From contig CBDBGH010000003.1 of the NCBI GenBank assembly GCA_965205265.1, positions 2,592,001 to 2,656,000 on the forward strand: DNA of 64,000 bases, read 5' to 3'. The number at the start of each line of letters is the position of its first letter. Position 1 is the stretch's first letter. The translations under genes were made by a program, and so were the position numbers. Shown here piece by piece: positions 1-64,000 of this stretch. The notes under the pieces are model-generated. The model was not told where the DNA came from. It was given only the letters and a program-made list of their open reading frames with translations, and did not search any database. Source of the stretch: Alphaproteobacteria bacterium. GTDB taxonomy: Bacteria > Pseudomonadota > Alphaproteobacteria > Bin95.

Positions 1-3000
1 GACACGGGGCCGTCCGTCTCGTCGTTGCCGTCGTCCACCGTGGCGACGCTGTAGTCCTTGGTCGTCTCGCCCGCGGCGAAGGACACCGTCTTCACGCCCT
101 GGTCGGCCGCCGCCACGAAATCGCTGCCCGGCGCGTCCGCCACGCTGATGCTGAAGTTGAGGCCGGCAGCCGGCGCCGCCGTCGTCAGCGTCACCGTGAA
201 CACCGCCGCCGTCCCCTCCGTCACCGGCGAGGTCTTCGCCGCGATCGTCGCGGAGTTCGCCGCATGCGTCCGCGTTCCCGCGACCTCGCTCCGGGCCGAG
301 ACGGAATGATCACTGGCGACGACGGTGACCTGAACGTCATACGCGGTGTCGGCCGTCAGGCCCGTGATCTGCGCGCTCGTTTGAGGGTCGCCTGGTCTAG
401 GGTTAGTTTGGATTTGACGGGTATTGACGTACGTCTGGCCGCCGGTCTTCCACCGGACGACGTAATTCAAGGTATCCGCCACCGCGTCCCACGACACGTC
501 GAGCTTGTCCGTCGCGCCCATGACCGGGGTGACGACCAGGTTCGGCACCGCCGGCAGCGCCGCCGAGGTGGTGCCCGACGTCGAATCCGACCACGCCCCG
601 TCGCCCTCGGCGTTCGTCGCCCGCACCTGCACCTGGTAGGACGTGCCCGCATCCAGGCTGCCGATCATCGCCGTCAGGCCCGTCTGGTCCTGCGGGCCGT
701 CGTCCCAGGTCCCGCTCGTGCCCTCCCGGTAGCGCAGGTCGTAGCCCGTGATCGCCGGGCCGGCGTTCGACGGCGCGGTCCACTCCACGTCCAGGCTCGA
801 CGACGAACCCGTCGTCGGCCCCACCGTGGGCGCCGCGGGCTTGCCCGGCGCCTCGGTGTCCACGTCCGTCACCGCCACCGTCACGGTCGCCGTGTCGGTC
901 GCCGTGCCGTCGCTCGCCCGCACCGTCAGGGTGAAGGCGGACGCCGGGTCGGCCGGGTCCGTGAAACTCTCGTAGTTCTCGCCGCTGCCGGTATAGGTGA
1001 TCGCGCCTGTGGATGCGCCGATGGCGAACACGCTGCCGGTGTTGCCCGCCGTGATGCTGTAGGTGATCGAGTCGCCCGTGTCCGCATCCGTCGCCGTCAC
1101 CGTGCCCACCGACACCGCCGTGGTGCTGCCGTCCGCGTTCTCCGCCAGGCTGAAGCTGTAGCTCGCCGCGTCGAACGCGGGCGCGGTGTTGGTCGTCGAC
1201 GAGACCGTGATGTCGAACTCCAGCGTCGCGGTGTCGCCGTCCTCGTCGGTCGCCGTGTAGGTGTAGGTGGTCGCGCTCTGCGCCGCCGTCGGCGTGCCCG
1301 TGAGCATGCGCGTCCCGGCGTCGAAGCCCAGCCCCGCCGGCGGCGCCGGCGACAGGCTGTAGCGCACCGTCCCGTTGCCGCCCGTCGCCGCGGGCAGCGC
1401 CAGGTCCGATATCACCGAGTTCTGGGTGTAGGTCTGGTCGTCGATCGACACCGAGCTGCCGAACGCGGGCGACGAATTCGCCACCAGCGTCGCCGTCATC
1501 CAGACGTGGTCCGCGGTGTTTTCGGCCTGCAGCGCGTGCCGGAGCGAGGCCGTGTCCCCGGCCGCGGCGCCCGGCTGGGCAGTCACGGTGACCGTCTGGG
1601 CCACGTTCCAGTTCGTCGCGTCGTATTCGAGACGGCTCGGTGACACGCTGACCTTGTCGCTGAGCGTCGTGGACCCCTGGGACTGGAACGCAAAGACAGT
1701 GACATGTTCGTTTGTGTTTCCGCCCCCAGGAGCCCGTTTCAGCTTGACCGTATAGGTGATGGACTTGCCAACCGGCACGCTGAGCGCGGTCTTCGACAGG
1801 ACGATCCCCTGCGCGGCGTCCGCCGTCGACGTCGTGCCCGTCCCGGAGTCCGACCACGAGCTGTCGCCCTCGTCGTTGGTCGCGCGCACCTGCACCTGGT
1901 AGGATGTGCCCGCCGTGAGGCTGGGGATCTTCGCCGTGAGGCCGGTCTGGTCCTGCGGGCCGTTCTCCCAGGTCCCGCTCGTGCCCTCCCGGTAGCGCAG
2001 GTCGTAGCTCGCGATCGCCGGGCCGGCGTTCGACGGCGCCGTCCAGGTCACGTCGAGGCTCGTCGTCGAACTCGCCGTCGGCGTCACCGTCGGCGCGGCC
2101 GGCTTGCCCGGCGCCTCGGTGTTGTCGTCTGTCACCGCCACCGTCACGGTCGCCGTGTCGGTCGCCGTGCCGTCGCTCGCCTGCACCGTCAGGGTGAAGG
2201 CCGAGGCCGGGTCGGCCGGGTCGGTGAAGCTCTCGTAGTTCTCGCCGCTGCCGGTATAGGTGATCGCGCCGGTGGAGGAGATCGCGAACACGCTGCCCGT
2301 GTTGCCCGCGGTGATGCTGTAGCTCACCGTGTCGCCGGTGTCGGCATCGGTCGCCGATACCGTGCCCACCGACACCGCGTTCGTGCTGCCGTCCGCGTTC
2401 TCCGCCAGGGTGAAGCTGTAGCTCGCCGAACCGAACGCGGGCGCCCGGTTCGACGGCGCCGCCACCGCGATGGTGAAGGTCAGCTCGGCCTTGTCGCCGT
2501 GGCTGTCCGTCGCCCGCCAGATGTAGCTCACCGCCGACTGCGTCGCCGTCGGCGTGCCGGTGATCTTGCGGTTCGTCGAGTCGTAGCTCAGCCCCGCCGG
2601 CAGCGTCCCCACCAGCGCATACTCCACCGTGCCGTCGCCGCCCGACGCCGTCGGCAGCGTCAGCTCCGCGATCTGCGCGTTCTGCGTATAGGACTGGTCG
2701 TCGATGGTGCTCCCGCCGAATGACGGCGCCGTCCCCTCGATGACCGTGATGCTGAAACTCACCGTCGCCTTCTCGCGGTCGGTGTCCTCGGCCTGCCAGG
2801 TTTCGCTCGTCGCCACCTGCCGCGCCGTCGGCGTGCCCTTCAGCGTGTAGGTGCCGCCCGACCGCTCGACCGTCAGCCCGGTCGGCAGCGGCAGCGTCGA
2901 GATGGCGTGACTGAGCGGCGCGTTGCCGCCCGTCGCCAGGGGCAGCGTCACCGGCGTCATCATGGAATCCTTGGTCAGCACCAGGTCGTCGATGCCCGTG

Positions 3001-6000
3001 CCGAAGGTCGGCGTCGCGTTCGCCACCACCTCCAGCGAGAAGGTCAGCTCGGCCTTGTCGCCGTTGTTGTCGGTCGCCACCAGCGTGTAGGTCGAGGCAG
3101 ACTTCACCGCCGTCGGCGTGCCCACCACCCAGACGTTGCTGTTCTGGAACTGCAGGCCGGTCGGCAGGGTTTCCTTGACGCTGTAGGTCACCGGGCTGTC
3201 GCCGCCGGTCGCCAGGGGGAAGAAGGTCGACCGGTTGTACTTGTTGACCGCGAACACGAGGTCCGGGATCGACGCCCCGTCCGGGAAGGACGGCACCGCG
3301 TTGGCGGTCACCGCGATGGTGAAGGTCAGCGTGTCGGAATCCGGGTTGGTCGCGTCGCTGTCCGTCACCTTGTAGGTGTAGGTCGTGGCGTTCTGCGTCG
3401 TCGTCGGCTTGCCGGTGAGCTTGCGGGTCGCGGGATTGAAGCTCAGGCCCGCCGGCGGGTTCGGGGAGATGCTGTAGATCAGCGCGCCGTCGCCGCCGGT
3501 CGCCGCCGGCAGCGTCAGGTCCACCGCGCGGAGTTGCGGAAAGGACTGGGCCGCAACGGTCTCGGAGCCGAAGTCCGGCACCAGGTCGGTCACGCCGTCG
3601 TCATCGGTCAATGTCAGGGCGGCGCACACAAACTGCGTGTTGGCCACGCCATTGAAATTACCAATGTCGCACTTCCGCGTGAGCAGTCCGGAATTCGACA
3701 CGTCACTCGGATACGCATGCACCACGAGCGTTTTGTTCACCCCGACACGGTCGTTGTTGCGCGCCGTGATCGTCACCGTGCCGGTGCTCGTGGTCGCGCC
3801 CGCCGCGATCGTCAGCGTCTTGTTCGTGCTGAAGGAGAAATCCGTGCCTTCGACCAGCTCAGTCCCCGCATGGTCTGGATCGGAAGCGGCCTTGACGGTT
3901 ATCCGGACTTCCCGGGACACCGCAGCGCTGAGCGATGCAGTGACCGTGGCCGAGCCGCCGTTCTCGGAGATCGACGATGAACTCAACGCCAGCGTCAGGG
4001 TCGGCCGGGTCCCCGACACCGCGATGGTGAAGGTCAGCTCGTCCGAGTCCGGATCGCTGGCATCGCTGTCCGTCACCTTCCAGGTGTAGGTCACCGCCGA
4101 CTGCGCCTCCGTCGGCGTGCCGGTGATCTGCCGGGTGTTGGCGTTGTAGCTCAGCCCCGCCGGCAGCGTCCCCACCAGCTCGTAGTTCAATGCACCGTCG
4201 CCGCCCGTCGCCGCCGGCAGGGTCAGCGGCGTGATCTGCGTGTTCCGGGTGTAGGACTGGTTGGAGATGGTGTTGGTGCCGAACGTCGGCACTTCGTCGA
4301 TCACCGTCCCCTTCGCCGTGCCGTTGATGCGAAGCTTGAAGGAATTGGTCCACGTCAACCACGTTCCGGACGTCGCGCCCCGGTTTCGATACAGGTTGCC
4401 GTCGCCGAGGCTCCAGCCAGCCAAACCGGTCTCGGCGTCGCTCGCGGTGACATCTACGCCCAAAATTCCGGTGTCGATGTCAACAACCACAAAGTAGGGG
4501 GTGTTCGCGGTCAGATCGAGGCCCGGGTGGGTGTAGGTGCGCGCGCCTGCCGTCGACGACCCCGTCAACGTGCCCAACACGGCACCCGGCTGATCTCCCG
4601 TCGCGCTGTTGACTGTTACGGTAACGCTGGTGGCATTGGAGAACCCGGCGAATTCGACGCTGGTCAGCCTGTAGCCGTCCGGGTTGCTGCCGGTGGTGAA
4701 TGCCAGAGCCTGATCGAATTGTGACAGATTAGCCGCGACATTGGCATTGGTCTCATCATGGTTGCTGACCAGCACGGAGTCGCTTGCGCCACTCGGCCCG
4801 GAGAAGGTTTGCGGCCCGGAGAAGACTTGCGGCGCGGCGCGGAATTGTGGCCTGTCGTCGTCTCTCACCGTCACCGACGCGCGCTTTGCCGTGCCGAGCG
4901 TGTAGCCGGTGCCGCCGGCCAGCGTCACCGTCACGCTGCCGTCGGGCTCGTCGTCCCCGTCGCCCGTCGTGACGACACGGTAGGTCCCGGTCGTGGCGCC
5001 CCCGGCGATGGCGAGCGTCTTCGCACCCTCGTCGGCCGAGGCCACGAAATCGCCGTTGGCGGACTCGCTCACGGTGAGGTTCACCGTCAGACCGGCGGCC
5101 GGCGCCACACTCGACAGCGTCACCGTGAACTGCGCCGCCGTCCCCTCCGTCACCGGGGAGGTCCCGGCCGCGATGGTGGCGGCCGGCTTGCCCGGCGCGT
5201 CGTCGTCCACGTCGGTCACGCCCACCGTCACGGTCGCCTCGGTGTAGGCCGCGCCGTCGCTCGCCCGCACGCGCAGGCTGTAGGCCCGCGCCGGGGTCGC
5301 GAAGCTCTCGAAATCCTCGCCGCGCCCGCGGTAGGTGATCGCCCCGCTCGAGGAGATGTCGAACACGTTGCCCGTGTTCCCGGACTCGATGCTGTAGGCG
5401 AGCGTGTCGCCGGCGTCCGCATCCGTCGCCGAGACCGTGCCCACCGACACCGGCGTCGCGCTGCCGTCCGCATTCTCCGCCAGCGTGAAGCGGTAGCTCG
5501 CTGCGCCGAAGGCGGGCGCGCTGTTCGGCGCGGACGCCGCCGCGCCGGTCCGCGTCCCGGTGACCTCGCCGTGGGCCAGCTTCCAGTAGCCGCTGTCGAA
5601 CACCCGGACCTGGACGTCGTACACGGTGTCGGGATCGAGGCCGTTGATCCGCGCGCTCGTCGGATGCCTGCCTTCCTCGACCGTGACGACGACGCCGCGG
5701 CGATGGTGGTAGGCCTGGCTGCCGGTCTTGTACCAGACGGAATAGATGAAGGCGTCGTCGACCTCGTCCCAGGTGACGTCGAGCCTGTCTCCGGAGCCCG
5801 GGACCGCGCTCACCGTCAGGTTCGGCACCGCCGGAACGTCCCGGGCCTGCGCGGGAAGTGCGGCGAGCGCACCCAGCGACAGGAGGAGGAAGGCCCCGGC
5901 GAGGGCGCGCCGGGCTCCGGACCGGAGCCCGGCGAAGACGGGAAGGAGGAAGCGGGAAGCGGGCCCGCCGCGCGGCGGTCGGGACGAACCCGAAAGGGCT

Positions 6001-6110
6001 AGGTCAGAGGAGCAGTCCCGGCGTGGGGACGGATGAAGGCGAGAGGCAAGACACAGGAGCCCGCTCGGCGCTCGGCGCTCGGCGCTCGGCGCTCGGCGCT
6101 CGGCGCTAAA
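1..6110 (-). CDS. Giant multidomain surface/adhesin protein (FN3, cadherin-like, Calx-beta-like, putative Ig/He_PIG repeats); runs off the left edge; 5' end frameshifted at a heptamer repeat
   Basis: Manual translation in the frame with codons starting at position = 2 mod 3, spot-checked at 1-60, 361-420, 1681-1740, 3001-3060, 4681-4740 and 5821-6110. Signal peptide ...RRALAGAFLLLSLGALAALPAQA|RDV. FN3 (LDVTW...YDLRYR...YQVQVRATN), cadherin (APAF..ASYSFTLAENADGS...VGTVSATDAD), Ig-like (LPAATGGDG...LPAGLS...TGTPT) and Calx-beta-like (TSPVTEGTAA.FTVTL...DDEPDG) modules. Absent from the ORF track because there is no stop in the window. Confidence 0.93.
587..2444 (-). repeat. Two near-identical ~0.6 kb cadherin+FN3 modules within the surface gene (about 587-1184 and 1849-2444)
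   Basis: Long shared DNA stretches, e.g. caggtcccgctcgtgccctcccggtagcgcaggtcgtagc and tcgtagttctcgccgctgccggtataggtgatcgcgcc, occur in both copies. Confidence 0.9.
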
Positions 6111-6178
6111 TTATATACGAGGCAACGAAACACCGATGTCAAGCTCTTGTCCGGAAAACGCAAACGCTCCATGACCAT
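5999..6178 (-). other. Out-of-frame 5' segment of the surface protein gene (59-aa OFF-phase product MVMERLRFPDKSLTSVFRCLVYNLAPSAERRAPSAERRAG...)
   Basis: ATGs at 6178 and 6172 read through the repeat to TAG at 6001-5999; 7 or 4 repeat units would join them to the long ORF. Confidence 0.7.
6062..6107. repeat. Simple sequence repeat (CGCTCGG)x6 + CGCT in the 5' coding region of the surface protein gene
   Basis: Read directly: cgctcgg x6 at 6062-6103, then cgct. Confidence 0.98.
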
Positions 6179-6539
6179 ACCCCGAATCCAATCCCCGCAT
6201 GCGCGGGCACGATAGACCGGTGGAATGGAAAACGCCAGATGCGGCCGCTGTCAAGCGCCGCCATTCGCCGCCGGGTCCGCCACGCGGACAGTCGGTCGCA
6301 AGCCTGCGGACACTCCGGTCATCCATCGCGACATAACGCCGGCGCCGTGACGGTCCGCAAATTCGCTGATAGGGTGCCGCCGGGTATCGTGGTCGGCGTC
6401 GGGAGCGCTCGACGTGGGATCGTTCCTCGGGGGGTGTGCTGGCGGACTGCCAGATCGACAAGACCCCTCGTTGGGGTGAATCCTCTTACAGTATGCTTAC
6501 GCTGGCCCGATTCCAACAGTAGCCGGTCGGGCCGCGAAC

Positions 6540-8609
6540 ATGTCACAAGATACTGAAAATACATCGAAAAAGTCCGTTTCCGGCGGTGGAATACGCATCG
6601 GAGTGGATGTCGGCGGCACCTTCACCGACTTCTCCGCCGTCAACGACCGGACCGGCGAAACCCATGTCTTCAAGCGCCCCTCGACGCCGGACGACCCGAG
6701 CCGCGCCATCCTGGAGGGCATCCGGGAGATGGCGGACGCCTGCGGGATCGCCCTCGACGAGGTTTCCCGGCTCGCCCACGGCACGACGGTCGCAACCAAT
6801 GCGCTGCTCCAGGGCAAGGGCGGCCGGGTGGCGCTGGTCACCACCGAAGGCTTCCGGGACCTGCTGGAGATCGGCCGGCAGGTCCGCCCGCACATGTACG
6901 ATTTCCGCCGCAGCTTTCCGGCCCCGCCCGTGCCGGCGGAGCGGCGCTTCGAGCTTGCCGAGCGCATGGATGCGGCGGGCGAGCCGGTGCGCGCGCCGAC
7001 GGAGGCGGATATCGAGGCGGCCGTGGAGGCGGTGCGCGCGAGCGGCGCGGAGGCCTGCGCCGTCTGCTTCCTGTTCGCCTATCTGAACGGGGCGCATGAG
7101 CGGGCGCTGGCGGATGCGCTCAGCGCCGCGCTGCCGGCGCTGCATGTCTCGCTCTCCTCCGAAGTGCAGCCGGAGTTCCGGGAGTTCGAACGGTTCTCGA
7201 CCACGGCCGTGAACGCCTATCTGCAATCGGTCATGGAGCGTTACCTCGGCCGGCTGGAAGAAGGCCTTTCAGCCGTAGCGCCCCGCGCCAGCCTGGGCAT
7301 CAACCAGTCGAGCGGCGGGCTGATGTCGGCGGCGCGCGCCCGCGCCTTCCCCGTCCGCACCGCGCTTTCGGGGCCGGCGGCGGGCGTCGTCGGCGCGGTC
7401 CACGCCGCCCGCAGCGCCGGCTTCGGCGACCTCGTCACGCTCGACATGGGCGGCACCAGCGCGGATATGGCGCTCATCCGGGGCGGCGAGGCGGACATTG
7501 CCTATGAGCGCGCCGTGGCGGGCTTTCCCATCCGCCTGCCGCAGATCGACATTGCGACCATCGGGGCGGGCGGCGGCTCCATCGCCTGGTTCGACCGCGA
7601 CGGGCTGATGAAGGTCGGCCCCGGGAGCGCCGGCGCCGACCCCGGCCCCGCCTGCTACGGGCGCGGCAACACGGAGCCGACCGTCACCGACGCGAACCTG
7701 CTGCTTGGGCGGCTCAGCCCGCGCGGCCTGCTGGACGGCGGCATGCGGCTCGACGAAGGCAGGGCCCGCGCCGCCTTCGAACCGGCGGCCCGGCGCCTCG
7801 GCCTTTCGGTCGAGCGCACGGCGGAAGGCGTGCTCGACATCGTGGCCGCCAACATGATCCGCGCGATCCGCACGGTCTCGGTGGAGCGCGGCCACGACCC
7901 GCGCGGCTACGTGCTGGCCGCCTTCGGCGGGGCCGGGCCGCTGCATGCGCGCGATGTGGCCGCCGGTCTCGGTATCGGCAAGATCCTGGTGCCGCCCGCG
8001 CCCGGCATCGTGTGCGCGGAGGGCCTGCTGGTCTCGGACCTCCGCGAGACCTTCACCCGCAGCGAGCGCATCGCCGTCTCGCGCAAGGCGTTTGACCGCA
8101 TCGCGGCCATTCTGGAAGAGCTGGAAGAACAGGCCCGGCTCTGGTTCGCAGGCGAACCGGGCGCGGAAGGCCGGCGGACCGAAGCATCGCTCGACATGCG
8201 CCATGTCGGGCAGAATTTCGAGCTCGCCGTGGCGTTGCCGGACAGGCTGGACGAGCTCGGCGACCGGTTCCTCGATGCGCATGAGTCCGCCTACGGCTTC
8301 CGCAATCCGGAGGACCCGGTCGAAATCGTCAATCTGCGCCTGACGGCGAAGGCCCGCCTCTACCGGGCGCCCGAAACGGAATTGCCGCCTGCCGACGGGC
8401 CGCCCGCGCCGAGGGAGCGCCGGCCCGTCCGCTTCGCGGGACAGGAGTTCCCGGAGACACCCGTTTACGACCGCGCCCGGCTCGGGGCCGGCGCCCTTGT
8501 CGCCGGGCCGGCCGTCATCGAACAACTCGACGCCACCGCCGTCGTCTGGCCGGGCGACGCGGCCGCGGTGGACGCCCACGGCAACCTCACCGTCCGGATC
8601 GCACCATGA
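6540..8609 (+). CDS. hyuA: Hydantoinase/oxoprolinase subunit A
   Basis: IGVDVGGTFTD, HGTTVATN, SGPAAG, DMGGTS, IGAGGGS, GADPGPACYG motifs. Confidence 0.93.
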   Translation: MSQDTENTSKKSVSGGGIRIGVDVGGTFTDFSAVNDRTGETHVFKRPSTPDDPSRAILEGIREMADACGIALDEVSRLAHGTTVATNALLQGKGGRVALVTTEGFRDLLEIGRQVRPHMYDFRRSFPAPPVPAERRFELAERMDAAGEPVRAPTEADIEAAVEAVRASGAEACAVCFLFAYLNGAHERALADALSAALPALHVSLSSEVQPEFREFERFSTTAVNAYLQSVMERYLGRLEEGLSAVAPRASLGINQSSGGLMSAARARAFPVRTALSGPAAGVVGAVHAARSAGFGDLVTLDMGGTSADMALIRGGEADIAYERAVAGFPIRLPQIDIATIGAGGGSIAWFDRDGLMKVGPGSAGADPGPACYGRGNTEPTVTDANLLLGRLSPRGLLDGGMRLDEGRARAAFEPAARRLGLSVERTAEGVLDIVAANMIRAIRTVSVERGHDPRGYVLAAFGGAGPLHARDVAAGLGIGKILVPPAPGIVCAEGLLVSDLRETFTRSERIAVSRKAFDRIAAILEELEEQARLWFAGEPGAEGRRTEASLDMRHVGQNFELAVALPDRLDELGDRFLDAHESAYGFRNPEDPVEIVNLRLTAKARLYRAPETELPPADGPPAPRERRPVRFAGQEFPETPVYDRARLGAGALVAGPAVIEQLDATAVVWPGDAAAVDAHGNLTVRIAP

Positions 8610-10192
8610 CCGCACTCGACCCCATCGGCCTCGAAATCCTCGCCAACGCGCTGCGCTCCATAACCGACGAAACCTTCGCCGCGCTGATGAAGAGCGCCTA
8701 CTCCACCAATATCAAGGAGCGGCACGACCACTCGACCGCCATCATGGACGCGAAGGGACGGCTGATCGCGCAGGCGGAGCAGTCCCTGCCGATCCACATC
8801 GCGTCCATGAGCGGGCTGATGGAGTGCCTGCTGGCTCGTTACGGCGACGATATCGAGGAAGGCGACATCGTCATCGCCAACGACCCGCACATAGCGGGCG
8901 GCACGCACCTTCCCGACATCAACATGGCCGCGCCGGTCTTCGCGGACGGGCGCATCGTCGCCTGGGTCTGCAATATCGCCCACCACGCCGATGTCGGCGG
9001 CATGGCGCCCGGATCCATGGCCGGCGGCATGTCGGAAATCTACCAGGAAGGCCTGCGCGTGCCGGTGGTCAAGCTCTTCCGCAGGGGCGAGTTGCAGAGC
9101 GAGCTGTTCGACCTCGTGCTGCTGAATGTGCGCCTGCCGAACGAGCGGCGGGGGGACTATTTCGCCCAGGTCGCCGCCTGCAATCTGGGGGTGAGGCGCA
9201 TGGCGGAGACCATCGAGGCCTATGGCGCCGATACCGTCCTCGCCGCCTTCGAGGACATGCTGGCGCGCACTGCCGGACGCATGGCGGACGCCATCCGGGC
9301 CATCCCGGACGGCACCTACCGCTTCCAGGACGTCATGGACGATGACGGCATCGAGACCCGCGACATTCCCATCGTGCTCACCGTCGAGAAGAAGGGCGAA
9401 CGCGCGCGCTTCGACTTTTCCGGCACTGCGCCGCAAGTGCCTGGCAATATCAACGTGACCATGAACGCGACCGTCGCCGCGGTCACCTACACGCTCAAGG
9501 CGCTACTCGACCCGGAGGTGCCGAACAACCAGGCGGTGATCGACTGCGTGGAGATATCCGCGCCGCGCGGCTCGCTGCTCAACGCCGTCTTCCCCGCCCC
9601 CGTGGCGGCGCGGGCGCATACCTGCCAGCGGATCATCGATGTCGTGTTCGGCGCGCTGGCGCCGGCCGTGCCGGACCGCGCGCCGGCGGCCGGCAACGGC
9701 GCCAACACCACCGCCGTCTTCTCCGGCATCGACCCTCGCACGGGCGAGGGCTACCTCTATCTGGAAACGCTGGGCGGCGGGGCCGGCGGCTGGCCGGGCG
9801 GCCACGGCAAGGACGGCGTGCAGGTCGGCATCACCAACACCTCCAACCTGCCGGTCGAGGCCATCGAGACCGAATATCCTCTCCGGGTCGAGCGTTACGG
9901 CCTGCTGGAGGGCTCCGGCGGCGCAGGGCGGTTCCGCGGCGGGCGTGGGCTCTACCGCGTCGTGCGCCCGGTCGGGCATGACTGCCTGTTCAACGGCGCG
10001 GGCGAGCGCTTCTCCAACGCCCCCTGGGGCCTCGCCGGCGGGAAGCCCGGCGGCCGGGGCCGCTTTGCGCTGCTGGACGGTGCCGGGGCCGAAACCCCGC
10101 TTGAGATCAAGCCGTCGGGCGTCATCGTGCGCGAGGGCGAAGGGCTGCGCGTCGAGACCCCCGGCGCGGGCGGGTTCGGGTCCCCGTCGTGA
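8606..10192 (+). CDS. hyuB: Hydantoinase B/oxoprolinase family protein
   Basis: SAYSTNIKERHDHS, NDP..GGTHLPD, HHADVGG, ETPGAGGFG; overlaps the hyuA stop. Confidence 0.93.
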   Translation: MTALDPIGLEILANALRSITDETFAALMKSAYSTNIKERHDHSTAIMDAKGRLIAQAEQSLPIHIASMSGLMECLLARYGDDIEEGDIVIANDPHIAGGTHLPDINMAAPVFADGRIVAWVCNIAHHADVGGMAPGSMAGGMSEIYQEGLRVPVVKLFRRGELQSELFDLVLLNVRLPNERRGDYFAQVAACNLGVRRMAETIEAYGADTVLAAFEDMLARTAGRMADAIRAIPDGTYRFQDVMDDDGIETRDIPIVLTVEKKGERARFDFSGTAPQVPGNINVTMNATVAAVTYTLKALLDPEVPNNQAVIDCVEISAPRGSLLNAVFPAPVAARAHTCQRIIDVVFGALAPAVPDRAPAAGNGANTTAVFSGIDPRTGEGYLYLETLGGGAGGWPGGHGKDGVQVGITNTSNLPVEAIETEYPLRVERYGLLEGSGGAGRFRGGRGLYRVVRPVGHDCLFNGAGERFSNAPWGLAGGKPGGRGRFALLDGAGAETPLEIKPSGVIVREGEGLRVETPGAGGFGSPS

Positions 10193-10986
10193 GCCCTGTC
10201 CGGGTGGAGCGGGAGGGGATCGCCCTTCACGTCCTGCTGACGCGGCCGGAACGCCGCAACGCGCTGACCCAGGAGACGATGGACGCGCTGCTTGTTGCGT
10301 TCCGGAATGCGAAGGAGTCGGACGCGCGCGCGGTCGTGCTGCGCGGCGAGGGCGGGCAGTTCTCGGCAGGCGGCGACATGTCCATGCTGGGCGACATCCC
10401 GCCGCCTGCGGACCCGGACCCGCTCTTTCCCGTCTATCGCAAGATGGGCCATGTGCTGGAACTGCTGAACGCGCTGCCGCAGGCTGTGATCGCGGTGGTC
10501 GAGGGAGCCTGCACGGGCGGCGGCCTCGGCATGGCCTGCTGCTCCGATGTCGTCATCGTCACCGAGGACGCAAAGATCGGCCTGCCCGAGGCGCGCGCCG
10601 GCTTCATCCCGGCGCAGGTGATCCCCCATATCGTGCGCCGCATGGGCGAAGGCTGGACCCGGCGGCTGGTCGCAACCGGCACGATACTGGACGGTCACGA
10701 CGCGCTCCGCGACGGCCTCGCCCACATTCTCGTATCCGGACGCGAGGAAGCCGACAGGGCGCTGAGGGAGGTGCTGGAGCAGGTCTGCCGCTCGGAGCCG
10801 AACGCGGTCGCGGAGGCGAAGCGGCTGGTCATCTCCGCCTCCGACCGCCCGGTGGACGAAACCCTGGACGACGCCGCCCGCACCATAGCCGCCCTATTGC
10901 GCGCCCCCGCCGCCCGCGCCGGCATAGACGCCTTCCGCGCAAAGCGCCCGCCTCCCTGGGCGGAAGAGGACGGTGACACCGGATAG
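10189..10986 (+). CDS. Enoyl-CoA hydratase/isomerase (crotonase) family protein
   Basis: RPERRNAL, FSAGGD, GGGLGMA, GLPE motifs. Confidence 0.9.
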   Translation: MSPVRVEREGIALHVLLTRPERRNALTQETMDALLVAFRNAKESDARAVVLRGEGGQFSAGGDMSMLGDIPPPADPDPLFPVYRKMGHVLELLNALPQAVIAVVEGACTGGGLGMACCSDVVIVTEDAKIGLPEARAGFIPAQVIPHIVRRMGEGWTRRLVATGTILDGHDALRDGLAHILVSGREEADRALREVLEQVCRSEPNAVAEAKRLVISASDRPVDETLDDAARTIAALLRAPAARAGIDAFRAKRPPPWAEEDGDTG

Positions 10987-11239
10987 CAGCAGGAAGCTGC
11001 GCTCCGATTTCAAGGACCGAAAACTTATCGGCGGCGCGATCTACAAGGGCCATGGCGATGCCGGGCTGCTGACAGACAACGCCTGCGCCGGCGGCTGAAG
11101 CGCGGGCTTGGGCCGCCCAGCAGTAGGGCTGCGGCCGCACAGGACGTCGGCGCGCCGTCCGGAGAGGCGGCGAGAGCACGCAAATCGCGGCAAGAGAAGC
11201 GAATTGTTCGAAATAATTGAGTAATATTTCTCTATATGA

Positions 11240-11267
11240 CTTGCGTTTTCAGAAAGTGTGCTATAAT
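11240..11267 (+). promoter_or_regulatory. Putative sigma70 promoter with extended -10 (cassette A)
   Basis: TTGCGT (11241-46), N15, TATAAT (11262-67) preceded by TGc; AT-rich upstream. Confidence 0.6.
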
Positions 11268-11274
11268 GGGTTCG

Positions 11275-11470
11275 AGGGAGTGGAGTCCGCGCGGACCGCT
11301 TCCCGCCCGCGCCGGCCCGGTGCGGAACGACCCCGATTCAGCCGACAGGCGAAGTGCGCCCTGTGCCTGCCTCGCGCACGCGCAATCAGGCGCGCGAACC
11401 GCGCCGCCGCGAAACGTGCGCCCGCCCGCGCACAGGCGCCCGCGCAGGATACGCGCGGTAAAGGGTCGCT
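11275..11470 (+). other. Conserved structured leader / candidate ncRNA of cassette A
   Basis: Homologous to 23700-23905 (-): 33-nt identity at 11379-11411 vs 23764-23796 and 16-nt identity at 11430-11445 vs 23730-23745. Confidence 0.65.
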
Positions 11471-11525
11471 CCGATGCCGGGACGGGGCGCCTGATGAACG
11501 CGAGACGAACGAAGGAGCCGCACCC

Positions 11526-11960
11526 ATGCCCGTGCTCGACCCGACCCTCTCCCTCTCCTCGCGCCAGGAAGCCTTCCGCAACCACTATTATGAAAATACC
11601 AGAGTAAGCATGTCATTCCATGACACGCCGCAACAGCCCGCCCGTCCAGCCGGCGTCGTCCCCGACGGCGCGAAGCGTCGATCCGGGACCTCAGGCGGCC
11701 CGCCCGAAGATAACTACAACCCCGAACGATCCTCCCGCAAGCGGGCCGATGGCGAGCGCCCGAGCGAGGAGGAACGCGCCGAGGGCGCGGAAACCGACTG
11801 GCTCTACCAGCGCCGCAACAACTACACGGAACTCCACGACCCCTGGTCGCCGGAGAACATCGAACGCCGTCGCCGGGACAGCCTCAACCGGCTCGAAAGG
11901 GCCGGCCCCTTCAACCCGCCCCGAAACGCCGGTTCCGCCCCCGACCATGACATTTCATGA
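11526..11960 (+). CDS. Orphan hypothetical protein (144 aa) of cassette A, possibly degenerate
   Basis: GAAGGAG RBS before the ATG; MPVLDPTLSLSSRQEAFRNHYY...; stop lies within the CATGAC array. Confidence 0.5.
   Translation: MPVLDPTLSLSSRQEAFRNHYYENTRVSMSFHDTPQQPARPAGVVPDGAKRRSGTSGGPPEDNYNPERSSRKRADGERPSEEERAEGAETDWLYQRRNNYTELHDPWSPENIERRRRDSLNRLERAGPFNPPRNAGSAPDHDIS
11654..11693. repeat. REP-like palindrome inside the cassette A ORF
   Basis: cgtcgtccccgacggcgcgaagcgtcgatccgggacctc closely matches the reverse complement of 22953-22992. Confidence 0.7.
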
Positions 11961-11985
11961 CATTTCATGACATCCCATGACACTT
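11946..11985 (+). repeat. Four tandem 10-bp units, consensus CATGACATTT
   Basis: catgacattt catgacattt catgacatcc catgacactt; two more degenerate units at 11609-11626. Confidence 0.95.
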
Positions 11986-12037
11986 CGCCAGGGAGCCCGC
12001 CATGTGCCGGTCCATGAACCTCAGCACATACCCGCCC

Positions 12038-12925
12038 TCAATCCCGTCCGGCGATGCGGTCTGCCAGCGCCAGAGTGCGGCGGGCCTTTTCGACGATGGG
12101 GTAATCGACGAAATAGCCGTCCACCTGGATGGAGGCGGAGCCGGCGGCCTCGGCTTCGTCGAAGGCGGCGACGATGCGCCGTGCGCGTGTCGTCTCCTTC
12201 TCTGTCGGCGAGAAGGCGTCGTTGACCGGGCCCACCTGGCTCGGGTGGATGCAGAGCTTGCCCTGGAAGCCGAGCGCCAGCGCGCGCCGCGCCGAGGCCG
12301 CGAAGGCCTCCGTCTCGCGCAGTTCGATGAACACCGTATCGACTGGCGGCTCCAGCCCGCCCGCCCGCGACTCCATCACCATCGCCGCGCGCGCATGCGC
12401 CAGTTCCGCCTCGTCCAGAGACCAGCGCATCCCCACATCGAGCGTGTAGTCGCCGGCGCCGAAAGAGAGCCGCCGGAGCCGCGAGCGGCAGGCGGCGATC
12501 TCCTTCAGGTTGGACATGCCGAGGCCGGTCTCCACGATAGGCATGAGGTCGATGCTGCCGACCTCCAGCCCCGCCTTGCGCTCGAGCTGGGCGAGTGTCC
12601 AGTCGATGGTCTGGAGCATGGCCGCGCTTTCGAGTTTCGGCAGCACGATGCCGTCGAGCCACGGCCCGACGACCGCTTCCATGTCCCCGAAGCACCACTC
12701 GGTCTCGGCGGCGTTGACGCGCACGAAGCCCTTGCAGGGCCGCGGCCGCCTGAGCGCGGCGACGGCGTCGGCGCGGGCGGCCGGTTTCTCTGCGACCGCA
12801 ACCGCGTCCTCAAGGTCCAGGATCGCCGCGTCCGCGCCCGCCCGGAACACCTTCTTCGCCATGCGGGCATGGTTGGCCGGCGCGAACAGGAAGCTCCGCC
12901 AGGGTCCGGTCGAGGACAGGGCCAT
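12038..12925 (-). CDS. CitE-like (HpcH/HpaI aldolase/citrate lyase family) CoA-ester lyase
   Basis: RSFLFAPA, LDLEDAV, VRVN, GKLCIHPSQ. Confidence 0.92.
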   Translation of the reverse strand: MALSSTGPWRSFLFAPANHARMAKKVFRAGADAAILDLEDAVAVAEKPAARADAVAALRRPRPCKGFVRVNAAETEWCFGDMEAVVGPWLDGIVLPKLESAAMLQTIDWTLAQLERKAGLEVGSIDLMPIVETGLGMSNLKEIAACRSRLRRLSFGAGDYTLDVGMRWSLDEAELAHARAAMVMESRAGGLEPPVDTVFIELRETEAFAASARRALALGFQGKLCIHPSQVGPVNDAFSPTEKETTRARRIVAAFDEAEAAGSASIQVDGYFVDYPIVEKARRTLALADRIAGRD

Positions 12926-12934
12926 CTCGGCGCC

Positions 12935-13711
12935 TCACATCGCGGTCATGCCGCCGTCGATGGTCAGGTTCTTGCCGGTGATGTAGTTGGCCCCCGGCGC
13001 AAGCAGGAAGCAGACGCTGGGCGCCACGTCGCTGGTCTCGGCGTAGCGGCCGAGCGGTATGCGGGCCATGGTCTGGGCACCGAATTTCGGCCCCCGGATC
13101 ACTTCCGTCATCGGCGTGACGACCGTGCCGAACGCCACCGAATTCACGCAGATGCCGTAGCGCGCCCATTCCCGCGCCGCGCTCATGGTGATGCCGAGCA
13201 CGCCGGCCTTGGCGGCGCCGTAATTGATCTGGCCGATGGTGCCGGCCGTGCCTGCGATGGAGGACACATTGACGATCTGGCCGGGGCAGACGCCGAACTC
13301 GCCGGTCTCGGACTGTTTGATCATCTGCCTGCCGACCGACTGCAAGACCAGATAGACGGCCGTCAGGTTCACATTGATGACCTCGTCCCAGTATTCGCGG
13401 CTCATCTTGTGGATCATGGCGGCGCGGACGATACCGGCATTGTTGACGAGCCCGGTGATCGAACCCCACTCGCCGACCATCGCCTCGACGATGCCGTCCG
13501 CAAGGCCCTGGTCGGTGACCGAGCCGTGGAAGCCCATCGCCTTGTCGTCTCCGAGTTCGGCGACGAGGCTGTCTATGCCTTCCTTGTTGAGATCGACGAC
13601 GGCGGCGCGGCCGCCCATGGAGACGACGGTGCGCGCGACCTCGCGGCCGACGCCCTGCGCGGCGCCCGTGACCAGGACATTGCGGCCTTCGAGACTGAAG
13701 GGATTGCTCAT
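12935..13711 (-). CDS. Short-chain dehydrogenase/reductase (FabG-like)
   Basis: TGAAQGVG, NNAG, YGAAK. Confidence 0.93.
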   Translation of the reverse strand: MSNPFSLEGRNVLVTGAAQGVGREVARTVVSMGGRAAVVDLNKEGIDSLVAELGDDKAMGFHGSVTDQGLADGIVEAMVGEWGSITGLVNNAGIVRAAMIHKMSREYWDEVINVNLTAVYLVLQSVGRQMIKQSETGEFGVCPGQIVNVSSIAGTAGTIGQINYGAAKAGVLGITMSAAREWARYGICVNSVAFGTVVTPMTEVIRGPKFGAQTMARIPLGRYAETSDVAPSVCFLLAPGANYITGKNLTIDGGMTAM

Positions 13712-13788
13712 TTCGGCGTTTCCTTATGCATTCGGGTTCCGTTACCGTAGCCGCAACTGCGCCGGCGGCAAGCGGGAGAAAGGGACGC

Positions 13789-14847
13789 ATGACGGAGAAT
13801 CCGCGTTGGACGAGGCGGCCCGACGGGTCCACCTGGGGCGATTGGGGCCCAGACGACCAGCTCGGCCGGCTGAACCTGCTGACACCCGAACGGGTGCTGA
13901 CCGCGCGCGAGGAAATCCGCCTGGGCGAAGTCTATTGCCTGTCCCTGCCGCTGGACTATCCGGGCCGCAATGTGCTCAATCCCCGTCGTCATCCGCCCGT
14001 ACTGGAGCCGACCCGGGGACCGGACGGCGCGCCGCGCTACAACTTTCCGCTCCAGATCGAAGACCCCCGCCATATCGATGTCGGCTGCGACGACCGGGTG
14101 CAGATGACGCTGCAATATTCCTCGCAGTGGGACGCCTTCTGCCACATGGGGCAGATGTTCGATGCGGACGGCGACGGCATCCCGGAAATCCGCTTCTACA
14201 ACGGCTTCAGGGGCGGCGAGGACATTATCGGTCCGGTGGACTACAACGCCGACGGCTCGCAGACGCCCCGCCCGGAAGCGATGGGCGCGCGCAAGCTCGG
14301 CATCGAAACCTTCGCCGAAAAGGGGATTGTGGGGCGCGGCGTGATGATCGACCTGGAGCGCTTCTTCGGGCGCGAGGGGCGCCATCTCGTCACATATGAA
14401 GAGCTGATGCGCGTGCTGGAGGAGACCGGCGCGACGGTCGAGGAAGGCGATCTCGCCTTCTTCTACACGGGCTTCGCCGACCTGCTGCTGGAGATGGAGA
14501 AGGAGCCGGACGGCCCCCGCCTCGCCAATAGCTGCGCTGCGCTCGACGGGCGCGACGACCGGCTGCTGCAATGGGTCACGGACTCGGGCGTCGCCGCGCT
14601 CTTCGCCGACAACTACGCCGTCGAGCAGTCGCCCGCCCGGCCCATGCCGGGAGAGCGCTACGCCAACTCGCCGCTGCACCAGCACTGCCTGTTCAAGCTC
14701 GGCGTGCCGCTGGGCGAACTCTGGTATCTGGGCGACCTCGCCCGGCGGCTCCGGGAGCTCGGCCGGACACGCTTCTTCACCACCTGCCAGCCGCTCCGCC
14801 TGCCGGGCGCGGTCGGCTCCCCCGCCAATCCCGTCGGCATCGTCTGA
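13789..14847 (+). CDS. Cyclase family (kynurenine formamidase-like) metal-dependent hydrolase
   Basis: WGDWGPDDQLGRLN, SSQWDAFCH, LGELW, GAVGSPANP. Confidence 0.88.
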   Translation: MTENPRWTRRPDGSTWGDWGPDDQLGRLNLLTPERVLTAREEIRLGEVYCLSLPLDYPGRNVLNPRRHPPVLEPTRGPDGAPRYNFPLQIEDPRHIDVGCDDRVQMTLQYSSQWDAFCHMGQMFDADGDGIPEIRFYNGFRGGEDIIGPVDYNADGSQTPRPEAMGARKLGIETFAEKGIVGRGVMIDLERFFGREGRHLVTYEELMRVLEETGATVEEGDLAFFYTGFADLLLEMEKEPDGPRLANSCAALDGRDDRLLQWVTDSGVAALFADNYAVEQSPARPMPGERYANSPLHQHCLFKLGVPLGELWYLGDLARRLRELGRTRFFTTCQPLRLPGAVGSPANPVGIV

Positions 14848-14876
14848 CCCGCCAACCAGGAAAGCGACCGCATCCC

Positions 14877-15281
14877 ATGGCCATCACCAAGGGCATCGAC
14901 CGGCTCCTCGCCGCCGCCCGCGCGAAGATCGAGGAAATCCCCGCCGCAGACGCGCTGGCGCTCCGGGACGACGATTCCGTGCAGATCGTCGATATCCGCG
15001 ATGTGCGCGAACTCGACCGCGACGGCATGATCCCGGGCGCGCTGCATGCGCCGCGCGGCATGCTGGAATTCTGGGTCGATCCGGCAAGCCCCTATCACCG
15101 CGATGTGTTCGCAAGCGGCAAGAAGTTCGTCTTCTACTGCGCGAGCGGCTGGCGTTCGGCTCTGGCAACGGAGACGCTGCAGGACATGGGCCTGGAACCC
15201 GTCGCCCATATCGAAGGCGGTTTCACGGCCTGGAAAGAGGCCGGCGGCCCGGTCGCCGAACGGCCGCGCAAGGGCGGATAG
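14877..15281 (+). CDS. Rhodanese-like domain protein
   Basis: VDIRD..E, PRGMLEFW, YCASGWRS, IEGGFTAW. Confidence 0.9.
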   Translation: MAITKGIDRLLAAARAKIEEIPAADALALRDDDSVQIVDIRDVRELDRDGMIPGALHAPRGMLEFWVDPASPYHRDVFASGKKFVFYCASGWRSALATETLQDMGLEPVAHIEGGFTAWKEAGGPVAERPRKGG

Positions 15282-15309
15282 GCGGCGCTCCCGACATATT
15301 GCCTTCTTC

Positions 15310-15325
15310 CGGCACGCAGTTTGCT
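15310..15325 (+). promoter_or_regulatory. Sigma54 (-24/-12) promoter upstream of amtB
   Basis: cGGCACgcagtTTGCt matches TGGCAC-N5-TTGC; context is nitrogen-regulated genes. Confidence 0.75.
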
Positions 15326-15371
15326 TCTTACTAGGGGAACGGTCGTCCTCTGCAGGAGTTCGGAAGCGGCA

Positions 15372-17034
<1,663 letters not shown>

Positions 17035-17164
17035 CGGAGACATTGCGTCCCTGAAGCAGTTCGGGCGGCGCTGTCAGTTTGGTAGCGCCGCTTGCGCTTG
17101 CCGACCGCGACACCTGGCGGGTAGCCTTCGCCCTCCCGGCCCGCAAACAAAGGAAGCCGCGCCC

Positions 17165-18250
17165 ATGACGACGGTCCGAGCCATGACCTTCGGCGTGCAG
17201 ACCGCGCCCTCCACCGATGTCCGCAAGTCCGACAAGATGCTCTATGACGAGGTGATCGAAGACGTGAAGCTCGCCGCGGCGCTCGGCTACGAATCGGTCT
17301 GGATGCTGGAGCACCATTTCTCGGACTACTACCCGACGCCGAGCCCACTGCTCTTCATGGCGCATGTCGCCGCGCTTTGTCCGGATATCGGGCTCGGCAC
17401 CTCGGTGCTGGTGCTGCCCTGGTACCATCCGGTGCGCATCGCCGAAGAGGTCGCGATGCTGAACTCGCTGACGCGCGGCACCCTGCATCTGGGCCTCGGG
17501 CGCGGCACCGCGAAATCCGAATACGACGCCTATGGTGTGTCCATGCCGGAGGCGCGCGGCCGGTTCGCAGAGTCGCTGGACATCATCCGCAAGGGCCTCT
17601 CGGGGCAGGAATTCACCCATGACGGGACCTACTACAAGGTGCCGCGCCCGGTCCGCCTGCGCCCGGAGCCGGTGGACAAGCCGGTCAGGTTCTACGGCGC
17701 CATCGGCAGCCCGCAAAGCGCCGGCGTGATGGCCGGGCTCGAACTGCCACCGCTTTGCCTCTCCACCTTCCCGGCGCGGCTGCTGGAGCGGATCCTGGCG
17801 ACCTGGGACGAGAGCGCGCCCGCAAGCGCGGACCGGACCAAGGCCATCTCGATCAAGATGCTGATCGCCGACAGCGACGAGGAGGCGCTCAAGCTCGCGC
17901 GGCGTTATTTCCCGCCTTATTTCTCGATCCAGGCGGACCACTACGAGGCGGACGCGAACCCCTGGGAGAATATCGAGGAATACCAGCAGTTCTCCCGCAT
18001 GTTCGCCAATCTGCGCAAGATGGCGGACCCGGACGAGCTCGGCCCCTATTGCGAGATGAACCTTGTCGGCTCGCCGGAGACCGCCGTGGAGCGCCTCAAG
18101 GGCTATGCCGCGCTCGGTTTCGACTATGCGCTGGTTTCCGCCGCCACGCCCGGCATGCCCAAGGACCTGCAGCGCGAGGTCATGGCCCGCTTCGCCCGCG
18201 AAGTCGCCCCGCACTTCTCGCCGGCGTTCCGGGCGGAGGCGGCGGAGTAG
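17165..18250 (+). CDS. LLM class flavin-dependent oxidoreductase
   Basis: WMLEHHFS, HPVRIAEE, GLGRG. Confidence 0.9.
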   Translation: MTTVRAMTFGVQTAPSTDVRKSDKMLYDEVIEDVKLAAALGYESVWMLEHHFSDYYPTPSPLLFMAHVAALCPDIGLGTSVLVLPWYHPVRIAEEVAMLNSLTRGTLHLGLGRGTAKSEYDAYGVSMPEARGRFAESLDIIRKGLSGQEFTHDGTYYKVPRPVRLRPEPVDKPVRFYGAIGSPQSAGVMAGLELPPLCLSTFPARLLERILATWDESAPASADRTKAISIKMLIADSDEEALKLARRYFPPYFSIQADHYEADANPWENIEEYQQFSRMFANLRKMADPDELGPYCEMNLVGSPETAVERLKGYAALGFDYALVSAATPGMPKDLQREVMARFAREVAPHFSPAFRAEAAE

Positions 18251-18424
18251 CGCCGCGAAGCGGCCTCGGTGACGAGCGTCGGAGCGCGGCCCGATCCGGC
18301 TGCGTTTCGGCAGTCGGAACCGCCAACGATCCCGGCATCCCGATCCGTCACGACTCCTGATGACATAGCGGCGCGTCTCCGTGAATATAGGCGTCGATTG
18401 CCCGAACAGCGAACCGGAGGCGCC

Positions 18425-19408
18425 ATGACCCTCAATGCCGAGCTCAGCCGCAGGATCTACACGGACATGTGGCGAATCCGCCTCTTCGAGGAAGAAGCGC
18501 TGCGCCAGACCAGCCTCGGCTCCGTCAAGGGCACGCTCCACACCTATTGCGGCGAGGAGGCCATCGCGGTCGCGGTCTGCGCGCATCTGCGCGACGACGA
18601 CTATGTACTGGGAACCCACCGCAGCCACGGGCACTGCCTCGCCAAGGGCGCGCCGATGGACCGCATGATGGCGGAGCTGTTCGGGCGCGCGACCGGGAGC
18701 TGCCGCGCCAAGGGCGGTTCCATGCACATCGCCGACTTCTCGCGCAACATACTGGGCGCGAACGGTATCGTCGCCGGCGGCATCGGCCCCGGCACCGGCA
18801 CGGCGCTTGCGAGCAAAATCCGCAAGAGCGACCAGGTGTCGGTCGTCTTCTTCGGCGACGGGGCGGCGGCGCGCGGGCCCTTCCATGAGGGCCTCCTGTT
18901 CGGCTCGCTCTGGAAGCTGCCGGTCATCTATGTCTGCGAGAACAACGGTTACCAGCAATGGGTGCCCCGGAAGAATGTGGCGGTGGTGGACTCGGTGGCC
19001 GACATGGCGGCCTCCTACGCCATCCCCGGCGTCTCGGTGGACGGGCAGAACCTGGAGGCGGTCTATGAGGCCGCCGGCGAGGCCGTCGCCCGCGCCCGCA
19101 ATGGCGAGGGCCCGACCTTGATCGAGGCCCGCACATACCGTTTTTACGGCCACAGCCTGGGCGACATGGAGGAATACCGCTCGCGCGAGGAAGTCGATGA
19201 CTGGCGCGAGAACCGCGACCCGATCAAGCTGTTCAGCGCGTGGATGAAGGAGCGCCAGTGGCTGGGCGACGATGAGGACGAGGCCATCCAGGGCGAGGTT
19301 GCGGCGGAGGTCTCGCGGTCCGTGGCGTATGCCGAGGAAAGCCCGTTGCCGGAGCCGGAGGACGTGCTGACCGACGTGCTGGATACGGAATGGAGGGTTT
19401 CGGCATGA
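18425..19408 (+). CDS. TPP-dependent dehydrogenase E1 alpha (acetoin/2-oxoacid dehydrogenase-like)
   Basis: THRSHGH, GGSMH, FFGDG...ENN, TYRFYGHS. Confidence 0.93.
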   Translation: MTLNAELSRRIYTDMWRIRLFEEEALRQTSLGSVKGTLHTYCGEEAIAVAVCAHLRDDDYVLGTHRSHGHCLAKGAPMDRMMAELFGRATGSCRAKGGSMHIADFSRNILGANGIVAGGIGPGTGTALASKIRKSDQVSVVFFGDGAAARGPFHEGLLFGSLWKLPVIYVCENNGYQQWVPRKNVAVVDSVADMAASYAIPGVSVDGQNLEAVYEAAGEAVARARNGEGPTLIEARTYRFYGHSLGDMEEYRSREEVDDWRENRDPIKLFSAWMKERQWLGDDEDEAIQGEVAAEVSRSVAYAEESPLPEPEDVLTDVLDTEWRVSA

Positions 19409-20376
19409 GGACCATCGCGCTCCGCGATGCGCTCCGGGAAGCGCTGCATGAGGAAATGGCCCGCGACGAGAGCGTCTTCGTCATCGGCGAGGACGTGATC
19501 GCCCATGGCGGCCCCTATACCGTCACCCAGGGCATTGTGGACAAGTGGCCGGACCGCATTTTCGAGACGCCGATTGCGGAGGCGGGCATTGTCGGCCTCG
19601 GCGTGGGCGCGGCGCTGGCCGGCATGCGCCCGGTGGTCGAGATCATGTATGTCGATTTCATCACCTGCGCGATGGACGAGGTCGTCAACCAGGCCGCCAA
19701 GATGCGCTACATGACCGGCGGCCAGGCGAGCGTGCCCATCGTCATCCGCCTGCCCTGCGGCCCCGCCCGGCTGGTCGCGGCCCAGCATTCGCAGATCATG
19801 GAATCCTGGTTCATGCATGTGCCGGGCCTCCAGGTGGCGGCGCCGAGCACGCCCTATGACGCAAAGGGCCTGATGAAGACCGCGATCCGCAGCCCCGACC
19901 CCGTGGCGTTCTTCGAATACAAGGCGCTCTATGTGAGCGAGGGCGAGGTGCCGGAAGACGACTATGTCATCCCCTTCGGCAAGGCCGACATCAAGCGCGA
20001 GGGCGAGGACGCGACCGTGGTCGCCATCGGCGGCATGGTGCCGCGCGCGCTGGAGGCCGGCATTGCGCTCGAGGACGAGGGCTACGACATCGAGGTGGTG
20101 GACCCGAGGACGCTCGCCCCGCTCGACATGGAGACGATCCGCGAGTCCGTGCGCCGCACGGGCCGCGCCGTGGTTTGCGAGATGGATTCCTCCTTCGCCG
20201 GCACCGGCGCGGAGATCGCGGCTGCGCTCGCCGAGCAGTGCTTTCACGACCTGCGCGCGCCCATTGTGCGGGTCGGCAGCCCGCATGTGCCGATGCCCTT
20301 CGCCGAGGAGCTGGTCAACGTCACGGTTCCCGATGCCGGGGACGTCTCGGATGCCGTGCGCAGGGTCATGGCCTGA
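19405..20376 (+). CDS. Dehydrogenase E1 beta subunit
   Basis: IGEDV, TPIAEAGI, VNQAAK, AAQHSQ. Confidence 0.93.
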   Translation: MRTIALRDALREALHEEMARDESVFVIGEDVIAHGGPYTVTQGIVDKWPDRIFETPIAEAGIVGLGVGAALAGMRPVVEIMYVDFITCAMDEVVNQAAKMRYMTGGQASVPIVIRLPCGPARLVAAQHSQIMESWFMHVPGLQVAAPSTPYDAKGLMKTAIRSPDPVAFFEYKALYVSEGEVPEDDYVIPFGKADIKREGEDATVVAIGGMVPRALEAGIALEDEGYDIEVVDPRTLAPLDMETIRESVRRTGRAVVCEMDSSFAGTGAEIAAALAEQCFHDLRAPIVRVGSPHVPMPFAEELVNVTVPDAGDVSDAVRRVMA

Positions 20377-21545
20377 TGGCGGTCCGCCTCAGGCTCGCCG
20401 CGCTCGGCCACACCATGGAGCGCGGCAGGATCGTGGAATGGTATGCGGCGGAAGGCGCGCCGGTCGAACAGGGCGCGCCGCTCTACTCCGTCGAGACCGA
20501 CAAGGCGACCGTCGATGTCGAGGCGCCGGCCGGCGGCGTGCTGTTGCGCATCGACGCGGAGGCGGACCGGGAATATCCGGTGGGCGCAACGCTCGCCTGG
20601 ATCGGCGAGAGCGGCGAGGACCTGCCGGACAGGACGGACGAGACCGCGGCCGCGCCGGCGGCCGTGTCGGACGAACAGCGCGTCACGCCCGTCGCCCGGC
20701 GCCTCGCGGAACGCCATGGCGTGGACGCCGACCGGCTGGAAGGCACCGGCCCCGGCGGGCGCGTCACCAAGGAGGACGTGCAGCGCGCCGTCGCCTCGGG
20801 CACGGCCCCGCCGCTGGAAGAGAAGCCGTCGGGCGAGCCCGCGCATGACGTGATTGCGCTGGAAGGCATCCGCCGGGTCACGGCCGAGCGCCTCAGCGCG
20901 CACTGGACCGGCACGCCGCAGGTGACCGAGGGCCTCGATATCGACATGACCGCCATGCGCGCCTTCCGCAACGCCAACCGCAGCGAATGGCGCGCGGCCT
21001 ACGGCATCGTGCCGGCGCTGAACGACATCGTGCTCAAGGCCGCCGCGGCTGCGCTGGAAGCCAACCCGGCGCTCAACGCAGCCTTCGTGGACGGGGCGAT
21101 CCATCGCTACCGGGAGATCAATCTCGGCATGGCCGTGGATGTCGAGGACGGGCTCGTCGTGCCTGTGCTGCGCGATGCCGGCAGGCTCGACCTCGGCGGC
21201 ATCGCCTATGCCGCCGCCGACCTGACCGCCCGCGCGCGGTCCCGCAAGCTCGCGCCTGCGGATTTCGAGGGCGCCACCTTCACGGTCACAAATCTGGCCG
21301 CGCTCGGCGTGGACTGGTTCACGCCGGTGCTCAACCCGCCGCAATGCGCCATCCTCGGCGTCGGCCGGATGCGGCGCATGCCGGCCGTCGCCGGCAACGA
21401 GGTCGCGATCCGCGACATCGCCACCTTCGTCGTCACCTTCGACCACCGGGCCCTCGACGGCGCCCCGGCCGGGCGTTTCCTCTCCAGGCTGAAGCGCCTG
21501 CTCGAATCGCCCGACCCGGCGCTGTTCGCGGGCGCGGGCGGGTAG
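20376..21545 (+). CDS. Dihydrolipoamide acyltransferase E2
   Basis: Lipoyl ETDKA, E3-binding GTGPGGRVTKEDV, catalytic DHRALDG. Confidence 0.93.
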   Translation: MAVRLRLAALGHTMERGRIVEWYAAEGAPVEQGAPLYSVETDKATVDVEAPAGGVLLRIDAEADREYPVGATLAWIGESGEDLPDRTDETAAAPAAVSDEQRVTPVARRLAERHGVDADRLEGTGPGGRVTKEDVQRAVASGTAPPLEEKPSGEPAHDVIALEGIRRVTAERLSAHWTGTPQVTEGLDIDMTAMRAFRNANRSEWRAAYGIVPALNDIVLKAAAAALEANPALNAAFVDGAIHRYREINLGMAVDVEDGLVVPVLRDAGRLDLGGIAYAAADLTARARSRKLAPADFEGATFTVTNLAALGVDWFTPVLNPPQCAILGVGRMRRMPAVAGNEVAIRDIATFVVTFDHRALDGAPAGRFLSRLKRLLESPDPALFAGAGG

Positions 21546-21569
21546 GCCGGCCGGGCCTCGCGCTGAGCC

Positions 21570-22601
21570 ATGCGGACCACGCAGCTGATCCATGTCGTCG
21601 GCTGCCATGCCGAGGGCGAGGTGGGGGATGTGATCGTGGGCGGGGTCGCGCCGCCGCCGGGAGCGACGCTCTGGGAGCAGAGCCGCTTCATCGCCGGGGA
21701 CGGCCGGCTGCGCGATGTGGTGCTGAACGAGCCGCGCGGCGGCGTCTTCCGCCATGTCAACCTGCTCGTGCCGCCGAAGGACCCGGCCGCGGCGATGGGC
21801 TTCATCATCATGGAGCCGGAGGACACCCCGCCTATGTCCGGCTCCAACGCGATGTGCGTCGCGACCGTTCTGCTGGAGACCGGCATCGTGGCGATGGAGG
21901 AGCCGGAAACCCGTTTCCTGCTGGAGGCGCCGGGCGGCCCGGTCGAGGTCATCGCCGCCTGCCGGGACGGCAAGGCCGAGCGGGTGCGCATCCGCAATGT
22001 CCCCTCCTTCGCCGACCGGCTCGACGCGCCGCTCGAGGTCGAGGGCATGGGCACGCTGCGGGCCGATACCGCCTATGGCGGCGACAGCTACGCCATCGTG
22101 GACGCGGCCGCGCTCGGCTTCTCGCTCCGCCCCGACGAGGCGCGCGACCTCGCCGTCGCCGGCATGCGCATCGTCAGCGCCGCGAACGAGCAGATCGGCT
22201 TCCGCCATCCCGAGCAGGCGGACTGGGCGCATCTCTCCTTCTGCCAGTTCGCCGCCCCGCTCGAATATCGCGGCGGCGTCCCTCACGGCCGCAATGCGGT
22301 CGCCATCCGCCCCGGCAAGATCGACCGCTCGCCCTGCGGCACCGGCTGCTCGGCCCGGCTGGCCGTGCTGCACGCGAAGGGCGTTCTCCGCGTGGGCGAC
22401 AGCTTTGTGGGCGTCTCGCCGATCGACTCCCGCTTCGACTGCCGGATCGAGGGCGAGACCGCGGTGGGCGGCCGCCCGGCCATCCTGCCCTCGCTCGCCG
22501 GGCGGGCCTGGATCACCGGCACGCGCCAGGTCATGGTCGATCCCGACGACCCCTGGCCGCGCGGCTACCGCCTCGCCGACACCTGGCCCGACGACCGCTG
22601 A
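21570..22601 (+). CDS. Proline racemase family protein, Ser/Cys variant (hydroxyproline dehydratase/epimerase-like)
   Basis: HAEGE, NEPRG, MSGSN in place of [12 protein letters not shown]. Confidence 0.9.
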
Positions 22602-22647
22602 ACAGGGCGGCAGGCCCGCGATCCCGCCGCACCGCGCCTTCCCGGCC

Positions 22648-22710
22648 GATGTCATGAGATGTCATGAGGCGCCGTGAGCCTTCCCCGCGATGTGTCATGA
22701 AATGTCATGA
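22648..22710 (-). repeat. Two pairs of 10-bp CATGACAT-type repeats (cassette B end)
   Basis: gatgtcatga gatgtcatga (22648-67) and tgtgtcatga aatgtcatga (22691-710), the reverse complement of the cassette A unit. Confidence 0.92.
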
Positions 22711-22837
22711 TCTGCATGCCCGGAGTTCATATGCCGTAGCCGTTTCAGGCATGAAGCCGTCCACGCATTGACCTCCTTCCCGGCCTGTGGGCGAAGCCCG
22801 GCAAAGGCCCGTCGCGCTGAAAGACGGCCTCCCGTCC

Positions 22838-22992
22838 CCCTGCCCTCGCGAAAGCGGGGGCACCCCGGTTCCCCTTCAGCGTCACCCCGGCCGGAACGGA
22901 GCGAAGCGGAGTGGAGAGCCGGGGTCTCCCTGCGGCGTCGCCCCTGCCGCGGGAGGTCCCGGATCGGCGCTGACGCGCCGTCCGGGACGACG
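22838..22992. repeat. Cluster of REP-like hairpins
   Basis: ccctcgcgaaagcggggg; cgtcaccccggc...gccggggtctc; gaggtcccggatcggcgctgacgcgccgtccgggacgacg. Confidence 0.7.
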
Positions 22993-23083
22993 GCAAAAGC
23001 TCATGGGTTCTTGCATGTAGCCGCTGGTATAAGGCAAGCAGGATGGAGACGATCCCCGCCGCAAGCGGGAGGGCGGGCATGCT

Positions 23084-23680
23084 CTACCATCCACCGGCGC
23101 TCCCGCCCGCAGCGGCGGCCTCCCTTGCGGCGAGTTCTGCGGCCTCGCGGCGTTCCTGGCGGGCGAGCCAGTCGTAGAACGCGGGCGTGGTCAGCTTGCC
23201 CACATACTGGCGCTCGCCGAAGTTGTAGTAGTCCTCGCTGCCGTCGTAACTGTCCTCGTCGGGCACCAGCGGCCCGAAGCGGCGCTCCTGCTCCGCATGC
23301 CACGCCCGGAACTCCGGCGTCTGCTGGCTGCCGACATAGACCTCGTCGAAATAGTGGTATTCGTCCTCGCTGCCGTCATAGCCGGTCTCGGGCTCCGGCT
23401 CCGGAACCCAGTCGTCGAGGTCCTCCGCCGGTTCCCCGATGACTGCCGGCTCCGGCTCGGGCATGCGGGCGGCGGCCCAGTCGAGGAGGTTGAGGATCTG
23501 GCGCAGATGGGAGAGCGCGGCGCGCCCGGCGCGGTGACGGTCGGCCAGGGCGCGGTCGTCCTCCGGCGGCGGCGCTGCGTTCATGTCCTGGGCATAAGCT
23601 TCGGCAAGGGCTGCGGCGGCGGGCGCCAGCTTTTCGGCCAGCATCGCCGCCAGTGCGGGGCGGGGGTCGGTTGCGGTCAT
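23084..23680 (-). CDS. Orphan hypothetical protein (198 aa) of cassette B with two acidic/aromatic internal repeats
   Basis: GGAGGAGG RBS; helical N-terminus; YDGSED..YVG...TP.F..W...QERR occurs twice. Confidence 0.75.
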   Translation of the reverse strand: MTATDPRPALAAMLAEKLAPAAAALAEAYAQDMNAAPPPEDDRALADRHRAGRAALSHLRQILNLLDWAAARMPEPEPAVIGEPAEDLDDWVPEPEPETGYDGSEDEYHYFDEVYVGSQQTPEFRAWHAEQERRFGPLVPDEDSYDGSEDYYNFGERQYVGKLTTPAFYDWLARQERREAAELAAREAAAAGGSAGGW

Positions 23681-23699
23681 CGTCTCTCCTCCTCCGACG

Positions 23700-23905
23700 G
23701 GAAGCGGGTCCCTGTTTCGCGCGTCTCCCGCGCGGGCGCCTGTGCCGGCGCGGGCGGGCGTTACGCGGCGGCGCGGTTCGCGCGCCTGATTGCGCGCGCG
23801 AGGCGGCGGGCGCACGTCTCCCGTCGGCTTCCCAGGGGTTTTCAGAAAGTGGCGCCGCTCGGCCGCGCAGCACCCGGGGAGGCGGCTCCGGAGTCCGCTT
23901 CCCTG
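23700..23905 (-). other. Conserved structured leader / candidate ncRNA of cassette B
   Basis: Homologous to 11275-11470 (+). Confidence 0.65.
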
Positions 23906-23911
23906 GGGGCC

Positions 23912-23938
23912 ATCATACCATAATCCGCCAGATGTCAA
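23912..23938 (-). promoter_or_regulatory. Putative sigma70 promoter with extended -10 (cassette B)
   Basis: TTGACA (23938-33), N15, TATGAT (23917-12) preceded by TGg; same geometry as the cassette A promoter. Confidence 0.65.
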
Positions 23939-24006
23939 GCCCATACAGGGAACATAATTCAAAAATATCGGAAATTGTTCATATTATCGAAGGCAGGAAA
24001 GGGCAG

Positions 24007-24624
24007 TTATTGCGGACCCGCCTCCCGGCCGAGCAGAAGCCGGAGGCCGAGGCCGCCGAGGATGAGGGCGGCGGCGCGGTCGATATGGCGCTTCGCCCGC
24101 AAGTAGCGTTTTGCGACCGCCTGCGTGCTCATGCAGAAGGCGAGCGTCGAATAGAAGGCGACCTCCACCAGGAAATGATTGGCGACAACCAATGCACTCT
24201 GTGCCGCATCGAGCCCGGCGGGAAACACGGTGACCAGAACCGCCGCCGCGAAGAGCACCGACTTGGGATTGAGCAGGTTCACCAGGAAGCCCTGCCGGAA
24301 GGCGCGCGCCGCCGCCGGCGCTCGCGCCTCCACGGGCGTGGACGAGTTCCGCCACATCCTCCAGGCGAGCCAGACGAGATAGGCCGCGCCCGCGATCTTC
24401 GCCGCCGTGTGGACCGCCGGGAACAGCCGGAAGACGGCGCCGAGGCCGAGCAGCGCCATCCCCGTCCAGGCAGCCGCCATGCAGCCGAGGCCCGCGCCCA
24501 CCGCGATCCCCGCCCTTCTGCCGGCGCTGAGCGAGGTCTGCACGGCCATCAGCAGCGCCGGCCCGGGACTCGCAATCGCGGCCGCCAGCACGAGGTTGAA
24601 GGCAAGAAGCTGTTCGAGCGTCAT
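24007..24624 (-). CDS. LysE family translocator
   Basis: SPGPA, GAAYLVWLA, NLLNPK. Confidence 0.92.
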   Translation of the reverse strand: MTLEQLLAFNLVLAAAIASPGPALLMAVQTSLSAGRRAGIAVGAGLGCMAAAWTGMALLGLGAVFRLFPAVHTAAKIAGAAYLVWLAWRMWRNSSTPVEARAPAAARAFRQGFLVNLLNPKSVLFAAAVLVTVFPAGLDAAQSALVVANHFLVEVAFYSTLAFCMSTQAVAKRYLRAKRHIDRAAALILGGLGLRLLLGREAGPQ

Positions 24625-25127
24625 GCGTCTTCCTCTTGCCGGCCCCGCTGCGCCGTACTCATCCAGCGGCTCATGACCGTGCGCTTCTCGACGCCGTAGC
24701 CGAGGGTTTCGTAGAACCGGCGCACCGCCTCGTTTTCCTCGCGGATCATCAGCATGACCTTGGGCGCGCCGGCTCTGGCGAGCCAGGCTTCGGCATGGCG
24801 CATCAGCGCCGCGCCCAGGCCTTGCGAACGGTGCTGCGGCGCGACAGCGACATAATAGACCCAGCCCCGATGGCCCTCATATCCGGCCATGACGCTGCCC
24901 GCGACGCCGCCTTCGGCGGCGACGGCGACGAGAATCTCCGAGGAAGCGTTGGCGCGCGCCCGGGCAATGTCGCGGAACGGGTCGTTCCAGGGCCGCACCA
25001 GCCCGCATGTCCGCCAGAGCGCCGCGACCGCTTCCTCCTCCCCGTCCCGGACCGGCCGGATCGCGAACCCGCCCCGGCCCCGTTCTACCCCGCCACCCTG
25101 CATCCCGCCCTCGCCTGCAAGCGTCAT
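24621..25127 (-). CDS. GNAT family acetyltransferase (start uncertain)
   Basis: RPWNDP, GYEGHRGWVYY, RSQGLG, FYETLGY. Confidence 0.88.
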   Translation of the reverse strand: MTLAGEGGMQGGGVERGRGGFAIRPVRDGEEEAVAALWRTCGLVRPWNDPFRDIARARANASSEILVAVAAEGGVAGSVMAGYEGHRGWVYYVAVAPQHRSQGLGAALMRHAEAWLARAGAPKVMLMIREENEAVRRFYETLGYGVEKRTVMSRWMSTAQRGRQEEDA

Positions 25128-25221
25128 GGCTCAATAGTAGGCCACAGATTGCGCTCTGGCGCGGGCGCAGCGTTCGGGGCATCATCCGGGCGTTCCCCAT
25201 CGTTCACCGGAGGTCGGTCCC

Positions 25222-26439
25222 ATGGCTCGGCGCGGCATGAGTTTCGGCGTCTTCCTCGCTCCCTTCCACGCGCTCGGCGAAAACCCGACCGTCGCCATGA
25301 GCCGCGACATGGAGCTGATCGAGTGGCTCGACCATCTGGGCTATGACGAGGCCTGGATCGGCGAGCACCACTCCGCCGGCTGGGAGATCATCGCCGCCCC
25401 GGAGATCTTCATCGGCGCGGCGCTGGAGCGCACGAAGCACATAAAGCTCGGCTCGGGCGTCACCTCCCTTCCCTACCACCACCCGATGCTGGTGGCGCAA
25501 CGCTTCGTGCAGCTCGACCATATGAGCCGGGGGCGGACCATGCTCGGCTGCGGGCCGGGCGCACTGGTGACCGACGCCTACATGATGGGCATCAAGCCGA
25601 CCGACCAGCGCCGGCGGATGATCGAGTCCCTCGACGCCATCGTGGCGCTGCTGGAATGCGGCGAGCCGGTGACGATGGAGACCGACTGGTTCACGCTCCG
25701 CGAAGCGCGGCTGCATCTGGCGCCCTGGACCGAGGGGCGCTTCCCGATCGCGGTCGCCTCCACCATCACCCCCTTCGGCATGATGGCCGCCGGGCGCCAC
25801 GGCATCGGCGTGCTGTCCATCGGGGCCGGCATTCCGGGCGGGCCGGAAATGCTGGCGAAGCAGTGGCGGATCGCCGAGGAGGAGGCCGAGAAGCACGGCA
25901 AGACCATGGACCGCAGGGACTGGCGCGTGGTCGTCAACATGCATCTGGCGGAGGACGACGAGGAGGCGCTCCGCCAGGTCCACGCCGGCGAACGGCTTGA
26001 AACCGTGACCTATTTCGAGGAGACGCTCGGCCGTCCGCCCGGCCGCGCCGACAACCCTGTCCGCGAAGGCGTGAAGATGGGCACGACCCTGATCGGCTCG
26101 CCGGAGACCGCCATCAGGGGCATCGAATATCTGCTGGAGCTCTCCAAGGGCGGCTTCGGCGGCATCCTCTTCCGCGCGAACGAGTGGGCGAACCGCGAGG
26201 ACACGATGAAGAGCTACGAGCTGTTCGCCCGCTATGTGGCGCCCCGCTTCCAGGGCTCGATGGACACGCTCCACGGCTCCAACGCCTTCGTGCGCGAGAA
26301 CCGGCTGCGCGTGCTGGAGGGCAATGTCGAGGCGGTCAGGCGCGCCTTTACTGACACCGGCCGCGAAGTCCCCGCCGGCTTCGAGGACCGCACGCTCGGC
26401 GCCGGCGATCTGCCGAAGGACGAAGACGCGGCGGAATAG
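25222..26439 (+). CDS. LLM class flavin-dependent monooxygenase (limonene 1,2-monooxygenase-like)
   Basis: FGVFLAPFH, WIGEHHSAGWE, SLPYHHP. Confidence 0.9.
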   Translation: MARRGMSFGVFLAPFHALGENPTVAMSRDMELIEWLDHLGYDEAWIGEHHSAGWEIIAAPEIFIGAALERTKHIKLGSGVTSLPYHHPMLVAQRFVQLDHMSRGRTMLGCGPGALVTDAYMMGIKPTDQRRRMIESLDAIVALLECGEPVTMETDWFTLREARLHLAPWTEGRFPIAVASTITPFGMMAAGRHGIGVLSIGAGIPGGPEMLAKQWRIAEEEAEKHGKTMDRRDWRVVVNMHLAEDDEEALRQVHAGERLETVTYFEETLGRPPGRADNPVREGVKMGTTLIGSPETAIRGIEYLLELSKGGFGGILFRANEWANREDTMKSYELFARYVAPRFQGSMDTLHGSNAFVRENRLRVLEGNVEAVRRAFTDTGREVPAGFEDRTLGAGDLPKDEDAAE

Positions 26440-26489
26440 CGGGGCAGAAGCCGCGCTCTTCCTGGCCGCAGACGACAGAGACACGGTAC

Positions 26490-27284
26490 ATGCCCCTGGC
26501 GCAGATCGACGGCGGCGACATCCGCTATGAGGAACGCGGCGGCGGGCCGCCGCTGGCGATGCTGCTGCCGCAGAGCGGCGGGCCGGTCGGCGTCGGCCCG
26601 TTCCTCGAGCGGCTGGCGGCGCGCTTCCGGGTCATCCGCTACGACCAGCGCGGCACCGGCCGGAGCGCGCCCGCGCCTGCGCCCGATGGCATGAGCATGG
26701 CGGGCCGCGCGGGGGAACTGGAAGGGCTGTTCGACGCGCTCGGGATCGACCGGGCGCACCTGTTCTGCCACTCCACCGGCTGCGGTATCGGCCTGGCGTT
26801 TGCCGCCGCCCGCCCGGACCGGGTGGCGGGTCTGGCGCTGGCCAATCCGTGGAGCCACGGCGACGCGCATCTGGCAACGATGCAACGCCTGCGCGTGGCG
26901 GCCGCGCGGGCGCTCGACCCGTACCGCTACGCCTGGTTCAATGCGAGCCTGCTGTTCCCGCCCGACTACCGGCGCGCGCATGCCCAGGCGTTCGAGCGGA
27001 TGGCGAGGAACGCGTCCCCGCAGGACGCCGAGGGGATCGAGGCCCGGCTGGAAGCGATCCTGGCGTTCGACGCCCGCCCGCTCGCGCCGGGCCTCTCCTG
27101 CCCCGCCCTGATAGCCACCGCGGCCGACGACCAGCTGATGCCGCCCTGGTTCGGCGCGCAGCTGGCGGCCCTCATTCCCGGCGCGGTCCATCTGGCGCTG
27201 GACGGGGGCGGCCACATGCTGCCGGAAACGCGCGCCGACGCGCTGGCCGGCGCGGTGCTCGATTTCCTGGGTCCGGCCGCCTGA
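26490..27284 (+). CDS. Alpha/beta hydrolase (RutD-like)
   Basis: YDQRGTGRS, CHSTG nucleophile elbow, GGGH. Confidence 0.85.
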   Translation: MPLAQIDGGDIRYEERGGGPPLAMLLPQSGGPVGVGPFLERLAARFRVIRYDQRGTGRSAPAPAPDGMSMAGRAGELEGLFDALGIDRAHLFCHSTGCGIGLAFAAARPDRVAGLALANPWSHGDAHLATMQRLRVAAARALDPYRYAWFNASLLFPPDYRRAHAQAFERMARNASPQDAEGIEARLEAILAFDARPLAPGLSCPALIATAADDQLMPPWFGAQLAALIPGAVHLALDGGGHMLPETRADALAGAVLDFLGPAA

Positions 27285-27308
27285 GCCCTCCGGAAGCGCC
27301 GGTCCCGC

Positions 27309-28694
27309 TCAGAACGCCGCCAGTTCCTCCCCGAGGCGGGTGAGGACGGAGTCGAGGCGGTCCACGGCCTCGTCGATCTCGTCCCGGTCGATGCAGAGCG
27401 GCGGGGCGACCGGGATGACATGGCCCGCGCGGCCGAGCATCCGGTGCCCGCGCATGAGCCGGACGGCGCGCCTGTCCAACTCCGCCTCCTTCGGGAACGG
27501 CTCGCGCGTCTCGCGGTCCTTCACAAGCTCCACGGCCGAGAGCAGCCCCATGCCGCCGCGCACATCGCCCACGATTTCGTGCTTGCGGAGGTTCTGCAGG
27601 CGCGCGAACAGGTAGTCGCCCATCTCGCGCGAGCGCGCCGCCATGTCCTCGCCCTCCATGATGTCGAGATTGGCGAGCGCCGCAGCGCAGGAGGCCGGAT
27701 TGCCCCCGAAGGTAATGAGATGCTGGAACACATTGTCCTCGCCGGAGAAGGCGTCCGCGACCTTGCCCGTCGCGACGGCCGCGCCGATGGGCAGGTAGCC
27801 GCTGGTGAGCGCCTTGGCCACGGTGAAGATGTCGGGCTTCACCCCCCAATGCTCCATCGCGAACATGCGGCCCGTCCGGCAGAAGCCGGTGATGACCTCG
27901 TCGGCGATCAGCAGCACGCCGTAGCGGTCGCAGATCTCGCGCAGCTGCGGCCAGTAGTCCGGGTCGGGCACGTGGATGCCCGCCGCCGCCGAGACCGGCT
28001 CGGCGATGACGGCCGCCACCGTCGCCGGGCCCTCATGCAGGATCGCGCGCTCCACGTCGCGGGCGCATTCCAGGCTGCACGGCCCCGCCTCCGCGCACAG
28101 GTGGCAGCGATAGGCCCCCGGCTGGGCGACATGGATATTGCCCGGCACGAGCGGGCCGAAATGCATCGGCACGCTGCCGCCGCCCGGCCCGCCGCGCCCA
28201 AGGCTGGTGCAGGCCAGCGTGGCGCCGTGATAGGAGCCGCGCCGGGAGAGCACCTTCCAGCGCGTCGGCTCGCCGTTCAGGTGGTGGTAGTTCTTGGCAA
28301 GCTTGAGCGCGGTTTCGTTCGCCTCCGAGCCGCCGGACACGAAATAGACCCGCGCCGCCTCATCCTGGCTGAGCCGCGCGAGCCTGCCGGAAAGTGCGGC
28401 CGTCGCCGGGCTCACCGTGTCGCCCGGCGAGAAGGCGAGCTCCAGCATCTGGCGATAGACCGCATCCGCAATCTCCTGGCGCCCGTGGCCGATATTCACC
28501 AGCCAGAGGCCGGACATGGTGTCGAACCAGCGCTCGCCCTCGCCATCGATCACCCACACCCCCTTGCCGCGGGTGACAAGTTGCAGGCCCGTGGCGCCCG
28601 AAACGGTCCCCGCCGGGCGGGAATGCGGCCAGAAATGCGCCTCGGCATCGGCGCGCGCGCGTTCGAGATCCGGGGCGTTGGCGAAGTCGGGCAT
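27309..28694 (-). CDS. Class III PLP-dependent aminotransferase
   Basis: [29 protein letters not shown]. Confidence 0.93.
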
Positions 28695-28726
28695 GAACCG
28701 GGTCTCCCTCCTGTCGGCGCCGGACC

Positions 28727-29536
28727 CTACCACCCCTCCCCCGCTTCATACAGCGCCCGCAGCCCTTCCCGGTAGCCCGGATAGCTGAGGCGGACGCCGA
28801 GTTCGGCCTTGATGCGGGCGTTGGAGACGCGCTTGCTGTCCCGGTAGAAGCTGGCGGCCATGGGCGAGAGGTCCGCGCTCTCGAAGGGCTCGGCCGGAGG
28901 CGGCTCCAGACCGAGCAGGCGGCAGGCGAATTCGGTGACTGCCGCGGGCGGGGCCGGCCTGTCGTCGGCGAGATTGTAGGCGCGGCCGGGATTCGGGCGC
29001 GCGATGGAGGCCGCCAGCACCGCCGCGATGTCGTCCACATGGATGCGGGAGAACACCTGGCCCGGCTTGACGATCCGCCGCGCCCGCCCGGCCCTCGCGG
29101 CCGCCAGCGCGTTGCGGCCGGGCCCGTAAATGCCCGCGATGCGAAACACATGCAGCGGCAGGCCGAACGCGCGCCACGCGGCTTCCGCCTGCACCCGCCG
29201 GCGGCCCCGTTCCCCCGTCGGCAGGAGCGGGCTTTCCTCATCGACCCAGCCGCCGCCCCGGTCCCCGTAAACGCCGGTGGTCGAGAGGTAGCCTGCCCAG
29301 AGGAGCCCCGGCGGCGCCTCGAAGCCTGGCAGGAAGGGGTCGCCCGCTTCGCCCGGCGGGGCGGAGACGAGGAGATGCGTCGCCCCGGCCCGCCCGAAGC
29401 GGTTCCAGCCGCGCGCGGCGAAGCGCTCCGCCTTGCCGGGATCGCGCGTCGTGCCCGCGATCTCCCAGCCCTCCGACGCCAGCCGGAGCGCCAGCCGCTC
29501 CGCCGAATAGCCGAGGCCGTGGACGAAAAGCCTCAC
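28727..29536 (-). CDS. NAD-dependent epimerase/extended SDR
   Basis: GLGYS, YLSTTGVYGD, IYGPGRN, FSRIHVDD; GTG start inferred. Confidence 0.87.
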   Translation of the reverse strand: MRLFVHGLGYSAERLALRLASEGWEIAGTTRDPGKAERFAARGWNRFGRAGATHLLVSAPPGEAGDPFLPGFEAPPGLLWAGYLSTTGVYGDRGGGWVDEESPLLPTGERGRRRVQAEAAWRAFGLPLHVFRIAGIYGPGRNALAAARAGRARRIVKPGQVFSRIHVDDIAAVLAASIARPNPGRAYNLADDRPAPPAAVTEFACRLLGLEPPPAEPFESADLSPMAASFYRDSKRVSNARIKAELGVRLSYPGYREGLRALYEAGEGW

Positions 29537-29540
29537 CGGC

Positions 29541-30209
29541 TCAGAAGTCGAGGTCCGCGTAATGGGGGGCCGGCCGCCAGCCCGGCACCCGGTCCGACAG
29601 CAGCGGCCGGACCGACGGGCGCGACTTGAACCGCGCATACCATTCATACGCCGTCGGATGATCGGGCCAGGAAACCGCGCCCATATAGTCGAGCGAGGAC
29701 AGATGTGCGCCGGCCGCAACATCGGCAAGCAAGAAATGGTCGCCTGCCAGCCAGTGCCGCTCCGACAGCAGCATGTCGATATAGCGCAGATGCTGCTCCA
29801 GATTGAGCACGCCGGCGCGCACGAATTCCGAATTCGGCGGCCCGTGCCCCGCCAACCGTTTCATGATGCGCTCGCGGTAGAGGTAGTCGGTCACTTCGGA
29901 CGCGAATTTGGCGTCGAACCAGAGGGCGAGGCGGCGGATTTCCGCCCTTGCCACGGGCCCTGCGTCCAGCAACATCGGGGCTTCGGCCGTCTCCTCCAGA
30001 TATTCGACGATGGCCTGGCTCTCCGCCAGCGCATGGCCGTCGTCCAGCAGCAGCACCGGCACCGTCCCCGCCGGATTGAGTGCGACGAAGGCCTCGCGCC
30101 GCTCCCAGACCGGTTCTTCCTCCAGCGCGAACGGGACCTTGAGCTCGCCCAGCACGACACGAACCTTGCGGCAATAGGGCGAGAGCGGCAGATGAAGCAG
30201 GGTCGTCAT
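29541..30209 (-). CDS. fzlA: Glutathione S-transferase family protein, FtsZ-binding FzlA-like
   Basis: SPYCRKVR, LNPAGTVPVL, KSRPS, HYADLDF C-terminus; next to uppP. Confidence 0.75.
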   Translation of the reverse strand: MTTLLHLPLSPYCRKVRVVLGELKVPFALEEEPVWERREAFVALNPAGTVPVLLLDDGHALAESQAIVEYLEETAEAPMLLDAGPVARAEIRRLALWFDAKFASEVTDYLYRERIMKRLAGHGPPNSEFVRAGVLNLEQHLRYIDMLLSERHWLAGDHFLLADVAAGAHLSSLDYMGAVSWPDHPTAYEWYARFKSRPSVRPLLSDRVPGWRPAPHYADLDF

Positions 30210-30296
30210 ATACGCCACCGGATGCGGTGCCGCAGTTTAACCCGCAACGGCACGCCGGTGCTATATCCTCACGGCCTTCCGGGGTCGGGATCGCCC

Positions 30297-31106
30297 TTGC
30301 CGCTATACCTCATCGTCCTTCTCGCGCTCGTCCAGGGCGTAACCGAGTTCCTGCCGGTCAGCTCCTCGGCGCATCTGGTGCTCGTCCACGCCGCTTTCGG
30401 GGAGCACCGCCCGGAGGAGGCCGCCGCGCTTGTCCTCGATGTCGCAGTGCATCTCGGCACGCTCGGCGCGGTGCTGGTCTATTTCCGCCGCGATATCGCC
30501 CGGCTGGCCGCCGCGGGCCTCGCAGGCCTCGCCGGACCCCGGCCCGAGGGCTGGGCGCTCGGCTGGCAGGTGGCGGCGGCGGCGGTTCCGGTCGCGGGCG
30601 CGGGCGCGCTGCTCAAGGACACGGTCGCGGCGGACCTCCGCAGCATCGAGGTAATCGCCTGGGCCACGCTTCTGTTCGGCCTGGTCCTCTGGGCCGCCGA
30701 CCGCTGGGGCCAGCGGACGAAACGGCTCGATTCGCTGCGCCTGCCCCATGCGCTCGCCATCGGCACGGCGCAGGTCCTGGCGCTGGCGCCGGGGGTCAGC
30801 CGCTCCGGCATCACCATGACGGCGGCGCTGGCGCTGGGCTTCGAGCGGGCGGAGGCGGCGCGCTTCTCCCTCCTGCTCTCGATCCCGGTCATTCTGGGCG
30901 CCGGGCTGTGGACCGCACGGGACCTGGCCCGCATGGGCGACCCCTCCATCGCGGCGGCCGCCGGGCTTGCCGCCCTTCTGGCCTTCCTGGCCGCGTTGGC
31001 AGCGATTGCCGCGATGATGCGCTGGCTCGCCCGCGCGAGCTTCGCGCCCTTCGTCGTCTATCGCCTCCTGCTCGGCGGGCTGCTGCTCGCCTGGGCCTAT
31101 TCCTGA
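30297..31106 (+). CDS. uppP: Undecaprenyl-diphosphate phosphatase
   Basis: VQGVTEFLPVSSSAH, PGVSRSG, AARFS; TTG start inferred. Confidence 0.92.
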   Translation: MPLYLIVLLALVQGVTEFLPVSSSAHLVLVHAAFGEHRPEEAAALVLDVAVHLGTLGAVLVYFRRDIARLAAAGLAGLAGPRPEGWALGWQVAAAAVPVAGAGALLKDTVAADLRSIEVIAWATLLFGLVLWAADRWGQRTKRLDSLRLPHALAIGTAQVLALAPGVSRSGITMTAALALGFERAEAARFSLLLSIPVILGAGLWTARDLARMGDPSIAAAAGLAALLAFLAALAAIAAMMRWLARASFAPFVVYRLLLGGLLLAWAYS

Positions 31107-31139
31107 CCTTCCGGCCCGCAGGAAGAAAGGACCGCCCCC

Positions 31140-32339
31140 GTGACCGCTCTCGAAGGCATTCGCGTCGTCGATCTCACCCGCGTGCTGTCCGGCCCCTGGT
31201 GCGCGATGCAGCTTGCCGATCTCGGCGCGGAGGTGCTCAAGATCGAGAACCCCGCCGGCGGCGACGACACGCGCAGCTTCCTCTCTCCCGCCCGGGACGG
31301 CCACTCGACCTATTTCCTGACCGTCAACCGCAACAAGAAGAGCGTTGCCGTCGACATCACCCGGCCGGAGGGCGCCGAAATCGTGCGGGAGCTTGCGCGC
31401 CGCTCCGACGTGCTGCTGGAGAACGCGCGCACCGGCACGCTTGACCGGCGGGGCCTCGGCCACGAAGCGCTGGCGGCGGAAAATCCGGGCCTCGTCTATT
31501 GCTCCGTCTCCGGCTACGGGCGCAGCGGCACGCTCGCCGACAGGCCCGGCTACGACCCCGTGGCGCAGGGCGAGAGCGGCTTCATGTCGCTGACCGGCGA
31601 GCCCGACGGCCCGCCCATGCGCACCGGCGTATCGCTGGTGGACATCATGGCCGGCATGTATGCGGCCCAGGCGGTGCTGGCGGCCCTGGTCGCGCGCGGG
31701 CGCACCGGCCGGGGCCAGCGCATCGACGTGCCGCTGTTCGACACCGCCGTCGCCATGACCTCCCACGCCGCGACCGCCTGGCTCGAAGGCAGGGTGGATA
31801 TCGGCCGGCCGGGGAACTCGAACCTTGTTGCGATGCCCGCCGGCCTGTTCGAGGCCTCGGACGGGCCGGTGATGATTACGGTGACGACCGACCGGCTGTT
31901 CCGGCGCCTGGCTGCGGAAGTGTTCCGCCGCCCCGAACTCGCCGACGACCCGGCTTACGCGACCAATGCCGCGCGCATGGAAAACCGCGCGGCGCTGACC
32001 GGGGCGATGAACGACATATTGAAGGCCGACACGCGCAATGCGTGGATCGCCCGGATGCGGGCCGCCGGCATTCCCGGCGGGCCGGTGCGCAGCGTGCCGG
32101 AAGCCTTCGCGTCCGACGAGATGGCCGAGCGCGGCATGGTCGCGACGCAGACGCACAGCGCGCTCGGCGAGGTACGGGCCGTGCGCTCCCCGGTGTCGCT
32201 CTCCGGGACGCCGGTCCGGAAGCCCGCCGGCGCGCCGCTGCTCGGCGAGCACACCGAAGCCTGCCTTTCCGAACTGCTCGGATATTCGCCCGGAAGACTC
32301 GCCCGGCTCCGTCGCGAGGGCACGATTCTGCAGGCTTGA
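31140..32339 (+). CDS. CaiB/BaiF family CoA-transferase
   Basis: DLTRVLSGP, GDDTR, NRNKKS, PGYD. Confidence 0.93.
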   Translation: MTALEGIRVVDLTRVLSGPWCAMQLADLGAEVLKIENPAGGDDTRSFLSPARDGHSTYFLTVNRNKKSVAVDITRPEGAEIVRELARRSDVLLENARTGTLDRRGLGHEALAAENPGLVYCSVSGYGRSGTLADRPGYDPVAQGESGFMSLTGEPDGPPMRTGVSLVDIMAGMYAAQAVLAALVARGRTGRGQRIDVPLFDTAVAMTSHAATAWLEGRVDIGRPGNSNLVAMPAGLFEASDGPVMITVTTDRLFRRLAAEVFRRPELADDPAYATNAARMENRAALTGAMNDILKADTRNAWIARMRAAGIPGGPVRSVPEAFASDEMAERGMVATQTHSALGEVRAVRSPVSLSGTPVRKPAGAPLLGEHTEACLSELLGYSPGRLARLRREGTILQA

Positions 32340-32346
32340 ACAGAGC

Positions 32347-32380
32347 AAAACGCCCCGCCGTTTCCGACGGGGCGTTCGTT
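32347..32380. terminator. Intrinsic terminator between convergent genes
   Basis: aaaacgccccgccg-tttc-cgacggggcgtt hairpin. Confidence 0.75.
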
Positions 32381-32414
32381 GCCGTTCGGCCGGTCCTGCC
32401 GGCCGGTTGCGGAC

Positions 32415-33266
32415 CTATTTGGAGAGGCGGATAACGACCCGCCGGTTCAACACTTCGCGGGTGTTGTCCGGAGTCTTGATCGCAAGGTCGCCCTCACCCA
32501 CCGCCGTCACGGCGACGCGGTCTTCCGGAACGAGCAGGTCGAGGGTGAAGACCTCATAGACCGCCTTGGCCCGCATCTCGGAAAGCTTCTGGTTGTATTT
32601 GGCCGAGCCGCTGGTGTCGGTATGGCCGGAGACGTTCACCATCGCGCCCTTGACCTTGCCGAAGGACGTGTAGGCCTTGTTGATCTCCTGCTGGGCCGCT
32701 GCGGTGATCGCGGCGCTATCCCAGGCGAAATAGATCTCCCACGGACCCATATCGACCGGCTTCTTCGGCTTCGGCGGCGGCGGTCGCAGCGCATCTTCCG
32801 CGGCGTCCGCGCCTTCCATGAACATTGCCTTGCAGCTGGCGATATCGCCGGGCTGGAAGTTCTCCTCCAGCTCCTGCAGCCAGCAATCGAAGCCGACCTG
32901 CGCCATGGCCGTGGCAGCGCCGGCCTTTTCGCGCCCGCCATCGTCCAGAATGGTCTCGAGACGCGCCTGGGCGATTTCCACTTCGAGCTTGGCGTCGGCC
33001 GGCAGCGCGCGTCCGGACGGCTGCTCCAGCATGACGTCGGCGCCGCCCGCAACCGCCAGCACGCGGTCGGCGAAGACCCGGGCGTCCTGCCAGTCGCCTT
33101 CGGCGGCTTCCATGTCCGCAAGCTTCTTGTAGCCCTCGATCAGCCCCATCTGGAAGTCGGACCCGGTCGCCTCGGCCATCTGCGCATCTTTCAGGCTCGA
33201 TGCGCATCCCCCGAGCGCAAGCGCAGCGGCCCCGACCACAACATAGGCAGTGATCCGTGACAGCAT
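32415..33266 (-). CDS. OmpA family lipoprotein
   Basis: Lipobox LGGC; IYFAWDS, GHTDTSG..YNQKLS..RA, NRRV. Confidence 0.9.
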   Translation of the reverse strand: MLSRITAYVVVGAAALALGGCASSLKDAQMAEATGSDFQMGLIEGYKKLADMEAAEGDWQDARVFADRVLAVAGGADVMLEQPSGRALPADAKLEVEIAQARLETILDDGGREKAGAATAMAQVGFDCWLQELEENFQPGDIASCKAMFMEGADAAEDALRPPPPKPKKPVDMGPWEIYFAWDSAAITAAAQQEINKAYTSFGKVKGAMVNVSGHTDTSGSAKYNQKLSEMRAKAVYEVFTLDLLVPEDRVAVTAVGEGDLAIKTPDNTREVLNRRVVIRLSK

Positions 33267-33364
33267 GTTATTTCCTCGCGATTGGCGTTTGTTCAACTAG
33301 CGGGCGGCCCATCGGCCCAGCCGGCTGCCATGATAAAGACTTATGCCCGGTTCGCAAACATTAA

Positions 33365-35455
33365 TCACGCGCCGGTCATGGCTTCCGTCAGCGGCGCGCC
33401 CTTCTCCGCGAGACGCCGCAGGAGGGGCGCCGGCGCCCAGCGTTCCCCGTAGCGCTGGTGCCATGCAGCGATCCGGCCATAGACCTCGCGCACGCCCACG
33501 GTGTCGGCCCAGTACATAAGCCCGCCGCGATAGCGCGGGAAGCCGAATCCGTAGAGCCACATCGTGTCCACCTCCACGGCGCGCCGGGCAATGCCCTCCT
33601 CGACGATCCGGCAGGCTTCGTTGACCGAGGAAAAGAGCAGGCGCTGGACAATTTCCTCGTCATCGAAATCCCGTCGTCCGGCGCCCGATTCGTCCGAGAC
33701 CCGTCGAATCAGCGCCGCCACTTCCGGGTCCGGATGCGGCGTGCGGCTGCCCGGCTCGTAGCGATACCAGCCGGCGCCGGTCTTCATGCCGAGGCGGCCC
33801 ATCTCGACCAGGGCATCGGCGATGGGCAGCGGACGGACGGACGGGTCTGCGGCCTCCCTGCGCTTGCGCCCCGCATGGCCGATGTCGAGCCCCGCGAGGT
33901 CGCCGACAGCGAACGGCCCCATCGGGTAGCCGAACGCCACCATCGCCTTGTCCACCTGCTCCGGCAGCGCCCCTTCCTCCAGCAGGAGGACCATCTCCGT
34001 GTTAAAGGGCGCACGCGAGCGATTGGCGACGAAACCGTCGCAATTGCCGCAGACGACGCCCACCTTGGCGAGCCTCTTGGCCAGGGCCTGGACAGAGGCC
34101 AGAACCTCCTCGGAGGTCCGCTTGCCGCGCACGATCTCCAGCAGCTTCATCACATTGGCCGGGCTGAAGAAGTGCGCGCCGGCCACATCTTCCGGCCGCC
34201 CGGTCGCGGCCGCGATTTCGTCGATATCGAGCGCGGAAGTGTTGGTGAGGAGCAGCGCGCCCGGCTTCATCACCCGGTCCAGCGTCTCGAAAACCTCCTG
34301 CTTGACGCCGGTTTCCTCGAACACCGCCTCGATTGCGACATCGGCGGCCGCAATGGCTTCGTAGGAATCGACCGGCTCGATGAGCGCGAGCCGCGCCGCC
34401 ATGCCGGCCGCATCCAGCGAGCCCCGCTCGACGCTCGCCGCATAGGTTTTCCCGATTCGCTCCATCCCGCGCGCGAGCGTTTCCGGGTCCTTGTCCATGA
34501 TCTTCACCGGCAGGCCGGCATCGGCGCAGGTCATGGCGATTCCGCCGCCCATCGTGCCGGCGCCGACCACGGCCGCGGCCGCGACCGGGCGCGCCGGCGT
34601 CCCGCGCGAAACATGGGGCGAGCGCTGCGCTTCCCGCTCACTGAAGAAGGCATAGCGCAGCGCCTTCGCCTCCTCCGAATTCTCCAGTTCCTCGAACAGC
34701 GCACGCTCCTGCCGGATGCCGTCCTCGAAGGGCGTGGAACACGCAATCTCCACGCAGCGGATGCAGTGCCACGGCGCCTTCTGGTTGCGCGCGCGCCGGG
34801 CGATCTTCCGGCGCATCGCGTCGAAAATGCCGGGGTCATGGTCCGGTATCCCGCGTTCCGAAATCCGGGGCAGGACCGGCTCGTTCATCACCCGCATGGC
34901 GAAGGCGACGGCCGCATCGCGCAGTTCCCCGCCTTCCACCAGCTCGTCCAGAATGCCGAGTTCGAGGGCTTCCGGCGCCGGCACATGGCGGCCGGAGACG
35001 ATCATCTCGAGCGCCGCTTCCGGACCGATCAGCCGCGGCAGCCGCTGCGTGCCGCCGCCGCCCGGCAGAATGCCGATCAGGACTTCCGGCAGGCCCACCC
35101 TGGCGCCCGGCACCGCGATGCGGTAGTGGCAGCCGAGCGCATTTTCCAGGCCGCCGCCCAGCGCGTAGCCGTGAATGGCCGCGACGACCGGCTTCGGGCT
35201 CGCTTCCAGCACGTCGTGGGTGCGCCGGGCGACTGTCGGGCGCCCCTTGCCGAAACCGCGAATATCCGCGCCGGCGATGAAGGACCGCCCGGCGCCGATC
35301 AGCACCATTGCCCGCACCTGCCTGTCGGCGACGCCGCGGTCCACCGCCTCCAATATGCCCTCGCGCACGCCGGGCCCGAGCGCATTCACCGGCGGATAGT
35401 CCACCGTGATGATGCCTACCGGCCCCTGCCTGGTGAAATGAACGACCTCGGACAT
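33365..35455 (-). CDS. Bifunctional enoyl-CoA hydratase/3-hydroxyacyl-CoA dehydrogenase
   Basis: FIAGADI, PGGGGTQRLPRL, GAGTMGGG, HFFSPAN, GFPRYRGG. Confidence 0.94.
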   Translation of the reverse strand: MSEVVHFTRQGPVGIITVDYPPVNALGPGVREGILEAVDRGVADRQVRAMVLIGAGRSFIAGADIRGFGKGRPTVARRTHDVLEASPKPVVAAIHGYALGGGLENALGCHYRIAVPGARVGLPEVLIGILPGGGGTQRLPRLIGPEAALEMIVSGRHVPAPEALELGILDELVEGGELRDAAVAFAMRVMNEPVLPRISERGIPDHDPGIFDAMRRKIARRARNQKAPWHCIRCVEIACSTPFEDGIRQERALFEELENSEEAKALRYAFFSEREAQRSPHVSRGTPARPVAAAAVVGAGTMGGGIAMTCADAGLPVKIMDKDPETLARGMERIGKTYAASVERGSLDAAGMAARLALIEPVDSYEAIAAADVAIEAVFEETGVKQEVFETLDRVMKPGALLLTNTSALDIDEIAAATGRPEDVAGAHFFSPANVMKLLEIVRGKRTSEEVLASVQALAKRLAKVGVVCGNCDGFVANRSRAPFNTEMVLLLEEGALPEQVDKAMVAFGYPMGPFAVGDLAGLDIGHAGRKRREAADPSVRPLPIADALVEMGRLGMKTGAGWYRYEPGSRTPHPDPEVAALIRRVSDESGAGRRDFDDEEIVQRLLFSSVNEACRIVEEGIARRAVEVDTMWLYGFGFPRYRGGLMYWADTVGVREVYGRIAAWHQRYGERWAPAPLLRRLAEKGAPLTEAMTGA

Positions 35456-35486
35456 GCTGTCCCCTTTCCGCCGACAGTGCGGCGCC

Positions 35487-36466
35487 TTATGTCGGATAGG
35501 TGCCGGCCATGCGCGCCCTCAGGCGGATCAGCGCCAGCACCGTGTCGATGGCCGGCGTCGCGACGCCGGCGCGCCGCCCCAGTTCGCTGACCGCGCCCAC
35601 CAGCGCGTCGATTTCCATCGGCCGGCCGCGCTCCAAGTCCTGCAGCATCGAGGTCTTGTGCGCGCCGACCGCGACCGCGCCTTCGAGGCGGCGTTCCAGC
35701 GGAATGCGGAAGCGCACGCCCAGCGCCTCGCCGACCGTCTGCCCCTCGCGCATCATCGCTTCGACGAGGCGGCGCACCTCATCGTCCGAGCCGATTTCGG
35801 CGAGCGTCGCATGGGTGAGCGCCGAGATCGGGTTGAAGCAGAGGTTCCCCCAGAGCTTCACCCAGATTTCGTCGCGGATTCGGGGCCGGACGGGTGCGCG
35901 GAAGCCTGCCGCGATGAGCAGCCGGGACAAGGCCGAGGCCCGCTCGCTGCGCGTGCCGTCGGGCTCGCCGAGCGTGTAGCCGTTGCCGTCGATATGCCGG
36001 CAGACGCCGGGCTCGACAATCTCCGCAGCCGGATAGACGACGCAGCCGATGGCGCGTTCCGGCCCGAGCCCATGCCATTGCACGCCGCCCGGATCGACCG
36101 CCTCCACCGGCCCCGCCGGGAAGCCCGTCTCGATGCCGTGGAAATACCACCAGGGAACGCCGTTCATCGCGGTGACGACCGCCGTGCCGGGTCCGAGCAG
36201 CGGGCGCATCGCCTCGACCACGCCCGGTGCCTGGTGCGCCTTGAGCGTCACGATCACGAAATCCTGCACGCCGAAAGCCGCCGGGTCGTCGCTGGCCGCG
36301 ACCGGCAGCGTGAAGTCTTCTTCGTCGGAAACAAAGCGCAGCCCGTTCGCCTGCATGGCGGCCAGATGCGGCCCGCGCGCGATGAGGCCGATCCCGGCCT
36401 CTCCCTGCCGGCCGAGCAGGGCGGCCAGGTGGCACCCGATCGCGCCCGCCCCGAAGATCGCGATCT

Positions 36467-36470
<4 letters not shown>
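35487..36470 (-). CDS. 2-dehydropantoate 2-reductase family (candidate oxalyl-CoA reductase)
   Basis: GAGAIG, AMNGVPWW, KLWGNL, TSMLQD; coupled to the acyl-CoA ligase. Confidence 0.85.
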
Positions 36471-38013
<1,543 letters not shown>

Positions 38014-38017
<4 letters not shown>

Positions 38018-39000
38018 GGCTCGACGACCACCGTGCCGAGCTTGCCCGGACTTTCCACCTGCTCGTGCGCGGCGACGATCTCATCCAATGAGAAACGGGC
38101 TGCGACCGGGAACGACCGCCCGGCCCCCGCCGCCCAGCGCGTCACATCGCGCTGCGCCTGCCTGCGGGCCTCGAGCGGGAGGCCGTTCAGCACCACGAAA
38201 TGCAGGGTGGCATTCAGGCGCATCAGGGCGCGCGTGTCGATCTTCGGCGTCCTGTCGCCGTCGCTGGCGTAGATTGCAACGGTGCCGTTGCGTTTCAATG
38301 TGCCCATCGCGATTGCGAGATTGCCGCCGAAATCGACCTCGACAATCCGGTCCACGCCCTCGCCGCCGGTGAGTTCCCCGACCCGCGCCACAACGTCTTC
38401 CTGTCGGTAGTTGATAACCGCGTCCGCCCCGCCGGCGAGCGCATGCGCCGCCTTGGCCTCGCCGCTCACCGTCGCCAGCACGCGCGCGCCGCCCCATGTC
38501 GCAAGCTGCACGGCATAGTGGCCGACCGCGCCCGCGCCGCCCGCGACAAGCACCGTCTTGCCGGCGACCGACCCGTCCTGGAAGACGCAGCGATGCGCCG
38601 TCATGGCCGGAATGCCGAGCGTCGCCCCTTCCGCGAACCCGAGTTCGTCGGGAAGCGCATGGACGAGTCCGGCGTCGAGCGCGATATATTCCGCCGCCGT
38701 GCCGAACGCCCGGCCGAGCCGCTGGCCGTTATAGAGCCAGACCCGCCGGCCGACCCAGGCGGGATCGACGCCCGCGCCCACGCTGTCCACCGTGCCCGCA
38801 CCGTCGCTGTTCGGGATCACGCGCTCGAAGCGGTAGCCGTAGTCGCTCGCGCCCGCGCGCAGCTTCACGTCCGCCGGGTTGACGCCCGACGCCGCCAGCC
38901 GCACGCGAAGCTCGCCCGGCCCTGCCTCCGGCGCCGGCATCTCGCCGACTTCCAGCACCTCCCGCGCCGGTCCCTTGCGCTCGTACCACGCCGCCCGCAT
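38014..39000 (-). CDS. NADPH:quinone reductase (MDR family)
   Basis: GVNPAD, GGAGAVG. Confidence 0.9.
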
Positions 39001-39088
39001 GCAACCCCTCTCCCTCTCCCTGCATCGCATGATTTAATGCGCCCCGGCAAGAATTCGAGAGCCGTGCGACATCGGAGGCGACAGGGCC

Positions 39089-40042
39089 ATGAAGCGGATC
39101 GTGTTTCTGGAGCGCAACTCCTTCCCGCCGGGCGTGCCGATTCGCCGCCCCGGTTTCCCGCATGAGTGGGTGGAGTTCGACGAGACGCATCCCGACCGGG
39201 CGGCGGAGCGGCTTCGGGGCGCCCAGGTCGCGGTGACGAACAAGTGCCGCATCGACGCCTCCGTGTTCGAGGCCGCGCCGACGCTGGAGCTGGTGGCGGT
39301 TTCGGCCACCGGCACCGACTGCGTGGACAAGGAGGCGGCGCGCGCGGCGGGCGTGCCGGTCACCAATGTCACCGGCTATGCCGCCGACAGCGTGGCGGAG
39401 CACGCGCTCGCCCTGCTGCTTGCGCTCGCGCGCGCCGTGCCGGCCTATGACCGCGCCGTGGCCGAAGGGCGCTGGGCGAAGGCGCGCCAGTTCTGCCTGT
39501 TCGACTACCCGATCCTGGACCTCGCCGGGCGGCGGCTCGGCATTGTCGGCGCAGGCGTCATCGGCTCCGCCGTCGCGCGGAAGGCCGCGGCGCTGGGCAT
39601 GGAGGCGGTCACCGCCGCGCGCAAGGGTGCGGCGCCCGGCCCCGGCCGAATCGCCTTCGACGAGATGCTGGCGACCGCCGACGCCATTTCGGTCCACTGC
39701 CCGCTCAGCGACGAGACCCGGGGCCTGATCGGCCGGACCGAATTCGCCGCGATGCGCCACCGCCCCTTCCTCGTCAACACGGCGCGGGGCGGCATTGTGG
39801 ACGAGGCCGCGCTGGCCGAGGCGCTGGACGGCGGCGCGATCCGGGGCGCGGCCTTCGACGTGGCGACCGTCGAGCCGCCGCCGGAGGGCCATATCCTGCC
39901 CGCGCTCGCCGGACGACCCAATGTCATCGTCACCCCGCATGTCGCCTGGGCGAGCGAAGCCGCCATGGCCGCCCTCGTCGAGGGCCTGGTTTCGGGCCTC
40001 GAAGCCTGGGCGCGCGGCGAGCTCCGCAACCGCGTCGCTTGA
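39089..40042 (+). CDS. D-2-hydroxyacid dehydrogenase (glycerate dehydrogenase/HprA-like)
   Basis: SVAEH, GAGVIG, HCPL, NTARG, TPHVAWAS. Confidence 0.9.
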   Translation: MKRIVFLERNSFPPGVPIRRPGFPHEWVEFDETHPDRAAERLRGAQVAVTNKCRIDASVFEAAPTLELVAVSATGTDCVDKEAARAAGVPVTNVTGYAADSVAEHALALLLALARAVPAYDRAVAEGRWAKARQFCLFDYPILDLAGRRLGIVGAGVIGSAVARKAAALGMEAVTAARKGAAPGPGRIAFDEMLATADAISVHCPLSDETRGLIGRTEFAAMRHRPFLVNTARGGIVDEAALAEALDGGAIRGAAFDVATVEPPPEGHILPALAGRPNVIVTPHVAWASEAAMAALVEGLVSGLEAWARGELRNRVA

Positions 40043-40107
40043 CCCACCGGGCGGCGTCGGGCGAAAACGGCACCCGGTCCCGCAGATACGGCAAGGCAGG
40101 CCACGCA

Positions 40108-41289
40108 ATGCCCATCGTCAACCGCATAGCCGAGTTCCACGAGGAAATGACCGCGTGGCGGCGCGAGCTCCACATGTATCCGGAAACGGCGTTCGAGGAG
40201 GTGCGCACCGCCGCCTTCGTCGCGGACAGGCTGAAGGAATTCGGCGTGGACGCCGTCCACACGGGCATCGCAAAGACCGGCGTCGTCGCCGTGCTGCGCG
40301 GACAGGGCGACAGCCAGCGCTCCGTCGCCATCCGGGCCGACATGGACGCGCTCGACATCGAGGAGGCGAACGGTTTCGAATACAGGTCCCGCAATCCCGG
40401 CAAGATGCACGCCTGCGGCCATGACGGGCATACGACCATGCTGCTCGGCGCCGCGAAATACCTCGCCGAGACGCGCAATTTCGACGGCACGGTCTATTTC
40501 GTCTTCCAGCCAGCGGAGGAGAACGAGGGCGGCGGGCGCGCCATGGTGGAGGACGGCCTGTTCGAGCGCTTCCCGGCGGACGCGGTTTACGGCATGCACA
40601 ACGCGCCGGGCGTGCCGGTCGGGCGCTTCACCACCCGCGCCGGGCCGGCCATGGCGGGCTTCGACATTTTCGAGATCGAGATCGACGGCTACGGCACCCA
40701 TGCCGCCCGGCCGCACCAGGGCGTCGACAGCGTCGTCATACAGGCGCAGATCGTCACGGCGCTCCAGACCGTTGCGAGCCGGTCGGTCAACGCCATCGAT
40801 TCGGTCGTGCTCACCATCACCCAGGTGCATGGCGGCGACACCTGGAACGTCATCCCCCAGAAGGTCGTGCTGCGCGGCACGGTCCGGGCCTTCAAGCCGG
40901 AGGTGCAGGACCTGACGGAGGCGCGCATGCGGCGCATCTGCGAGAGCATCGCGGAGGCCTTCGGCGCCAGCGTTTCCGTGCGCTACGAGCGGCGCTACCC
41001 GCCGACGGTCAACGACGCGGCGCATGTCGATATCGCCGCCGGCGTCGCGGCCGATGTGTTCGGCGCGGCCAATGTGAGCACCGACGCGCCGCCCGGCATG
41101 GGCTCGGAGGACTTCTCCTTCATGCTGAACGCGAAGCCGGGCGCCTATGTCCGCATCGGCAACGGCGCGGAAGGCGAGCATGGCGGCGTGGTCGTCCACA
41201 ACCCGCATTACGACTTCAACGACGAGGCCCTGCCCTGGGGCGCGACCTACTGGTCGCGCCTGGTCGAAACCGTGCTGGTGCGCGCATGA
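40108..41289 (+). CDS. M20 family amidohydrolase (hippurate hydrolase-like)
   Basis: RADMDAL, MHACGHDGH, FQPAEE, SEDF. Confidence 0.93.
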   Translation: MPIVNRIAEFHEEMTAWRRELHMYPETAFEEVRTAAFVADRLKEFGVDAVHTGIAKTGVVAVLRGQGDSQRSVAIRADMDALDIEEANGFEYRSRNPGKMHACGHDGHTTMLLGAAKYLAETRNFDGTVYFVFQPAEENEGGGRAMVEDGLFERFPADAVYGMHNAPGVPVGRFTTRAGPAMAGFDIFEIEIDGYGTHAARPHQGVDSVVIQAQIVTALQTVASRSVNAIDSVVLTITQVHGGDTWNVIPQKVVLRGTVRAFKPEVQDLTEARMRRICESIAEAFGASVSVRYERRYPPTVNDAAHVDIAAGVAADVFGAANVSTDAPPGMGSEDFSFMLNAKPGAYVRIGNGAEGEHGGVVVHNPHYDFNDEALPWGATYWSRLVETVLVRA

Positions 41290-42002
41290 AACTGCGGGAC
41301 TTCGACGCGCTCAGCTTCGACTGCTACGGCACGCTGATCGACTGGGAGGCCGGCATCCTCGCCGCCTGGTGCCCCTGGGCGAAGAGGGAAGGCGTGGAAG
41401 CCGAAGACGGGGCCGTGCTGGAGTGCTTCGCCGCCAACGAATCGCGCCAGCAGGCCGAGACGCCGGGCCTGCCCTATCCGGAGGTGCTCGCGCGGACCTT
41501 CATGGCGATGGGCGCGGCGTTCGGGCGCGCGCCTCTGGAGGGCGAGGCGGTTGCGTTCGGCCGGTCCGTGCCGGACTGGCCGGCCTTTCCCGACAGCGCC
41601 GAAGCGCTGGCCTATTTGGGCCGGCATTACGAGCTCATCGTGCTCTCGAACGTGGACCGGGAAAGCTTCGCCGGCTCCGCGAAGCGGCTCGACGCGCGGT
41701 TCGGCGCCGTCTTCACGGCCCAGGACATCGGCTCCTACAAGCCGGCGCCGGCGAATTTCGATGCGCTGACCGCCGGCCTCGAGGCGCGCGGGATTGCGAA
41801 GGCGCGCGTGCTGCACACGGCCCAATCGCTCTTCCACGACCACGTGCCGGCCGCCGCCGCCGGGTTCGCGACCTGCTGGATCGACCGGCGCCGGGGCCGG
41901 CCCGGCTGGGGCGCCACCATGCCGCCGCCCGCGGAGGTGGAGGTGGATTTCCATTTCGGCTCCATGGCGGCGCTTGTGGAGGCGCATCGCCGGGAAGGTT
42001 AA
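41286..42002 (+). CDS. HAD family hydrolase (haloacid dehalogenase type II-like)
   Basis: FDCYGTLIDWE, LSN, YKP, SLFHD. Confidence 0.9.
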   Translation: MKLRDFDALSFDCYGTLIDWEAGILAAWCPWAKREGVEAEDGAVLECFAANESRQQAETPGLPYPEVLARTFMAMGAAFGRAPLEGEAVAFGRSVPDWPAFPDSAEALAYLGRHYELIVLSNVDRESFAGSAKRLDARFGAVFTAQDIGSYKPAPANFDALTAGLEARGIAKARVLHTAQSLFHDHVPAAAAGFATCWIDRRRGRPGWGATMPPPAEVEVDFHFGSMAALVEAHRREG

Positions 42003-42057
42003 CCTCGGTCCCGGCCGGGGCTACAATCCGGCGGGCGGCCAAGGGGGTGCGTGCGTC

Positions 42058-42894
42058 ATGCTCAAGAGCATAGTGGTGGCGGTGGATGCGTCCCCGTCCA
42101 GCGTGGAAGCGGAGAAGCTGGCGCTCGCCATTGCCGGAAGCCACGGCTCGAAGCTCGTCGGGATCGGCGTACTCGATACGCCGTTCTTCACCGCGCCCAT
42201 GGCGCGGCCGATAGGCGCCGGAGCCTACAAGGAGCACCGCGACGAGACGCTGGTCGAGGCTGCGCGCCAAAGGCTCGAAACGCGGATAAAGGAGTTCGAG
42301 GCGGCGTGCGCGTCCGCCGGCGCGGCTTACGGCGCCGTCGAGGCGGAAGGCGTGCCGCACAAGCTGATCGAAGCGGAGGCGGACCGTCACGACCTCATCG
42401 TGATCGGCCGCGAGACCAACTTCCACGGCGTGGAGAAGCACGACATCGCCGATGTCGTCCAGCGCCTGCTGCACGACAATCCGCGGCCGGTGGTCATGGT
42501 GCCGCCTGCGCCGCAAACGGGCGGACGGGTCGTGGTCGCCTTCGACGGCAGCCGCGAGTCCTCGCGCGCCATGCACATGTATATCCTGCTGGGCCTCGCC
42601 AGGGAGCAGGAGCCGCATGTCGTCAGCATCGCCGCGAACCGGGCGGAGGCCACTGCCATCGCCGCAAGGGGGGCGGACCTGTTCCGGTCCCATGGCTTCG
42701 CCGCCGAAGCGCACGGCGTCGCCGCGCATGGCAGTCCCGCCGACGCCATCCTTTCCCATGTCGAGTCCATGAACGCCGGCATGCTCGTCATGGGCGCCTT
42801 CGGGCGCCACAACCTCGTCCACAATATCCTGGTCGGCTCCGCCACCCGCCGCCTGCTGCACGACTGCCCGGCCCCGGTCTTCGTGCATCACTGA
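42058..42894 (+). CDS. Universal stress protein (tandem USP)
   Basis: IVVAVDAS, VAFDGS, LVMGAFG...GSAT. Confidence 0.88.
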   Translation: MLKSIVVAVDASPSSVEAEKLALAIAGSHGSKLVGIGVLDTPFFTAPMARPIGAGAYKEHRDETLVEAARQRLETRIKEFEAACASAGAAYGAVEAEGVPHKLIEAEADRHDLIVIGRETNFHGVEKHDIADVVQRLLHDNPRPVVMVPPAPQTGGRVVVAFDGSRESSRAMHMYILLGLAREQEPHVVSIAANRAEATAIAARGADLFRSHGFAAEAHGVAAHGSPADAILSHVESMNAGMLVMGAFGRHNLVHNILVGSATRRLLHDCPAPVFVHH

Positions 42895-42922
42895 CGGCAG
42901 GCCGGCGCCGGGCCCGCGAGGG

Positions 42923-43885
42923 CTACGCTCCCCAGTGTTCGCGCAGGTGGTTAGCCGCGTCGCGGACGGCGCGGGCGGCGACCTCCACTTCGGGGGCCAT
43001 CTTCAGGAAGCCGTGCGGGGCGCCCGGATAGAGGATGTAGCGGTGCGGCACATGGGCGGCGGCCAGCTTCAGGCCCAGCGCCTCGGCGTCGTCGCGCAGC
43101 GGGTCCAGCGCCGCCGCCGTCAGCAGCACCGGCGGCAGGCCGCGGAAATCCATGTTCAGGGAACAGAACAGCGGGTCGCGTCCGTCCTCCTCCCGGCCCA
43201 GATAGTCGGCATAGAAGCGCCGCATGATGGCGAGGCCGAGGCCGTAGCGGCCGTCCCCATAGGCCTCAGCGGCCGGGCCGGGTTCGTAGCCGTATTCCGG
43301 CATATGGCCGTAACAGCCGTAGAAGAGCAGCGCGGTGCGGAGCGCCTCGCGCCGCCGGTCCAGCACGGCGAGCGCCAGGTTGGCGCCGGCCGAGTCGCCC
43401 CCGACCGCAAGCCGCGCGGCGTCCACCCCGATCTCCGCGCCGTGCTCCGCCAGCCAGTCGCAGGCGAAAATGCACTCCTCGACCGGAACCGGGAACCGGT
43501 GCTCCGGGGCGAGCCGGTAATCGACGGAGACAACGGCCGCCTCCGCTTCCCTCGCCAGCAGGCGGCAGAGCGTATCATGGGACTCGACGCTGCCCAGCAT
43601 GAAACCGCCGCCATGCAGGTAAAGCAGCCCCGGCAGCGCCCCGTCGTCGCGCGGCCGATAGACCCGCACCCGGAGTTCGCCATGCGGGCCGGCGAGCGCC
43701 AGATTTACAACGGAGGCGAGCGGCGGCGGATCGGCGTTCCAGTAAACCGAGGAGGCGTCATAGGCGGCGCGAATGTCTTCCGCGGGCGCATCGACCAGGG
43801 CCTTCAGGTCGAGCGGCGGCGAGGCCTCGGCCGCGCGCTGGCCCGCCTCGACGATTGCAGGATCGATGGTCTCGACGCCGGTCAT
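42923..43885 (-). CDS. Alpha/beta hydrolase, HSL-family esterase
   Basis: HGGG, GDSAG, HGF. Confidence 0.92.
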   Translation of the reverse strand: MTGVETIDPAIVEAGQRAAEASPPLDLKALVDAPAEDIRAAYDASSVYWNADPPPLASVVNLALAGPHGELRVRVYRPRDDGALPGLLYLHGGGFMLGSVESHDTLCRLLAREAEAAVVSVDYRLAPEHRFPVPVEECIFACDWLAEHGAEIGVDAARLAVGGDSAGANLALAVLDRRREALRTALLFYGCYGHMPEYGYEPGPAAEAYGDGRYGLGLAIMRRFYADYLGREEDGRDPLFCSLNMDFRGLPPVLLTAAALDPLRDDAEALGLKLAAAHVPHRYILYPGAPHGFLKMAPEVEVAARAVRDAANHLREHWGA

Positions 43886-44069
43886 GGCCTCTCCCCCGGG
43901 GCGATCGGTCGATGCCGCGCATTACAGGGCGACGCCGCCCCCCGCAACCCCGCTGCGAGCGCCATCCTCCGGCCACCTCCTTCGGAGACGCTCGTCCGGC
44001 GTTGCCAAGGCCGCCCGATTCGGAATAGACAGGCGCATCCTTTCCCGATCCCGAGACGCCGCGCTCCCC

Positions 44070-45803
<1,734 letters not shown>

Positions 45804-45810
45804 CGCGCCC

Positions 45811-46443
45811 GTGATCGCCGATATCGTCGATTTCTGGCTGGCCGACAGCCTGGACAGCCCGGAGCGCGCCACGGCGCGGCGCGACTGGTGGTACAGGGGC
45901 GGCCCGGAGGCGGATGACGAGATCCGCCGGCGCTTCGGCCATCTTGTGCCGCGCGCCTGCGACTGCGACCCGGAGATCATGGCCTGGCGGGAGACGCCCG
46001 ACGGCGCGCTCGCCCTCATCCTGCTGCTCGACCAGTTCACGCGGAACATCCACCGCGGCACAGTCGAGGCCTATGCAGGCGACGCCCCGGCCTTCGAGAT
46101 CGTGGAACATGCCACCGACCGCGGGCTGGACCGGGCGCTGCATCCGGTGGCCCGCATCTGGCTCTACCACCCCTTCCACCATTCAGAGGCGCTTGCCGAA
46201 CAGGACCGGGGCCTCGACCTCCTGCGCGCCCTCAGGCAGGAGGCCGATCCGGCATGGCGGGCCTATGTGGACCGGAGCATCCAGGGCTGGACGCGCCACC
46301 GCGACATCGTCGCCCGCTTCGGCCGCTTCCCGCACCGCAACGCCGTGCTGGGCCGCCCGAGCACGCCCGAGGAAGAGGCGCATATGGCGGAGGGCGGGGA
46401 GAGCTTCGGCCAGGGGTTGCAGGCGGGCGGCGCAAGGACGTAA
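45811..46443 (+). CDS. DUF924 family protein
   Basis: LLDQFTRN, HSE, FGRFPHRN. Confidence 0.9.
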   Translation: MIADIVDFWLADSLDSPERATARRDWWYRGGPEADDEIRRRFGHLVPRACDCDPEIMAWRETPDGALALILLLDQFTRNIHRGTVEAYAGDAPAFEIVEHATDRGLDRALHPVARIWLYHPFHHSEALAEQDRGLDLLRALRQEADPAWRAYVDRSIQGWTRHRDIVARFGRFPHRNAVLGRPSTPEEEAHMAEGGESFGQGLQAGGART

Positions 46444-46488
46444 CCCGAGCCGGGCGCCCGGCGCCGCCGGGATAACACCGGGCGGCTG

Positions 46489-47661
46489 TCAGGCCGGCTT
46501 CCGGAGCCCGAAGACCTCGATCAGCTTGTCGAGCCCCTTCACCGGATGGAAACCCAGGGACCGGACGGGCGTGCCGGCCCATTCGGCGACCGGCGCGGTA
46601 ATCAGCACGGATTCGCCGAGCGGCCGGCACAGGTCCTGGACGCGGCTGGCGATATTGACGGTCGGCGCGATGACCGTGAAATCGAGCCGGTCCGGGCTTC
46701 CGACATTGCCATAGGTGACGGCGCCGATATGGAGTCCGATGCCGGTCTCCAACGCTTCGAGGCCGTCGCGCCGGCGTTCGGCGTTCAACGCGGCGAGGCC
46801 GGTATTCGCCCCGATAGCAGCCGCAAGCGCGGCGCGGCACCGATCCGCGCGGCTCTTGCCGCTTTCTACAGGAAAGATCGCGAGCACGCCGTCGCCGATG
46901 AACTTCAGCACGTCGCCGCCCTCGGCATGGACCGACCGGACGACGGCATCGAAATAGGCGTCCAGCGCATGCAGGAGCGCCGCCTCACTCCAGCTCTCGG
47001 ACTTGGCCGTAAAGTCGCGCAGATCGGAAAACAGCACCACGGCTTCAATGACCCTGTGTTCGCCGCGCAGGATCGTCCCGTCGCCGACCGCCTTCGCCGG
47101 CCCGGCGCCGAGATATGTCCGCAGCAGGCTCTCGGACGAGCGGCGCATGGCGAGCGGCTCGAAGGCGGCGGCCAGGGCGTGGCGGGTATCGGCGATCAGG
47201 TCGAGATGCGCTTGCGCGAACCCGCCCGGATCGGCGGTCACGAAGCTGCAGGCCTGTGCGGAGCCGTCGCCATATTCGAGCGCCATGGCCAGAAAATCGG
47301 TGCCGCCGGCGGCCGCCAGTTCGCGATACGCGCTGTGGTCCGTCTCCGGATCCAGCCCGACCAGACGCTTGCGCAGGATCGACCGGTCGGCGATCACCCG
47401 CTGGAACGGGCTGCCCTCCCAGGCGCCGGTATCCAGCACCCCCCGCCGAATGGTGTATTCGGACGTTTCCTCAGGCGTCCAGATCACGCCCCAGGCCGAT
47501 AGCAGCGGATTGGCCAGATGCTGGCCGATGCGCACCCGGGCAAGCGGCGCCCCGGCTGCTACAAGGCGGCGCGCATAGCCTTCACCGATAGCAACCCCAT
47601 CGGACAGCAGCCGGCCTTCGCCGATGAGCCATTCGTTGAGTTCGTCAACGACCGTCGGCAT
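46489..47661 (-). CDS. Class III adenylate/guanylate cyclase domain protein
   Basis: FSDLRDFT, KFIGDG, GNVG..RLDFTVI..VN.ASR. Confidence 0.9.
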   Translation of the reverse strand: MPTVVDELNEWLIGEGRLLSDGVAIGEGYARRLVAAGAPLARVRIGQHLANPLLSAWGVIWTPEETSEYTIRRGVLDTGAWEGSPFQRVIADRSILRKRLVGLDPETDHSAYRELAAAGGTDFLAMALEYGDGSAQACSFVTADPGGFAQAHLDLIADTRHALAAAFEPLAMRRSSESLLRTYLGAGPAKAVGDGTILRGEHRVIEAVVLFSDLRDFTAKSESWSEAALLHALDAYFDAVVRSVHAEGGDVLKFIGDGVLAIFPVESGKSRADRCRAALAAAIGANTGLAALNAERRRDGLEALETGIGLHIGAVTYGNVGSPDRLDFTVIAPTVNIASRVQDLCRPLGESVLITAPVAEWAGTPVRSLGFHPVKGLDKLIEVFGLRKPA

Positions 47662-48934
47662 CGCCCTTTCCGGCCTCCGCGTCTTCCGCCGGCCCCGCCA
47701 GCTCCGGCGCCTGAAGTGTTCGGGGCTCGGTCTCCAACTGCTCCAGCGGCGCAATGGTGTCGCTTGCCGAAACGACGCCCAGCCCCTCCAGCTTCCGCGC
47801 CGACGGCAATACCTGCCGCTCCAGCGTGCCGACGCCCCTGTTGTAGCGGTCCACCGCCTGCCGCAGGGACTTGCCGACATCCTCCATGCGGCCGCCGAAC
47901 CGCTTCACGCGCTCATACAGCTCCCGCCCGGTTTCCGCGACCGCCCGGGCATTGTCGGCCAGCCTCTCCTGCTGCCATCCATAGGCGACCGCCTTCACCA
48001 GCGCGATCAGCGTTACAGGCGTCGCGATCAGCACCTTGTTCTTCACGGCCTCGTCGAAAAGCTCCGGGTCGCGCTCGAACGCAGCGGCGACAAACGCATC
48101 GCCGGGTATGAACATGACGACAAGGTCAGGCGATCCCGGCAGGGCGTTCCAGTATTCCTTCGATGACAGCGAACGGATGTGGCCGCGAACATGCTTCGCC
48201 AGCGAATCGAGGTCGGTAGCCCGCTTCTTCTCATCCTCCGTTGCGAAGGCGTCCAGATAGGCTTGCAACGGCGCCTTTGCGTCCACCGCGATGGATTTGC
48301 CGCCGGGCAGGCGTATCACGGCGTCGGGCCTGAGCACCCCGCCCTCGCCCTGCAAGCTGGCCTGCTCGTCGAAATCGACATGCTCCATCATGTCCGCCAT
48401 TTCGAGCACATTCCGCAGTTGGCGCTCGCCCCACCTGCCCGCTCCCGCCGGTCTGCGCAGCGCCTGCACAAGGCGGCCGGTCTCGTCCCGCAACGCCGAT
48501 TGGCCCGCAATAAGGGCCTTCACCTGCTCGGTAATCCCGCCATAGGCTTCCTTGCGCGACTTCTCCAGTTCCTGTGCGCGTTCCTCGACCTTCTTCAACT
48601 CCTCGCGGATCGGCTTGACCAGCGCGGCGACGGCCTCCTCGCGCGCCTTCAGGTCCTTGTCCGCCTCGACCTTGTGCGACTGGAACCGTTCGCTCACAAG
48701 GCGCAGGAAGGAGTCGCTGTTCCTGCCGAGCGCCTCGGCGGCGAGCGCCGTGAACCGCGTCTCGGCCTCGCCGCGCGCTTTCTCGATCTCCTCCAGACGC
48801 GCGGCATGGGCCTGGCGCTCGGCTTCGAGGCCCGCTTCCGCCTTTCCGGCGCGGCTGCGGGCCGGGGCGGCGAAGAGGAACCAGACGAGCGCGGCACCCC
48901 CGAGCGCGCACAGGACGGGCAGCCAGATTTCCAT
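47645..48934 (-). CDS. rmuC: DNA recombination protein RmuC
   Basis: N-terminal TM and coiled coil; G.WGE..L, RPD, VDAK, K.YW, TLIAL. Confidence 0.92.
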   Translation of the reverse strand: MEIWLPVLCALGGAALVWFLFAAPARSRAGKAEAGLEAERQAHAARLEEIEKARGEAETRFTALAAEALGRNSDSFLRLVSERFQSHKVEADKDLKAREEAVAALVKPIREELKKVEERAQELEKSRKEAYGGITEQVKALIAGQSALRDETGRLVQALRRPAGAGRWGERQLRNVLEMADMMEHVDFDEQASLQGEGGVLRPDAVIRLPGGKSIAVDAKAPLQAYLDAFATEDEKKRATDLDSLAKHVRGHIRSLSSKEYWNALPGSPDLVVMFIPGDAFVAAAFERDPELFDEAVKNKVLIATPVTLIALVKAVAYGWQQERLADNARAVAETGRELYERVKRFGGRMEDVGKSLRQAVDRYNRGVGTLERQVLPSARKLEGLGVVSASDTIAPLEQLETEPRTLQAPELAGPAEDAEAGKGDADGR

Positions 48935-49032
48935 GCGTTCTCCTGTTTTTGCCGCAAGCGGGGATAGACGAAAGCCTTCCCGCCGGCAATGCGGAGCGCC
49001 TACACTGGCGCCTCGGCAATCGGGAGGCGGGC

Positions 49033-49896
49033 ATGGCGGAACTGGACGCCGCTGAGCGGGACTTCTTCTGGGAGCATGGCTATGTCGTGGTGGAGGACGC
49101 GGTGGACGCCTCCCTGCTGGCCGAGCTCCGGCGCGATTTCGCCGGCTGGGTGGAGGAAAGCCGCCGGCATGGCGAGCCATACGGCGACACCGCCGACGGG
49201 CGGCCCCGATTCGACCTGGAGCCCGGCCATTCGGCGGACCGGCCGGGGCTCCGGCGCGTCAACGCGCCTATCGAGGTGTCGGACGCCTATTTCCGCGCGA
49301 CCGCCGACAGCCGGATGACCGACTGCGTGGCGGACCTCATCGGCCCCGCCGTCAAGCTGCACCACACCAAGATCAACTCCAAGCTGCCCGGCGGGCACAC
49401 GGAGGTGAAGTGGCACCAGGACTTCCCCTTCACGCCGCACAGCAATGCCGACATCGTGACGGCGCTGTTGATGGTGGACGAAGTGACGGAGGAGAACGGT
49501 CCGCTCAAGGTGCTGCCCGGCTCGCACCGGGGGCCGATCCACGGGCTCTGGCACGGCGGCGCATTCACCGGCGCGGTCGCCGACGAGGTGGCCGCCGAAT
49601 CGGAGAAGGCGGCGGCGATCTGCACGGGGCCGGCGGGCGCCGTCTGCCTGATGCACACGCGCCTCCTGCACGGCTCCGAGCCCAACCGCTCCACCCGGCC
49701 GCGCACCTTGCATATCTCGGTCTATAGCGCGGAGGACGCCGTGCCGAGCTCGCCCAACCCGGTGCCCAACCGCTATGAGGGCCTGATGGTTCGGGGCGAG
49801 CGCAGCGGCCGCATCCGCTCCACCGCCTTCGAGCTGCAACTGCCCCAACTCCCGACCACGGCCTCTTTCTTCGACCAGCAGGCGAAACACGGGTAG
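49033..49896 (+). CDS. Phytanoyl-CoA dioxygenase family (Fe/2OG)
   Basis: WHQD, GSH, LLHGS..N. Confidence 0.9.
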   Translation: MAELDAAERDFFWEHGYVVVEDAVDASLLAELRRDFAGWVEESRRHGEPYGDTADGRPRFDLEPGHSADRPGLRRVNAPIEVSDAYFRATADSRMTDCVADLIGPAVKLHHTKINSKLPGGHTEVKWHQDFPFTPHSNADIVTALLMVDEVTEENGPLKVLPGSHRGPIHGLWHGGAFTGAVADEVAAESEKAAAICTGPAGAVCLMHTRLLHGSEPNRSTRPRTLHISVYSAEDAVPSSPNPVPNRYEGLMVRGERSGRIRSTAFELQLPQLPTTASFFDQQAKHG

Positions 49897-49933
49897 CCCG
49901 CGATCCGTTCGGGTTGGAACGGACCGCGGTCAG

Positions 49934-50014
49934 CGTCGCCCCGGCTCCGAGCCGGGGCCTTCATGAAATGTAGCTCTTGCGGCGCGAGGCCCCGGCTCAG
50001 GGGCCGGGGCGACG
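49934..50014. repeat. Inverted pair of REP-like hairpins between convergent genes
   Basis: cgtcgccccggctccgagccggggcct ... aggccccggctcaggggccggggcgacg. Confidence 0.75.
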
Positions 50015-50041
50015 ATCTCGGGCCCGGATCGGGGCTACGCC

Positions 50042-50164
50042 CTAATTCCGCACAGCCGGCCCGGCGGTAGTCTCGGCGGTCGAGAAGCCGGAATAGTCGA
50101 GCGCCAGGTCGGCGGCCACGGCGATGACGGCCATGGCCAGGAAGGCAATCAGCATGGCTCTCAT
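50042..50164 (-). CDS. 40-aa single-TM/secreted peptide at the end of the FDH operon
   Basis: ATGA overlap with the upstream gene, AGGAGG RBS, MRAMLIAFLAMAVIAVAA. Confidence 0.65.
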   Translation of the reverse strand: MRAMLIAFLAMAVIAVAADLALDYSGFSTAETTAGPAVRN

Positions 50165-51471
50165 CTCTGGCGTCCTCCTTCCTTCGTCGCGTGCTTCAGG
50201 AACGCGATCAGGTCGTCGCGGTCCGCGGGCTTCGCGATCCGCTGCATCGGCATCTTGGTGCCGGGCACGAACCGGTCCGGGCCCTCGTCGAACAGCGCAT
50301 CGATGGTGTCCTCGTTCCACACGAACTCCGCCTCGCGCAACGTCCGCGAATACTTATAGCCCGAAACGCCGCCGGCCGGGCGCCCGAAAATGCCGAACAG
50401 GGTCGGACCCGCCCGCCGGAGCCCTTCCGGGCCGAGCGTGTGGCAGATCGAGCATTTGCGCTGGAACTGGCGCTCGCCATTGCCCATGCTCGCCGGGTCG
50501 CGCAGGAAGCTGCGCTCCTTGCCGCCCATCAGCCCGCCCGAGCCCAGCGCCGCGACCGGCCAGCTGTAGAGCGCATCGTCTATGCCGGCGGCGAGGATGT
50601 CCTGCCCGTCGGCCGAGAACGCAAGCGCCCAGACCGGCCCGCGCAGCGCCGCGCGGAAGTCCCGGAGCACCGTCCAGGCCCGGCTGTCGATGACCTTGAT
50701 GAAGCCCTCGCCGTCGCCGACCGCGAGCCTGTCGCTCTCGGCATCGAAGGCCATGGCCAGGATCGGCCGGCGCTGGAGGGTGAAATCGGCGATCTCGCGG
50801 GCGCTCTCCAGGTCGAGAACGCGGGTTGCGCCGTCCACCCCGCCATAGGCGAGCCAGCCGGCCTCCTCGTCGAGCGCCAGCGTGTTGATGCCGAAGCGCC
50901 CTTTCAGCATGTGCCGCATCTGGACGCCGCGCGCAACGTCCCAGACGCGGATCGTCCCGTCGGTCGAGCCCGAATAGAGCCGCGCGCCGTCGGCGGAGAA
51001 CACGACATCGTTGACGCCGGCGCCATGGCCCTCCAGGAACCGCGCCGGGGCGCCCGACACGGGCCAGAGGCCGATGCGCCCGTCCCAGCTTGCGGAGGCG
51101 ACCAGGCTCCGGTCCGGCGAGAGCGCGAGCGACACCACCTTCGCCCTGTGGCTGCCGAGGCGCTCGGAAACGCCGCGCTCCAGGTCCCAGAGCCGGACAT
51201 GGTTGTCGTCGCCGGCTGACACGGCCGTCGAGCCGTCGATGAAGCGCACCGCGTTCACCGCCGCATCGTGCGCCTCCAGCCAGACCGGCGCGCCCGCCTG
51301 CCAGAGACCCACGGAATAGTCGAAGCTCGCGGTAAGCAGGCGGCTTCCGTCCGGCGAGACGGCGATGCCTCGCACCGGGCCGCCATGACCGGTCAGCTTG
51401 AAGAAATCCCCGGCCGGGGCGCCGGCCGAGGGCAGCAGAGCCAAGACCGCCAGAAGGAACCGGAGACGCAT
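50161..51471 (-). CDS. Secreted WD40-repeat protein fused to a c-type cytochrome
   Basis: Signal peptide, GH...W repeats, CSICH heme motif, GPTL, PGTKMP. Confidence 0.9.
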   Translation of the reverse strand: MRLRFLLAVLALLPSAGAPAGDFFKLTGHGGPVRGIAVSPDGSRLLTASFDYSVGLWQAGAPVWLEAHDAAVNAVRFIDGSTAVSAGDDNHVRLWDLERGVSERLGSHRAKVVSLALSPDRSLVASASWDGRIGLWPVSGAPARFLEGHGAGVNDVVFSADGARLYSGSTDGTIRVWDVARGVQMRHMLKGRFGINTLALDEEAGWLAYGGVDGATRVLDLESAREIADFTLQRRPILAMAFDAESDRLAVGDGEGFIKVIDSRAWTVLRDFRAALRGPVWALAFSADGQDILAAGIDDALYSWPVAALGSGGLMGGKERSFLRDPASMGNGERQFQRKCSICHTLGPEGLRRAGPTLFGIFGRPAGGVSGYKYSRTLREAEFVWNEDTIDALFDEGPDRFVPGTKMPMQRIAKPADRDDLIAFLKHATKEGGRQR

Positions 51472-51487
51472 GGCCGGGCGCCCGGCG

Positions 51488-52705
51488 TCATTCCGCCGCC
51501 GGCGGCGCCTCATGGGCGGGATGGGCCGGCTCGCCCGTCTCCTCCTCGAACCAGAGCGAATGGTGCTCCCTCGCCCATTGCCGGTCCACCTCGCCCGATT
51601 CCATGGCGTCGAACGCGCCCTCCATCCCGATCGAGCCGAGATAGATATGCGCGATGATGATGGCGATGAAGACGAAGGCGACGATGGAGTGCCAGAGCTG
51701 GGCGTATTGCATCTCCTCATGCGGGGAGAGCTGCGCCGGCAGTTCGCCGAAGCCCAGCGCCTGCGAAATGCCGAGCGCGTTCAATATCTCGAAGGTCTTG
51801 GCGAACATCGGCAGCTCGAACGGGAACAGCAGCGACAGGCCGGAGGCCGAAATCGAGATACCGAGGATGACGACGACCCAGAAGACGATCTTCTGGCCGG
51901 CGTTGAATTTCCGCGCCGGCGGGTGGCTGCCGCGCATGAAGAGCCCGCCGCCCTTCGCCATCCAGACGAGGTCGGCGCGGTTCGGAATGTTGTGGACGAT
52001 CCAGAACACGAACACCCAGACAACCGCCAGCATGAAGGCCCAGGCGACGTTGTTGTGGACCCATTTGGACGCGAGCGCGATGGGCGCGAAGGCGTCCTTG
52101 CCGAGCAGCGGGATCAGCAGCGGGCGCCCGAACAGCGTGATGAGCCCGCTGATCGCCAGCAGGATGAAGGAGCCCGCCAGCAGCCAGTGCCCGAACCGCT
52201 CGAGCGCGTTGAAACGAAGAATGGTCTCGCCCGTCCGGCCGCCGTCTATGCGGATCGGCCCGCGGAGCAGCAGGAACAGCGCCAGCAGGCCGACCATGCC
52301 GGCGAGCAGCCAGCCGCCCCACTCGCGCAGCGGCCCCTTGCGCCATTCGAGCCAGCGCATGCCGCCGTCCTGGATGATGATTTCGGCAGCAGGCCCCTTC
52401 GCCGAGACCGTCACATCGGCGCCGCCATAGCGCAGCGCCCGGAAGACTTCCGCATCGGAGGCGCCGCCGAGCGTGCCGAGCTGCATGCGGATGCCCGCGG
52501 CGCGCGCCGGGTCGCCCACGGCCTCGCGGCGGAAGCGGTCGTCGATGCGCTCGCCCCGCTGGCGGGCCCGGATGTCCTCCAGCGTTTGCGCGCCGCCGGT
52601 CGCGGCCCTCGGGTCGCTGTCGGCAGTTTGCTGCGCTGCGGACGGCGAAGCCGCCAGCAGCAGCGCGGCGAAGATCGTGAGCATCGGCAGGCGCAGCAGC
52701 GTCAT
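51488..52705 (-). CDS. Formate dehydrogenase subunit gamma (cytochrome b) with periplasmic N-terminal extension
   Basis: ERFGHW, WVHN, KFNAGQK, AHIY, WAREHH. Confidence 0.92.
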   Translation of the reverse strand: MTLLRLPMLTIFAALLLAASPSAAQQTADSDPRAATGGAQTLEDIRARQRGERIDDRFRREAVGDPARAAGIRMQLGTLGGASDAEVFRALRYGGADVTVSAKGPAAEIIIQDGGMRWLEWRKGPLREWGGWLLAGMVGLLALFLLLRGPIRIDGGRTGETILRFNALERFGHWLLAGSFILLAISGLITLFGRPLLIPLLGKDAFAPIALASKWVHNNVAWAFMLAVVWVFVFWIVHNIPNRADLVWMAKGGGLFMRGSHPPARKFNAGQKIVFWVVVILGISISASGLSLLFPFELPMFAKTFEILNALGISQALGFGELPAQLSPHEEMQYAQLWHSIVAFVFIAIIIAHIYLGSIGMEGAFDAMESGEVDRQWAREHHSLWFEEETGEPAHPAHEAPPAAE

Positions 52706-52831
52706 CTTCCTGTACTCCCGATGAAACCGGCCGGAATCGGTGGCGGTGAGGGGCGCGGCCCCTCCCGCAAATTCAGCATGAGAACCGGCCGGCCCCGCAG
52801 AAGCTTGCGGGGCCGGCCGTTATCCAGGGCG

Positions 52832-53428
52832 TCAGGAGCCCTTCTGGCCGTAGGCGGTGCCCCAGCCCCAGGCGCCGGACCCGAAGCCCCGGGCCACCAC
52901 GCGCTCGCGGTAGATGCCCGAGAGGACATCGCCGTCGCCCGCCAGCAACGCCTTGGTCGAGCACATCTCGGCGCAGATCGGCAGCTTGCCTTCCGCGATC
53001 CGGTTGCGCCCGTATTTGGCGAACTCGGCGGTGGAGTGAGTCTCTTCCGGACCGCCGGCGCAGAAGGTGCACTTGTCCATCTTGCCCCGGGACCCGAAAT
53101 TGCCCGCCTGCGGGAACTGCGGCGCGCCGAACGGGCACGCATAGAAGCAGTAGCCGCAGCCGATGCAGAGGTCCTTGGAGTGGAGGACCACCCCTTCCTC
53201 GTTCTGGTAGAAGCAGTCCACCGGGCACACGGCCATGCAGGGCGCATCCGAACAGTGCATGCACGCCACGGAGATCGACCGCTCGCCCGGCTTGCCATCG
53301 TTGATGGTCACCACCCGGCGCCGATTGATCCCCCACGGCACCTCATGCTCGTTCTTGCATGCGGTGACGCAGGCGTTGCACTCGATGCAACGTTCGGCGT
53401 CGCAGAGAAACTTAGCTCTCGCTCCCAT
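52832..53428 (-). CDS. Formate dehydrogenase Fe-S subunit beta
   Basis: CIECNAC, CMHC..PC..VCP, CIGCGYC...CP, KCTFC. Confidence 0.95.
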   Translation of the reverse strand: MGARAKFLCDAERCIECNACVTACKNEHEVPWGINRRRVVTINDGKPGERSISVACMHCSDAPCMAVCPVDCFYQNEEGVVLHSKDLCIGCGYCFYACPFGAPQFPQAGNFGSRGKMDKCTFCAGGPEETHSTAEFAKYGRNRIAEGKLPICAEMCSTKALLAGDGDVLSGIYRERVVARGFGSGAWGWGTAYGQKGS

Positions 53429-53442
53429 CTCCTTCTCCTCCC

Positions 53443-56337
53443 TCAGGCCACGTAGATCTTGCAGAGAGTGGTCTTGGTCTCCTGCATCTGCGTGACCGAG
53501 TCATAGCCGTAGGTCTGCGCCGTGTTGGAGCTCTCGCCCAGCACGTAAGGGTCGGCGCCTTCGGGATATTTGTGCCTCAGGTCCGCGCCCTCGAAATGCC
53601 CGCCGAAGTGGAAGGGCATGAAGGCGACCCCGACTCCGACACGCTCGGTGACCATCGCCATGACCTTGACCCTGGCGCCCTCGGGACCCTCGACCCAGCA
53701 CTGCGCGCCGTTGCGCACGCCGAGATCGTTGGCGTCCTTCGGGTGGATCTCCACGAACATGTCCTGCTGGAGTTCGGCGAGCCACTTGTTCGACCGCGAT
53801 TCCTCGCCGCCGCCCTCATATTCCACGAGGCGGCCCGAAGTCAGGATCATCGGGTAGTCCTTCGAGAAATCCTGCTTCTGGATCGAGGCATACATGGTCG
53901 GCAGGCGGTAGAACTTCCGGTCCTCATAGGTCGGATAGTCCGCCACCAGGTCCCGACGCGGGGTGTAGAGCGGCTCGCGGTGCAGCGGGATCGGGTCCGG
54001 GAAGTTCCACACCACGGTCCGCGCCTTGGCGTTGCCGAACGGCGCGCAGCCATGCTTGATCGCGACCCGCTGGATGCCGCCCGAAAGGTCGGTCTTCCAG
54101 TTGGTCTTCGGCCCGGCCACAGCGTCGATGGCCGCCCGTTCGGCGTCCGTCAGATCCTTGTCCCATCCCAGGTCCATCAGCATCTGCATGGTGAACTCGG
54201 GATAGCCGTCCTGGATCTCCGAACCGACCGAATAGACGCCCTCGGCCAGCAGGTTCTCGCCGTTCCGCTCCACGCCGAACCGGGCGCGGAAGGTCAGGCC
54301 GCCTTCGGCCACCGGCTTCGACATGTCGTAGAGGTTCGGCGTGCCGGGGTGGCCCATTTCCGGCGGGCCCCAGGAAGGCCAGGGCATGCCGTAATAGTCA
54401 CCGTCGGCCGGGCCGCCGATCGCCTGCAACGTCGTGCGGTCGAAGGTGTGCTGGTTGGCCATGTGCAGCTTGATCCGCTCCGGCGACTGGCCGGTGTAGC
54501 CGATCGTCCACATGCCGCGGTTGATCTCGCCCGTGATGTCCTCGACGAGCGGTGCGTCGCCCTCTTCCACCTTGATGTTGCGGAAGAAGCGGTCCGCCCA
54601 ACCGAACTTCTTGGCGAACTTCGCCATGATGACCTGGTCGGGCAGGCTCTCGAACACGGGCTCCACCACCTTCTCGCGCCACTGGATCGAGCGGTTCGAC
54701 GCGGTGACGGACCCGTAGGTCTCGAACTGCGTCGAGGCCGGCAGCAGATAGACGCCGTCGGTGCGGTCGTGAAGCACGGCGGAGACGGTGGGATACGGGT
54801 CGATCACGACCAGCATGTCCAGCTTCTCCATCGCGGTCTTCATTTCCTTGCCGCGCGTCTGCGAGTTCGGCGCATGGCCCCAAAGCACCATGGCCCGGAC
54901 ATTGTCCGGCTGGTCCATGTTCGCCTTGTCCTCGAGCACGCCGTCGATCCAGCGGGACACCGGGATGCCCTTCAGGTTCATCAGCGGCTTCGACTTGCCG
55001 TCCGCGCCCTCGAGCATCGCGAACTGGCCCTTCAGCCAGTCGAGATCCTCTTCCCAGACACGCGCCCAGTGGGCCCAGGCGCCGCCCGAGAGGCCGTAAT
55101 AGCCGGGCAGCGTATGCGACAGGATGCCGAGGTCGGTGGCGCCCTGCACATTATCGTGGCCGCGGAAGATGTTCGTGCCGCCGCCGGAGGTGCCCATGTT
55201 GCCCAGCGCGAGCTGCAACACGCAGTAGGCGCGCGTGTTGTTGTTGCCCTGGGTGTGCTGGGTGCCGCCCATGCACCAGATCACGGTGCCGGGGCGGTTG
55301 TTCGCCATGGTGCGGGCGACGCGGCGAAGCTGCGAGCCGGGCGTGCCGGTCACGCGCTCCACTTCCTCGGGCGTCCACTTCGCGACCTCTTCGCGAATCT
55401 GGTCCATGCCCCAGACGCGGGTGCGGATGAACTCCTTGTCTTCCCACCCGTTCTCGAAGATGTGCCAGAGGATGCCCCAGATGAGCGCCACATCGGTGCC
55501 GGGCCGGAAGCGGACATACTCGTCGGCGTGGGCGGCAGTGCGCGTGAAGCGCGGGTCGCACACGATCAACGGCGCGTTGTTCTGCTCCTTGGCCTTGAGC
55601 ACATGCAGCAGCGATACCGGATGCGCTTCCGCCGGGTTGCCGCCGATGAGGAAGATCGCGCGGCTCTTGTGGATGTCGTTGTAGGAGTTGGTCATGGCGC
55701 CATAGCCCCATGTGTTCGCAACGCCTGCAACCGTGGTCGAGTGGCAGATGCGGGCCTGGTGGTCCACATTGTTCGTGCCCCAGTAGGCCGCGAACTTGCG
55801 GAACAGGTAGGCCTGCTCATTGCTGAACTTCGCCGATCCCAGCCAGTAAACGCTGTCCGGGCCGCTCTGTTCGCGAATGGACATCATGCCGTCGCCGATC
55901 TCGTCGATCGCCTGGTCCCAGCTGATGCGCTTCCACTCGCCGCCCTCTTTCTTCATGGGATATTTGAGGCGGCGTTCGCCGTTCGCGTGCTCGCGCACGG
56001 CGGCGCCCTTGGCGCAGTGCGCGCCGAGGTTGAACGGGCTGTCCCAGCCGGGCTCCTGTCCGACCCACACGCCGTTATCGACTTCGGCGATCACGGTGCA
56101 ACCGACCGAGCAGTGCGTGCAGACCGACTTGGCGGTTGCAATCGCGCCCTGCGCGGCCTGTTGGGCTTCGGCCTTCGTCACCATGCCGCCGGCGGCGCCG
56201 ATCGCAGCCAGACCTCCGATCGCGAGGCCCGAGCCCCGCAGGAAGGTCCGCCGGTCGACCGATGCCTCCGAAATGTTGGGCAGGATCGAAGTCCGCTGGG
56301 GGCGTCTCGCAACCCCGTTGGTCTTTTTCCTGAGCAT
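53443..56337 (-). CDS. Formate dehydrogenase alpha subunit (Mo/W-bisPGD, Tat-exported, Cys ligand)
   Basis: DRRTFL Tat motif, CTHCSVGC, HCAKG, ARICH, RGHDNVQG. Confidence 0.96.
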   Translation of the reverse strand: MLRKKTNGVARRPQRTSILPNISEASVDRRTFLRGSGLAIGGLAAIGAAGGMVTKAEAQQAAQGAIATAKSVCTHCSVGCTVIAEVDNGVWVGQEPGWDSPFNLGAHCAKGAAVREHANGERRLKYPMKKEGGEWKRISWDQAIDEIGDGMMSIREQSGPDSVYWLGSAKFSNEQAYLFRKFAAYWGTNNVDHQARICHSTTVAGVANTWGYGAMTNSYNDIHKSRAIFLIGGNPAEAHPVSLLHVLKAKEQNNAPLIVCDPRFTRTAAHADEYVRFRPGTDVALIWGILWHIFENGWEDKEFIRTRVWGMDQIREEVAKWTPEEVERVTGTPGSQLRRVARTMANNRPGTVIWCMGGTQHTQGNNNTRAYCVLQLALGNMGTSGGGTNIFRGHDNVQGATDLGILSHTLPGYYGLSGGAWAHWARVWEEDLDWLKGQFAMLEGADGKSKPLMNLKGIPVSRWIDGVLEDKANMDQPDNVRAMVLWGHAPNSQTRGKEMKTAMEKLDMLVVIDPYPTVSAVLHDRTDGVYLLPASTQFETYGSVTASNRSIQWREKVVEPVFESLPDQVIMAKFAKKFGWADRFFRNIKVEEGDAPLVEDITGEINRGMWTIGYTGQSPERIKLHMANQHTFDRTTLQAIGGPADGDYYGMPWPSWGPPEMGHPGTPNLYDMSKPVAEGGLTFRARFGVERNGENLLAEGVYSVGSEIQDGYPEFTMQMLMDLGWDKDLTDAERAAIDAVAGPKTNWKTDLSGGIQRVAIKHGCAPFGNAKARTVVWNFPDPIPLHREPLYTPRRDLVADYPTYEDRKFYRLPTMYASIQKQDFSKDYPMILTSGRLVEYEGGGEESRSNKWLAELQQDMFVEIHPKDANDLGVRNGAQCWVEGPEGARVKVMAMVTERVGVGVAFMPFHFGGHFEGADLRHKYPEGADPYVLGESSNTAQTYGYDSVTQMQETKTTLCKIYVA

Positions 56338-56447
56338 CTTGTTCCTCCGTCAGGCGCCCCGGCCTCGGGCCGGTTCGCCGGGTTCGTCATGCCGATGGCC
56401 GCCGGGCGTCTCGCTACCGTTGGCCATGCGTCGGCGAGAGGCGTCCG

Positions 56448-56645
56448 TCAGAAACGGGCGCTTTCGTAATAGGCGCGCGTATGCGGGGTGTCCTGCATCC
56501 GCTCCCCATTGCTGTCCGGGACCGCCGCTTCGGCCGCCTTGCCCGCCACTGCCGCGACAGCGGCTGCGGGCACGGAAACCGATGCGAGCTTCAGAAAGTC
56601 CCGGCGATTGGTCTTCTCGCCGTCCGTCCTGCTGCTCATGCGCAT
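56448..56645 (-). CDS. Small Tat-motif FDH accessory protein
   Basis: NRRDFLK; C-terminal TPHTRAYYESARF. Confidence 0.85.
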   Translation of the reverse strand: MRMSSRTDGEKTNRRDFLKLASVSVPAAAVAAVAGKAAEAAVPDSNGERMQDTPHTRAYYESARF

Positions 56646-56693
56646 GCTCCTCCTCTGCGTCTGGCCCGCCGCAGCGGACCGGTTCGATGCGGG

Positions 56694-57317
56694 CTAGCCC
56701 GCCGTCATCCGGAACGCCTCTTTCTCGATCTCCATGAACGCCCGTCCCGCAGAACCGACAGGCGCGTAGAAAACCGAATTCCGCGCGCTTTCCAAATCCG
56801 TGAAGAAATGCCCCGCCCAAGGGGCGATGTGCCTGTTGAAGAACCGCCTGGTCTCCTCCAGCGAGGCCGGCTCCCCGAAGCGTCCGAGGATCATGCCCGC
56901 CATCATCTCCATCAGGCTGGCGATATGGTCCTCGGGCTCGTAAACGGCGAAGGCGCGCTGCATGCCGAGTCCGGCCATGTCGTTGCGCAGCGCCGCCAGC
57001 GGCTTCTCGTTGAGGAAGCCCGTGAGGTAGTAGCTGGCATAGGGGAGCAGTTCGCCCCGCCCCACGCCGATGAACAGGGCGGTGTATTCGCTTTCCGCCG
57101 CTTTTTCGGTCGTCGCGCCCGCGACCCGCGAAAGCGCGTGGACGGCGCGGCCGAGCTCGCTGTCGTCGCCGGTGAGCGCCGCCGACCTGTCCAGCAGCGC
57201 TCGGTCCGGCGGCCGGGCCAGCAGCGCGGCCAGAAAATCGTAGAGGTCGGCCCGGAGCCGCTCCTCTTCCGCGATTTCCACGTCCTGCACCGCTTCCGCC
57301 GTCATCGCCTCTCCCAT
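56694..57317 (-). CDS. TorD/DmsD family chaperone
   Basis: PYASYY, EPEDHI, HIAPW. Confidence 0.92.
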   Translation of the reverse strand: MGEAMTAEAVQDVEIAEEERLRADLYDFLAALLARPPDRALLDRSAALTGDDSELGRAVHALSRVAGATTEKAAESEYTALFIGVGRGELLPYASYYLTGFLNEKPLAALRNDMAGLGMQRAFAVYEPEDHIASLMEMMAGMILGRFGEPASLEETRRFFNRHIAPWAGHFFTDLESARNSVFYAPVGSAGRAFMEIEKEAFRMTAG

Positions 57318-57321
57318 CGCC

Positions 57322-57933
57322 TCAGGCCGCCTGCCCCGGTTCGGCGTCGGCGAAGGCAAACCGCATCCGCGGCTTCGCCCGCGCTATCGGCGTCTCTTCC
57401 ATCGCCGGGGCTTCGGACAGCGCAGCCAGCGGCTCGGGTTCCGCCGCCGCCGCCGGCTCCCCGGCTTCCGCTTCGGCAGCGCCGTCCTCGTCCTCCACCG
57501 TCCCGCCGACGGCCTTTTCCGCCTTTTCCGCCGCCTCAGCCATCGCCTCCAGGTGCTTCAGCATCCCCTTGCCGACCTGGTAGGCGCTCTGGAGGTTCTC
57601 CATGACCAGCGCCGCGTCGGTGTAGTCCTCGCCGTAGTCCACCAGATTGTCGAGATTGGCGAGCACCGGGTTGGACCGCCAGAGCTGCCGCAAGGCGCGG
57701 CGACGCAGCCGCTCCGGCACCGCGTCGGACATGAAGGCGGAGAAGTCGTCGCCCTGCTTCATGCTGTCGGGGTCGGGTAGCTCCAGCTCGGCCAGCACTT
57801 CTTCGTCCGGGCGTTCCTCCAGCGCCGCCTGCTCCTCTGCGGCGCGGACCTCGAGTTCCGCCTCCTCGCGGACGCGCTCTTCCGCCGCCACCGCCGCCTT
57901 GCGGCGCGACCAGAAATCGGCCTGCGCGCTCAA
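57322..57933 (-). CDS. DUF3306 domain protein
   Basis: WSRRK, LPDPD, LRRRALRQLW, LDNLVDYGEDYT; TTG start inferred. Confidence 0.85.
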   Translation of the reverse strand: MSAQADFWSRRKAAVAAEERVREEAELEVRAAEEQAALEERPDEEVLAELELPDPDSMKQGDDFSAFMSDAVPERLRRRALRQLWRSNPVLANLDNLVDYGEDYTDAALVMENLQSAYQVGKGMLKHLEAMAEAAEKAEKAVGGTVEDEDGAAEAEAGEPAAAAEPEPLAALSEAPAMEETPIARAKPRMRFAFADAEPGQAA

Positions 57934-58490
57934 GGGAGCGCCTCCGCGCGCCTTGGCGCGCGATAGACATCCGACATCTGGCGAATGCGCGGATCGCCCT
58001 TGCCGTCCTCGGAGAGATCGACCCGCCGCCTGTCGCGCCGGCGCTTGACGAAGGGCTCCTCCTCGTGATGGCGCTCGATGAAGTCGCGCACTACCGCCAC
58101 CAGGCCTTCCGGCATCGGCGCCTGGTCGACGATCTCCTCGCCGCTGTCCATATAGTCCTGCGCCTCGTAGGGAGACGCCGTGGCCAGCACGACTTCGAGT
58201 TCCTGCGGCGCATCCTCGCCGGTCGTCCGGCGCATGACCACATAGACCGCCGGCACGCGCGCCGCGAGGCCGGTCATATAGGCCTCGACATCGGCGGCCC
58301 AGAACTCCAGCGGCACGGTGGCCGCGTGGTATTCGACGGTCTCGCCCTCGCGCCTGATCTCGCGCCAGTCCGCCGGCGCGGCACCGGGCACGACATCCGC
58401 AACTGTCCACGACCACCGCGCCCAACGGCTCGCCGCCGGGCTGCGGCGGAGAATGATTCCGAGCGGCAATGACAACGCGCTCGCCGGCAT
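57930..58490 (-). CDS. DUF3305 domain protein
   Basis: SRWARWSW, TASPYEAQ, FVKRRRD; FDH cluster context. Confidence 0.85.
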   Translation of the reverse strand: MPASALSLPLGIILRRSPAASRWARWSWTVADVVPGAAPADWREIRREGETVEYHAATVPLEFWAADVEAYMTGLAARVPAVYVVMRRTTGEDAPQELEVVLATASPYEAQDYMDSGEEIVDQAPMPEGLVAVVRDFIERHHEEEPFVKRRRDRRRVDLSEDGKGDPRIRQMSDVYRAPRRAEALP

Positions 58491-58805
58491 AATGCCGATC
58501 TCCTCCGGGCAGACACCCCATCGTTTCCGCGCAAGACGGTACGCTGCCCTGCGACAATAATGTACCCCTTTCCGCCCCCTGCCAACAGAAAAAACCGTTT
58601 TCTCCGGCGCCGCTGCCGCCCGTGTTTCCGGCGGTCTGGACAGGCGGCCGGAAGGGACCATACTTATCCGGTGCGCGGCGGGGGCGACGCCCCCGGAAAC
58701 CGCCGCCCGGCCCCCGGAGAAAGTTCGCTCCGACGGCCCCCCGGCGCGGCGGCGACATGACAAGCCTGCAGCCGGTCCGCAGCGGCTTGTCCGGAGGACA
58801 GGGAC

Positions 58806-60767
58806 ATGGCCGGTATCCTGCTCGTGTGCGATTGCGCCCACAGCCAGACCGTCGATTCGGACAGCATCGAGGCGGGCGCGGGCATCGCCTGCTCGCGCCT
58901 CCACAGCGCGCTCTGCACGACGGAAGCCGGCGCCGCCGCGAAAGCCATACAGGACGGCAATGCCGTCATCGCCTGCCAGCAGGAATGGGCGCGCTTCGAG
59001 GAGATCGCGGAGGAGCTTGAGGCTCCCGTCCCGCTGCTGGTCGATATCCGCGACCGCGCCGGGTGGTCCGACGAGGCCGCCGGGGCCGGCCCCAAACAGG
59101 CGGCGCTGGTGGCCCAGGCGCTGCTCGCCGCGCCGCAGACCCGGACCGTGGATGTGGTCTCCGAGGGGCGCTGCCTCGTGATCGGCGGCGAGGCCGCGGC
59201 GCTGGCGGCGGCGGAGCGCCTGGCCGAGCCGATGTCGGTCACCGTGCTGCTTGCCGAGCCGCCGGAAGACCTGCCGGTGGACCGCCGCTTCGAGGTCGTG
59301 GTCGGCAGGCTGCGGACGGCCGCAGGCGCGCTCGGCGGCTTCCGGCTGCGGATCGACGGCCTCCGGCAGATGGAGCCCGGCGGGCGCGGCGCCTTCGCCT
59401 TCTCCGAGCCCCGCGACGGCGCGGAGAGCGAGTGCGACTCGATTCTCGACATTTCCGGCGCGGCGCCGCTTTTCCCCGCCCACGAGAAGCGCGAGGGCTA
59501 TTTCCGGGCCGACCCGGGCGATCCGAACGCCGTCGCCGCCGCCGTGTTCGAGGCCGGACAGACGGTCGGCACCTTCGAGAAACCCCTCTATGTGCGGCTG
59601 GAGGAAAGCCTCTGCGCCCACTCGCGCGCCAGCCAGCGCGGCTGCAACAAGTGCCTCGACATCTGCCCGACAGGCGCCATCGCGCCGGCGGGCGACCATG
59701 TGGCGGTCGATCCGATGGTCTGCGCCGGCTGCGGGTCCTGCTCGGCCGTCTGCCCGTCCGGCGCCATATCCTTCGATGCGCCGCCGGTGGCCTCGCTCTT
59801 CCGCCGCATGGAGGCGCTTTCCGGGGCCTACCGCAAGGCCGGGGGCGCGGCACCGCGCCTGCTGGTCACGGACCGCAGCTTCGGCGCGGAGATGGTGGCT
59901 CTCTCGGCGCGCTTCGGGCGGGGCCTTCCGGCCGATGTCATCCCCTTCGAGGTCGAGGCGATTGCGGGCTTCGGCCATGCCGAAATGCTGGCGGCGCTTG
60001 CGGGCGGATTCGCCTCGGTGGATCTGCTGCTGCCACCGCGGGTCGAGGACGAGGCGCCGCGCCGCGAGCTCGCGCTGGCGCAGGCGATGGGCGGCGAGGG
60101 GCGGCTCGGCCTGCTGGAGGTCGGCGACCCCGATGCGCTGTCGGAGGCGCTCTACGACCGCGAGGCTGCCGCAGAGCCGGCCGAGCCCGTGCTCGCGCTC
60201 GGCTCCCGCCGGCAGGTCGCACGGCTGGCGGCGCAGGCGCTGAACCCGGCCGGCGCCATGCTGCCCTTGCCCGAGGGCGCGCCCTACGGCTCGGTCAATG
60301 TGGATACCGACGCCTGCACGCTCTGCCTCGCCTGCGCCTCGCTCTGCCCCTCCGGCGCACTCGGCGACAATCCCGACCTGCCCCAGCTCCGGTTCCAGGA
60401 GGATGCCTGCCTGCAATGCGGGCTCTGCGTGCAGGTCTGCCCGGAGGACGCGGTTGCGCTGGAGCCCCGGCTGGACCTCTCCGACGCCGCGCTGGAACAG
60501 CGGGTTCTCAACGAGGAAGAGCCCTATGAATGCATCGAGTGCGGCAAGCCCTTCGGCGTGAAGTCCACGGTGGAGCGGATCGTGGCGCAGCTGGCCGGCA
60601 AGCACTCCATGTTCGCGGGTGCGGACGCCTCCCGGCTCATCCGCATGTGCGACGACTGCCGCATCAATGCGCAGTACCACGCCGCGGACAACCCCTTCGC
60701 CATGGGCGAGCGGCCCCGCGTGCGCACCACCGAGGACTATCTCCGCGACCGCAGCAAGGATCATTGA
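58806..60767 (+). CDS. Large multi-4Fe-4S protein of the FDH cluster
   Basis: CNKCLDICP, CAGCGSC..CP, CTLCLAC..CP, CLQCGLC..CP, C..CGKPFG. Confidence 0.9.
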   Translation: MAGILLVCDCAHSQTVDSDSIEAGAGIACSRLHSALCTTEAGAAAKAIQDGNAVIACQQEWARFEEIAEELEAPVPLLVDIRDRAGWSDEAAGAGPKQAALVAQALLAAPQTRTVDVVSEGRCLVIGGEAAALAAAERLAEPMSVTVLLAEPPEDLPVDRRFEVVVGRLRTAAGALGGFRLRIDGLRQMEPGGRGAFAFSEPRDGAESECDSILDISGAAPLFPAHEKREGYFRADPGDPNAVAAAVFEAGQTVGTFEKPLYVRLEESLCAHSRASQRGCNKCLDICPTGAIAPAGDHVAVDPMVCAGCGSCSAVCPSGAISFDAPPVASLFRRMEALSGAYRKAGGAAPRLLVTDRSFGAEMVALSARFGRGLPADVIPFEVEAIAGFGHAEMLAALAGGFASVDLLLPPRVEDEAPRRELALAQAMGGEGRLGLLEVGDPDALSEALYDREAAAEPAEPVLALGSRRQVARLAAQALNPAGAMLPLPEGAPYGSVNVDTDACTLCLACASLCPSGALGDNPDLPQLRFQEDACLQCGLCVQVCPEDAVALEPRLDLSDAALEQRVLNEEEPYECIECGKPFGVKSTVERIVAQLAGKHSMFAGADASRLIRMCDDCRINAQYHAADNPFAMGERPRVRTTEDYLRDRSKDH

Positions 60768-60786
60768 ATTCCGGAGGGAGGACGCG

Positions 60787-61809
60787 ATGAGCATCGCCGC
60801 GCAGACCCCGTTCGCGGCCCCGGTTGTGGAGCGCCTGTCGGTCCGGGTGGTCGTCGATTCGCATTACGAGCGCTTCCTGCCGCGCGCCGAGCACGAGCAT
60901 GTGACGATCGAGCATGTGGGCCAGATCCCCGGCCGGCCGATGACGACGCTCGCCGGCGAATGGGGCCTGGCGCTCCATCTGGAATCGCGCGCCGGGGGCG
61001 CAACCGCGCAATACATGCTGGATTTCGGCTTCACGCCGGAGATCATCAACCGCAACACCTCGCTGCTGGACATCGACCCGGCGAAGCTGGACGGGCTGAT
61101 CCTGAGCCACGGCCACCGCGACCACTATGGCGGGCTCGACGGCTTCGTGACGCAGCACCGCAAGGCGATGAAGTCCGACCTCTCGCTCTATGTTGGCGCG
61201 GAGGAGGCGTTCTCGGTGCGCTGGGTGCCGACCGGGCCGCCGCCGAAGCCGGGGGGCAAGCGGGAATATGTCTCGTGGGGCGCGCCCGACCGGACGAGCC
61301 TGGTGGCGCAGAACGTCATGCCCGTCTGCTGCCCGCATCCGCACGCGCTGCCGGGCCCCTTCACCACGGGCTACATCACCCGCGACACCTTCGAAGTCGT
61401 GACCGGCGGCTCGATGCTGGCCCCCTACGACCATTTCTCCGAGGCGGAACGGCGCGGCGAACTGGTGCGCGACAGCCACCCGGAGGAGCACGCGACCTGC
61501 TACATCGTCAGGGGGCGCGGCCTGGTGGTGATCTCGTCCTGCGGCCATGCCGGCATCGTCAACTCGGTGAAGACGGCAATGGCGGTCTCGGGCGTCGACA
61601 GGCTCCACGCGGTGATCGGCGGCTTCCACCTGGCGACCGCCAAGCCCGACTATATCGAGCACACCATCGACGAGCTGGAGCGCCTGGCTCCCGACGTGGT
61701 GGTCCCGATGCACTGCACCGGTCCGGCCTTCATCGAGGCCATGCGCCGCCGCATGCCGGAGCGGCTCGTCGCTTCCAATCTGGGCAGCCGGTTCATTTTC
61801 GGGGTGTAG
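60787..61809 (+). CDS. MBL-fold metallo-hydrolase
   Basis: SHGHRDHYG, SCGHAG, GGFHL, PMHCTG. Confidence 0.9.
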   Translation: MSIAAQTPFAAPVVERLSVRVVVDSHYERFLPRAEHEHVTIEHVGQIPGRPMTTLAGEWGLALHLESRAGGATAQYMLDFGFTPEIINRNTSLLDIDPAKLDGLILSHGHRDHYGGLDGFVTQHRKAMKSDLSLYVGAEEAFSVRWVPTGPPPKPGGKREYVSWGAPDRTSLVAQNVMPVCCPHPHALPGPFTTGYITRDTFEVVTGGSMLAPYDHFSEAERRGELVRDSHPEEHATCYIVRGRGLVVISSCGHAGIVNSVKTAMAVSGVDRLHAVIGGFHLATAKPDYIEHTIDELERLAPDVVVPMHCTGPAFIEAMRRRMPERLVASNLGSRFIFGV

Positions 61810-61821
61810 GGCCGGAGAGAG

Positions 61822-62787
61822 TCAAAATCCCCGGTCTCCCGGTTGGGCGAGCGCGCGGCGGACCACGGCCCGCATGAGGTGGACGACGGCGGCATTGTCT
61901 TCCACTGGCACGCCATCGACGGCCGCGACCACCCTGCCGCTGCCGCCGTCCGTCAATCCGAGTTCGACGCCGTGTTCGACAATGGCGCGCTCCTCTTCCG
62001 GCGTGTGGCACAGTTCGGGGTCGCCCCGCCTGAGCGCGAGCGCCGCAACAACGCCGTAGCAGCCGATATTGGACGAGGTGCCGACGACCAGGACATCGGC
62101 CGGCATCACCGTGAAGATCCCGCCGCCGCAGGCGGTCTTCTCCTTCAGGTTGAACGCCGGCATCCGCGCGCAGAGCGCGTCGTAAATCTTTCCGAAGCCG
62201 ACCTCGTTGCCGCCGTCGCCGACGCCGAGGGTGGGCTTGCCCGACTCCGTCATCGCCCGGAACAGGCGGTCCACGTTCGAGCGGAAGGGGTGGCGCGGCG
62301 TTCCGGTGACGCCGTAGAGATTGCCGTGCGGGTTGCCGCCGTGGCGCTCCACCGCCACCGCCATATCCAGCTCCGCCGCGATGGCTTCCTGCTGCGCGGT
62401 GTCGTGCAGGCCGAGATGGACGGTCGGCGCGTCGAGGCCGCAGCGCGCCGCGAGCGCCTCTATCGGCGGCGCGGCCGGCGGGTCGGTATAGAAGCCGATC
62501 CGGTGCCCCAGGGCGGCAAGCGCGCGGGCCAGCACGACCGCGCCCAGCGGGCCGTCATTCTCGCCGGCGGGCATGCGGTCGGGCACGGCCGCGCCGGTCA
62601 CGATCCCGATATGCGCCGGCGGCCGCTCGAGCAGTTCGGCGGCAGCGAGGGTGAGTGGCCGGCCCTCGGCTTCCCGCGCCGCCTCGTAAAGGCCCGTCTT
62701 GACGCCATGCGGCAGGGCGGCACCCTGAAGCTCCAGGCATGAAAGCCGGTCTAGGTTCTCGTAGACTGCTTCGACATTCGCTTCCAC
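61822..62787 (-). CDS. D-glutamate cyclase (DUF4392) domain protein
   Basis: VTG, ENDGP.G, VER, GVGDGGNEVG, SN.G. Confidence 0.8.
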   Translation of the reverse strand: MEANVEAVYENLDRLSCLELQGAALPHGVKTGLYEAAREAEGRPLTLAAAELLERPPAHIGIVTGAAVPDRMPAGENDGPLGAVVLARALAALGHRIGFYTDPPAAPPIEALAARCGLDAPTVHLGLHDTAQQEAIAAELDMAVAVERHGGNPHGNLYGVTGTPRHPFRSNVDRLFRAMTESGKPTLGVGDGGNEVGFGKIYDALCARMPAFNLKEKTACGGGIFTVMPADVLVVGTSSNIGCYGVVAALALRRGDPELCHTPEEERAIVEHGVELGLTDGGSGRVVAAVDGVPVEDNAAVVHLMRAVVRRALAQPGDRGF

Positions 62788-62886
62788 GGCCGGTCCTCCT
62801 CTTTCCCGGTGCCGAGGCCGCCTGACGCCGCCAGTGCCCCGAACAAGGGCCTCGCAGCCATGCCGGGCGGAGGACCCGGTCGAGAG

Positions 62887-63170
62887 TCAGGCGGCCTTGG
62901 AGGACGGATCGGCAGGAGGCGGATCCGGCAGGGGCGTCAGGTCGCGGCGCATGAACACCGCCTCCAGCAGCCCTTCGATACGCGCCACCCGGTCGCGCAA
63001 CTCGTTCATCTCGCTGCGTAGCCCGCCGATCTCGCGCGTATCTCGTTGCGGAACGCCTCGATCTCGCCGCGAAGTTCGTTGCGCAGCGCGCGTATGTCCT
63101 GACGCAACCATGCGAACAGGCCCAGGATCAGCGCCCCGAGCGCAACGAAACCGGCGAGATTGGCATCCAT
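62887..63170 (-). pseudogene. Frameshifted small TM + coiled-coil protein
   Basis: ATG at 63170 gives MDANLAGFVALGALILGLFAWLRQDIRALRNELRGEIEAFRNEIR, which continues in another frame as EIGGLRSEMNELRDRVARIEGLL; shift at about 63031-63038. Confidence 0.75.
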
Positions 63171-63288
63171 GCGGCGACTTTAGCGGCGGCGGCCCGCTCC
63201 GTCCACGCCCTTTCCGCTCTCGGGAAGTTCGAGCTTGCGCGGCAGTCTGCTGTAGCGGAGGCGTTCCAAGCACGGGCTCCGCGCCATC

Positions 63289-64000
63289 CTACGCCTCCCC
63301 CACCGGGGTCATGGTGACTTCGTGGCGGCTGGTCTGGCTGCCGGCGCTGCGGAGCACGCCCCTGACCGGGGCCACGTCGGAATAGTCGCGGCCCCGCGCA
63401 ACCGCAACATGGCCGTCGCCGGCGAGGCAGGCATTGGTCGGGTCGTATTCCACCCAGCCGGCCCCCTGCCCGCACCAGGCCCGCACCCAGGCGTGCATCG
63501 CGTCCGCCCCCTGCAGGCGCGGCCTGCCCGGCGGCGGGTCGGTGCGCAGGAAGCCGCTCACATAGCCCGCCGGGATGCCGAGCGCGCGCAGGCACGCGAT
63601 CATCGCATGGGTGAAGTCCTGGCAGACGCCGCGCCCGCGCCGGAAGGCCTCCAGTGCCGGCGTGTCCACTTCGGTCGCATCCGCGTCGAACGCCATGTCG
63701 CGGTGGAGCGCCAGCCCGACCGCCTCCACCGCTTCCGCCGCGCCTGCGCCCGCCGGCAGGGCCGCGCGCGCATAATCCGCGAATTCCGGCTCCTCCGGCA
63801 GGCGCGGCGAGGCGGCGAGGAAATGGTGCGGCGCGTCCGGCGCGAGCGAGCGGATGGCGGCCATGTCCTCCGCCAGCGCGGCCGGCGGCGGCGAGCCGGG
63901 CAGCGCGCTCCGCCCCGCCTCGCGGCGCACGCGCGCGGCCAGCGAATAGACGACCTCTTCATGCGCGCCGGCGAAGGCCAGGTCCGTCGCCATGTTCCCG
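63289..64000 (-). CDS. Transglutaminase family protein (5' end outside the window)
   Basis: GVCQDF, YVSG, HAW, DPTN, GRDY.DV.P. Confidence 0.92.
   Translation of the reverse strand, partial: GNMATDLAFAGAHEEVVYSLAARVRREAGRSALPGSPPPAALAEDMAAIRSLAPDAPHHFLAASPRLPEEPEFADYARAALPAGAGAAEAVEAVGLALHRDMAFDADATEVDTPALEAFRRGRGVCQDFTHAMIACLRALGIPAGYVSGFLRTDPPPGRPRLQGADAMHAWVRAWCGQGAGWVEYDPTNACLAGDGHVAVARGRDYSDVAPVRGVLRSAGSQTSRHEVTMTPVGEA

Follow-up and report, generated by a model that had tools for sequence, protein, structure and literature searches.

The systems closest to the cassettes reported here are found among insertion sequences, phage terminases and phage satellites. Insertion sequences of the IS110/IS1111 type consist of a promoter, a 5' non-coding leader of ~200 nt (the 'bridge' RNA) and a single ORF, and they show neither target duplication nor clear inverted repeats. 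PICI and PLE are phage satellites that carry a TerS of their own. Here we compare with these systems a family of cassettes from uncultured sponge-associated Alphaproteobacteria, two of which, A and B, lie in the window, that is, the whole stretch of 64,000 nucleotides that was analysed.

Like MITEs and their parent insertion sequences, the cassettes are dispersed, mostly intergenic and present in many copies, their presence or absence varies among relatives and, as in MITEs, short non-coding copies come from ORF-bearing ones by internal deletion with both ends kept. Unlike these elements, they have no terminal inverted repeat beyond 5-6 nt, no target-site duplication and no transposase domain, and every cassette has its own promoter-like pair and ~230-nt leader. 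The succession of promoter-like pair, leader and one ORF, together with the missing target duplication and clear inverted repeats, recalls the IS110/IS1111 type, but the cassette ORF is not a DEDD recombinase and the leader shows neither conserved structure nor covariation. The protein that we call type A shares with the TerS of SPP1/SF6-like phages the fold of its N-terminal domain (36-39% identity over 51-56 residues) and, in its model, the long helix following the DNA-binding domain; helically phased repeated DNA motifs in or beside the gene, here putative binding sites, are likewise found where a TerS has its pac site. In contrast to phage TerS, however, neither a large terminase nor a capsid nor any further phage gene lies nearby, three Pfam families of such proteins have no match genome-wide, intact type A copies number seven per genome, and a ~180-aa C-terminal extension is confined to the clade. 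PICI and PLE resemble the cassettes in that a TerS homologue, unaccompanied by a capsid or large terminase of the element itself, could redirect the packaging of a helper phage, whereas the cassettes are about ten times smaller, lack an integrase, replication or regulation module, occur in dozens of copies per chromosome and have no known helper phage. We rejected a classification as integron gene cassettes: the 3' ends are direct repeats and not the imperfect inverted repeats of attC, the copies have their own promoter-like pair and are dispersed singly, unlike promoterless cassettes in an array beside an integrase, and the window has no Phage_integrase match. Full-text searches of the literature, within the portions of text that they returned, gave no description of such elements. 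On balance we consider it probable that the cassettes form a family of small elements, selfish or formerly mobile and specific to this lineage, whose arrays are putative binding sites of the TerS-like protein.

Layout of the two cassettes

A complete element measures ~1.2-1.4 kb and comprises an AT-rich left end beginning with TTGTTC(A/G), a promoter-like pair, a GC-rich leader of ~230 nt with an invariant core, a single ORF and, as right end, an array of CATGACA units phased at 10 bp. The features of the two window copies are as follows.

Cassette A
10965-12031, no strand: segment missing from the empty sites of relatives (contig joining 10964 to 12032)
about 11197-11985, plus strand: cassette A as homologous to the family
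11204-11240, plus strand: AT-rich block of the left end, starting TTGTTC, the leftmost feature common to nearly all copies
11241-11267, plus strand: promoter-like pair TTGCGT (11241-11246), 15 nt, TATAAT (11262-11267), the latter preceded by TGC, with TG at -15/-14
11334-11467, plus strand: conserved GC-rich leader core, including an invariant 33-nt block
11496-11510, plus strand: GAAC-N7-GAAC direct repeat, SOS-box-like, just 5' of the Shine-Dalgarno sequence
11526-11960, plus strand: chimeric ORF of 144 aa, a TerS-like (type A) remnant, with ~22 N-terminal codons and then the deletion junction
11609-11624, plus strand: degenerate pair of internal units, CATGTCA/CATGACA, at the junction of the deletion
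11654-11699, plus strand: REP-like repeat inside the remnant ORF, of an independent genome-wide family
11691-11984, plus strand: TerS-like C-terminal remnant (profile positions 218-320)
11946-11982, plus strand: right-end array of four CATGACA units with a 10-bp period, containing the ORF stop

Cassette B
22602-24006, no strand: segment missing from the empty sites of relatives
23941-23990, minus strand: AT-rich block of the left end (GAACA ... TGTTC)
23912-23938, minus strand: promoter-like pair TTGACA (23938-23933), 15 nt, TATGAT (23917-23912), the latter preceded by TGG
23708-23830, minus strand: leader core
23084-23680, minus strand: type B ORF of 198 aa, conserved in the clade, without Pfam family or PDB fold match
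22946-22992, minus strand: REP-like repeat of an independent family
22711-22757, minus strand: conserved 3' block with phased CATGCC / TATGAA / CATGCA, standing before the arrays in B-type and short copies
22650-22709, minus strand: right-end arrays, two CATGACA pairs with a ~26-nt spacer between them

Cassette A represents a type A copy in decay: its ORF joins the ~22 initial codons of a TerS-like gene for 303 aa to the ~95 final ones, with a REP-like insert between them. Cassette B represents a type B copy that is intact. As the earlier note had described, both sit between convergent genes and their leaders are homologous. The flanking genes are enoyl-CoA hydratase (+) and HpcH aldolase (-) in the case of A and a proline-racemase-family gene (+) and LysE (-) in that of B, and the leaders have a mean column identity of 75%, with the 33-nt exact block included. 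The CATGACA arrays are also real (five matches in the window against none in 100 shuffles). The absence of transposase and integrase from the window was checked for two families only, the 58 Phage_integrase and seven rve matches of the genome all falling outside it.

Other claims of that note held in part. The promoter-like pairs are present and their 15-nt spacers are equal in length but differ in sequence; a sigma-70 scan, which requires spacers of 16-18 nt, called neither site. Each cassette does have a Shine-Dalgarno sequence and an ORF, and the two ORFs are dissimilar (BLASTP E=2; hhalign probability 0.9%), but ORF A, taken for an independent orphan, is a TerS-like remnant. The family gives rise to false 'orphan' ORFs. 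The REP-like hairpins are related (87% identity) but belong to an independent genome-wide repeat, which is also present away from cassettes. The notion of freely swappable cargo had to be abandoned: there are instead two conserved protein families, A and B, and internal-deletion derivatives. Of these elements, which the note took to be non-autonomous, the type A copies may be the autonomous form.

Copies, empty sites and decay

The genome supports the proposal of a family whose dispersed copies share a conserved frame of non-coding DNA: the leader core has 71 full copies, every one on contig C3. Leader and repeats do not occur independently: a CATGACA array follows within 2.5 kb on the 3' side and on the same strand in 66 of the 71 cores and, reciprocally, among 95 array clusters 79 stand at most 2.6 kb downstream of a core on the same strand, the reversed-pattern control giving no matches. 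The motif TGnTAnnATG stands 59-94 nt 5' of the core in 38 of the 71 copies. The core is the best conserved part, recurring ~70 times where other parts recur ~9-20 times, and the short copies have no conserved reading frame. No orientation bias was seen relative to the turning points of GC skew, and the gene contexts of the copies (20 convergent, 18+14 tandem, 18 divergent) come from a crude GC3-based caller that mis-called the known context of cassette B. A 1917-bp insertion sequence lies within 400 bp of cassettes three times, not significantly different from the mean of 2.3 under random placement. The family was also found at a synteny break and at MAG contig ends.

Among sister species the core was detected in 14 of 16, and types A and B were each found in 12 of 16. 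Twelve sister species hold 127-360 array matches per genome and G008 holds 25, while G001, G003 and G013, which have neither A nor B, hold 1, 0 and 0, respectively. Outside the genus, the core was found in none of the eight genomes searched from two sister genera, and in 20 genomes of these genera array matches were nil save for a single match in one genome.

Comparison of the insertion sites bears out the claim that the window cassettes are inserted DNA. The genes flanking site A are 21-39 bp apart in 10 of 16 relatives (by coordinate subtraction, and aligned) and those flanking site B are 1-21 bp apart in 7 of 16; because relatives show these empty sites, with convergent flanking genes 1-39 bp apart, both cassettes are inserted DNA. 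Site A of G005 carries an intact type A element (336 aa), and site B of G016 and of G005 carries, at the orthologous position, B-type copies with an internal deletion. A third empty-site comparison, for one short copy, found its two flanks at different places in most relatives. The genus carries many N-only and C-only TerS fragments, and many copies of the family are internal-deletion derivatives, short and MITE-like, with both ends kept.

These observations also bear on whether the cassettes are ordinary host gene families, neither inserted nor mobile, that share a duplicated regulatory region, as SOS-regulated paralogues might. Judged by their codon differences, both proteins are under purifying selection, with synonymous to nonsynonymous single-difference codons of 312:114 in type A (seven copies) and 475:222 in type B (nine copies); this constraint, the SOS-like boxes and the retention of some orthologous copies between species would all suit host genes. 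Such genes would nonetheless have to number 71 copies here and leave hundreds of array matches in sisters yet 0-1 in three congeneric species, and to account for numerous decayed and deleted copies. Because of the empty sites, where only 1-39 bp separate the flanking genes, we disfavour this explanation and regard it as extremely improbable.

The reading as selfish elements has difficulties of its own. Searches with Pfam, PHROGs, NCBIfam and PADLOC found no known transposase or recombinase domain in A or B. There is no target-site duplication at the two window sites and no shared flank repeat in 55 listed copies, no convincing terminal inverted repeat apart from a likeness of 5-6 nt (TGTTCA on the left, complement of the right-end TGACA), and no junction of a right end to a left end in the genome. 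Neither window site has clean junctions: there are ~230 bp extra to the left of cassette A, and replacement has affected ~20 bp of the ancestral spacer. Even the two most similar copies reach no more than 98.4% identity, their AT-rich left end having diverged more than the interior, and their likeness could be explained by gene conversion instead of recent transposition.

The two proteins and the leader

Type A is a protein of 303 aa with an N-terminal small-terminase (TerS) DNA-binding domain of the helix-turn-helix kind, matching Terminase_2 (PF03592) with E=3.7e-13 and 50.7 bits (cut-off 26.1). Its modelled N-terminal domain superposes on the DNA-binding domain of SF6 G1P (4zc3) with TM 0.90, rmsd 1.0 A and probability 1.0. 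With regard to the ring-forming oligomerisation core of small terminases, helix 52-106 is modelled at pLDDT 71-89, and the model aligns with 3zqq over 128 columns at probability 0.99 but low TM; the ~180-aa C-terminal extension, unique to the clade, is conserved. All seven Terminase_2 matches of the genome are in type A elements, whose neighbours are housekeeping genes. Terminase_6N, TerL_ATPase and Phage_capsid have no match in the genome, and the TerS-like protein is therefore without a resident partner. Searches of 50,697 phage records by tblastn gave no match for A, IMG/VR gave only four distant N-terminal matches, and a distant blastn of a plasmid collection with the full type A element gave none.

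Type B has no known family in Pfam, PHROGs or NCBIfam. Its structure found nothing in the PDB at E<=0.001, and scores of only 0.85 against a protein atlas are at best leads. No match to B was obtained by tblastn in the 50,697 phage records or in IMG/VR, and PADLOC matched neither protein.

The conservation of the leader raises the question of whether the core, perhaps with the 3' block and arrays, is a structured regulatory RNA or multicopy small RNA to which the ORFs are secondary. That the core outnumbers every other part, that a promoter-like pair precedes every well-preserved copy and that short copies keep no reading frame would agree with this idea. Its predictions in terms of structure fare badly: the window has no Rfam match at the gathering threshold and the full element, at E<=5, has nothing beyond one chance-level miRNA match, the leader folds no better than its shuffles (z = -0.41), and RNAalifold over 40 copies returned a covariation term of 0.01, with a double change in only one of 18 pairs. 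There is furthermore no consensus structure in the 3' block and no terminator-like site 3' of the arrays, while the CATG motifs recur with a phasing of about 10-11 and 22 bp, a spacing that suits DNA binding. Depth over the leaders is raised in one metatranscriptome and one presumed RNA run (contigs), but DNA runs show the same rise, the leader being a repeat, and it is no indication of transcription, start site or strand. We hold an RNA family to be very unlikely.

Arrays, SOS-like boxes and a possible link to phage packaging

The association of arrays with TerS-like genes extends beyond the genus. Of 47 TerS-like loci, including ones from other sponge-MAG lineages, 36 carry the pattern TGAC-N6-TGAC between -40 and +80 relative to the stop codon, against a background of 14 matches in 438,888 nt, and GAAC-N7-GAAC stands 5' of the start in 24 of 34 such loci from several lineages, with no background match in 94,798 nt. 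The SOS box of Caulobacter is given as GTTCN7GTTC in PMC9578287. In the LexA (SOS) regulon of Alphaproteobacteria, a GTTC-N7-GTTC operator is expected close to the promoter or the start codon. The large ORFs that lie 3' of distant TerS-like genes were set aside, as they look like the antisense reading of a gene on the opposite strand.

In the selfish-element reading that we favour, oligomers of the TerS-like protein would bind the arrays as well as the phased CATG motifs that precede these, and expression would be under SOS control in many lineages. It counts against this reading that arrays are also borne by B-type and short copies that do not encode A, and that the exact SOS-like box is present in only 2 of the 71 copies of this genome, cassette A having it and cassette B not.

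The same features allow a reading in which the cassettes are minimal modules of terS plus pac that hijack packaging or act as decoys. Once the DNA is damaged or a phage infects the cell, the TerS-like protein would bind the arrays and recruit a phage large terminase, and packaging would start at the cassettes, so that these and the neighbouring host DNA would spread by transduction, or phage packaging would be sabotaged as a defence. A true TerS DNA-binding fold, phased arrays where the TerS-like genes of several lineages end, the SOS-box-like motif upstream of most of these, and the confinement of all Terminase_2 matches to elements lacking a resident large-terminase partner agree with such a role, and the lack of target duplication and transposase fits transduction followed by homologous recombination. 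There is nevertheless no known helper phage, neither PADLOC nor the phage records matched A or B, and IMG/VR gave only the four distant N-terminal matches. This reading would moreover account neither for the arrival of copies at new places in the chromosome nor for what the B protein and the leader core do, and we regard it as unlikely. A fuller form of it, a transposase-free system run by TerS in which SOS-induced oligomers on TGACA arrays at more than 100 chromosomal sites recruit the large terminase of an induced or infecting phage for headful packaging at cassettes, we consider quite unlikely. Were it true, the family would serve as a pac site in distributed form and would amount to a minimal satellite of phages; transduction would spread it together with adjacent host genes, and the phage would be sabotaged.

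Returning to the interpretation as selfish or formerly mobile elements, the invasion by this family concerns a single genus of sponge symbionts, in which 12 sister species are heavily loaded and three have 0-1 array matches, and its conserved proteins are only a terminase-like DNA binder and one without known family or fold. If A and B drive the spread, this would be a novel mode of movement, or of exploitation of phages, among small elements. Should the arrays prove to be pac-like, they could influence gene transfer in these uncultured symbionts.

Common layout of the two cassettes and size of the family

Inspection of the sequence bore out the layout that the earlier note had described for cassette A (11200-11990 region, + strand) and cassette B (23990-22645 region, - strand). 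In both, an AT-rich stretch is followed by a promoter-like pair (hexamers 15 nt apart, TG ahead of the -10 hexamer), by GC-rich leaders that are homologous as stated (75% mean column identity in the A versus B alignment, with a 33-nt exact block in common), by a Shine-Dalgarno sequence and an ORF and, at the right end, by an array of CATGACA units with a 10-bp period; both indeed lie between convergent genes. The spacers, described as identical, are equal in length but differ in sequence, and the sigma-70 scan, which requires spacers of 16-18 nt, called neither pair. The REP-like hairpin, taken for part of the cassette, was found in both A and B but is a repeat in its own right, with copies at a distance from cassettes as well (about 16 copies in the own genome by BLAST coverage). 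It gets translated within spurious ORFs.

Features of the two window cassettes
Cassette A, + strand: promoter-like pair TTGCGT/TATAAT, 15-nt spacer
Cassette B, - strand: promoter-like pair TTGACA/TATGAT, 15-nt spacer
Cassette A neighbours: enoyl-CoA hydratase and HpcH aldolase, convergent
Cassette B neighbours: proline-racemase-family gene and LysE, convergent
11654-11699 (cassette A) and 22946-22992 (cassette B): REP-like GC-rich repeat

Within the window the array pattern occurs 5 times (0 times in 100 shuffles), and in the own genome 91 times (0 times with a reversed control pattern); three units at the 10-nt period, read directly from the sequence, supply every frame with a TGA and an ATG. 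A search of the own genome matched the leader 43 times, and iteration with nhmmer brought out 71 full copies of its conserved core, every one on contig C3 and none on contigs C1 and C2. The dispersed family proposed earlier is thereby upheld, a same-strand array lying at most 2.5 kb downstream of the core in 66/71; conversely, 79 of the 95 array clusters have a same-strand core at most 2.6 kb upstream, and TGnTAnnATG stands 59-94 nt upstream of 38 of the 71 cores. Common to almost all copies is a left end made of an AT-rich block opening with TTGTTC, upstream of which similarity stops. The B-type and short copies have in common a block of about 50 nt ahead of the arrays, whose CATG/TATG motifs, being spaced at about 22 and 10 bp, are helically phased with the arrays. 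By BLAST coverage the core has ~70 copies and the other parts of the element only ~9-20.

The last 0.83 Mb of C3 (G000:C3:4632000-5463552, in the own genome, G000) holds long near-identical duplicates of other C3 parts (up to 21 kb at 99.995%), GC skew climbs steeply over it, and cassette cores occur there solely inside such duplicates. Redundancy of the assembly or a second replicon may account for it, the contamination of the genome being given as 7.28%.

Insertion and deletion at the two window sites

Cassettes A and B are insertions. In 10 of the 16 sister species one contig carries both genes that flank site A, with 21-39 bp between them (from coordinates, and aligned), and the gap at site B is 1-21 bp in 7 of the 16. 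A contig from a sponge metatranscriptome library, in which 10964 and 12032 are joined across 22 other letters, is an empty allele and has no bearing on transcription. Clean junctions were seen at neither window site, and no target duplication was found at these two sites or in the flanks of 55 listed copies in the own genome.

Site A of sister species G005 carries an intact type A element, encoding a TerS-like (small-terminase) protein of 336 aa. At the same site G007 has two unrelated ORFs (L166:239-1576 and L166:1588-2022, L166 being a stretch of that genome) of 445 aa, with a P-loop-like GENSTGKT motif, and of 144 aa, so different insertions have entered one intergenic spot. Judged against the full-length type A copies, cassette A itself is a remnant: it runs from the left end through the leader as far as codon ~22, where a degenerate CATGTCA/CATGACA pair and the REP-like insert follow, and then takes up the last ~95 type A codons and the array. 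The same deletion junction occurs in two other copies of the own genome, and N-only and C-only TerS fragments are common across the genus. At site B, the copies in G016 and G005 retain the left end and leader and pass from there straight into the 3' block and array, the one in G016 having in addition the first ~26 codons of type B; both copies are internal deletions at the site orthologous to B. A short cassette at L019 (G000:C3:205758-208939) sits at a synteny break, its flanks lying on different contigs or in distant places in most sister species.

A second repeat, about 600 bp long and bounded by terminal inverted repeats of ~30 nt (G000:C3:1588548-1589134, outside the window; further ends at array rows 293410, 841338, 1205614, 3619636 and 4009062) sits within CATGACA arrays, bordered on each side by AAACATGA, an apparent 8-bp target duplication; another element thus seems to favour the arrays as its target. 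An insertion sequence of 1917 bp (G000:C3:2388986-2390902; 56 full-length near-identical copies) directly adjoins an array at its end twice (rows 2837637 and 3856207) and overall lies no closer to cassettes than chance. The 58 Phage_integrase-family matches of the own genome, none within the window, include several tandem pairs or trios ~1.1 kb apart (for example 2384872/2386009 and 3493536/3494486/3495397). In DNA runs, summed contig depth at window 15671-16131 and 18437-18897 is several-fold above neighbouring bins, with many small contig joints at 15556-16074; a further repeat may lie there, or a highly conserved, variable segment.

Cargo proteins and conserved non-coding blocks

Type A elements (n=7, ~1.24 kb each) encode proteins of 303-311 aa whose N terminus matches Terminase_2 (E=3.7e-13) and phrog_51, and whose modelled domain superposes on the SF6 G1P DNA-binding domain 4zc3 (TM 0.90, rmsd 1.0 A). 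All 7 Terminase_2 matches in the own genome are type A elements, and Terminase_6N, TerL_ATPase, Phage_capsid and Y1_Tnp have no match there (completeness 98.98%). Type B elements (n=9, ~1.2-1.4 kb each) encode a 198-aa protein with no family in Pfam, NCBIfam or PADLOC, a weak phrog_31793 match, and 147 homologues with uninformative names, the one named being annotated as hypothetical in an Alphaproteobacteria MAG. Its model (pLDDT 74.9) predicts a helical hairpin and then two beta-hairpin-helix repeats, with no match in a PDB structure search. The two proteins are unrelated on direct comparison, and synonymous to nonsynonymous counts among paralogues (312:114 for A, 475:222 for B) show purifying selection on both.

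As for the non-coding parts, Rfam gave no match in the window at the gathering threshold, nor in the element beyond one chance-level miRNA hit, leader folding energy was ordinary (z = -0.41), the covariation term was 0.01 across 40 aligned copies, and the 3' block yielded no consensus structure. The phased motifs and the invariant block are more readily reconciled with sequence-specific DNA binding than with RNA folding.

Distribution and nature of the family

Record titles and run labels assign the clade carrying cassettes to sponge metagenomes, as MAGs of uncultured Alphaproteobacteria or Rhodospirillaceae. Among the 16 sister species, which being related are non-independent samples, the core is present in 14, type A in 12 and type B in 12. 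Array matches number 127-360 per genome in 12 of them; G008 has 25, with one B and no A, and G001, G003 and G013 have 1, 0 and 0, without A or B. The 20 genomes of two sister genera have no array match, save one genome with a single match.

TerS-like genes of other sponge-MAG lineages (53-60% identity) are solitary among housekeeping genes, lack the GC-rich core at their loci and terminate in arrays phased at 10 bp, CCTGACA units being present in some. TGAC-N6-TGAC occurs at the stop codon of 36 of 47 TerS-like loci (background, 14 in 438,888 nt), and GAAC-N7-GAAC directly upstream of the start in 24 of 34 (background, 0 in 94,798 nt). The complement of the latter is the Caulobacter SOS box in the form listed in PMC9578287; the exact box is present in 2/71 copies of the own genome, cassette A being one.

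Neither a transposase nor terminal inverted repeats were found for the cassettes, nor a right-end-to-left-end junction in the own genome. The two most similar copies share 98.4% identity, their left end being more diverged than their interior, which hints at gene conversion. Less probably, the cassettes may serve to hijack packaging or act as a decoy. The arrays are putative binding sites, probably of the TerS-like protein, and the cassettes are best read as a selfish family that includes deletion derivatives.

Follow-up and report, generated by a model that had tools for sequence, protein, structure and literature searches.

The two stretches of non-coding DNA considered here, copy A and copy B, are the front modules of a family of about 70 cassettes dispersed through an alphaproteobacterial genome. 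Both lie within the window, a stretch of 64,000 nucleotides (positions 2,592,001 to 2,656,000 of contig CBDBGH010000003.1). The module is a real non-coding element, and the idea that it acts as a structured RNA is partly supported. The reading that seems to account best for the observations, with a probability of roughly 0.4 as judged from sequence comparisons, is that the module is the 5' part of a cassette RNA and acts in cis, that its first hairpin (P1) is a true hairpin, and that its GC-rich core is a recognition site. According to this model, the module would be transcribed from its own promoter as the leading part of the cassette RNA. P1 would form a hairpin in this RNA, at or close to the 5' terminus, and might shield the terminus or be bound by a protein. 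Recognition of the core would fall to a protein, perhaps the cassette's own terminase-like protein or perhaps a host factor, and the module would exert its effect in cis. Copies of the cassette that have no gene retain promoter, P1, core, and 3' block, and the module therefore probably serves the cassette, not only a gene downstream of it.

The original prediction described two copies of a leader. The pair exists as described, but it is not a pair: a blastn search of both leaders against the genome (5.70 Mb in three contigs) finds the core at 72 loci, all of them on contig C3, and copies A and B are just two of these. One of the 72 is a fragment of 36 bases, and two pairs of loci are exact duplicates, one pair stemming from a stretch of the contig that is present twice. 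Within the core is a 29-mer that occurs twice in the window and not at all in 100 shuffles. Counted over 64 non-redundant copies, it is unaltered in 18, differs by one mismatch in 20, by two in 23, and by three in the remaining 3. Cassettes are oriented on the chromosome without bias (39 plus, 32 minus); the GC-skew profile of the chromosome offers no usable origin.

The order of modules within a cassette was read from alignments of 40 short copies and of 57 copies: an AT-rich block, a promoter-like element, P1, a second hairpin, the GC-rich core of about 135 bases, a further hairpin (P8), a ribosome site, an optional gene, and a 3' block. The parts of copy A are as follows.

10968..12027, plus strand: insertion carrying copy A, missing from the same intergenic site in at least nine congeners
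11199..11232, plus strand: AT-rich 5' block (homology among A-type copies starts at about 11190-11203)
11241..11267, plus strand: promoter-like element, consisting of TTGCGT (11241-11246), a 15-base spacer, and the extended -10 sequence TGCTATAAT (11259-11267)
11276..11304, plus strand: hairpin P1, with arms GGGAGTGG (11276-11283) and CCGCTTCCC (11296-11304)
11308..11324, plus strand: hairpin P2, CGCGCCGG...GGUGCG, found in single-sequence folds only
11331..11465, plus strand: GC-rich core, conserved in sequence and without covariation
11383-11411, plus strand: the 29-mer CAATCAGGCGCGCGAACCGCGCCGCCGCG inside the core
11467..11489, plus strand: hairpin P8, CGCUCCG / CGGGGCG in the subfamily of copy A
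11511-11517, plus strand: ribosome site GAAGGAG
11526 to 11960, plus strand: remnant of the terminase-like gene, in frame from the ATG at 11526 to a stop ending at 11960
11610..11625, plus strand: heptamer pair ATGTCATTCCATGACA at the deletion junction
11947..12019, plus strand: 3' end, with CATGACA heptamers, four in phase (11947-11982), and then a second module that is degenerate (12001-12019)

Copy B has the same order of modules.

23985-23953, minus strand: AT-rich 5' block
23938-23912, minus strand: promoter-like element, consisting of TTGACA (23938-23933), a 15-base spacer, and TGGTATGAT (23920-23912)
23877..23903, minus strand: hairpin P1, with arms GGGAAGCGG (23903-23895) and CCGCCTCCC (23885-23877)
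23843..23875, minus strand: second hairpin, followed by CUUUCUG
23710..23838, minus strand: GC-rich core, with the 29-mer at 23792-23764
23708-23686, minus strand: hairpin CUUCC/GGAGG, overlapping the ribosome site
23680 to 23084, minus strand: gene for an acidic protein of 198 residues, from the ATG at 23680 to a stop ending at 23084
22708-22693 and 22665-22650, minus strand: 3' heptamer modules

The -10 sequence, the first hairpin, and the core of copy A all lie where the original prediction had placed them, and the same is true of the -10 sequence, the differing hairpin, and the identical 29-mer of copy B. Alignment of the two leaders gives a mean column identity of 75%, with several indels. 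Between the acidic gene and the 3' heptamers of copy B is an unrelated 200-base repeat. The neighbors of copy A are genes for an enoyl-CoA hydratase and an HpcH-type aldolase, and those of copy B are genes for a LysE exporter and a proline racemase (assignments by Pfam). Both window copies point at the 3' ends of neighboring genes.

What the cassettes have in common at their far end is the 3' block, which reads CATGCCCGAA..TATGCGCC..GCATGC, ends in ATGACATnnCATGACA, and is often followed by a second such module about 43 bases on. The CATGACA heptamers in the block are spaced by one turn of the helix (about 10 bases). The heptamer pair occurs 83 times in the genome, and at 64 of the 72 core loci it is found no more than 1.5 kb downstream (at a distance from the core of 700 bases or less in 47 cases, 701-1100 bases in 5, and more than 1100 bases in 12). 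What lies between is variable. Most copies lack the optional gene; where present, it encodes a small-terminase-like DNA-binding protein (seven copies) or the acidic protein of 198 residues (about a dozen). Most cassettes are short, about 450 bases, and in most of the short ones an ORF scan calls no codon-biased forward ORF between core and heptamers. Cassettes are mosaics, the core being shared between subfamilies that differ in their flanks and their genes.

The full A-type cassette, 1.27 kb in length, is present in seven copies that are 92-100% identical. Its gene, as represented by the intact copy L001:478-1398, encodes 307 residues, of which residues 11-85 match Pfam Terminase_2 (E-value 4e-13; 50.6 bits, relative to a cut-off of 26.1), and the protein also matches small-terminase families of PHROG. 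There are seven matches to Terminase_2 in the genome, every one of them an A-type cassette. Compared with the intact copy, copy A is an A-type cassette whose gene lacks an internal stretch of about 590 bases. In the B-type form, some 900 bases (promoter, leader, and acidic gene) are 89-97% identical between copy B and eight other copies. The acidic protein belongs to no Pfam family, has a single weak PHROG match to a family of unknown function, and falls in the Atlas only into unnamed clusters with scores below 0.9. Searches of plasmid and phage collections with the leader, and of the phage collection with the terminase-like protein, gave no match.

The cassette is probably mobile or was formerly so. 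The genes for enoyl-CoA hydratase and HpcH aldolase are only about 21-40 bases apart in at least nine congeners, and the DNA at about 10968-12027 of the window is for this reason considered an insertion. In two other species, too, something has been inserted at this site. A second cassette, L169, presents a similar picture: the genes that flank it are 31-61 bases apart in three congeners and 350-1130 bases apart in others. Orthologous sites are thus polymorphic for the presence of cassettes, with empty sites known for two of them (in nine and three congeners, respectively). The comparison of occupied and empty sites at these two places defines no terminal inverted or direct repeats and no target duplication, the junctions not being alignable, and the ends given above for the insertion are approximate because they could not be matched base for base with the empty sites. 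The two ends of a cassette are unlike each other.

Is the module transcribed? Hexamers of the TTGACA and TAnnAT types are present in nearly all copies, separated by spacers that differ in sequence, and the arms of the hairpin that follows vary from copy to copy yet remain complementary. The extended -10 pattern TGnTAnnnT is present in 39 of 61 copies (6.4 expected in shuffles), and in 20 of the 61 it accompanies a -35 sequence that matches at five or more of six positions (0.15 expected). The spacer is 15-16 bases long, 15 in both window copies. The consensus promoter scan flagged neither window promoter, owing to the 15-base spacer and, in copy A, also to a first hexamer with just three matches in six. 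Counts of the extended -10 sequence were used in place of a first automatic promoter scorer, which performed barely above shuffles. The putative promoter is thus called by virtue of its conservation. The module is always downstream of the promoter-like element and co-oriented with it, and the front module is most likely transcribed, so far as sequence can tell. In metatranscriptome X1, four contigs match family members at 85-95% identity; as assembled contigs, they are silent on starts, strands, and levels. The one that touches P1 continues upstream of the predicted start. In a run labelled 'RNA?' (X7), the overlap is limited to the heptamer end of the cassette.

A transcribed, usually gene-less cassette might bring to mind a small RNA, and the original prediction offered an sRNA as one possibility. 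The cassettes would then be about 70 genes for trans-acting small RNAs, to which the downstream genes and the heptamers are secondary. This seems quite improbable. Each copy does have a promoter-like element, most copies have no gene, and in the sister B-type copies a run of U at the position of the second hairpin resembles a terminator, so that transcription would release, about 70 bases after the start, an RNA extending from P1 to the terminator. However, neither window copy has a terminator-like site after the core, according to the consensus scan. Furthermore, the 3' block is conserved along with the leader, and a free-standing small RNA would have no need of it. (The second hairpin of copy B itself, with too few T after it, was not called a terminator by the same scan.)

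It is scarcely credible that the stretch encodes a conserved small peptide, which the original prediction also held to be unlikely in view of the indels. Long open frames are common in DNA this rich in GC, and each of the three sense frames runs through the core without a stop in many of the 57 copies (43, 36, and 38), but none does so in all 57. Lengths between anchors differ by numbers that are not multiples of three: one anchor-to-anchor segment is 44 bases in 16 copies and 46 bases in 32, and the reading frame is therefore shifted between them. Codon-type conservation was looked for, but a period of three bases is not consistently present, and variability peaks in a different phase from one block of the leader to another. 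The short ORFs that follow the core occupy three different frames over the same conserved DNA.

If the module functions as RNA, then one might expect its helices to be maintained by compensatory changes, and in P1 they evidently are. Copy A has two mismatches within its own 8-pair stem, and its relatives have arms GGGAGGCG/CGCTTCCC or GGGAAGCGG/CCGCTTCCC. Across the family, arms pair better with their own partners (-19.83 kcal/mol) than with swapped ones (-17.38 kcal/mol), a difference reached by none of 2000 permutations. A covariance model of P1 was built, and 99 matches from this genome and related records were aligned to it, of which 92 distinct sequences were counted. Of their cells, 88.7% pair, compared with 84.0% (sd 0.5) in shuffled arrangements, and 46 have changed on both sides, compared with 17.7; none of 500 shuffles reaches either value, though the model shaped the alignment and the copies share ancestry, so that the cells do not represent independent events. 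The two-sided changes occur in five of the nine pairs, and control stems made by sliding the arms pair at 41-68%. With relatives included, the sense strand of P1 has 69 G-U cells and 39 A-C cells, and the five inner pairs have 62 and 12, respectively; in this genome alone the numbers are 31 and 25, the excess appearing only after the relatives are added. The G-U excess fits an RNA read from the sense strand.

Beyond P1, the case for structure is weaker. P8 has arms that are complementary in each subfamily (CCCGCCGC/GCGGCGGG, CGCUCCG/CGGGGCG, or CUUCC/GGAGG), and only 1 of 2000 permutations of arms does as well, a result reflecting very few independent events, since the arms differ only between subfamilies. 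Within the commonest subfamily, 86.8% of the cells of the (hand-drawn) stem pair, no better than shuffles, and G-U cells (18) are not in excess over A-C cells (15). RNAalifold predicts almost nothing in the region of P8, owing to gaps. The core offers two long-range helices, taken from RNAalifold and from single folds: CCC-GAUUC with GAAUC-A-GGG and GUGCG-CCUGCGC with GCGCAGG-CGCGC. Neither shows covariation, their pairing being equaled in 319 and 433 of 2000 permutations. The original prediction had proposed that segments of the leader pair alternatively with motifs in the core. The segments are present at the coordinates given for them, but no covariation speaks for the alternative folds. 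For 57 copies, the RNAalifold energy is -19.6 kcal/mol, to which covariation contributes only -0.42 kcal/mol, and all five pairs with two-sided changes fall within P1. A first scan for covarying column pairs, based on a MAFFT alignment, was set aside as too permissive; a stricter scan for helices finds compensatory changes only in P1 and in one CGCG/CGCG pairing.

Nor is the folding of the leader as a whole exceptional in the window. The leaders of copies A and B have z-scores of -0.63 each, with 50 and 53 of 200 shuffles folding as well. Over the family, the mean z is -1.46, and 18 of 61 copies are below -2. The antisense strand is on average more stable by 2.9 kcal/mol and has the lower energy in 37 of 61 copies. 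Compared with a shuffled leader, the native one lowers the accessibility of the ribosome site in 19 of 32 copies (8 of 9 among this genome's A-type copies, 4 of 13 among those in relatives, and 7 of 10 among B-type copies); masking of the site is not general. The suggestion of a riboregulator thus retains the non-coding nature of the module, the promoter-like element upstream, and the compensatory changes in P1, but it gains nothing from the core, which lacks covariation, or from the window leaders, which fold like shuffles.

What the core does show, clearly at the level of sequence, is the mark of strong constraint: its column entropy is about 0.22 bits, compared with about 0.76 in the block that precedes it, a difference of about 3.5-fold. 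It is kept as a sequence and not as a fold, and therefore a site recognized by a protein is likelier than a structure of the riboswitch kind. For the core, a protein-binding or recombination site, as the original prediction had also contemplated, is as likely as a role in RNA. Perhaps, then, the core (and even P1) acts as DNA, a docking or crossover site that cooperates with the array of heptamers in recombination, spreading, or packaging, transcription being incidental. Conservation of the core as sequence without compensatory pairs is what would be expected of such a site, as would the lack of G-U excess in P8 and the slightly better folding of the antisense strand. Cassettes are mosaics whose common block is the core, and the sole protein of the autonomous form has a helix-turn-helix of the small-terminase type, suited to binding DNA. 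Also, the core contains AATCAGG, whose reverse complement, CCTGATT, agrees by eye at five of seven positions with the CCTGACA heptamers of distant cassettes (described below). On the other hand, the inner pairs of P1, with their 62 G-U and 12 A-C cells, suit RNA and not duplex DNA, the module invariably follows the promoter-like element in the same orientation, and terminal repeats or target duplications are not definable at the two sites compared. On balance, a module that works purely as DNA seems rather unlikely.

The range of the core is narrow. The leader is matched in 14 of 16 congeners; 13 of these have about 19-22 scored matches, and G013 has a single weak one. There are none in eight genomes of two sister genera, one weak match in 16 genomes of other families, and, when 400 more genomes of the class were searched for the core, a single match of 33 bases. 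Among all these genomes, the core was thus detected only within the genus. The terminase-like protein is more widespread, with 366 close relatives at E-values up to 0.001 and matches at 79 distinct loci of public genome records, nearly all of them metagenome-assembled genomes according to their printed titles. Of the 79 loci, 50 are matched by an nhmmer profile of the leader, in every case immediately 5' of the gene. Ten loci without a leader match were inspected, their proteins 34% to about 60% identical. Four of these (L130, L137, L139, and L151) have a promoter-like element rich in AT, after which comes a leader that is short, about 35 bases, with no core. Seven of the ten have phased CCTGACA or CATGACA heptamers 3' of the gene, and an eighth has TGTTGAC/TGTTTAC repeats instead. 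There is also, in one congener, a mini-cassette consisting of promoter, P1, and 3' block, again with no core. Since both the distant cassettes and the mini-cassette do without it, the core is evidently the addition of one genus to an older cassette design.

Such an addition need not be useful. The core might be a selfish or neutral insertion into the ancestral leader of the genus, its conservation the product of recent copying and gene conversion. Its confinement to one genus, the existence of related cassettes that dispense with it, and the unexceptional folding overall are in keeping with this idea, and many copies are indeed recent (identities are 92-97% over about 900 bases in the B type and 92-94% in the A type). 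However, copies that are 72-80% identical elsewhere still hold the 29-mer to within three mismatches, and the gap of about 3.5-fold in rate between neighboring blocks is not what neutral decay would be expected to produce. Gene conversion restricted to one block of 40 bases in all 64 copies would require an explanation of its own. A core without function is thus an unlikely account of these facts.

The core as a recognition site in a cassette RNA, the reading preferred here, may be set beside systems with similar parts. The leader matches no described class of RNA or element among those compared. A search of Rfam 15 over the whole window gave no match at or above gathering threshold, and over positions 11100-11650, with E-values up to 10, only three matches at the level of chance (9-12 bits, where thresholds are 48-74). 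Four further cassettes gave none with E-values up to 1. Thus the comparison with Rfam, proposed along with the original prediction, assigns the leader to no family, HEARO included. Omega RNA/HEARO (of IscB and TnpB) and the bridge RNA of IS110 resemble the leader as conserved non-coding modules in many copies, with their own promoter, at the end of an element. The cassettes differ not only in the lack of an Rfam match but also in that the TnpB and IS110 genes of the genome are not beside them. The adjacency to IscB or TnpB that would point to omega RNA was not found: there are 7 TnpB-type zinc-ribbon matches, compared with 72 cassettes, and six of the seven are beyond 4.69 Mb, in a region free of cassettes (one TnpB is 2.4 kb from a cassette). 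None of the eight IS110-type matches in the genome lies inside a cassette; two are within about 1 kb of cassette remnants.

Closer in their content are the systems of phage. A promoter plus stem-loop heads small gene cassettes in the PeSL units of T4-type phages and in the start-associated sequences of Cluster K mycobacteriophages. Like the leader, these have a host-type promoter with a hairpin directly after it, repeated many times before small exchangeable genes. The cassettes, however, belong to the chromosome of a bacterium, where their neighbors are ordinary metabolic genes, and they add a core of 135 bases and a dedicated 3' block of heptamers, in about 70 copies. A phage small terminase (TerS) acts with a pac site, as do G1P of SPP1 and gp3 of P22. 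Here the likeness is in the A-type cassette, which encodes a small-terminase DNA-binding domain (Terminase_2) and in which the 3' end of the gene carries a row of short repeats with a period of about 10 bases. The differences are that the seven terminase-like genes of the cassettes are solitary and dispersed, each behind a long GC-rich leader, that about 60 further cassettes have no such gene, and that the large terminase adjoins no cassette, belonging to a separate capsid module. Conserved candidate structured RNAs directly upstream of phage terminase genes are a reported class (PMC10690425). The passage on them deals with large-terminase and other phage genes in viral genomes, and not with chromosomal cassettes that have small-terminase-like genes. 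A full-text search of the literature found no paper on such cassettes or their leader.

The separate capsid module is compact and encodes a large terminase, a major head protein, a tail protein, and a LexA-type repressor. Its terminase gene (C3:3818323-3819840, more than 1 Mb from the window) is the sole large-terminase gene found. The module has no recognizable small terminase, and no cassette lies in the 13 kb examined. One may imagine, as a long shot, that the cassettes are portable start sites of DNA packaging for podovirus-like particle genes kept by the host, bringing about RNA-assisted lateral transduction on the scale of the genome. With the terminase-like protein docked on the phased heptamers, the GC-rich leader, transcribed from its promoter, would serve as an RNA cofactor or form an R-loop, thereby opening or marking the site, and some 70 chromosomal sites could launch the headful transfer of neighboring host genes. 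The large terminase is a single-copy gene found in 14 of 16 congeners and in all four genomes of one sister genus, and Terminase_2 genes are multi-copy in 11 of the 16 congeners. Two congeners (G003 and G013) have the large terminase but no cassettes, and another (G002, whose genome is 95% complete) has cassettes but no large terminase that could be found. This imperfect co-occurrence makes the link between cassettes and particles a conjecture.

If the module is an RNA, then few promoter-driven non-coding RNAs of bacterial chromosomes would be repeated as often. The leader is in any event a clean test case for distinguishing constraint at the level of RNA from constraint at the level of DNA in very GC-rich repeats. 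The only protein of the cassette family in its autonomous form is predicted to be a DNA-docking protein of the phage type, and the cassettes therefore offer a handle on whether small-terminase-like proteins have been recruited beyond the packaging of viruses. In addition, about 70 insertions resembling transcription units, restricted to one genus and placed between metabolic genes, could alter the expression of host genes. The cassettes often face the 3' ends of their neighbors.

A form of the cassette lacking the GC-rich core occurs in the congener G010, at the second intergenic site compared among congeners:

G010 contig C2, 1492950-1493550: mini-cassette (L182), about 350 bases long, in the intergenic position corresponding to that of cassette L169

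Its parts are ordered as promoter-like element, hairpin P1, U-run, 3' block, and three CATGACA heptamers. The distant terminase-like cassettes L135, L139, L149, L151, and L130 are flanked on both sides by copies of another inverted-repeat element, whose ends resemble CCGTCATTCCGACCGGAGCG ... TCCGGTCGGAATGACGG and which appears to be a miniature transposable element in its own right.

Two IS110-type recombinase genes of the genome that contains the window (G000) lie near incomplete cassettes on contig C3:

C3, 2142645-2142839: IS110-type recombinase gene, about 1 kb downstream of the cassette at 2141421
C3, 4157837-4158259: IS110-type recombinase gene, near a solitary 3' block (4158821-4158925)

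The cassette at 2141421 is without its 3' heptamers, and the heptamer region may be a target for insertion of IS110-type elements. Other repeats also occur within or close to cassettes of this genome:

Window, 22831-23030: unrelated repeat of about 200 bases, within copy B, the window cassette on the minus strand, between its 198-residue gene and its 3' heptamers
C3, 1-180: repeat of 180 bases, at the start of the contig

The former has at least five further copies elsewhere on C3 (83-94% identity). The latter has about ten additional copies (97-100% identity), several of them no more than a few hundred bases from cassettes, e.g., near 2926236, 980422, and 1205846.

The first 20 kb of C3 are present again at 4.63 Mb, positions 1-20000 being an exact repeat of 4632568-4652567. 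Cassettes occur along the contig at a density of one per approximately 65 kb, except past about 4.65 Mb, where the G000 core loci include no cassette copy. Six of the seven TnpB-type genes of the genome are located beyond that same point, and the GC content from 4.63 to 5.46 Mb is lower (67.2% vs 68.4%). C3 may have been over-circularized or fused to another replicon.

Terminase_2 genes are numerous (nine matches) in G033 as well. This genome represents a second such lineage, within the class but in a different family. It also has a relative of the large terminase of the capsid module (57% identity).

Three further features of the window were recorded:

3-5828, minus strand: very long open reading frame (1941 residues) at the start of the window, with strong codon bias (GC3 0.92)
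26993-27085: tRNA-like gene whose anticodon has four bases (gacg), called by ARAGORN
38687-38765: tRNA-Tyr with anticodon ata, called by ARAGORN

Both ARAGORN calls are unusual for GC-rich DNA and may be false positives.
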